Positions 1 to 45,677 of a DNA stretch of 45,677 nt are shown in pieces. Position numbers and translations under genes: made by a program. Each line of letters opens with the position of its first letter. Position 1 is the first letter of the stretch. The DNA comes from Sphaeroforma arctica JP610 (Eukaryota): NCBI RefSeq assembly GCF_001186125.1, contig NW_014040279.1, forward strand, positions 50,246 through 95,922, given 5' to 3'. The notes beneath the pieces are model-generated. The model was not told the origin of the DNA. It searched no databases and was given only the letters and a program-made list of their open reading frames with translations.

Positions 1-1229
1 ATATATGCGTGTGTGTGTGTGCGTGTGCGTGTGCGTGTATTCATATACGTATATGTACGTGTATGTGTTCTGAGGACAATGTGTAAGGTGCAAGTATATT
101 CTAAAACATTGTTGGGCTTATGCGAGGGCCGTGAAGTGTTCCAGAGATTGTCTGCAGGTTGTTGAATCGTTGAGATGTCTAGCATCATCAGTCTACGAAG
201 GCATGTGCATGCTGTTTGTGATTAAGTACAGTCACATAGACGTGAGTGGGGTAATAGGCGCGGTTAAGTGGACATTAATCCTATACAATATATAGCCAAT
301 CGAGCGATAGATCATGCACAGGCTGATGCTCTTTGCTGCTGTGAAGCTATGCTTGCGGGGAGCTGGCGAGGGGTGTGTGTGTGAACCATCAACATTGTCG
401 CTAATATCTGTTAGGCGCAAGCTTGCTGTGTATGATATATGCATACTGTGGCCGATCCTACAGAGAGGGGATGCTCGATGAAAAGACAGTGAACAGGCAT
501 ATGTGGATAGCCATGATTTCTTTGCGGGGGTGTCATAAGATGAGAGATGCGTAAGTGAGGGGTAATGAACGAGCGTACGAGATTAGCTATGGTTTCTTTG
601 TGGAGATTAGCTATGGTTTCTTTGTGGAGATGACGCAGAGGATAGCTAAATTGTCAGGCAGCCCTTCTCTGCAGGTTGTTTGGTAGTTATTGGTGTTTTG
701 GTGTCGCCCTGGTGGCAGAACTAATTGCGACTGTGTGAAAATCAGTGGCAACCGTGAGTTTCAAGTAGCGAGTGTGACGTATTAGCAGCGACTATTAGGA
801 ATCAGTGGCCACTGTGAGGAATTAGTTGCGGGTGTGTGGAGTTATTGGCGACTATCCTGCGTTCATGGTGACGTTGTGGAAATGCTAACTCCTTTTTTGG
901 GGGGATGAAAGGGTCGGAATATAACGGGTGATCGATGGCGATTGGTGCGCTGTGAGGGCATCGACAGCAGCAGCTTTATGCACGTAGCGTGTAACTCAAG
1001 GCAGTGAATAGTGAAGATGTAGCTCAAGGTGGTGTGGTGGTGGGAAGCGAGTTGCGGTCGCAATCAGTGGCGGTGCCTTATTGGTTTGGTTAGAATAGTT
1101 TTAGGGCCGTATAGATAAATAGCGAGACAATCGAACATTTTTAATATGTATAGTGATTAATTCTCTTTACTTTCGATCCGTACGCATGTGTATAGTTTAT
1201 ATATACACAGCGTATACATAATTTACTCA

Positions 1230-1445
1230 TAGGTTGTAGATAGTTTTTACACGTAGTTTATTTATTTCATACATAGTTTACGCACAGTCTTCATGCAATA
1301 GTTCATACATAGTTTTCATACATAGTTCTTATACACTAGTCCTTACATAGTTTTCATTCAATAGTTCATACATTAGTTCATACATGGCTTTCATACATAG
1401 TTCTTATACACTAGTTCATACATAATTTTCATGCATCAGTTCATA
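1230..1445. repeat. Degenerate short tandem repeat (TTCATACATAG-like)
   Basis: Many copies of ttcatacatag(tt) variants. Confidence 0.7.
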
Positions 1446-1640
1446 CATGCAGATCTCCTCAGCCCCGATGTTGAAAGCCAGTAGAAACTATACACAGAAA
1501 TACAGTAGTAGCTTTCTATGATGCACACACATGCAGATCTCCTGAGCCCCGATGATTAAAGCCCGTAGAAACTATTCACAATAGTACAGTAGTAGCTTCT
1601 ATGATGCTCACACATGCAGATCTCTGGAGCCTCGATATAC
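1446..1640. repeat. ~84-bp tandem repeat, ~2.3 copies
   Basis: catgcagatctc recurs at 1446, 1530 and 1613, and the sequence between copies is near-identical. Confidence 0.85.
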
Positions 1641-1644
1641 GGCT

Positions 1645-1980
1645 CAGGCAACAGCTTAGATCTCAAGAGAATAAGGCAACAGACTATATCTTATAAGATT
1701 ACTTCTGAGCAAATAAGGCAACAAATCAGATCTTATGAGATTACTTCTGAGAAAATTAGGGAACAGATCAGATCTTAGGAGATTACTTCTGAGAAATTAT
1801 GACAACGGATCAGATCTTATGAGATTACTTCCGAGCAAATATGGCAACAGACTATATCTTATAAGATTACTTCCGAGAAAATAGGGCAACAGATCAGATC
1901 TTATGAGATTGAATGCTAAGAAATATGGCAACATATTAGAAGTTTTGAGCTCTAGATCTTAGAAAATATGACAACAGAAT
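1645..1980. repeat. ~42-bp minisatellite, ~7-8 degenerate copies
   Basis: Unit ggcaacagatcagatcttatgagattacttctgagaaaata; ggcaac at 1675 and 1717 gives a period of 42. Confidence 0.85.
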
Positions 1981-2569
1981 TCTGCCGAGATCCCGCTTCA
2001 GTTCTGGTCATAATCTAAAGCATAATTCACAACGGGAACAGATTAGAATTTGACTACTTTCAACACACGTTTTCGCATAGTTTGTTCGAGAGCACTCGTG
2101 GATAGAACTGCCACAGGTCCTCTGTTGTCACGACCTACATGGCTGTGCACCGGCTACACTCGAGCCTATACTGTCAGTACATGGCACTCTGCAGATGAAC
2201 GAATCCCGCGATTAAGAAGCAGCACAAGTACACCACTATATGTGCATCACAATGAAAATTTAAATTTATTCGCAACTATAGACCACATGAGTGCATTCTA
2301 ACAGCACTGATTCCATCCCCTCCACCCATGCGGAGCGACCAGTTATATTTACCGCTCGAACGGTTGTTTGCATCAGCGCGAGCGCTGATGTTTGCCCCGT
2401 ACGTCGACTAAGTTTGGCAACTCAATGGAAGCAACATACAAAACACCCACTCCAGAACAATCATCCATGTGGAAATGAGAATGTACCTCATGTACACGTA
2501 CATATACATAACACCTGTGCCTTCTACACACTGCACCACACACACTATCTCTCTCTCTCTCTCTCTCGC

Positions 2570-5500
2570 TCACGCACTCTGATGCTTACGCACAAACTCG
2601 CCCATGTCTTGGATAGCCTCTACAGCCTCGGGTAGGTAGGGTGCAAACCCTATGAACACGTGCACCCCTTTATTGTACACTTTGATTTGCACATCCGCGC
2701 CCTGTTCTTTGGCCATTTTGGCCAACACCACCGAATCGTCCAGAAGGACCTCGTAATCACCAACCTGTGGTGACAGAACGTTGTTTAAATATTAAAATAA
2801 GAGACATTGTGCAAGAAATATGATACCTTAGAAACGTTGTTTGAACGATTAAATGTTTTGAAAACGTTAAACAAATAACATGATACAACGTTGTACAAAT
2901 ATAAGGATACAATGGGCACGTTGTACAAATATTTGTACAAATATTAGAACACCGCTCATAGATTGCTGATGGATGATATATATATATGTATGTATATATA
3001 TATAATATATACACATATATAGTAGTGGACTGGCAGTAGTGTATAATTGCATACGGATGCAAGCCTACAGACATTGCGTTGTGACGTACTAGCAGAAAGC
3101 TGTGTAGAACATCTCATGGTCTCATCTTTTATAAGGTGTCGACGAGAAGAGAGAAAGAGATGATGGAAGAAATCACAGGGATGTATATTCTTTAACATTC
3201 TCGTACCTAAACCTCCCGAAGCATCTCGCGAACTTCCACTTTCAGTGCGAGTCAAGGGTTCAAAAAATTATATATATATACTTCGAGATTGGCAATGATC
3301 GATACAAGCATACATATGTGCAGTTTGTCGTGTGCGCCTTCGTGAATTTGATTCGATACAAACTTTAAAGTGGGTGTACATGATGCCACACAAAATTTCA
3401 CACAGTCAAAAACGTTTCTATAAATGGTTTGCGAGATACGCAAAAACACGGATAGGGCTGGTGTTAAAATGGCACCATACTATTCGTCCGGAATCCGAAT
3501 CTCTTCACATTCTAACACCAGTAACCAAGTGAACCAGAACATCACATAAGCCAAGTACAGCATGATATTTCGAAGTGAGCATGACAGGTAACTGTTTATT
3601 CTTTACTTCATAAAAATAGTACAACTACACCAGGTAAGCCTGCTGTCGAAGTTTGTATACAACTTGTGAAGCACCGCAACCACAAGGTAGAAACGCTATA
3701 CACACACCTTGGTATAAAAGTACCACAAAATAGTAAAGCACCACCACAAATTGGTAAAGACCATACACTAGTAAATCACCACATATCACACACTTATGAA
3801 GTACCACGAACTTGTGAACTACTGCAAAATATAAAATTACCACAGAATAGTGAAGTACCACATACCACACACTGTTCAAATACCACACACTACTAAAGTA
3901 CCATGAATTAGTAAATTACCACAAAATTACTAGTGAATTCTAAAGTACCACATACCACATACTGATCAAGTACCGCACCATACTGAAGTACATGACACCA
4001 GTAAAGCACCACATACCATAATGAACAAGGGTGGCGATTGGCTGTAGTCTCCAAATAGGGGGGATACACACGGATCCTTCAGACCGAGTTTACTGTCTAC
4101 AGCGGGTCCTGCGAATTCGCCGATCCCTATCAGTTGTTGCAGGCAGAGTACAAAGAAACTATTAAGTATATATACCGGTAAAAAAATATGTTTAAATGAT
4201 ATGTACCGTTCAAGCAATATTGTATATAGTATATCTTACTAATGGACACGATACACACGCCATAAAATTATTTCCAGGTAAGATATATACCCGTAGCTTG
4301 CTATCATCACCCCCCTTTAATCGTATGTTGCACATACCGTATACAGGGTGCAATTTTGGCAAGCTTGCTTCTTGCAAAATCGGGTCGACAGCCGCCCGAG
4401 ATTTCTGTTTTTCAAGAGAAAGAAGAAAAAAATCGGGTCTAGTTAATATCAAATTTTGCGTTCGGCGCCTCCGATTTCAAGCCGTGGTGAAGACATTCAC
4501 AGTCACTCGAAACCACACGACCCGTCCACAGCCGCAGACGCAGACTGGACAACGCATGTCCCATTTTCAGCAACATGCAAAAACAATTGAGACTTTCAAA
4601 TTCTGCATCCCGTAAAGATCAATATTCAACATAACAAGCAAATGAACCATGGGTATCAAAGAAAACAACTACTAGTGTGTTGCAGATACATGCACACACC
4701 GTGAACGCATCAGTATCGCGCGTGTGGCATATACGGACACTCGATCAGGCACTTCAACTTCTAATCGACCGCCGCAGACAGAGAAACAACCTCATTCAGC
4801 TCAAATGTGATGCGTACATCTTATCCACGCACTCTAAAGCAACGGTATAAGCAAAATTAGGACCTTTGTAGCTTCAGGTTTGCATAGTCACATCAGATGC
4901 ACAGACACATACATCGCATACAATAAGACGACAGTCCGCTGTGAGCAATGAAGCACCTCGCGCATTATTTGAGAACTTTGTACACAGAAGCACAATTCAA
5001 TGTTCGAACACAGCCATAACACATCATATCATATCACATACACACAAACAAACACCAGACACCGTAACATGTCGCACACAGGGGATGACAAATCGCAGAT
5101 ACTTACAAACGATTCGCCCTGCTGGGTCCAATCCGTCACCGCAGACACCGGCATTAGCCCATTCGGTTTACGAATAGCGTGACCGTCTTTCTCTTGCGCT
5201 CTAAGGCGTAGGTACGTTGCCAGTGTGAGATTGCCACCAGCGCTATCTCCGGATATGAACACGCTCTTGCATACTGCTTCGCCCTCCGGCCCGTTTTTAC
5301 ACAGCCAGTTGTACGCCTGAGGAGATGATACGTGAGTGTATGAGGGTGTATGTGTGCTAGGTTGATATAGTGTACACATGCACACAAAATGTTTTCCCCA
5401 ACTATACTATTTATAGAAAAATCTACTTGATGGTACGTCTGTGAAAGTACACGTGCTTGTTACAAGCCTACGAGCTCTAGTATACACAGCATTGTAGTAG

Positions 5501-7732
5501 CCTCTACATATATGATTCTGTTGAGAACTTCGCTTCCGAACAGTTAGATAAACGTTAAAGTAGCTTTTACATATATCATTCAGTGTAGAACCTTGATTCT
5601 GAATAGTTGGGCACAATACCCCTTCCACAACAAGATAAAGCTAAGGATAGCCATACCCGATAGGAGACGCGTAGGTGCGAGAGAGGCCTCTACCCAGTGC
5701 ACAAATTTGTGGTTCATCGTCGCCTACGATCAGGCCAGTGTATTCATCTTGTGGATAAAGAAACGTTCACATATGTACCGAGTGCGGGCGGGATTGTATA
5801 TCTGCAGTATGTATGTGTGCGGAGGAACCTAGTGGGTGTTCGTTTGGAGAAACACAACACATGGACCACTTCTATGTGTCTGAATGAATACACTGTACTG
5901 TCGCACGAGCACTGTATGAAGCCATACACTCCAGTAACAAAACCTGATCAAAGCATGCATGTGTGTAACCTGGATTTGTAAATAAAGCCCATTCATGTAA
6001 CAAGTTAAAACCTGAATAAAACACAAAACTCAAGAACGAAGGGATTTGTCAGCCAAGTGCTAAGTGCATGTGTATGAATGCATGCAACTATAGCTGTGGA
6101 ATGATAAGCACGCCTGCACGTACAATGGCCACGACCCCTCTAATACTCAGGTTTAGGCACAAAAGGCTCGTTAAACCCAACATGGCAACAAGCACCGAGT
6201 CTACCTACACAGACGTGTATATCGCTAACTATACCAGATGTACGCCCATTTACACAGATGTACACCCCCACGGAGGCTGCAGTTGCGTGAATATGAATGA
6301 ATATTCAAACGATGATCTACCATACTTTCATTATATATGCATCTCTAATCATGAAAAATTGTCTATCGAAACCCCAATCTCTAAGCCCTTCACTACGCCG
6401 ACCCGATACTCGCTATATTAATATTCACATCAGAATGTAGACAAGCGTTGACTACGCTCTCATAAAATGTCTCCCCATCAGAAACAATGCACGCACCTTC
6501 ACACAGTCATTCAAACCCTCCGGGTACTTATATTCTGGCGCAAGCTTGTAGTCGATGGCCAGCACTGCACATCCGGTGGACTCTGAAATATGCGAGCACA
6601 CGTACTGGTACGCTGCGGTATTCCCGGAACACCAACTGCCACCGTGGATGTACAGCAGGCGATTGGCGGTATCACAGCTGCATGGGTCGAAATAAAATAG
6701 CAGGTTCAATCAAGAAGTTACGGCCCAACAACGAAACACAAACAGACCAACGGCAAAATGTGACCAACACAGTATATGGTAAATAGGGATTTTAGACTAC
6801 ACCGTACACAAATTAATACAATTGCTTGCGAGCTGCTTGGCATTTAGCACTTGCGCTCGGGCTTGCCTCTCGTTGCCGCATTTACAATCCGACAATATAT
6901 ATATATGTATATATTCAGCCACAAATGCATGCGTACAGCTCATACCCTGGGGCTACCACCCAACGGGATTCAATACCATCCGCAACCACAGGCGTGACAG
7001 AGGTGCCTTCTATCAACGTCTGTAAGAAGATAAAAATATACATATAAATACACGAACATTGATTTTGTGTTGATATAGACTTTTTTATAATTATGTGTCC
7101 GTAGACTTATTGAGACACTTGCCCACACGCGCATTTTATAGTATCCTATTCAACTTTCACTAATTCTGGTACTACGTGCTTGAGCAAAGAATGCACCTAT
7201 ATATATATATATATATATATATACTCATCGTATGGTTTAAGTTGTCATCGATTCACCACAGTACCAGTACTCTTTGTAGATACAATTGTCCATGATAAAG
7301 GCCACGGGCTCGATTCAATTTACAAGCATGAGCCTTAATAGTATAGTCACATGTGCACGATTGCAGATATGTGTACCTACTGTATATCTGCCTATTCCAT
7401 ATATCCACAGTGTATCTACCTATGCCGTATATCCGGTGCAACAATGAACTCACTCTGCCGTACTAGGAAGTGCGTTGATCTAGGAATGCTAATGTTATGT
7501 TATGGTCGACTTGGCCCAAAAACAACAACTTAACACAGAAACCAGAGTGTTAGAAACGTCGTATATCAGATACGAACAAAGCTATATACAAAACATATAT
7601 GAGTCATACGAACAGGATATATACACCCATATATACGAATTATATCAACAGATGCATATAAACGCATATGTTTGAATCATACGAACAGAGACATTGATAC
7701 GCATATATACATATATATATATATGTATACAA

Positions 7733-7788
<56 letters not shown>

Positions 7789-8059
7789 CTAAGTAAGTAG
7801 TCGTTACTACCACACTATATATATATATATATATATGTATACTACTATACGACACGAAACGTACACTCATATAGTNNNNNNNNNNNNNNNNNNNNNNNNN
7901 NNNNNNNNNNNNNNNNNNNNNNNNNNAACAACGAGACTATACGTACACGACTATATATATATAGTAACAACTAGACAACAGAGTTATATACTACTACTAT
8001 ATATAAACCAACTAACCCAACGAGACTATAGTACACACATATAACGAACAGAGCCATAT

Positions 8060-8104
<45 letters not shown>

Positions 8105-8998
8105 TCATAGAAGAACTTTGTACACGCATATATATGGATCATACCAACAGAGCCATATACACGAATGTGTATGAATCATACGAACAGAGATATATACACG
8201 CATATGTATGAAATAGCCAACAGAGTTACATTACACGTATATATCCATGAATAATACCAAATAAGCTATATGCACACATACTTATGAATTGGGGAAATAT
8301 AGTGTTGAAGATTTTTTCATTTGTCACTCGATCTGTTCTCTCAAATGATCTTGGTTCCGCGAATCATACAGAGCTGTGCATTGCATCCACGCAGATGAAA
8401 TACATGCTACTCTATAGCGAGTGTATGGTTCACTAGCAGTACGATATACTAACATATGCAGAGCGCACAATTTGTATCCGAAAATATTCACGTACTTATA
8501 TATACTGTTCACTATGAATTTACCCTCTACAACCTGTTGTTTTCGCGCAGCCACACATACTGCTACATCCCGACAACGAGGCCAAACATACTAAAATATA
8601 GCGTCTGCATAGCTCATAGCCCAATACATGAACGTATAACCAGGAAGAACCAGTCCATAAATATAAAACAGCATATCAGCAGAGAATTGACGTTGCAGCA
8701 TGCTGCAAATCAGCGGAGATATACATTACACATGTACAGTTGTGTCTGCTGCTATTATAGTGTACGATTTATTAACCATCCCGTGTACGCACCCATGTAT
8801 CCCCGCACCTATGTACACGACTACTAAAATGCACACCGTTTACAACGTTTTGGAACATACAGTACAGGAAGGATCCACCAGGAAAAACTCGTCCAGTAAT
8901 TCGCGCCTGTGGTGCACATCCCTTGCAGTGGACAAGCGACTGTACAATTCAGTCAGATGGTCACGGACCGCCTCAAATGGATAGGTACCAGAAGTCAT
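2570..8998 (-). CDS. Alpha/beta hydrolase, HSL/GDXG (Abhydrolase_3) esterase/lipase, spliced
   Basis: Phase-consistent GT-AG exons (minus): 8998-8861, 7019-6946, 6677-6497, 5316-5107, 4404-4338, ~4127-4017, 2764-2570. Motifs: LLYIHGGSW oxyanion, AIDYKLAPEYKYP, GDSAGG nucleophile, SPLFGD, VGDYEVLLDDS, GVHVF catalytic His. The first exon is least certain and small extra exons are possible. Confidence 0.88.
3680..4016. repeat. Intronic degenerate tandem repeat (aagtaccac...)
   Basis: Repeated aagtaccaca/ataccacat motifs that begin right at the donor of the hydrolase exon ending at 4017. Confidence 0.7.
7545..8285. repeat. Intronic degenerate repeat (gaatcatacgaacagag...) interleaved with (TA)n
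   Basis: Recurrent catacgaacagag(c/a)catatacac motifs. The region spans an N gap. Confidence 0.6.
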
Positions 8999-9060
8999 TG
9001 CAAGAGAGGTTTAGTGTTCAGAAAATTTAATGTGTATATGCAGTGTGTACGCAATCTATA

Positions 9061-9100
<40 letters not shown>

Positions 9101-9697
9101 TATATAATGATGTATGTATATACTGGTATATATGACTGTGTGTAGGACTTTATGGCTTTTGTATCCCTGGTGCTATTTATTTCCTGGTAGGCGGGTATTG
9201 CCCTATTTAGAAATGATGTCATACTTTATGACGTATCCATAATTCTGATTGAACCAAATATGTTTGTATGAACGATATTTTAACCCAACTACGAATTCTA
9301 TTAGTACACAGACCAGTTGCAACTGATCACTGATATACACCCGAGTATATTCATATACACCCGAGTATATTCACACATGATTGCCTTCAATGTCTACTCA
9401 TGTCCAGCAGATTTTAAAAATGGATGACGTCATTTATGGTAGTTTTTACTGCCTGCTCACACAACACTAAGATGAGCCTTCTAAATATTAATCAGACAAA
9501 TATTCATATGTGCTCTCCTACAAATTAAAGAAGCATTTGCACAAATAGATAAAAATACACCGCTCAGGACAGATTCATCAAGAAGCGTAGATAAACTCCC
9601 TGTGCGAGAGAAGGTATCAGTACGATCCTTGATAATAATATATAACACACACACATTTTCACGATTATCGCTATCGTTTCTATAGAGATATATAATT

Positions 9698-12606
9698 ATG
9701 CCGAAATTAGTAGGCAAGACAGTGCGTGTGGTAGAGGGTGGTGGTCTGTGCATTGATGAACTGATAGGCAATGTTGCCTCCAAGAGCGATAGAGTGTCGG
9801 TTGCCATGGTTACCGCTGCTGCCGGGACTAGCGAGCCCTGGTTGACGCTGCACTCTGACGAATGGATCAACGTGGCGAGTGGGAAACTGATGTTAGAAGT
9901 AGAAGGCAAGGCTGATATGTATGTAGCTCAGGGTGAAACCGTGCTAATCGAAACAGGCACACGGTTTAAAAAATTCTTTGTAGAAGACACAGTATATATA
10001 CCGGTGTGTGTACCAGCTTTCACGCCTGAACGGTGCATACGCGAGAATACTACCAATGAATACCGAGCTATCTCCACTGGACTCCAGGTGCACCATAAGA
10101 AAGAAGAACCAGCCAGCTCACAGGTATAACTATTGCCATTCCACATCATCGCGTATATTTGATCGTGGGCGAGGCTATCTTGTGTGCAGTTGTGTACGTG
10201 TACCTCTTGAGAAGAATTTTAAAATCGCGAATCGAGGCTCTGCGTAAAAACAAATGACCAGTATACAGGTACAGCTACAGACCATCTCAAGCGTAACACC
10301 ACACAGATAGATTAACTCAAAGCGATGTAAAATTTGTATCAACCTAGTGCGATGCAACTTTATATTAATTTCGAGTGATACAATTTTGTGTTCATCAACA
10401 ATTGAATTGCGGGCGGAGTTGCTTATGTGCGGCTGTGTACGAATATCTGTTTACATTACGTATGTTCTATTTGGAGGAAGGCTCGTACATTCAAATTATA
10501 TATATAAGACCTTGGGCGAGGTTGCCCAGTATGTGTTCTTATGTACGTATCCCTTTGGCTCGCAATTATTCGGATGTGCATATATGTGTGTATAATATGT
10601 GGAAATTTTGAGATAAATATACGTGGGCATATAATATTGGATATATTGTATACAAATCATATGTAATATGAGCTGTTCTCAGACTGTGCAGGTACACGTG
10701 TTTGTACATATGCGTGGGCGCGTGCGCGTAGATGCCGCCGTTGTATAGTTTTCACTCATGTTTTTAGTTTTCAGTCGCCTACTGTACCGACCTTACAAAC
10801 TTTGACAATTCTTTATGTACTTGCATACAAACACAATATGCTAATACTCATACACAAATCTGGAGTCCATATGTCTGCGAATCATGGATATCACGTGTAG
10901 AATGTATCCGAAAAGTACAAGAATATATGACATATCTATATACAGTAGGAAGGGAAACACGCTCAGTCGAATCTAAATGGTGAAACATATTCAAATATTC
11001 TTTTTTGTGTACGCTCACTGTTCACGTTCCAAAGTATCCATCAACCAATGCATATAGATCAATTGGATATACGTATAGTATATCAAGTATTATTGTCCGT
11101 AGTATATGTTTATGTTGCACATGACGCGACAGTCACACTTACGTAGTACTGTATTTGTAACATTCTTACAATCTGTGTCTATCTCATCTATCTGCACACC
11201 CTTGTAAAATGACCTGTGCATGCATGAACCGTACTAGTACAAATACGTCCTTGCTATTTGAGGTAGTACAGCTTGTAGATCTCTTCGACTGCCGGCGTAT
11301 ATAGATGCAACTGGCTTTAGGCACACCCAATCAAAATTTCCTTCACGTATACTGATCTATGGTGCATTATGTGCCATTGTGAGTTTCTATACTGAAGAAT
11401 AGTATACGGAAGCTCTTATTTCAGAGTGCTGAAGAATAGTATTCAGAATCTTTTTGATTCAGGGTGTTGATCGATGTTCGTTTTTATCTACCGTTCCTTT
11501 CGTATGAATTTCATCATTATCTCATCTCCATAAATAGCTTTAATATGCGATTTCGCAACGCTGAGTCACTGTATTTAAAAATGGCAGCAAAAATTAGCAT
11601 GTATGTAACATCCAAGCAATTTCTAGCTGGAGTAGAATCAACCCATAGTTGGCCATTGGTGCTTCAGTACAACGAACCGTTGGCAACATTTCATTATATC
11701 TCACCCGTGTCTGTCTTTGAAATTCCACACTATATATATGCATAGGATTCAATTGAAACGAAGCCCGAAGTTATCTACCACATGACCACCAAGGCTGAAT
11801 GGGAGGAAGTAAAGAAATCTGGAAAGGCCTACTACCCTGCTACATACGAGAAGGATGGCTACTTCACACACGGCACAGGGGTACCCTCACGGTTGATAAC
11901 CACCGCTAACAATTTTTATCAGGTGTGTATATACTACCTGGAAAGGTGCATTGAAACTGTGAGTGTTAATTTGGTTCGCACGGGTCAGGTATCTTAACGT
12001 GGCGATGTTTGAGTATGGGATTAAGCATTCCCTACACAGTGATACATTTAATATATCGCTTACGTACGCAAACGGTTGAGAATCACAGTCAGTCATTGCG
12101 ACGCACTCGTTACAATCAATACTACACAGTATGCGTGCTGTTTTCTTGCTTTTTGCTCGCACTCTTAGGTTTGCTCTAGAATATAATGTGGGATGGTTTG
12201 TTACGAAATGTCACGAAACACTGCTGAAAATCCTGTATGGTATGCAGACACACTTGTACGCTCTCGCCACAACTCAGAAAGGGTCTTTTTCTTTGTGGTC
12301 TGCTAATTTCAGTGCTGTATACGACCACTTTCAACGCAATACCAATTTTAACATTCACTTATGTTCTCACAGGATGTTGCTGGCGACTGGCTGTGCCTGA
12401 AATTCACCCGGACGGCACTGTACAATGCAGGTATACACGTTAAAGATGAGGAAGCTATGCCGGTAGGTGATAAACAAGCAGAGAATCAGGGGGCAAAGTG
12501 GATATTCCCGCATATCATTGGCGGAATACCTCCACACGTGGTGACTAAAGAGTACAAGATGGTGAGAGACGGTCGCAAGTACGTGTCCATTGAGGGCCTG
12601 GCGTGA
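9698..12606 (+). CDS. Cupin (EutQ-like) + DUF952 fusion protein, ~278 aa, 3 exons
   Basis: Exons 9698-10123, 11746-11922 and 12373-12606, all phase 0 with GT-AG. N-half is cupin-like (IDELIGNVAS...EPWLTLHSDEWINVASGKLMLEV). C-half has DUF952 motifs (VIYHMT..EW, YEKDGYFTH, ANNFY, WIFPHIIGGI). Confidence 0.8.
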
Positions 12607-13359
12607 AGTTAGATATAAAAATCACAACGTGTACATACGTTTGTCTGTACTGAATCGTAAATAAATTCATTTTAGAACTGATCCACATTTATAAGCATAT
12701 AGCCAGGCAATTCGCTGGGTTGTACTTGGTACACAGCATTTGCACCACTTAAGTGATGCTTATGTGTACCCATACAGATGGCAATGCTTCTACGAATAAC
12801 TGGTCGTACCCTCATCGAAAGTTGGCTGGTATACGAAAACATTTTGTTTGCTGCTTACTATTCGATTGAGAACATTACTAAAGTAAAAACCACTTAAGGT
12901 GTGATAGTTGGAATGAGAATCGGTAGTTACCACCTAAAGTAGATACAACAAAATTAACAAGCAAGATTGGAAAAATGAGCATTGCGTTTAGCATAAGCCG
13001 AAGTGATTTATGACTATGTATGTAGCTCAGACTACTTTTGTTGAGTCTTCAGTCGGCACTATAGCACCCAAAAAAAATCACCTGACCTTCTAAGAGGTCT
13101 CCCATCACTATGTGACAGGCTTACGACTACATAGAGTATTTCGTAGTTACCGCTACGTCGAATTTTGATCAATATGTACCCAATTTAATCTATAGTTGAG
13201 TTCACTACCTATAACTGACGAACCAATTGTGAATTCCTTTTACGTAAATTCGGCTTGTTTCGGGCTAGTTAAAACTGGTATACCTAGCTCCCAGAGTGGT
13301 ATGTGGTCGAGACCCTGCATCTCCGATCAAACCTTCTAACAATCGGCTTTACACCTTGT

Positions 13360-13760
13360 CCAATATGTATTTGCATCAATGTAAATCCAATCCGATATGT
13401 ATTTCAACAGATTCCAAGCTAGGTGTACCGATTTCATCTAGTATGTATTTATACCGATTATGACCTAATCTATTATGTATTTGCAACGATTCTAACCTAC
13501 TAGTATAGCATGTAAATGTACCGATTTATACCTAGTCTAATATGTACATGTGCTGATTTTATTAGTTGACTATTTATTTATACCATTTTTAACTTATTCT
13601 AGTATGTACTTGTGCCGATTTTAACCTAGTTTAGTATGTGTACGTACCGATTTCAATCTAGTCTACTATGTATTTGTACTAGCTTTAACCTATTTTAGTA
13701 TGTAAATGTATTAATTTTAATATTGTTTTTAAATCAAAGCCTAATGTGTAGTTGAACCGA
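13360..13760. repeat. Degenerate ~30-35 bp tandem repeat
   Basis: Recurrent accgattt(t)aacctagtctagtatgta variants. Confidence 0.65.
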
Positions 13761-14466
13761 ATTATATTTCTATTGTGAAATTGCATACCTTATACTGACA
13801 ATGCATAGCTGGATCTATATAATATACTGACTAGCGTCATTGTAGAGGATTGCCATATGGAGTCGTGGATTAAGACCACACAATCACATCCACAACTCAC
13901 AAGTTGCCACTCCTCCAAATGTAATCGAAAATTTGGCGCGTCATCATCAAACTAACTGTAGTTTACGACACAAGCACCTAATTTCCTGTCGTAAATATTG
14001 ATACAATATTGAATATTCTTTGGTATGGGCTGCCCCGCCAAAACTTTTAGGTCATAGGGTGATTTTACGACATGAAAAGCAATGCACGTGTACAAAATAC
14101 ATACATAGCTGGGATTCATAATCGCTAGTATCAGATCTCAGGACAGCGTACAGCACAGGGCAAAGGTTGCAGTCTTTGTAGAAGTATAGGACGATCTCCC
14201 CGTAGTTACTCTAATTGGTTATATATATATATATATATGAATATATATATATATATATATATACACAAACACACAATATATATATATATATAATTATATA
14301 CATATACATGTATATAAATACACACACATATAGTTTTATATATATATATATATATATATAGATATACATATATTTATACATAGGGATTGACAGCCACCAT
14401 ACATATAGATAGTGCTTGTACGCACACAAATCACTAGTACATCAATCCTAATATACAAATATCAAG

Positions 14467-15727
14467 ATGAAATTCACAAACGTGAACAATGTAAAGGTAT
14501 ACAATGTCAACACCGGCAAAAGTGTACCAGAATGGTTAACTGACCGCAAGAAGCGAGCATTAGTAAAAAAAGATGTAGATCTACAACAACGTGTACAGCT
14601 CATACAAGACTTCGATATGCCTACAGCAGCCACTCGCATCAAGATGTCGAGGGATCAGCAGTATTTGATGGCGTCGGGTGTATATAAGCCGAAACTCAAG
14701 TGTTTCGAGACCGCTGAACTGGGTATGAAGTTTGAACGTAGTTTGGACTGTGAGATCGTACAATTCCAGATATTAAGTGATGACTTCAGGAAAGTTGTGT
14801 TTCTGGAAGCTGATAGATATGTCGAATTCCACGCACATTTTGGACGCTACTTCAAAACGAGGATACCTGCACATGGACGAGATATGTCATATCATAGGTA
14901 GGTATTCAATACACAACACTGCGAATTTACGCTTTACTTCTAATGTGAAGTTGATCTATATATATATANNNNNNNNNNNNNNNNNNNNNNNNNNNNNNNN
15001 NNNNNNNNNNNNNNNNNNNNNNNNNNNNNNNNNNNNNNNNNNNNNNNNNNNNNNNNNNNNNNNNNNNNNNNNNNNNNNNNNNNNNNNNNNNNNNNNNNNN
15101 NNNNNNNNNNNNNNNNNNNNNNNNNNNNNNNNNNNNNNNNNNNNNNNNNNNNNNNNNNNNNNNNNNNNNNNNNNNNNNNNNNNNNNNNNNNNNNNNNNNN
15201 NNNNNNNNNNNNNNNNNNNNNNNNNNNNNNNNNNNNNNNNNNNNNNNNNNNNNNNNNNNNNNNNNNNNNNNNNNNNNNNNNNNNNNNNNNNNNNNNNNNN
15301 NNNNNNNNNNNNNNNNNNNNNNNNNNNNNNNNNNNNNNNNNNNNNNNNNNNNNNNNNNNNNNNNNNNNNNNNNNNNNNNNNNNNNNNNNNNNNNNNNNNN
15401 NNNNNNNNNNNNNNNNNNNNNNNNNNNNNNNNNNNNNNNNNNNNNNNNNNNNNNNNNNNNNNNNNNNNNNNNNNNNNNNNNNNNNNNNNNNNNNNNNNNN
15501 NNNNNNNNNNNNNNNNNNNNNNNNNNNNNNNNNNNNNNNNNNNNNNNNNNNNNNNNNNNNNNNNNNNNNNNNNNNNNNNNNNNNNNNNNNNNNNNNNNNN
15601 NNNNNNNNNNNNNNNNNNNNNNNNNNNNNNNNNNNNNNNNNNNNNNNNNNNNNNNNNNNNNNNNNNNNNNNNTTGTTGTGTGTGTTTGTATTTATTTACA
15701 TATATAAATAGTATACACACAGATATA

Positions 15728-15758
<31 letters not shown>

Positions 15759-18700
15759 CGTGTTTGGGTGTATAAGAACTGGTCATCATTTCTTATATCT
15801 GTTCTCTCTTTCATTTGTTTTGCTTTCTCCCAGACACTCACTACCTACTCATATCCCCTTTGTGCTTTACTTCGTAGTTGGTGTTTCTCATTACGTAGTC
15901 TACTGTATCTGGTATTTCGTATCTTTTGCTTTAAGGTTATCGTTCTGGCTTAACAATCATCGTACTGACATTGTCGGCTCTTTTTTCAATGATACTCTAC
16001 CTTATAGTGGTTCATGTGATCTATATCTCTGTGGGTCGTCACCTGATCTATGGAGATTAAATCTGGAGTCGGGGCGATTCATGGCCCCGCTGAGAGGCAA
16101 AGGCAAAGAATATAACGTTGTCAAAATCAGTCCAGCTCACCAACTTATAAGTAAGTAACCTATGTATTGCTGCTTCAATTATAATATATATATATATACT
16201 GGCTTGTAGTTTGTATGTACTCTACTGGCCATGGAATTCTGTAGGACGGTGTACAACCGAATATCGGTCATCGATCGTTGTCAGAGAGCGTAAAACCTTG
16301 TATTCCCGCACAACCCCCCTTCCCCCCCCCGAACACTCACACACATAGTCAATCTCTCAACAGTAAGACTGTTCCCATTTTACATATCTCTGTGCTCAGT
16401 CTCTTCATATCACTTATTATTAAAGGTCATTTTTTACACTCACTCATCAACTACAACAGCGTCGGGATCTACTACTGGCGGTGTGGAGGTTTGGGACCCG
16501 CGCACAAAGGAGTTAGCGTCGGGTCTGCGCTTGCCCATGGAGGACAATCAGACGGAGGAGGTAACCGCTTTGCGGTACAGCGACGACGGTATAAAGATGG
16601 CGGTAGGCACAAGCGGCGGCATGGTGTACATGTACGACATCCGATCAGACAAGCCGTTTGTGGTGAAGGACCATCAGGTATGGTGTGAGTGGGCTCTACG
16701 ATAGAGTTTCGAGAGTGTACGACTGGGATGTGTACTTCCTTGCCAAGACGTCTACATGCAATTAGCATATTGTAGTATGATATTTTGCGTCAGCGTCTAT
16801 GTCTGTGTCTGCATCTATGTCTGTATCTCTTTTTGTGTTTGTGTCTTTGTTTGTGTCTGTGTCTGTGTATATGCCTCAATCTCGGTTCTACTTCTCCTAG
16901 CATCGCCTTCCCGGTATTAGTCTCAATTATTCACTGTTTGTACCATCTCGTCTGCACTTATACCAGCACTCCTACCAGTTGATAGTCCTCAATTATTCAC
17001 TGTTTGGCACTTATACTATCTCGTCTTCACTGCTACCATCTCGTGAGCACTTCTACGGCACGTTTACCCGATATTAGTCCTCAACTATTTCTTGATTGTA
17101 CCGTCTCGTCTCCCCTTCTACCAGTACGGCTATCCAATATTAGACCTCAAATTCCACTCGTCCAAACGAGTGCTGTCCACTGATAAGCGGGTGATTAAAA
17201 TTTGGGATGAAACCGATGGCGAGAACTACACAGCCATAGAATCACAGCACGACATCAATGACACGTGTGTGGCCAATGACTCAGGTCTTATCATGACAGC
17301 CAACGAGGGCTCGGATATGCAAGCCTTCTTCATCCCCGATCTTGGTCCAGGTATATATATATATATATATATGTGTGCGTGCGTGCGTGCGTGCATGCGT
17401 GTATGTATGTATGTGTGTGTGTGTATGTATGTATGTGTCTATGTACCTACGTAATGTGGGTGTGTGAATTTTGTATACGTTCATGTGTATAAGTTGTGTG
17501 TATGTATGTATCTACGTACGTACGTCTGTAGGTATCTACGTATGTATGTGTACGTATGTATGTGTATGTATATATGTGTCTTTTTGAGAGCGATAATAAA
17601 GATAAACTTTGTACGAGTTGATGTGTGCATCAAAATCGCGTATTTGCATCGTTGTGTGTACGCTGGTGGCTGTACAAATGTGCAAGCCTAAGGGTATCAG
17701 TCTGTGTGCATCGTATACATATATGTGCTTGAGAGTGTGTGTACATTTTGATCGGGGCAGTCTCTTCTTTTCCCATGCGGATGTCGATTGCCAATACGTG
17801 CGTCTCCGTCCTTGAGCAAAATAAGATGCATGCGCCTGGTCCAAGGCATTTGTGAACTTTTGGCTGGACGTAGTACTCGCTTACTTATCAGTAGTAACCA
17901 ATTGTCATCTCACATAAACCCCCAGCGCCCAAGTGGTGCAACTTCTTGGATACGATATCAGAGGAGCTCGCACAAACGGACAATACAACTATATACGACG
18001 ACTACAAGGTATGCCCAAGCCCCCTGCCCTTTATCTTTAGTTTTGGGCTTGTGAGGTTCTCGTACTAGGCTTGGTTTCTGATGCACCTCTACCGCCTACG
18101 CTGCATTACATATTGTGCGTTGGCCGACACTACATGCATATAAATTATACGTACCTGTGCCTATGTCTACCTATGAGTTTGTTTAGTCATTGCTTGACCT
18201 GGTGTTACAGCTTGTCTCAGCTGTGGTCCGTCGTACCTTCCGTGTTGCGTATGAATGCGTGTCTTGTGTGTCCTGGTGTTACAGCTTGTCTCAGTTGTAT
18301 ACCTTCGACACCTTCGTGCCTCATAAGCTCCCCAGAAGCGCAGTGCACATAGTACGTGTGTGTGACTCGTGTATCGTATATAATCTGGTGAGAATAACAT
18401 CTGCCGTTTGTACCCAATACAAATCATAGTGCGACCTCTAGACAATTGGGAGTGATAAAGAGGGATATATGGTTCTTATATAGATTTAATTAATGGTCAA
18501 TTATCTACTTTGGCTCAAACTGAAATTTATGTTTAGGTATTTACTTTTATCAAACGCAAATTGTTTTAAAACATCTACCTTGATATTAATCGTATTTCTA
18601 TTCAAGTACCTGCCTGAATTGGAACCGAAATTTGTGTTTAGGTATTTACTTTTACAAAACGTAATTTATATTTGAAGTATCCATTTCAATATAAAACTTA

Positions 18701-19492
18701 CTTTATATCCAAGTAACATAATAAAACGTATTTTATTTCTAAGTCCCTACCTTAATATAGACCGTGATTCATATTCAACCCTCGGCCTTAATGTATAACG
18801 TAATTAATTGTTTACGTATTTACCTTACTTTGCATTAAACGTATCTGCCACAATTCAATCCTATTCTACACCACACCTTGCCAGTCTCAGAGTTGTAACC
18901 CATCTGCTATCCTCTCCTTTGACCACCCCCACAGTTCGTTAGTAAAATGGATCTGGAGACGCTTGGATTGTCCGATCTCATTGGCTCACGTCTGCTGCAG
19001 CCTTACATGCACGGATTCTACATGGATATGCGGTATGTACTTACAACTACAGTGTATGTGTGCTTGTTGGCACTAACATATACCTGTGTATGGAGTTGCG
19101 ACATGTACTTACAACGACAGTGTATGTGTGCTTGTTGGCACTAACATATACCTGTGTATGGAGTTGCGACATGTACTTACAACTACAGTGTATGTGTGCT
19201 TGTTGACGCTAACATATACCTGCGTATGGAGTTGCGATATGTACTTACAACTACAGTGTATGTGTGCTTGTTGGCGGTAACATATACCTGCGTATGGAGT
19301 TGCGATATGTACTTACAACTACAGTGTATGTGTGCTTGTTGGTACTAACATATACTCGTGTATGGAGTTGCGGCATGTATTTTCAACTACAATGCGTATA
19401 TGTGCTTGTTGGTACTATTCAGTATCTCTAAATATACTATACGTATGGATTTGCGACATACATTTCTATTTATATCTACATATTCATATATG

Positions 19493-19524
<32 letters not shown>

Positions 19525-21025
19525 CGGGTGTATATATACATAAATATATATATATATGCATGCATATAAATATATATATATATATATATGGTATTGTTAT
19601 ACAATACAGGTGTATCTGTATACCTTGAGCATATATGCATTCCTTATAGTATCTCTAATCAATGAGTACACCTTTCCTCATACAGGCTGTACCAGAAGGC
19701 CAAAGCGGCTGTGGATCCGTTCTCGTACAAAGACTACAGGAAAGAGGCTATCAAGAAGAAGATCAGCGACAAACGAGCCAACCGTATTGGTGTGGTGAAA
19801 AAGCTGCCCAAGGTCAATACAGACTATGCGAAGTTCTTGATACAGGAAGAAGCCAAGGGAGAGAGTGGCAAGAAGGATACGGTGAGTACATTGGATGTGT
19901 TATTTAAGTGTTGGTGTGTTGCACAAGCTTGGCCCAAGACCCGAAACATATTGTACGAAGTTATCGGTACTATAGATCAGTGTCGGGGAGGTCAAGAAAG
20001 ATGCAATACACAATTGTCCACATTATATATAAAGTGTTCAATGCCGAGTTTGGGCCGTGTATATCAGTGTGAGCCTTTATAAATGTAGATTGTTCATAAT
20101 TGCATAATATTGGCTGTAGGGGGGCGAGACAATTGCACAGAATTATTCTGTAGTACGCAGAAATAAAACATAACATGGCACGACATGACATGATGTGACA
20201 CGAAACGACATGACATGACATGACACGTCGCAGACAGAGGCTGACGTGGGTCAATTTCTCGCCGCTCTAATCGCGGTGGATATAGTTAACGTTATGTTCA
20301 CACTTATATAAGTTGGTCCTGCCGGCGTTTCTGCCACACATCCGAACTCACCACCCATCCCGATATGGAAATGCAGGAAATGGCGGGCAATGCGCTCAAG
20401 GACGACCGTTTCTCGTCGCTGTGGAGCAACCCAGAATACAGTGTGGATGCCACGAGTGAAGAGTTCAAGTATGTATCCCTGTGTGTTTGTGTGTTAGTGT
20501 TTGTTGTTTGTTGTCTGTGTGTTTGTATTTTGTGCGCTTCGTGTTTGTTGCTTGTGTGTTTGTGTTTTGTGCGCTTCGTGTTTGTTGCTTGTGTGTTTGT
20601 GTGTGCCCCGCAAGTCCAGCTCCGGACCGAATGTATGTATGTTGTTTGTTATCATATCAATGAATAGCCACGTTGCCATGTGCGCGTTTGTGTGTACTGT
20701 GAATACAGGTGTGGGGCATACGTATGCTGTCGTTCTCGTACCGCTGAATGGCCACTTGTCAGCGTTTGCGCGTGTATATCGAGTGTGTTTGCTACCAGTA
20801 TTTGGTACAAGCGATCTGTTGCGGCAGTTACTTGGCTCCTTGTGCGGCTGTACGCAGATACAATCAGTGACTGCTGCATTCAAGGAGCGTGTATGTGGGT
20901 TGTTGTTGCTGTTTGTGGTATATGGCTAATCAATCAAATGCATGATGCGCGTAGTCGTATCCATTGTGTGTGTATGTAGCCGATTCAACGAGTAGTGTAA
21001 TTATATATATCCAAATACACCCACA

Positions 21026-21066
<41 letters not shown>

Positions 21067-21084
21067 GTATATGTATATGTGTGT

Positions 21085-21116
<32 letters not shown>

Positions 21117-23448
21117 CCCTCAACCCTAAGCAGTCCTAGTGTAAACAAACATCAATTCACTGAAACTGCATTAGCTGATATAAATTTGCTTGGACCTGTT
21201 CAGATATGAATTATAATATACATACCCCATCGTATTCGATCAAATGTATTTTGTCACATTTTCTTGTGTGCATCGTGCAACCAGATGTACGTATATACCT
21301 ATCCAGTATATCACTGCAAAGCCATGAGGACTCGTGTCAAATACATTTGCAAACATACACATGCGTATCTGCATTTGTACTTCATACTCCACGGCGCTGT
21401 CATCTGCACACCCGTCACCCCAAGCTACCGGAGAATCGGTACAACATTAATCAGTACAACATTACTTCACGCCAATTGGTGAAGCATATGCATTTGCGCA
21501 CGCCTATGCAGATACATTTCATATCATCTCGCCAATTCACATCAACTGATGACTCAGATACATTGCCTTATATCTCTCCATGCGTAAGCTTGTCATACAC
21601 ATCCAGGAACATTTATATCCGAATCGGCACATGTAACTTATCCCTTACATTGCTGTATTTTTTAGGGCCCGTCACCCCAAGCTGGCTAAGAGTCAGTTCA
21701 ACGCCGAATCGATCAAATTGATTCAACAGAACGACGAAGAGGAAAGCGAACGCGATGGCAAGGGCAGTGACGAGTCATCCAGCGAAAGCGAGGAGGAGGA
21801 GGAAGTCAAGGCGCCTGTGAAGAAGGAAAAGGTGAGTATAATATATATATGTATATATGTGTGTGTAATGTATATATATATATATATTTATATTTAATGT
21901 TTGTATGTATGAATGTATATTGTATGCATGTATATGTATTATTATATATATATATACATATACATATATGTATGTTATTAAGTACAAGTATTGATAGGTT
22001 TGGGTTGGGGCAACGAATCAGCTTGCACGCATACTATGGTTGGATATTGACTATATATAGCATGTAGGTGAACACTGAAGTGACAAGTAGGTAAACCTTA
22101 CCGCAAGGAGTAACACGTTGAATATTCGTAGCACAGGCGTTATGTGCTGGTGGTGTTTGTTAGTGTTTGTCGGGGCCAGCAGAGGGCTTGTAGCGGTGGA
22201 TAGTATAGCTGTTTTGAGCATAGTAAAAGAGTTTTCGCACATGATTGTATTAGTATATACATATGCATGTACCTGGACTATAAGCTTTGAGATTACTTGC
22301 CTGGTCTGTAATGTCTTGTCCTTGCACCGAAAAAACAGGTAGCCGCGCCGCAGGTCAAGATGTACAAAACGAATGCGATTGGCGTTCAAACACGTGTCTG
22401 GATACTGTACCATCATATCACACATACATAATCATATGATCACGGACATTAATAAATAATCCGCATCGGATACTAACCTGGCCTATCCCCCCGATACAGA
22501 AAAAGAAGACAACCGCGCCGCAAGTCAACATGTACGAAGTGAATGCGATCAACCACGAAAAGCGTCGCAAGGAGCGTAAGGTCATGCTGGGCAGTCGTGT
22601 GGACGAGGAAATGGGAGAAGTACGCACGCATGCTGCACACGTAGGAGGACGCTCGCATACGTTCAAGATGCATGAGAAGGTCGACCATGCCGCTGTGGAG
22701 AAGGAGAAGGTATGGTGTATATCTGTGTATATGACGAGGTATATATATATATATATACATATATATCTATATCTATATATATATATATGTATATCTTATT
22801 TATATCATATATATATATATATGGATTTACATTTGTGTATCTGTATCTATTAATATATATATATGTATGTGTGTGTGCGCATGTGCAGAAGTCTGTATAT
22901 TTTGTATAATGGGCTTGCACATATAGGAGGAAGCACATATGGTTTCAAAATGCACGAAAAGATTGTCCATGTCGTTGTGGAGAAAGAAAAGAGCATTGTG
23001 TATATCGGAGGGTAATGGATGCATGTACGAACACCTATGCTCTTTTGCATTTACTTGTAGTGGGTTTGTACACATATCTGTATGTATGAATCTGTAAATT
23101 TTTTGCTATGCGTGTCTGTGTATCCTTACGTAAACGCTGCATATACGAACGTGTACTCATGTTCAGTCTGTGTCTCTGTACATGTGTGGCTTTCTGTGTG
23201 TATGTGATTAAATTAAAGATTCAATTGTAATGAATTTATTTCTAAAACCCTTATGATAGGTCAGAATAATAAAAAGTCATGATTGACGTACCGCATGTAC
23301 ATATCAAGTCTACTAAATCTATTTATATCTCACATTACAGGCGAGGAAGGAGCATGTCAAAGAACGAGTGGACGCAAGACGGAGTGTCAAGACACTCAAT
23401 CTCAAGCGCAGAGGCCCTGTGTATTGGCGTGGCCAAAAAGTAGAATAG
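14467..23448 (+). CDS. NOL10: Nucleolar protein 10 (NOL10/Enp2), WD40 + NUC153, 40S biogenesis factor, 11 exons
   Basis: Exons 14467-14897, 16008-16150, 16460-16677, 17125-17350, 17926-18008, 18935-19032, 19686-19881, 20377-20468, 21666-21831, 22500-22709, 23341-23448 are phase-consistent. Motifs: NNVKVYNV...PEWL, VQLIQDFDMP, GVYKPK, RLNLESGRF, FIPDLGPAPKWCNFLD, IYDDYKFV, PYMHGF, DDRFSSLWSNPEY (NUC153). Confidence 0.95.
19033..19460. repeat. 68-bp tandem repeat, ~6 copies, starting at the NOL10 exon-6 donor
   Basis: Unit gtatgtacttacaactacagtgtatgtgtgcttgttggcactaacatatacctgtgtatggagttgcg. Confidence 0.92.
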
Positions 23449-23749
23449 GTGCAACTATGATCACAGCTGAAAGTTTGTTACATTGCAACCGAGCATTTGT
23501 GATGGAATAGAATATAAAATAAAAATTAGTGTGAACATTACGTATGACCACAGCTTGAAGCCTATTGTACTGCTACAACCAGGTATTTTGTGATACATAA
23601 ATTAGGACTTTTAGGATTGATCCGACAAAACGCCTTCACCGGATATCTGTATAAAAATATTCTTTTAGCCATGAATCAGTATATTGTTAGGAATGGTACC
23701 AATGGACGCAAAATGGGGGTTCCAAACTCTCAAACTCATGCGCAGCGGA

Positions 23750-24390
23750 CAATATACTGTTGGAATGGTTTATATACTGTTGGACTGATTTATCAATTTC
23801 GTAGGAATGGTTAATATATATTTTTGGAATGGTTCATAAATTGTAGGAACAGTATATGTAGTGTTGAAATGGTTCGTATATTGCAGGAATGGTTATACAC
23901 TGTTGTAGTGGTTTCCATATTATTGGAATGCTTTGAATAGTGCTGGAATGGATCATATATTGTAGAAACAGTTACTTTACTGTTAGAATGATATATATAT
24001 TGTAAGAATGATTTTATTTATACTGCTGGAATGGTTTATATTTTGTAGAAATGGATTATATACTCTTAGTATGGCTTATACAGAGTTGGAATGATTTATA
24101 TATTGTAATAATTGTCTATGTACTGCTTTGAATATCGTTGAAATGGTTTATTTACGGTTACTGGTTTATTTTCTGTACGAATGGTGTTAATATTCAATTG
24201 GAATGGTGTATGTATTGTAGGAGTGGTTAATATATTGTAGCAATAGTTTATATACTGTTGGCATGGCTAAATAATGTTGTAGGAACGGATTATATATCGT
24301 AGGAATGGTTTCTATACTTTTGGAATGGTTTATTTAGTGTTGGAATGGTTTTTCTATTGGTGTAATAGTTCGTATATATTGAATAAACTG
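23750..24390. repeat. Degenerate ~20-bp tandem array (tatatattgtaggaatggtt)
   Basis: Roughly 30 variants of ggaatggtt-tatata(c/t)tgt between two convergent gene ends. Confidence 0.8.
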
Positions 24391-24883
24391 TTAAAATGGT
24401 CTATATATTATGCAAGGCCAGGGGAAACTTGTGATGATTTTGCGATGTAAAATGTTGAAATGGGTTATATTTCGTAGACATCGTGAATGAGCTGTAAAAT
24501 GTTGGACTGCACAAAATTCAAACCTCGCCTGAACAACGATATGCAGCGACGATAACTCAAGACCGGTTTTCAAATTAATGACAATGATTAGATAATACTT
24601 TTAATCCCAAACCAGGTTTATATTTCAATATTTTACAGCGAGGACAAGGCTGTATTCTCCTCCAAGGGTAGATAGTAATAAAAGTACTACACTGCTACCG
24701 TCGCTCTCACTGCTTCTTCCATGACGTTGCGCTTCTAACAGCAATCGACATCCGGGAACGCCAGCACGACTAGAGGTCCAGTAAGATATGATCGTAAAAG
24801 CCGCCAACGCTCGCACGACTACATATCGTCCTACCTACACTATACATATATACCGTCTCTTCTAAGAACATAACTAGAGTCAC

Positions 24884-27800
24884 TTAGATCGCATCGGCCG
24901 CCCCTCTCGGTCTGGACGACGGGGTGAATGCGGGGTCAGTTCCAGTTCCATTCGACGAGTCAGTGCCAGTCTTATCTTTACCGCCCTTGCGCTTTGTGCT
25001 CTTTTTCGAACTCTTCCTGTCCTTTTTCAACATGATAATCGTACCCGCAGCCGGTGCCCCGGCACTCGAGGACACGTCGTCTTGCACAGGCGAGTCATGC
25101 GGCGAGAACGGTGACTTGGCCCCAGACAGCGACGCAGGCGAATCAGAACCATAGTTGCCGTTCTGCGCGTACGCATTGGGACCCGTTGACATGGGCCGTT
25201 GAGATGGCAGTGGCGCCCCAGACACCGGGCGAGGTGTGACGTTCAGGCTTTCCTGGCTGGAGGACATGCCACCCCCGAGCTTGCGCACGTTGAATGACAT
25301 AGGCGCGTCGTCGTTGTTGCTGATGTCCAGCGACGGTTCCGGGTGCGTTTCGGCCCCAATTTTCCCAGGGGAGGGCACATGCTCTGGGGACTTGCTGGTC
25401 TCATCTAGGTGGTCCTCCGCAAACGACGACGTGCGCGCCACCTCACTCTCTGCGTCGGAGATGTTGTCCTCCGAGTCGTCGCTGGTGTCACTGACCCCGG
25501 TCTTCTGCGCCTGGGACGGGGGGTATACGGGTGCGAACGGCAGGCTCTTGGGCAGATCGATACTCTGGTAATCCATGGGATCGTTCGCCAGCCTGGCCGT
25601 ACTACTGCCCTTCTCGGACTTGGCCATAAAGCGCGGGTGGATAGGCGCGACAGTAACGCCCTCGTTGCTGACATTGTCCTCATCAGTATCGCGCGTGTGC
25701 GCATTACTATTCAGCATAACACGTTGTGAGTCGTTGGTCTGGGGAGCTCTGTGCGTGCCCGCTGACGCTTGCGCCGCATTGTTGTGCATGTACATCGGAG
25801 ACGCGTGCTGGGCCATTCTCTTGCCCTCGTATTGCGCGAAGGCACCTCCACCCATGTCATTGATCTTCATATCTAGAGGCAGTCCGCGCTCCTTCAACAG
25901 CCTGTTGCGGCGGATGCGCATGTACACCACCGCAAACATCGTCGACAAGCCACAGCACACTAGCATGGCCAGACCAGTCAGGATACTCGAGTACATGATG
26001 ATATAGTCTGAGTTGATGTTTGCCTTGGGTTTGTTCTCCTCCGCATGTAGAGCCGCCTGTACCTCGAACTGGTTGACCTCAACGGACTCCCCAGTGCTCT
26101 CGGCCTTGTGTATACGCGATTCCTCCTCTAACAAGTCCTGCAGTGAATAGCTGACCCTTGAGGCAATCTCCAGTTCGCTTTCCGCTCGATCACCCTCCGA
26201 GTATGTGGTACCATCGCCCTGAGGTGTCTGCCGCGTGCTGATAGTGCGGCGTCGGCGTCGGCCTCCCTCGGCCGCGGCCATGCCGTACTCGACCGCAACG
26301 GTCCAGTACACAGCCATGTTCACAGCCGGGACACTGGGCGTTGCACAGGTCATGGGACCACTCAGCCCCACACTGACCCGGATACGTGGGTACTCCCCTT
26401 CACTGGCACTGAACTCCTGGTAGACCGTACTCATGTCACCCTCCTGCGGCGCCCATACCGCGTACCGGTCACAGTCACCAGTGGTAGTGCGTGTCACACC
26501 CACCACGCTGGCGTCAGCGATAGACAAACCAGTGTTGGTGGGCTCTAGGCTGATCTCGTAGTAGGCTGTGCCGCCTAACTCAAAGTCCGAGCTTTCTGCG
26601 GTGGTGGTGAAGTCCTCAAGCGTGTACCGCACCTGAGGAATGAACCCGGCACTGATATACAACTCCTCCTTCTCGCACATATTCGCCGTGGTAATGTGGA
26701 ACGTCACCTGCGTGCCGTTCACCTGGGTCGTGTTCGAGGGACACTCGACGGGGATGCTGGCCATCATATACGCGTGCGTCAGATCGCATCCAGCGATGTT
26801 GGTGGTGACTGTCTGCTGGCAGTACTCCTGGGTCAGATCCTCGCATGGCTCGCTGATAAGTTTCCATTCCCCGGGGATAGGGGCGGCATAGATACCTTCT
26901 TCAGAAAGTTCATCCGTGTATCCGAAGTATCCGACGTGCAGGTTGCCCCCTGCCATAGTCACGTCCACGGCACCGTTCACGTTGGTACCCGGCTGCTGCG
27001 TGAGAACGGCTGTGCCTGAAGTGCCGGGCACAACCACCTGGAAGCTGCCCATACGCACGCGGTCAAAGGTGAAGTGGCCCAGACCATTAGTGGAGGCGGC
27101 CCGCTCAGACCCATCGGCCATGTTCTTGAGGATCACCTGCACACCACTGGCGCCCTTGTTGTTGTTGGACTTCTTCAGACAGCCGCTGATCTGGTTGTTG
27201 CTGTCCTTGCGACTCTGTCCGGCGTAGCCGTAGGGCACATAGAAGACGTTGTGCACCAAGAAGTTCTCGTTCTCCACCAGCTCCACATTGATTAAGCCGT
27301 CATGGCCAAACCCTGTTGTGGAATCGCCATCCGACACCAGACCATAGGCGTCGGGCACATACTCAGCGACAGCAACGATGAAAGCTCCCGAGGAACCAGC
27401 AGGAATGGGGATGGTGTACCCACCGAATTCGTCAGTCACCGCAGCGCCCACAACGGCGCCGCTGCTATCCTTAAGCTGCAGAATAGGAGCGGAATAGAAA
27501 TAAAGAGAATGCGTCAGGATTTAATCCGCGGATATCAGGGCATACACTTCAATCCCTAGAAACTACTAAAATGTGTGATATCGTGATAAACAGTCGCCCC
27601 TATTCAGTGTTGAATAGAAACTCGCACAAAAAACCCACATCCTGGCATCAATCTATTGACTAACGGTTGAGAGAGTGTAACTTACCCCGACGGCTAAGTT
27701 CGGTACCCCTCCACCGCCGATAGTGCTGACGGCACGTCCTGATACAGAGTTGGTGGGTGCGATGACGAATTCAAGATACGCTGCATTGGAACCATCAGCC

Positions 27801-30800
27801 TGCAGAAGAATCAGGATTGAGATTAGTATCAGTTGTAGGTATTCGTAGCTCAACCGAGTTTTAGTGTATGAATGTGAGATAGCGTCCACCGACACTGACG
27901 ATTTCTATAAATAATCAAACCATGGGAAGTGTGTATCTACCCTGTCCCTGTAAACCACATAAGGTGCAAAAGCACCCCTGTGACAGGTACTACAACACAC
28001 CCCAAATCAAAACAACAGAACAATTGCACATACCACACTACCAGTCTGGCCGTCCAGGGTGGCGTCTCCATCGTTGGCAATCGCCATACCCTCGGGGTAC
28101 GCCACAATGCTTACGACCGATAGACCTGACTCAAAGTCGCTAAAGGAATAGAATCCATCTACAGTGGTAGTAGTACTCGAGATGACATTGTTGGCCTCGC
28201 TTTGCATAGCCACACCCTCCACGCCCTGACCGCTGTGGTCTAGCACACGTCCAGAGATGCGAGTGGCATCCGAGTACACAAACGCATCTTGCTCGGTATA
28301 TACTTCGCCTGAGGCCAGGTCAACCACACGGTTGGGTGTACCGTAGCTGGGGCCACCCACGAGCGAGTACTCGCCTCCGGTGCCTGCAGTTGAAGGCAGA
28401 GTGATCACATACATACCCCCGGCCAGATTCTCAAACAAGAAATTGCCAGACGCATCCGTGGTGGCGACAATCGGCACGGTCATTCCGTCGCCTAGCAACG
28501 CCAGGTCCGTATTGGGCAGGAAGTCCACTACATAGTCCGTCTCATCCGCCCCGTCCTGTTTGATCACCTTGAGTTGTCCGCTGTAGGTGGCGTTCTGACC
28601 CACATTTGCCAGTGCGGGTGCGTCGTCATACTGGAAGTTCACGGCGGCACTGACTTCGTTAATGACAATTGCAATCTCTTTGCGCTCAGTATCAGAGCCA
28701 GCGATAGGGCTCCCGTCCATAAGGGTCTTGGGCACCACCACCTCATACGTGCCATCGATCTTATTGGTGAACGAATACACACCACGATCATCCGTGTTGG
28801 CAGTCTCAATCTCTTCGCCATCCTTGTACAGTGATACGGTGACGTATCCGGCACGGCGGCTCACATCTCCGTAGTACAAGATACCGGCCACACTGGCCTC
28901 GCCACTATAGTAGTAGTCCGGGATGTGTGTGGCGCTGCCCTGGGACACCTGGCACGTAGACTCGGGTCCACCCGCAACCAGTTCAAGCTTAGAAGCGGCA
29001 GTATCTCCAGACTGTAGTGGGGGCTTGATGGTGTAGGTACCCAGAGCAAGATCCGCAAAGACGAAGTCTCCGTTGTTGTCTGTTTTTACGACAGTCACCT
29101 CGTTATTGCTGTCCAATAATTGGATGTCTAGGAAAGAAGTTCCATTGGCAACGCTACTCGAAGACTTGGTTAGATCCACGGCACGCCCCGCGCAACTACC
29201 GGCACCTTGATCTATAAAAGGGAAAAGAAATAGTATGCAGTCAGGTCAACCCCATCCCATGTGTCTATGCATTCCGGATACGTACCTAGAACTATTTATT
29301 TCCAATTCTAAACCGGGTGTGAAAAAAAGAATCAGCCGTAAAAACCCCTCCTTGATATAAAACCAATACAGTACAAACAAGCAAAGAGATATCACCACAA
29401 AAACAACGCAACAACATACCCGGCAATCCCTTGGATTCACCCACCAGCTCGGTAGTACCCGTAGACCCAGAGGGAATGTAGCAGGGACCAGGTACGTACA
29501 ACTGTACCTGGAGTTTGGACACCTGAGCACCTCCTTCCATCAACTCGGCACGTGTGGGGACATCGAGATTGTCGATCAGACCAATGACTTCGAACGATTG
29601 ATCTTCCACGGACGAGATACCAAACGTATCCATCGCACCCTCACGCAGGGAATACTCGGGTAGTGTGCTGATGCCCATTTGGGTCACGGACAGCGTGGAG
29701 ACGGTCGCTGAGACAATAGTCATAGCCTCACCATTGCGCTCCACGGGATAGTCTAAGACCTCGCCGGGGGTATCGTACCGAACTTCCTCCGAATAGTACG
29801 CCTTCACGGCCGCCCTGTACTGCGTGGCGGTAGGCGTCTCAGTGATGCCGAAGTTACAATCACCAAATCGACTCACAAGCACGTTCATAGACACTTTCAT
29901 TCGGCAGGCATTGGTGATGTACATGTTATAGTCGCTGATAGCTTCTACAGCGTTGTTCTCGGTATTGCCCACTATATTGTCCATGATACCACAGCTCTGC
30001 ACGTGGATGTCATCCAGCACACGTCCTGCGTACACGGCACCTAGGTCTAACTCCAAAAACATCTTATTGTCTGCGAGACTGACAGCGGGTACTATAACAC
30101 CCACGTTGAAATCCGTGGCGGTCGCAACCGGATTGTTCAGTGCGCACCGACCATTTTCTCCCTCTAGGTAGATTCCTTCTAATTTTAGATCGACTGCGAC
30201 GTCTGAAGATGCGAATACGTTCGTTACCGCCGAGGAAATGATTGTATCCGTTGAATTGTCACCCCCGCCCATAATCGTAATTGTATTAATAATAGCTATT
30301 GTTGACTCTACTATATGTATACCGGGTGCTAGTACTAATGTGGCACCCTCAGGTGCACTATATATAGCCTCCTCTAAATCTCCAACTGCTACCGCTATGA
30401 CTACGGCTTCTTCCGCTGGTTCTTCGACTAGTTCCTGTAGACAAACAGAACAAGCAAAGTTTAAAATTTCGTTTGTATCCTTTCTCGAAACGAGACTGCC
30501 GTAATTTGACACTGATACTTGTGGCATTATGACTATGCAGGCATAAAATATTTCACTTCGATAACCAAGTCATATATAACTTAGGTATATTCGAATAGCT
30601 TTATTGCTAGTTGCACACAAGGAGGTGGACATATACAAATTAGACAAAATTGAGGCAATAACTACTGTAAAACCTATCGTAGACAAAAAACCCCCAAAAA
30701 CGAAGTCAACGCGGCTATTAGAAACATAGAAAATAATATCACACAAACACTCGCACTTGCAAAACAGGAACATTGCAATGAGCTGTCAAATCTCACCGGG

Positions 30801-31275
30801 TTGGGTGAGGTTGAATTTAAAACACATCTATTAAATAGACATCAAAGATGGTTTAACTGATTCACTTTGCATGTCTGCGAGAGAGCATGCATCGTTTGGG
30901 GAAACGACTACAAATGGATGAGAAAGACCAGTAATAGCACTCAGACACGCACTTCGTAATATCTTCATAAGATAAACGTCCATACAGTGCGTCCACTCCG
31001 GTCTACTACTATATATACTCGCCACAATTCCAATCATTATTATTTAGCGTCCCATGTAATATAACTATTCTAATTGATAACCACTAGACTGATGCAACCT
31101 GACTCGCGTCTCACCCTCGGCCATAGTACTACAAGAGTTGCAACGACACCATACACACGCCACTACATACAGCACATACCTGTCTAATGTGTCTCTCAAG
31201 CACAGATAACCCTGCATATACATTGTGTGCAGACGCCAAAAGCGCCAATGCGCTCACAAGATAGCTTTGGCGCAT
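24884..31275 (-). CDS. Large type-I membrane/cell-surface protein (~1680 aa): signal peptide, short beta-helix-like segment, CnaB/SdrD-B-like repeats, ZP-like regions, polybasic site, TM helix, disordered tail
   Basis: Phase-consistent exons (minus): 31275-31180 (MRQSYLVSALALLASAHNVYAG signal), 31128-31115, 30827-30797, 30434-29420, 29211-28034, 27799-27686, 27475-24884. Repeated TD..G.(Y/F).F..L..G.Y.V motifs, GGRRRRR, and TM segment IIMYSSILTGLAMLVCCGLSTMFAVVYM followed by RIRRNR. Confidence 0.85.
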
Positions 31276-32775
31276 TTTTATAGACTAGTCAAAATTAGAT
31301 CTCTGACAGAGATGGAGTAATTGATCTACGGTAGAACCCGAAGGAACCCCTGACGGGCGTGTACTTGCTTCTGTTTGTATTCTTTGTATATGTAGCGACT
31401 GTGTATATACCGTGATAAAAAAATTATGAGTGTATGTATTGAATGTAAAAATTGACAGTGCTTCAGGTGTCAAAACTCGTGCAATGTTGTGAAATCGCGG
31501 AGAATGCAGCACAATTAAAGGTTATTGTATTGTTTGTGTATGTCTCGGTTTCGGTATCAACGATCACGTTATACTGATATAGCGGGAGACAAGCACGTAT
31601 GTGTTGTGTGTGTGATGTGAGGCTTGCGTATGTAAATTCACACGACGGTAAACAGCTAAAGTGTTGTCTGCGTGTAGCTATAGCATGCGCTATTTAGGTG
31701 AGGTTCGCAATGCATATACTGTTGAATTCTGAAAACTCTATTGGAAGCGATGACACGTAGAATCCACACTTTCTTCATTCCAAAAAATAATATATGCGGG
31801 TTAAAATCCTTCGAATATTACATAAAATAATCACTGAAGAAAATTTGAAACCTTCGACCTATTTGATAACCCCGAATATATGACATATTTATTTTAATAA
31901 TTCCAGTATTAAAAAGGCTTTTGTTTTAAATATTTACTTCAACTAGAAATTATATGGTGAAACAATCGTACTTCAGTAGAACAGTCCAAAAATATAAATT
32001 GAAAATACAAAATTGAAAACGACCTGTCCAAAAATGAAATTTATAAATTATAGTAAAAGCAGGCTCCACGCATGTAACCACAATTCTGGGATTGGTGTAA
32101 GTTTGTTATTTTGCGATGTATGATGGATTTAATTGGGCTTTTTCTAAACCCGCTCCGAGAAATTTAAAATAACTGCCTCATTATGCGATGCTAACTGAAG
32201 GAGTATCGACATAGACTCTAAATTCAAAATTGCATATATATAAAAACATGATTTTAACATTTTAGCCAATTATATTCTAACGAGCATACAACAGAATACA
32301 CTATTTCTAAAAATTATTTACAAATTTGTCTTCTTTTCCTGATGGCATTTTTTGGAAAGTTTTGGGTTTGTTCATTTGTTTCTTAATTGAAGAGGGATGC
32401 GTATCTGTAATGTGTTTTTTAAAAACAAATTCTCGCCAGTTACTGTTTTTTCAATTTGTTTTAAAAAAAACCCAATATACAGTAGTCCCATAGCCTTCTA
32501 ATTTTTTTAAACAATTCCATTGAGGTATTTGTTTTAAAAAAAATGTTTTAAAAAACTACTTTTTTTAAAATAAAAGCATTGTTTGTTTTGTTTTTTTTCA
32601 AACACAAACTGAGTCATGTGGTCTGTGACTCTTGTGAGTTGTGAGTGTGAAGTTGTAAACTGTGAAATCAGAAACGATCATGATTCAATAAATAACCAGC
32701 AACAAGTAACGTCGGTGAGTCGGCGAGTCGGTGTTTTAAAATAAAAAAAGGAACTGTCAGAGAGACAGAGACTAA

Positions 32776-33173
32776 GGCCCTGTTTTTAAAACGGGTTCGG
32801 ATTTATGTTCGGATTTTCTCTATACCAATGGGTGGAGGCTAATTTTAAATTTTCAAATCTGAATATACATCCGAACGAGGGCAAACTTTCGAAGGCATCG
32901 TACCCTTCTATTTTTTTAAATACGTTCGGATTGGATTTACGGGATTCAGATTTTTTTTTCCTACGTAAACTCACTTTTGCGGTTTAAATACGTACTGGAA
33001 TTTAGGAAATGTGTTCAACTTCACAAGCTTTGTGATTGGTTAGTACGTAAACCAATTTTGTCCATTTTAAAGTAATAGTCCGAAATTTCATCTTGGACAT
33101 GCTTAAAGACAGGTTCACCCAAAAAAAAAAAATCCGAACATAAATCCGAACCCCCTTTTTAAAAATAAAAGAC
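32776..33173. mobile_element. MITE-like non-autonomous DNA element, possibly PIF/Harbinger (Tourist) type
   Basis: Perfect 25-bp inverted repeat gggttcggatttatgttcggatttt (32793-32817) / aaaatccgaacataaatccgaaccc (33129-33153), extended by tttttaaaa. Left end taa-GGCCCTGTTT. No coding capacity. Confidence 0.6.
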
Positions 33174-34559
33174 TGAGCCGCAGAAGTGTCATTTATCAGA
33201 GAGTAGGGACCCATCAGTCATCAGTGTCAGACCCAGAGTCCCAGACTGTACAATTGTATAGGATACACAGTCTGTCAGTCTCACAATATTTACTATTTAG
33301 TCAGTATGTATTTCTGTACAACAACTACTATGTATGTACTAGTATTTTCAGTCACCACTCTCCACTCTCCACCAAGTTATTTACCAACTCTCCATTCACC
33401 AATTCATAATCTTTTGGGGGGAAAATACTTTTTGTTTTACTCTTTGTTTTTACTCTCCTCTCTCACTACTAGAGTTTCTCTAGCCGCCTTCCAGAAGAAA
33501 AAAATATTTTTTAAAAACAATTACTATAGTTTTCAAAAACAAAGCACCCCCCACTCCGGCCACACGCCTTGTTGGCTCTCTAGTCCCTCACTAACTGGCA
33601 ACTGCCCCAAGGCCCAAGCAGTTGAAGACTTGAAGACTTGAAAGTTGAAGCCGTTGAACGAATTATTTATACACATCACTTTTTTTATTTTAATAAAAAA
33701 CCCATTTCAGAGAACTAACCTCAAACCGTTTTCCGTTAAAACTTTTATAAATCGAATAAATATAAATTTACGTTCAACTTTTATTTCATATGCGGTCCTT
33801 TGTATGCTGAAACGTGCAACTTGCGGGTCTAAATATTCGTGTGTGTACCATATTCACTATACGTACCAGTCCTATAAAAGCACTTAGGTAGACCCTTCTG
33901 ATCAATTGAATAAATATGCGTTTACGTTCAGCTTCTATCCCGTACCCCTATAACGTTATGAGCTTAGTCCGAGAAAAGTTTTTTATATATATTTGTTTAA
34001 AAAAACAACAACAATATAGTGCTTTAATTTCATGGTGTAAACGTAAAACGCTATTTATCTATACAATAGAACGATGGAACATTGCAACGAGAACTATTTA
34101 ACGAGAATAAAATAACGTTATGACTTGAAAGTTGTAGGTAGTACAGATTGCAATGATGGGTAGATAAACAAATATGGGATTACCAATGGAAACTCAACCA
34201 AAGATCTACGAATCATTTAAAGTTGTACACCATAGCCCCAAGGGCCCAGGGTCCAAGGCTCCGGGGCACCGTCAAGGCTCTAGAGGGCGTCCAAGCTCCA
34301 GCAGTCCAGTTCCAAACTCCAGCCTCCGGCAGTCCAGCCTCTACTACACAAATGTATAGTCCGTGTACGACCCCATGTACAACTTGAGTCCCCGGTACAA
34401 ATTGACCCAGCTTCTTTTTGTTTTTTCGTTTAAAAAAACAATTTAATACTTGGAAAATTTTGCACTTTTGCATTTTTACACACTCGTTTATCACATCGAT
34501 CTTTATTGTTGTTGTTCATGTTGTAGCACTTTTGTCAATTGCTTGTCCTTTCTCTTTAC

Positions 34560-35494
34560 ACTACCTCTCTCTGCGTGCAAAAAGACTCGCCGGTTTGTTT
34601 CCATTTGTACCTCTCTCGTACTCTTCCCAGAGTATTCTGAGTGATTTCGGACCGTCTATCAACTCAGCGGGATGTTGTGTGTGCTCTCACTATTTGCATT
34701 ATCGTTGTTGTTTGGCTGGTTTCCACTAGTAGCAACTTGTCTTGCACGGAAATTCAGGGTATTGAACTGGCTCATCAGCTCACGCCGTGTTCGCTTGAGC
34801 TCCGCCCTCAGCTGCTGAATTAGTGCGCAACTTTTTGCTTCAGAAGTCTGTAACATTTGTTTTAAATTTCTAACTTGTGCTATCAAGGATATAATTTGAT
34901 TTTGCAATTCTGTAACATTGATAGCATTAGGATTAGCATTGGAACTAATGCCCTCTACCTCTTGAGCACAGAAATCGTCAGCACCTGCAATGATGATGAC
35001 AACTGGCACACGTAAAATAACCTTCTGTATTTCGTCATCTGATATTTTTGAACTGATATTCTTGATCAAGGTGATACAATGTTCATGAAAAGTATCATGG
35101 ACGACAATACTTTTATCAAGACCCAGCCACAACGCAATAGTAGCTATTATTCTTTTGTGCTGCGCGTGCAAAAAAAAAAAAGGAAGATAGTACAGACCTT
35201 CAACAACAGTACTCAAAACTTTAGAGCTAACAATAGCACTAGAATCATTGCTAACACGATACTTACAGCCCCACGCGATTCACAAAGAATTTCAGACACT
35301 CTCGCATCAGGGAATGTCATAAAATCACTTGAATATGTATCCACTTGTCTAGTCCCTCGTATTTGACTTCTGCCCCTCTTACTCTTTGCCAATCTACCTC
35401 GAGCCTCCGCATGATCTTTTGTGAGCCTTCGTCGCTGTATATATGTTGCACTACTATTTACGCACATTATGCGTACCAAGTTCACTTAGTTCAC
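34560..35494 (-). mobile_element. Decayed Crypton-like DNA transposon (tyrosine recombinase C-terminus + coiled coil + GCR1_C domain)
   Basis: Frameshifted minus-strand pieces: LGTHNVRK (YR HxxR motif), ATYIQRRRLTKDHAEARGR...DTY...FPDARVSEILC, a coiled coil, then PAELIDGPKSLRILWEEYERGTNGNKPASLFARRER* (GCR1_C-like). The 5' part is lost in the N gap. Confidence 0.72.
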
Positions 35495-35797
35495 NNNNNN
35501 NNNNNNNNNNNNNNNNNNNNNNNNNNNNNNNNNNNNNNNNNNNNNNNNNNNNNNNNNNNNNNNNNNNNNNNNNNNNNNNNNNNNNNNNNNNNNNNNNNNN
35601 NNNNNNNNNNNNNNNNNNNNNNNNNNNNNNNNNNNNNNNNNNNNNNNNNNNNNNNNNNNNNNNNNNNNNNNNNNNNNNNNNNNNGTTTCTTCCCATCAAT
35701 CTTTCCGGAACCACTACAGCGACTATGAGAGCCATACCATATGTTCATACATTGTATCATACATACTTGCCATTTTTGAAATAAATCCTATTATCCC

Positions 35798-36011
35798 TGT
35801 TAAGAGTACGTTTATAATTTACATACTGCTTAAGAGTACGTTTATAATTTACATACTGCTTAAGAGTACGTTTATAGCATAGAGTCTAATGTGGAGGCCC
35901 GGCTATAACATAGACAAGTTGTTCTTGGATCTCTAGACCCATATATTTGTGCACTATCAGCACTCACAGCACATATCATTGATCGACCTCGTGGTCGTTC
36001 AACATTTAACA
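35798..36011 (+). repeat. Putative 5' LTR (214 bp)
   Basis: Begins TGTTAA and ends TTAACA (inverted termini), contains a 30-bp tandem repeat x2.5, and lies just upstream of gag. There is no second copy to confirm it. Confidence 0.55.
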
Positions 36012-36238
36012 ACTTAGTTCTCGGCTATATGTTCACATTCAATGGATCGACTGGGCGAGACGAGAAATTAAGAACCGATGTCCCAACCACTATCCGAGGA
36101 ATAGAGCACCGAAAGGCCTCGACCATGGACTTTACAAGGGGTAATAAACGCCCCCGTTAACGTGTTAACGATGTCGAATTTAATTGCTTCGATCGCACAG
36201 CACTATATCAACCCGCAGAGGATTTTCATTCTGACGAG

Positions 36239-37406
36239 GTGACCGAACTTAACAAATCGGTCGACGATTACACCATTAAAATGGAAATCGCTCACGATGC
36301 GCATCATGCTGAGGATGTATCATATTTTGCTAATATGATTGCGATAAAGCAAAAGCGCATCGATCAGCTACTTCAGGCCCAACGTGGACAAGACCACATG
36401 GATAACCGGAAGTACAAAGGACAGATCAGTCGACTTAAGTCGAATTGGGATGCCAACAGTAAGAATTGGGATGCCAACAGTAAGAAGGTCGATTTTATAA
36501 ACAACCATGGCCTCGACACGCTAACCCGTACGCTTATTGCGTTTACGGTCATGCTGGAGACGAATGATATCGCTCCTCAGCAATGGATCTGTGTTTTAAT
36601 GCAGACGTTTGACCCTACAGGTACAAGTTATTTGATCCTGCAGCGACACCAACCTGAGGTAGACACTTGTCGTGACTGGCCAGCTGTGTGTTGGTTGGTT
36701 CCATTTGTTAAGTAAGGACATGCGTAGCCCAGGACTGAGTTTAATTTTAACTGAACCAGTTGAGAACACGCTCATTCAGAGTTATATTCTGAAGCTAGAT
36801 GCTGACCTGAAACGTCCAAATAAAACAAAGGACAAGGCACAGCGATGGTGCGAGTTCCTGGCTGTGCACGTGTTCTGTAAGAACATAGGGAATAACGACC
36901 GTGAGAGCCTGTACACCGAGTTGCGACGTAAACACGCGATTGAGACTCGAGACAAGGGACATGAAACAAAGTTTTATCTATCCTGACTTACGTGGGAACA
37001 GTTTTATGATACTGTATCCACCCTTTTCCCCGCACACCGAGTAACATCGAAAGGAAAAGTGGCTGTTAAGAAGCCGCGGGAACACACCGATCACGGATAC
37101 GTATCCAGGTAGACCTCAAACGAGAGACCCCAACATACACGTGCTCGCGACTCCACTCTATTCACGCGACCCAATAAACGGGCACTCGCGGAGGCGAAGG
37201 ACAAGGCACCTCCATTTAAAGAGGTTAAGAAATGTGCCGACGCACAGTGTGGGTATGACATGTACCAGTTAACCCCTAACGGTCATTGGAATGGTAGACA
37301 TGCATCCACCTGTACACACTTTCTTACTAAGTGTGACAAGTGTGAGAAGACCAATGGTTATCACACTAAGTCTTGTGACCGAAAGCCCAACATTAAGTTG
37401 GAGTAA
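36239..37406 (+). pseudogene. gag: gag (disrupted) with two Cys/His knuckle-like motifs
   Basis: ORF fragments 36239-36715 and 36672-36986, then KCADAQC...GRHASTC and KCDKCEKTNGYHTKSC, ending with TAA at 37404-37406. Confidence 0.6.
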
Positions 37407-40358
37407 CGGGACTACCATGTACAATCATTACACAGGCAATACAACGACTCTTTAGATGAGCGTGTAATAATCCCTGTAATAAAATCCTTGCGTTGATTGA
37501 TCCTGGTTCAGAAATTTCATGTATATCCGATCGCTTTGCAATAATGAAAGATATCGAAAGGAGACCACAAACAAATCACCTCATTTTAGCTGATGATAAA
37601 ACTTCTAAGTGTGATACCATTGCCACAGATGTTAAAATCTCCTTGGCCGATGATAGGAGTATCACTACCCAAGCTGTGATAGTTAAGATGTCACAGAAGT
37701 ACGACATTATAGTCGGAATGAGCGATTTACTCACTCTAGGTATAACCGTAACTGGTCTACGAAATAACATAGATCCATTAAAGGATCAGTCAGACGATAA
37801 CTGTCTGAATCCATATAAGCCTACGTCAGACACAGTCAAGGCATTAATACCTGACTTTGCGAACAAAATCATGGATCTGATTCTAGTTAATAAAAAGAAA
37901 ATGATCACAGATTGGGCAAAATTCCTTTTTAACGACGGGTATGTCAGCCTTGACTTAACCAAGGTGGACTGTACACAGTTAAAGTGTCCCTCAAGGAACT
38001 ATGTATCCTGGAGACATGAGGCTGTGGTAAAAGAACAAGTTGAGAAATGGCTAGCAGATGGAGTGATAGAAATTAACTATCAACAGACGCCAGTTAACTT
38101 GGCACTGCTAGCCGTAGACCAATATAACTCTGACGGATCGTTTAGGAAAGTCAGAGTATGTTTAGATATGAGTCCAATAAATAAATTATTGCCGACTCAT
38201 AGCTTTCACTTACCTCGTATTAACGAGCTACTGTGATAGATGGAAGGTGCTACAGTATTTACAACTATAGACCTTACACAAGGATACCATCAAATGCAGG
38301 TATATGAACCACATCGTAAATACTTTAGCTTTACGTGGAAAGGTAAGCAATACAGGTTCAGAGGTGTACCTTTCGGGTTACACTCTTTACCAGCATTCTT
38401 CCAACAAGTAATGGAAGAAATGTTTGCACACATGCCTAACGTACAAGTCTATATAGATGACATAGTCATCTTTTCTAAAACTAAGGGCGAACACGCCGCA
38501 TTAGTCAGACGAGTCCTTAAGAGACGCAACGAACAAAACTTCAAGATTAACGAGAAGAAATGTCACTTCGCCATGAGCGAAATACAGCTCTTAGGCTACC
38601 GAATATCTGGGGAAGGTATTAAAATCGACCCCGGTAAGGTAGAACACCTGTTAGATTGGCGAACACCAACTACATGAAGATATGTTAACAGCATGTGTGG
38701 GTTTGTAAACTTTTTTTCAGATGGAGTACCGCACTTGGCTGATTACCTTAACCTTTTGGACACTTAAGATGTCATAAAGGCAAACTAGGAGACTTGTGGA
38801 CTAAAGAGTGTGATGACGCATTTAAAGCGCTCAAGCACGCAGTCCAACAAGCCCCTGTTGTACAAGGACCAGTCGATGGCGTGCCGTTTGAAATAGCAAC
38901 GGACGCCTCCGACTTAGCCTTAGGAGGAGTATTATATCAGGATAGATAACAAACTTAGATATATACAATTCTTTAGTCGAGCAATGAATGCTTCACAGTT
39001 GAATTACCCAACTGTTAAACAAAAGCTATTGGCCATAGTGGCAGCTCTAACACACTTCCGAGATTATATATACGGAACAGTATTTACGCTGATGTGTGAT
39101 CAGAAATCTCTTCAATTTGTTAAAGAGGTGAACCCCGACTCACAATTACTGAGTCGCTGGCATGATACAATATCAAAGTTTCCTTTTGATATAAAACATC
39201 TGCCAGGAATACATAACCATTTACCGGATATGCTATCACGCTTCGTACCGGACTTTAATAAATCCGTACGTGAGTTACTAGCCATTGAATGGAAATGTAA
39301 TCCCAGGTGGTTTGAACTGGCTCAAAAGATATTTGGGCCACATACCATAGATATGTTTGCTGCACATCATTATGCACAACTATCGAATTACAGGACTTTA
39401 AATCATCCTTTGGGAGACGCCTTTCAAATAGACCTCTCCAAACATAATGCGTGGGCTAATCCACCATGGCAGTTAATTGCCCAGCTATTAAATTATGTTC
39501 ATATTCATAAAGCTACCATCACGTTGTGTTGCCCATTACGGAGTAAAGATCCATGGCTCAATAAACTAATAAGCATGATACAATGCGAGCCAATATATTT
39601 AGATAGGGAAGTAAATACTGTCCTATATCAGGGTACCCGAGCCGTCCAGAAGACGCTCTGGAGACATACTATAATATGTCGTATAGGTCCCATTGGAACA
39701 ACCAAATGGACCCCTTCTGAGACCTTCCTTAACAATGTCAAAGAATCAGAGGTTCCACTCTCTACCCAACTGAACGTTAAGCAGTTCAAAGGCAACACTG
39801 CACTTGAAGTCTGTGCACAAGAAATACAATCTACTAATGACACTACTGTTAAGAAGTGTCAGTCTCTAGCTAGGTAGAACTCTGTTTAATAACATAAAGT
39901 CCAAGCTCGAGTTCTTTCAAACCCTATTTCTAAAGGGATTAATGAAAGACAATCCTGAAGCGTATACACATATAATGCGACTATTTAATAAGTCATGTGT
40001 ATCTAGCGCACATGAGCGCACTTATGACACTCATGCGAAAGCAGGACAGGAATCTGAAAACACTACAGACTTAGAGACCACGCAAGTGGATTCTCAACAC
40101 CCTACCTTTATTCTGGAGGAGCAGAATGATGAAAACATTCTTGCTTGGCTGACGCAAAACCATAAGCTGAAGCACCAGAACATAGTAGATGCACTTAAAG
40201 ATGCGAAGTGAAATGGGATCGCGCACCCTAAGCTGGCAACTTTAGTTGACAAAGTATATCAGTCATGTACAGACTGTGATCGCAATCAGATCAAGCGCCA
40301 TGGGTTCGCACCGCTTAAAAGTGTGACTGAAGATGTTCCATGGCGCAGGGTCATTGAT
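37407..40358 (+). pseudogene. pol: pol: protease, reverse transcriptase, RNase H, Dam methyltransferase, integrase N-terminal zinc finger (disrupted)
   Basis: ORF pieces 37493-38236, 38240-38677, 38984-39877 and 39942-40211, continuing *NGIAHPKLATLVDKVYQSCTDCDRNQIKRHGFAPLKSVTEDVPWRRVID. Confidence 0.9.
39287..39690 (+). other. N6-adenine DNA methyltransferase domain (phage Dam / DIRS MT-like) inside pol
   Basis: EWKCNPRWFELAQKIFGPHTIDMFA (motif I) ... GDAFQIDLSKHNAWANPPWQLI (motif IV NPPW at 39458-39469) ... ATITLCCP...DPW, in the same open frame as RNase H. Confidence 0.88.
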
Positions 40359-40894
40359 TGCCATCTTTTTCAGCTTGTGACTTATGCAGGCGTTTACGCC
40401 ATTTTCGATTAAAGGATTTTAAATAGTCTTGATTATCGAAAGCATCTGAAGTCAACTCAGCTATTGTACCGTCTATAAAGCGTGTACGATAGTATGTATA
40501 GCCTCCCTTATCCGTTCTCCATATGATGTCTTTAAATTCAGAACAATCAAGAGGGGCATTCGAGTCATGTCTTCTTGCGAGTACAATCTCTGTAGTAGGA
40601 ATACGACTTGTGCCTATATTAAGAGCACTAGAACCATCGGGGTTATTTACCTCGTATGTTCCACTTTTAGTGTCTGCTACAGAGATTATATATGGACCTA
40701 TCCATTTAGATGTTAATACAGTAGCATCGAAATTACGTTGACGGATGTTAACTCTGTCACCGACCTGATACTCTGCTATCTTCTTGGTAGTGTTCCAACG
40801 CTTTTACCTTTTTAATAAGGCTATATTGCGTATTTCTCGCAAGCAAGGATATACAACGATAAAAATACGTTGTACCTTCTCTAACCATGGTAAC
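40352..40894 (-). pseudogene. Inverted integrase C-terminal region (GPY/F module + chromodomain-like tail)
   Basis: Minus-strand translation: PWLEKVQRIFIVVYPCLREIRNIALLKR*KRWNTTKKIAEYQVGDRVNIRQRNFDATVLTSKWIGPYIISVADTKSGTYEV...FKDIIWRTDKGGYTYYRTRFIDGTIAELTSDAFDNQDYLKSFNRK. Confidence 0.8.
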
Positions 40895-40944
40895 CTTTAA
40901 CAAGGACGAACCTGATCACCATGAGTTACCATGGTTAGAGAAGG
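40875..40944. repeat. Perfect 20-bp inverted repeat at the inversion breakpoint
   Basis: ccttctctaaccatggtaac (40875-40894) / gttaccatggttagagaagg (40925-40944). Confidence 0.95.
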
Positions 40945-42116
40945 ACACAAAGGGGGGCTTTTTTTAATAATATGCCATAGCCTTCTGATTTTTTTTAACG
41001 TTTATTGTTCAATTTTCAAAAGGTTTATCAAACAAAAAAGAAATGTTACAAAATACACTTTTTATATATTTTTTACATGAAGTGAGGCAGAGGTGAGGGA
41101 AGGAGAGAGAGCCAATAACAGAAACCCGATTCTGTACCACTCAAACCACAACAGAAACCACAGCTGCCTCGTCACTCATGTATTTAATTTATATTGCTTT
41201 TGAGGGCTGTGTACACACAACATTACACTTCACTATCCAGAGCATCCACACACAACACAAGAGATATAGAATGAGAAACCCCTCGAAAGAGTCCTGACTC
41301 TCTTTCTCGCCAGCTATAGATCATTTAGTGTCCGAGTTGTGGTGAGTTGATTATCTCAAGCGGAAGTTTATTCGAGATCTGTTCAGGGAAAGCGAGGGAA
41401 CTTCATAAAAAGGATCATTTTTCATATTGTAGTGCAGCAATGAACTAGATACTATTGACCTACCCTCCATGCACTCGTTGCTTTGTAAATATATTGGTCC
41501 AAAAGTTCTGATGAAAAACAGTCTAGCCTCTCCCATGGCAGTGTTCGCTAGACCTCAAATGCGTGTTCCTGGATCTTATGTATCTACTGTGTACATGGAA
41601 GTATATCCTTCCATACTGCCATTTCCGCCGGCTTTATGTAGGTCCCGTATGTATAGTCAATCTGGATTAATCTTATCCATCACAGCGCTGTGGGAGATAC
41701 TTTCCCTTGATCGTAACCATCCCATTCTCTCGCGATCGGTGCAATATAACTGGTATTCGTACCCTTGTATGGTCTATCACCTCGTGCCTGCATTGTATAT
41801 TACACGTGAGAAAGCCCTTTCGCTCGTTATATTTGTCAAATGGTGATTAGATTTTACACTCGAGCCAAGATAACATTCATCTAATGGTCAAGCAATTTTA
41901 AATTTTTATGACGACGTTGATACAACGAACATATGGTTTCTAATCCATGGCATAATGAAGACCAACCAAGTGGACAATTACAGGGATGTGCATACCTTTG
42001 TATGTATGAATATATATACATACATACATATAAAATAGGTATATACATGGAGGCATACATACATAACACTGCGAGGACGCCGCGCAATACAGAGACAATT
42101 GCATGAGTAGACTTAC

Positions 42117-44414
42117 TTTGTGCCAATCGTTATTGTAGGTAACAGAGTCCTCAGTGATGCATTGGTGTGTATACTGACGATATCGTGTAATTCGCTAACC
42201 TGTCGACAATCGGACGGCGACAGAGTGCGAGTGTTTATGTCTAAGAAGCGTAGTTTATTGTAATCGATCCTTCAGCGCAGCGTGGTTGTCCTTCTAAAAC
42301 ACCCCAGCAGTCACTTACAACCACGCATCTACAGAATGTATACAAACACACACAAACACACAAACACACACATAGATTATATATAGATATATATATATAT
42401 ATATTCATGTATTTATGGAAGTACATACATATATATATATATATTTATATATATGTATATGTATATGTATATGTGTTATATATATATACGGACGCTTGTC
42501 ATACCACAATGAGAGCCAAGGGGTATGCGGACGAGTCGCTTCTCGATATGCACATTGGTGAGAAACCTTTCGGCGTCACCAATAATCCAACAGTCTTCTG
42601 TGCGCGTCCTCCTAAAGCTCCTTCGATTTCGCGAACGTGCACTGGACCTAACTTCTTCTTGTAGTTCTTGCATTGTACCATTACACGCGTGTTTTTATCA
42701 AGTGATGACTGGTTATCCGTTCTGTTCTGCAAAGTGTGGGTGTTCCAGCGCTTGGTGGTATGAGTGTGAGAGGCGAGGGACATGTTCTCGGTAGACGGAT
42801 ATCAAGCTATTGGTATGGACAATATTTGCTACTAAAGTGAAGCTGCTAGCAGCACTCGGTATAATTTTCAGGCTCATTTGTACAGAACCATTTGAATGCT
42901 GTCGGTCGTTGCATATTCATATAGCTGCCGATAGATATGTACTGAGCCGTACAGACACCTTTGAATAAATGGTGCCCTGTACGTGTATAAAGGCTCGTTC
43001 GGCTACTTTCTCGTACACTCCTCGGCTCTTACACTATACATCAGCTAAGCCTAAAGTATTGGCTGGGGCAGATAGTTTGCTAACCTTAAGCTGACGCTGA
43101 GAAATATATGGTCAGTTTATATGTAAAGATAGCCGGAACTACACTCAGAGTTAATACCACATGCACCTTCTTATGGACAATCTCTAAAACACGCACGCTG
43201 AAGCTGCACCCCAATACCATTGAAAATTGTGGTACATTATATACCTTCAGAATAACACTTTCATTCAAATGTAGGCTCGGTTTCTACTTCAACGTGGACA
43301 ATTTCGAACCGCTCCACACCCTAAAGTATAGATCACATACCTCGTATGCATCACTTGGCAGGTGCCATGATCCAGCGAGATCAGCGCCTTTGTCGTTAGC
43401 CCCTCCCACGCGATCGAGGTCGAACATGTAACGGTGCAGCACAGCCTGGACGTGCTCTTCATACCTGGCAACACAGTACTGGAAATTAGAATAGTAGTTG
43501 GATGGGATAGGCGTAGAACATGGGTAAGCCTCTCATACCTGAGAACACATACTCGAGTGGTCAGAAAGGTAGTTGACCGGCATGTCCGCAAAGACTGAAT
43601 GTGTGCCTCATACCCAGATAGTCATATTCGACGATCAGAATAATCGTTGGATAGATATTCATAAATACTAGAAAGGATCAGGACCAACAAGAACAGACAT
43701 TTATTAAGTACGTTATCCAAGCAGTGCATGAAGGGTGCCTGTGTCAAGACTAGGCACGTTCATTGTAATTAAGGCACAAAACTACCGATTATTTTGAAGT
43801 AGTAGTTATTATGGGTTTGTATTAAAATTATTCAGGTTTTGATCAAACGGAGACTCACATCTGCAAGCAGACTAGTTTGCCAATGCCAATCAGACTGCAA
43901 TTGTCAGTATCCGAATCACGAGACATTATCCTCCATCAACGACGCGATAAAACAACGGATTGGAAGTGTGTTCTTCCTGTTTATGCATGTGCAATTTATT
44001 GGTTGGTCCTCGTCTGTTCAAATAAGTGATCTGACTAAATGCCAATACATGCACATTTTTGCTAGTGTATTGCGTTGCAGGTAGCGCTATAATACAAACT
44101 GGGCCATTGTGTGTGCCGTTGTCTGTTGCTCAAGACACTACTTGTGCTTTGTGAAGGGTATTCATGCCATGAGAAATTGGGCCCGATCAGATATAGTTTG
44201 CAATCAAATCCATATACGTGACGATAGCTACTACATTTTGAAGTAGCACTATATGGTGTATGGTAGTGACAGAAGTGCAGTCATTAGCCGTATGCGAGTG
44301 ACATGCAGGAATGTAGTTGAGTGAATGTGCATCACGCTATGCATGATCTTATTGTATCATGAACTAGTAGATATGAAGCAAACATCCCAGTATATCAATT
44401 ATACTGATCATCCA

Positions 44415-44476
<62 letters not shown>

Positions 44477-45293
44477 TCTATCTCTCTATTCTTGGCTTTT
44501 GAGTGCATCAGGACGCATTTAAGTGATGAGTGATGAGGCGTTTGTCGACAGCTGGGAATTAATATTGTGGTTACAGTACGACGCGCACAGGAAGCGTCAC
44601 ATAGTATAATAAAACGCGGCTGAGAAGCTGCAGGGGCCGAAAGCGTATAAACATAGGGGTAATTTATTTGCTCATATTCAGACATTCGGGCCTATTGGTT
44701 ATTTGCGTAGGGTCTCGAAGCGTCACATAGTATAATAAACCTCTATTGATTCAGAACGCATCTACGAGCATTGCATTACGACATATGTGTCGTAACCTAG
44801 CATGCAGGATGTTCATGCTTATCATTTCTACACAAATGCTCGTATCGAAACACATAGACTGACTGTAAAATACGAACTTATACATAAATAAATAAAGTAT
44901 ACAATATGTCACCTACCTTGTAATTGCTCGCATGCAGATATTCATGTCGATCATTTACACATAATTGTACACCCAAGTATCGAAACACATAGACTCCACC
45001 ATCATATACATACCTAATCCTATATATATATATTCATATATGTATATATATATATATATATAAATGCAAGATCTAAATACATCATAGTACATTTTATACA
45101 TACTGCAAAATAGTGTGAGATCCCCCGTCGCATACCTAGTACCCGAGACCACAGTCGGCTCATTCACACCCGGGCCAGTCGTCAGAGTGTGAGAGTAACA
45201 TTTGCGCTGCTTAATAGTCTTCAATGCAGAGTGCACACGTGGACGTACAGCAAGGGTATCGCATCTGTAATGAGCGGCGAACAGTGAAGTCAT
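42117..45293 (-). CDS. RRG7: RRG7/DUF2034-like protein (Mrr-type PD-(D/E)xK restriction-endonuclease fold), probably mitochondrial; 3' end unresolved
   Basis: Phase-consistent exons (minus): 45293-45136, 43464-43341, 42726-42505, 42199-42117. Spliced motifs TVVSGTRYEE, LDRVGGANDKGADLAGSWHLP, VMVQCK, LGPVHVREIEG, GLLVTPKGFS. The N-terminus is basic and hydroxylated. Final exon not determined. Confidence 0.78.
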
Positions 45294-45578
45294 AAGCGTG
45301 CGAAAAGAAGGGATACTGGGAAAATATACCCATTTGCAGCCACTGTTTTAAAGGATGTCCAGGCACATATCTGGGGTCAAATATACCGTTAAAGTATACT
45401 GAGTCCATTTAAGGTCTACTGACAACCAGATCATTCAAGATGGACCTTATTTATACACAACTCATACTAATAAATTCATTTGTAAATCAATGCGTAGTAT
45501 GAAATGTATATTTGTACATAATCATAATCATAATTGAATTATATATATATATATATGGATAGATAAACATACATACAT

Positions 45579-45640
<62 letters not shown>

Positions 45641-45677
45641 ACGTGTGTGTGTGTATCATGTGGATATATAATATAAA

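What the first reader, a model, noticed from the sequence alone, without database searches (positions are those of the whole stretch)
39287..39690. Gypsy-type (integrase) LTR retrotransposon carrying an N6-adenine DNA methyltransferase inside pol
Seen: in one uninterrupted frame (38984-39877) the RNase H end (DMLSR) runs into GPHTIDMFA...DAF..D...NAWANPPW...LCCP...PW. Known: this Dam-like domain after RT/RNase H is characteristic of DIRS elements, which integrate with a tyrosine recombinase and lack a protease. Seen: this element has an aspartic protease, an HHCC zinc finger (H-KLK-H...CTDC), a GPY/F module and a chromo-like tail, which is Ty3/Gypsy architecture. Inference: a Gypsy lineage with order PR-RT-RH-Dam-IN that captured or shares the DIRS methylase. 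It might 6mA/4mC-mark its own cDNA or insertion to protect it or mimic active chromatin. The catalytic NPPW is intact although the copy is otherwise decayed.
Basis: partly seen in the sequence, partly recalled or inferred. Interest (0 to 1): 0.9.

Follow-up and report, generated by a model that had tools for sequence, protein, structure and literature searches.

The report
Broken gypsy retrotransposon carrying adenine methyltransferase
This is a broken copy of a gypsy-type jumping gene whose intact relatives carry a conserved adenine-methyltransferase-like domain that likely marks the element's own freshly copied nucleic acid; the design is real, but a 2026 preprint already described it.

Summary
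One frame (38924-39877) runs from RNase H into a methyltransferase (MT) domain with DMFA and NPPW motifs; its model has an N6-adenine MTase fold. Two open-frame relatives link RT-RH-MT to a D-D(35)-E integrase, so it is not a one-off. The RT groups with integrase-bearing elements from Abeoforma, apart from 18 DIRS-like RTs (100/100). The MT is as conserved as RT (68% vs 62%; linker 30%). This copy is dead: four stops, three frameshifts, no DDE core, integrase tail inverted. Its clean MT frame is expected by chance (P 0.5-0.7), and the MT departs at 6 of 34 conserved columns. A May 2026 preprint describes exactly this, as the 'Ichthyosporean DAM-LTR lineage'; this scan also noted such elements on other DNA. 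Two small additions: the tail has a chromodomain fold although the preprint says the lineage lacks one, and the closest solved structure is the RNA cap methylase PCIF1, which may explain the preprint's negative E. coli DNA assay. Verdict: already known.

The parts
35685..40945 (.). Extent of the decayed element copy. The 5' end is uncertain (N gap at about 35496-35684); no LTR pair is found in the window.
   Evidence: Repeat-level contig cover from 35700 to about 40974 drops to about 210-225 on the flank (run X1); no long direct repeat
36161..37406 (+). Broken gag-like region with a C-x2-C-x6-H-x3-C zinc-knuckle-like motif at 37332-37376
   Evidence: Read from sequence; two of its ORF pieces scanned gave no Pfam hit; gag identity inferred from position
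37481..37730 (+). Aspartic protease (motif LIDPG at 37493)
   Evidence: Pfam RVP_2 E 5.4e-4; collinear with P0002, Asp_protease_2 E 1e-6
38015..38677 (+). Reverse transcriptase (YIDD at 38450), broken by two adjacent stops at 38234-38239 and a stop at 38675-38677
   Evidence: Pfam RVT_1 E 4.9e-27
38850..39241 (+). RNase H, with frameshifts near 38750 (upstream) and 38940
   Evidence: Pfam RT_RNaseH E 7.6e-19; frame changes against P0002
39281..39700 (+). N6-adenine methyltransferase domain (PF05869 / PCIF1 clade): motif I DMFA about 39350, motif IV NPPW 39458-39469; departs from the clade at 6 of 34 conserved columns
40161..40277 (+). Integrase HHCC zinc finger, in another frame (shift near 39875) and split by a stop at 40209-40211
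40338..40355 (+). First residues of the integrase core; the DDE core is missing after this point
   Evidence: P0002 982-1147 unmatched; loose ends of other copies continue into other sequence at 40354 (table 7)
40576..40893 (-). Inverted integrase C-terminal region: helix, then SH3-like GPY/F domain; one stop at 40804-40806
   Evidence: 57% identity to P0001/P0002; model residues 5-76 match MLV IN CTD, Z 6.8
40366..40545 (-). Inverted degenerate chromodomain-fold tail
   Evidence: Model residues 87-146 match SUV39H1, Rhino and Oxpecker chromodomains, Z 7.0-7.8, rmsd 2.0-2.3, 57-60 aligned; not detected by Pfam or by my chromodomain HMM
40895..40945 (+). Short forward-oriented integrase fragment ending in an inverted duplicate (23 of 24 nt) of 40871-40894; joint to unique host DNA
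   Evidence: unique-flank contigs begin at 40915-40916 in 3 of 4 runs (table 8); resemblance to the integrase read by eye

Best explanation
This is a dead copy of a Ty3/Gypsy-type retrotransposon family whose Pol protein carries an N6-adenine methyltransferase-fold domain between RNase H and integrase, and in live family members that domain likely methylates adenines on the element's own single-stranded or RNA:DNA copying intermediates so that new insertions would start in 6mA-marked, transcription-friendly chromatin. Shown here: the domain order, the fold, the RT placement, conservation of the MT in the family, and decay of this copy. Inferred: (1) the MT travels with RT/RNase H in the particle and is tethered to its substrate, since it is a bare domain of about 140 aa; (2) it prefers single-stranded or hybrid substrate, as its solved relative PCIF1 does; (3) host AMT1 keeps the mark after integration (the preprint's model). 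The host is likely an ichthyosporean such as Sphaeroforma. Odds: identity about 0.95; this mechanism about 0.5.
For: P0001 and P0002 are single open frames with RT-RH-Dam-rve (P0002 also PR) and D983-D1042-E1078; their MT is 64-70% identical to the window's. RT tree: window in a 13-row clade (100/100) with Abeoforma P0006 and P0011; 18 DIRS-like rows apart (100/100). The MT tree gives the same clade, 15 rows, 99/97. P0002 vs P0001 identity: MT 68%, RT 62%, RH 76%, IN core 57%, MT-IN linker 30%. Motif IV keeps Asn in 14 of 15 clade relatives and in 26 of 36 LTR-type MTs, against 23 of 88 DIRS-like ones. Fold: phage N6-adenine MTases, PCIF1 Z 10.1 against E. coli Dam 7.8 and T4 Dam 7.6. Literature: DAM-LTR copies carry more 6mA and are more expressed than other LTRs in S. 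arctica and A. whisleri (preprint); PCIF1 is most active on ssRNA, intermediate on hybrids and ssDNA, least on dsDNA (PMC11550742 passage).
Against: No activity has been shown: the heterologous E. coli assay was negative. P0002 has an open 1400-aa frame yet CPPW in place of NPPW, and 9 of 36 LTR-type MTs have F, H, C or K there, so catalysis may be dispensable in some lineages. Iyer et al. judged DIRS MT domains likely inactive. The 6mA enrichment is a correlation that host AMT1 could produce on expressed copies. The nearest relatives by sequence and predicted fold are phage proteins annotated as DNA methyltransferases, so a dsDNA substrate is not excluded. No LTR pair was seen and the host species was not tested directly.
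Confidence: 0.6

Rival explanations
1. The domain is an RNA methyltransferase like PCIF1/CAPAM: it adds m6A or cap-adjacent m6Am to the element's own transcript to stabilise, translate or package it, and DNA 6mA on insertions is secondary.
For: Top five Foldseek PDB hits and the top VIA hit are PCIF1. Some relatives hit Pfam PCIF1_WW (P0121, P0204). Iyer et al. place DIRS MTs in the PCIF1 clade. The E. coli DNA assay was negative.
Against: Phage N6-adenine MTase models match better (E 1e-7, TMq to 0.76) than viral PCIF1-like ones (E 3e-4 or weaker); PCIF1 may simply be the only solved member of the clade. The 156-aa model aligns across PCIF1 residues 233-656, so most of PCIF1's inserted part is absent, and no WW domain was found.
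Confidence: 0.2
2. The domain is a non-catalytic nucleic-acid or protein binding module kept for structure or tethering; the NPPW motif is a relic.
For: CPPW in open-frame P0002; F in 54 of 88 DIRS-like MTs; Iyer et al.; negative assay.
Against: Motif I (DxFA-like) and Asn-Pro-Pro are kept in 14 of 15 clade relatives whose MTs are only 30-46% identical to P0002 outside its nearest relative, which is more than a relic would be expected to keep.
Confidence: 0.2
3. This particular copy has been domesticated as a host methyltransferase gene, which is why its MT frame is open.
For: The frame 38924-39877 has no stop, and NPPW is intact.
Against: With 6-8 lesions in 2.9-3.4 kb a clean stretch of 935 nt arises with P 0.49-0.74; the copy departs at 6 of 34 conserved MT columns against 0-3 for 13 of 14 clade relatives; its ATG at 38984 lies inside RNase H.
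Confidence: 0.02
4. The gypsy-MT link is a misassembly or a one-off DIRS/gypsy chimera.
For: The window copy is rearranged, and no listed contig bridges the 40355/40360 joint in 4 runs.
Against: That joint is in the integrase, not at the MT. RH runs into MT in one frame, contigs of other copies span the RH-MT border (39206-39576 and similar, table 8), and P0001, P0002 plus 21 other proteins have MT followed by rve.
Confidence: 0.01

Closest known systems
Ichthyosporean DAM-LTR lineage (Fernandez-Moreno et al., bioRxiv 10.64898/2026.05.21.726589; Pirum gemmata, Abeoforma whisleri, Sphaeroforma arctica). Whole main text read; figures and supplements not seen.
   Same: Ty3/Gypsy-like element with a Dam-like domain; Asn-Pro-Pro pocket; RT and MT both group with Abeoforma proteins; a named S. 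arctica protein (SARC_02119, P0096) matches the end of the MT and the linker at 52% over 89 aa.
   Different: The preprint says the lineage lacks chromodomains; here the tail has a chromodomain fold and Abeoforma P0006 scores 24.6 bits on an HMM of 10 Pfam-positive chromodomains. This copy is a pseudogene lacking the DDE core.
DIRS1-type retrotransposon MT domain (Iyer, Zhang, Aravind 2016, PMC4738411; passages read)
   Same: Homologous MT right after RNase H (88 of 101 DIRS-like proteins hit my MT profile).
   Different: DIRS-like rows end after the MT and have no integrase core (0 of 18); RT is on a separate branch; motif IV mostly starts with F, not N.
PCIF1/CAPAM cap-specific adenosine N6-methyltransferase (PDB 6IRW, 6IRX)
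   Same: Closest solved fold (Z 10.1, rmsd 3.5, 142 aligned; Foldseek E 4.6e-4).
   Different: 12% identity; no WW domain; most of the inserted part of PCIF1 is absent; embedded in Pol.
Phage N6-adenine methyltransferases (Pfam PF05869, PHROG 111)
   Same: Best sequence and predicted-fold matches.
   Different: Stand-alone phage genes; 12-19% structural identity; their substrates are known here only from annotation.
Gypsy-DNMT3, SymbioLINE-DNMT and SymbioDIRS-DNMT3 cytosine-methyltransferase retrotransposons (PMC5890265; search listing only, names from the preprint text)
   Same: Retroelement that carries a DNA-modifying enzyme.
   Different: C5-cytosine enzymes of another family.

Membership tests
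Ty3/Gypsy LTR retrotransposons | Pol order PR-RT-RH-IN | tested here: met
   P0002 in one frame; window collinear up to the start of the IN core
Ty3/Gypsy LTR retrotransposons | RT related to Ty3, not DIRS | tested here: met
   Best PDB hit of P0002 is Ty3 Gag-Pol, E 6e-63; window RT scores 142-368 bits on its top 25 hits, at most 68 on DIRS-like; tree 100/100. The tree has no curated Repbase references.
Ty3/Gypsy LTR retrotransposons | DDE integrase with HHCC finger and GPY/F module | tested here: met
   D-D(35)-E in P0001 and P0002; core absent from the window copy, finger and GPY module present but broken or inverted
Ty3/Gypsy LTR retrotransposons | Two LTRs and a target-site duplication | tested here: inconclusive
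   No LTR pair in the window; 3' end lost, N gap at the 5' side; no genome held; no MT-bearing locus fetched
DIRS retrotransposons | RT in the DIRS clade | tested here: not met
   the DIRS-like rows are labelled by architecture (RT-RH-MT end, no integrase core), not by a verified neighbouring recombinase
DIRS retrotransposons | No aspartic protease and no DDE integrase | tested here: not met
   Both present
DIRS retrotransposons | Tyrosine recombinase ORF | tested here: inconclusive
   No such Pfam hit in the 9 element pieces scanned; not searched with a recombinase profile over all frames
Ichthyosporean DAM-LTR lineage | Dam-like domain in a Gypsy-type Pol, grouping with Abeoforma/Sphaeroforma elements | tested here: met
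Ichthyosporean DAM-LTR lineage | Described as lacking a chromodomain | tested here: inconclusive
   True by Pfam (no Chromo hit in window, P0001, P0002, P0006) but a chromo fold is predicted and Abeoforma P0006 has one by custom HMM; the description looks incomplete rather than membership failing
N6-adenine methyltransferases (PF05869/PCIF1 clade) | SAM-binding motif I and NPP-aromatic motif IV on a Rossmann fold | tested here: met
   DMFA and NPPW; D30 and P68 invariant in 36 rows; fold
N6-adenine methyltransferases (PF05869/PCIF1 clade) | Catalytic transfer to adenine N6 | not testable with these tools
   Published E. coli assay negative
PCIF1/CAPAM | WW domain and large inserted domain for capped RNA | tested here: not met
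   No WW hit; 156-aa model covers only the core across PCIF1 233-656
Chromovirus chromodomain | Chromo fold with aromatic cage for methyl-lysine | tested here: inconclusive
   Fold matches at Z 7.0-7.8, under the tool's caution line of 8, but covers 59 of 62 residues; the window, P0001 and P0002 lack the W and TWE positions seen in most clade relatives

The most novel reading that the evidence does not exclude
LTR-borne 'Dam' domains are single-strand enzymes of the PCIF1 clade that methylate the element's RNA or nascent cDNA inside the particle, which would explain why they did nothing to E. coli chromosomal DNA; and the ichthyosporean lineage pairs this writer with an unrecognised chromodomain reader, making it a cryptic chromovirus. 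In my sample the MTs placed between RNase H and integrase form one clade (33 of 33 rows, 98/98) while their RTs are scattered, which would also allow one capture followed by LTR-to-LTR spread rather than four or more captures.
Probability: 0.2. Interest if true: 0.7.

Novelty: already known. Interest (0 to 1): 0.22.

Why it matters
If the enzyme is active, a transposon would be writing an activating DNA (or RNA) mark on its own offspring, the reverse of host silencing, in a culturable relative of animals. That idea and this lineage were published as a preprint in May 2026, so this copy adds little. What remains open is the substrate. The PCIF1 kinship gives a concrete, cheap next test (single-stranded, hybrid and capped RNA substrates), and the chromo-fold tail is a small correction to the preprint's description.

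Tried and rejected
No whole genome is held, so copy counts, LTR pairs and dN/dS could not be computed; protein identity by domain was used instead. A near-length search with the MT part found nothing at E 0.001 among 11 candidates. Sequencing-run search: no RNA holder listed; no inference on expression is drawn. Summed contig depth is not a copy number and is used only for the element's bounds. No listed contig bridges the 40355/40360 inversion joint in 4 runs, but only 32 of 462 pieces were shown and a hole proves nothing, so real rearrangement versus misassembly is open. Locus searches: the MT alignment was too variable; P0152 in metagenomes gave 4 loci, none with an MT; P0189 in viral contigs gave none. 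None of 13 long DIRS-like proteins had a fused recombinase hit, so the DIRS label rests on architecture. The DIRS motif census was contaminated by later-fetched proteins and was redone. One RT-tree row (P0148) was first labelled MT-free but has a truncated MT; relabelled, the Dam-LTR label needs 7 changes, at least 4 forced. My chromodomain HMMs did not detect the window tail (-3.0 and -2.8 bits, within shuffles) or P0001/P0002. Sequence search of the MT against PDB found nothing at E 10. The protein atlas gave no answer. Domestication of this copy was rejected. Literature searches for a PCIF1 link to LTR-element MTs and for chromodomains in Sphaeroforma retrotransposons listed nothing beyond Iyer 2016, the preprint and off-topic listings not read; 'PCIF' and 'CAPAM' do not occur in the preprint's main text. 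The preprint's supplementary figures could not be seen and may bear on the chromodomain and origin points.

Full report
Observation. The stop-to-stop frame 38924-39877 (+) has 317 codons. It holds the end of RNase H (Pfam E 7.6e-19) and then a Dam-like segment (PF05869, E 3e-4 to 5e-4, below the curated cut-off). An AlphaFold model built on a 36-row alignment has pLDDT 92.9. Its best predicted-structure matches are phage N6-adenine methyltransferases (E 1e-7, TMq up to 0.76). Its best solved match is PCIF1/CAPAM (Foldseek E 4.6e-4; Z 10.1, rmsd 3.5, 142 aligned), ahead of E. coli Dam (Z 7.8) and T4 Dam (Z 7.6). The domain is real.

State of this copy. Against the open-frame relative P0002 the window is collinear from protease to the first residues of the integrase core at 40355. 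It has stops at 38234-38239 (two), 38675-38677 and 40209-40211, and frameshifts near 38750, 38940 and 39875. P0002 residues 982-1147, the whole DDE core, have no match. The integrase C-terminal part lies inverted at 40893-40366 with one more stop, followed by a short forward fragment ending in an inverted duplicate of 23 of 24 nt. Contigs from 3 of 4 runs support the joint to unique DNA near 40945. No listed contig bridges the inner joint (32 of 462 pieces shown), so the inversion may be real or an assembly error. No LTR pair is visible. The clean MT frame is unremarkable: with 6-8 lesions a gap of 935 nt arises with P 0.49-0.74, and the MT departs from the clade at 6 of 34 conserved columns, against 0-3 in 13 of 14 relatives. 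This is a decaying pseudogene, not a domesticated gene.

The family. A search with the MT part found 2 proteins among 41 candidates, P0001 (1376 aa, 70% identical) and P0002 (1400 aa, 64%). Both are single frames with RT, RNase H, Dam, HHCC and rve, P0002 also with protease, and both have D983-D1042-E1078 with 35-residue spacing. Of the 150 best hits of a full HMMER scan, 35 further MT-bearing proteins were scanned with Pfam; 22 have rve, 21 of them downstream of the MT. Tens of thousands of short contigs from one run lay on the element at 80% likeness or more (42,218 in X1), which indicates many diverged copies in the same organism, though not a count. Between P0002 and P0001 the MT is 68% identical, RT 62%, RNase H 76%, integrase core 57%, and the MT-integrase linker 30%: the MT is held as tightly as the core enzymes.

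Placement. In a 66-row RT tree the window sits in a 13-row clade (100/100) made only of MT-bearing elements, including two named Abeoforma whisleri proteins; 18 DIRS-like rows form a separate side (100/100). Those rows are DIRS-like by architecture: none has an integrase core; I could not verify their recombinases. The 24 MT-free LTR rows were 12 best and 12 random of 51; one was later relabelled. The MT-bearing label needs 7 changes on the tree, at least 4 forced by strong branches. In a 64-row MT tree the same clade appears (15 rows, 99/97); all 33 rows outside the DIRS side are non-DIRS, and the one LTR protein with its MT after the integrase (P0113) nests among DIRS-like rows. Both samples are biased (LTR rows by likeness to the query, DIRS rows by likeness to P0142), so this cannot count captures. 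The nearest named protein is S. arctica SARC_02119 (52% over 89 aa); an ichthyosporean host is inferred, not tested.

Prior art. bioRxiv 10.64898/2026.05.21.726589 (whole main text read; figures and supplements not seen) reports Dam domains in Ty3/Gypsy elements, names an 'Ichthyosporean DAM-LTR lineage' in Pirum, Abeoforma and S. arctica, finds more 6mA and more expression on these copies, proposes methylation of RNA-DNA intermediates with upkeep by host AMT1, and reports no activity in Dam-deficient E. coli. Iyer et al. 2016 (passages) put DIRS MTs in the PCIF1 clade and thought them inactive. Earlier notes of this scan reached the same preprint for other genomes (8 of 23 shown); none matched this sequence.

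Mechanism. I commit to the preprint-like model with one refinement: a bare MT tethered to RT/RNase H likely methylates adenine on single-stranded or hybrid intermediates. For: Asn-Pro-Pro is kept in 14 of 15 clade relatives and Asn in 26 of 36 LTR-type MTs, against 23 of 88 DIRS-like ones; PCIF1 is reported to be most active on ssRNA, intermediate on hybrids and ssDNA, and weakest on dsDNA (PMC11550742, two passages), which would fit the negative E. coli test. Against: no activity is shown, open-frame P0002 has CPPW, and the closest relatives are phage enzymes annotated as DNA methyltransferases. RNA methylation (0.2) and a non-catalytic role (0.2) remain.

The tail. The preprint says this lineage lacks chromodomains. 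Pfam agrees, and my HMM does not detect the window's tail. But the model of the tail (pLDDT 76.7; 84-91 over residues 91-140) has an SH3-like integrase C-terminal domain followed by a 60-residue domain whose three best matches are chromodomains (Z 7.0-7.8, rmsd 2.0-2.3), and Abeoforma P0006 scores 24.6 bits on an HMM of 10 Pfam-positive chromodomains (shuffles of the window tail: maximum 8.7). The window's subfamily lacks the usual W and TWE positions, so methyl-lysine reading is doubtful.

Verdict. A correct and sharp observation of a real architecture, in a dead copy, already described for this lineage. Interest 0.22.

Noticed in passing
window 37493; P0002 residue about 40: The protease motif reads D-P-G in both the window (LIDPG) and open-frame P0002 (LFDPG) instead of the usual D-S/T-G (usual form recalled); looks like a family trait, not decay.
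   Followed up: no
window 35891-35901: TGGAGGCCC just downstream of the 5' repeat region resembles a tRNA-Thr primer-binding site (motif recalled, not tested).
   Followed up: no
window 35797-35876: Tandem repeat of about 29-30 nt, nearly three copies, at the element's 5' end.
   Followed up: no
P0113 (1124 aa): Gypsy protein with the MT after the integrase; its MT nests among DIRS-like ones, suggesting a separate capture.
   Followed up: partly
P0004, P0009, P0010, P0016, P0020, P0023, P0025, P0030, P0109, P0124: Several other MT-bearing Gypsy groups from unnamed metagenome assemblies, many with Pfam-positive chromodomains and some with F, H or I substitutions in motif IV; hosts unknown.
   Followed up: partly
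window 24884-30569 (-): Large multi-exon surface-protein-like gene with bacterial-type SdrD B / carboxypeptidase-regulatory repeats and a C-terminal hydrophobic stretch.
   Followed up: partly
window 42499-42801 (-): Exon with RRG7 / Mrr-like restriction-endonuclease-fold domain (E 5.9e-13), about 1.6 kb from the element; probably an ordinary host gene.
   Followed up: partly
window 14452-20600 (+): NOL10-like host gene in many exons (Pfam E 6.4e-23 for the first); also a cupin exon at 9686-10129 and an alpha/beta-hydrolase exon at 5029-5406 (-).
   Followed up: partly
window 1624-1959, 18954-19462, 23758-24484: Minisatellites with 42-, 68- and about 20-nt units.
   Followed up: no
L001 1-123 and 5725-5847: MT-free Gypsy-type contig with identical 123-nt ends, probably a circularised assembly.
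   Followed up: no
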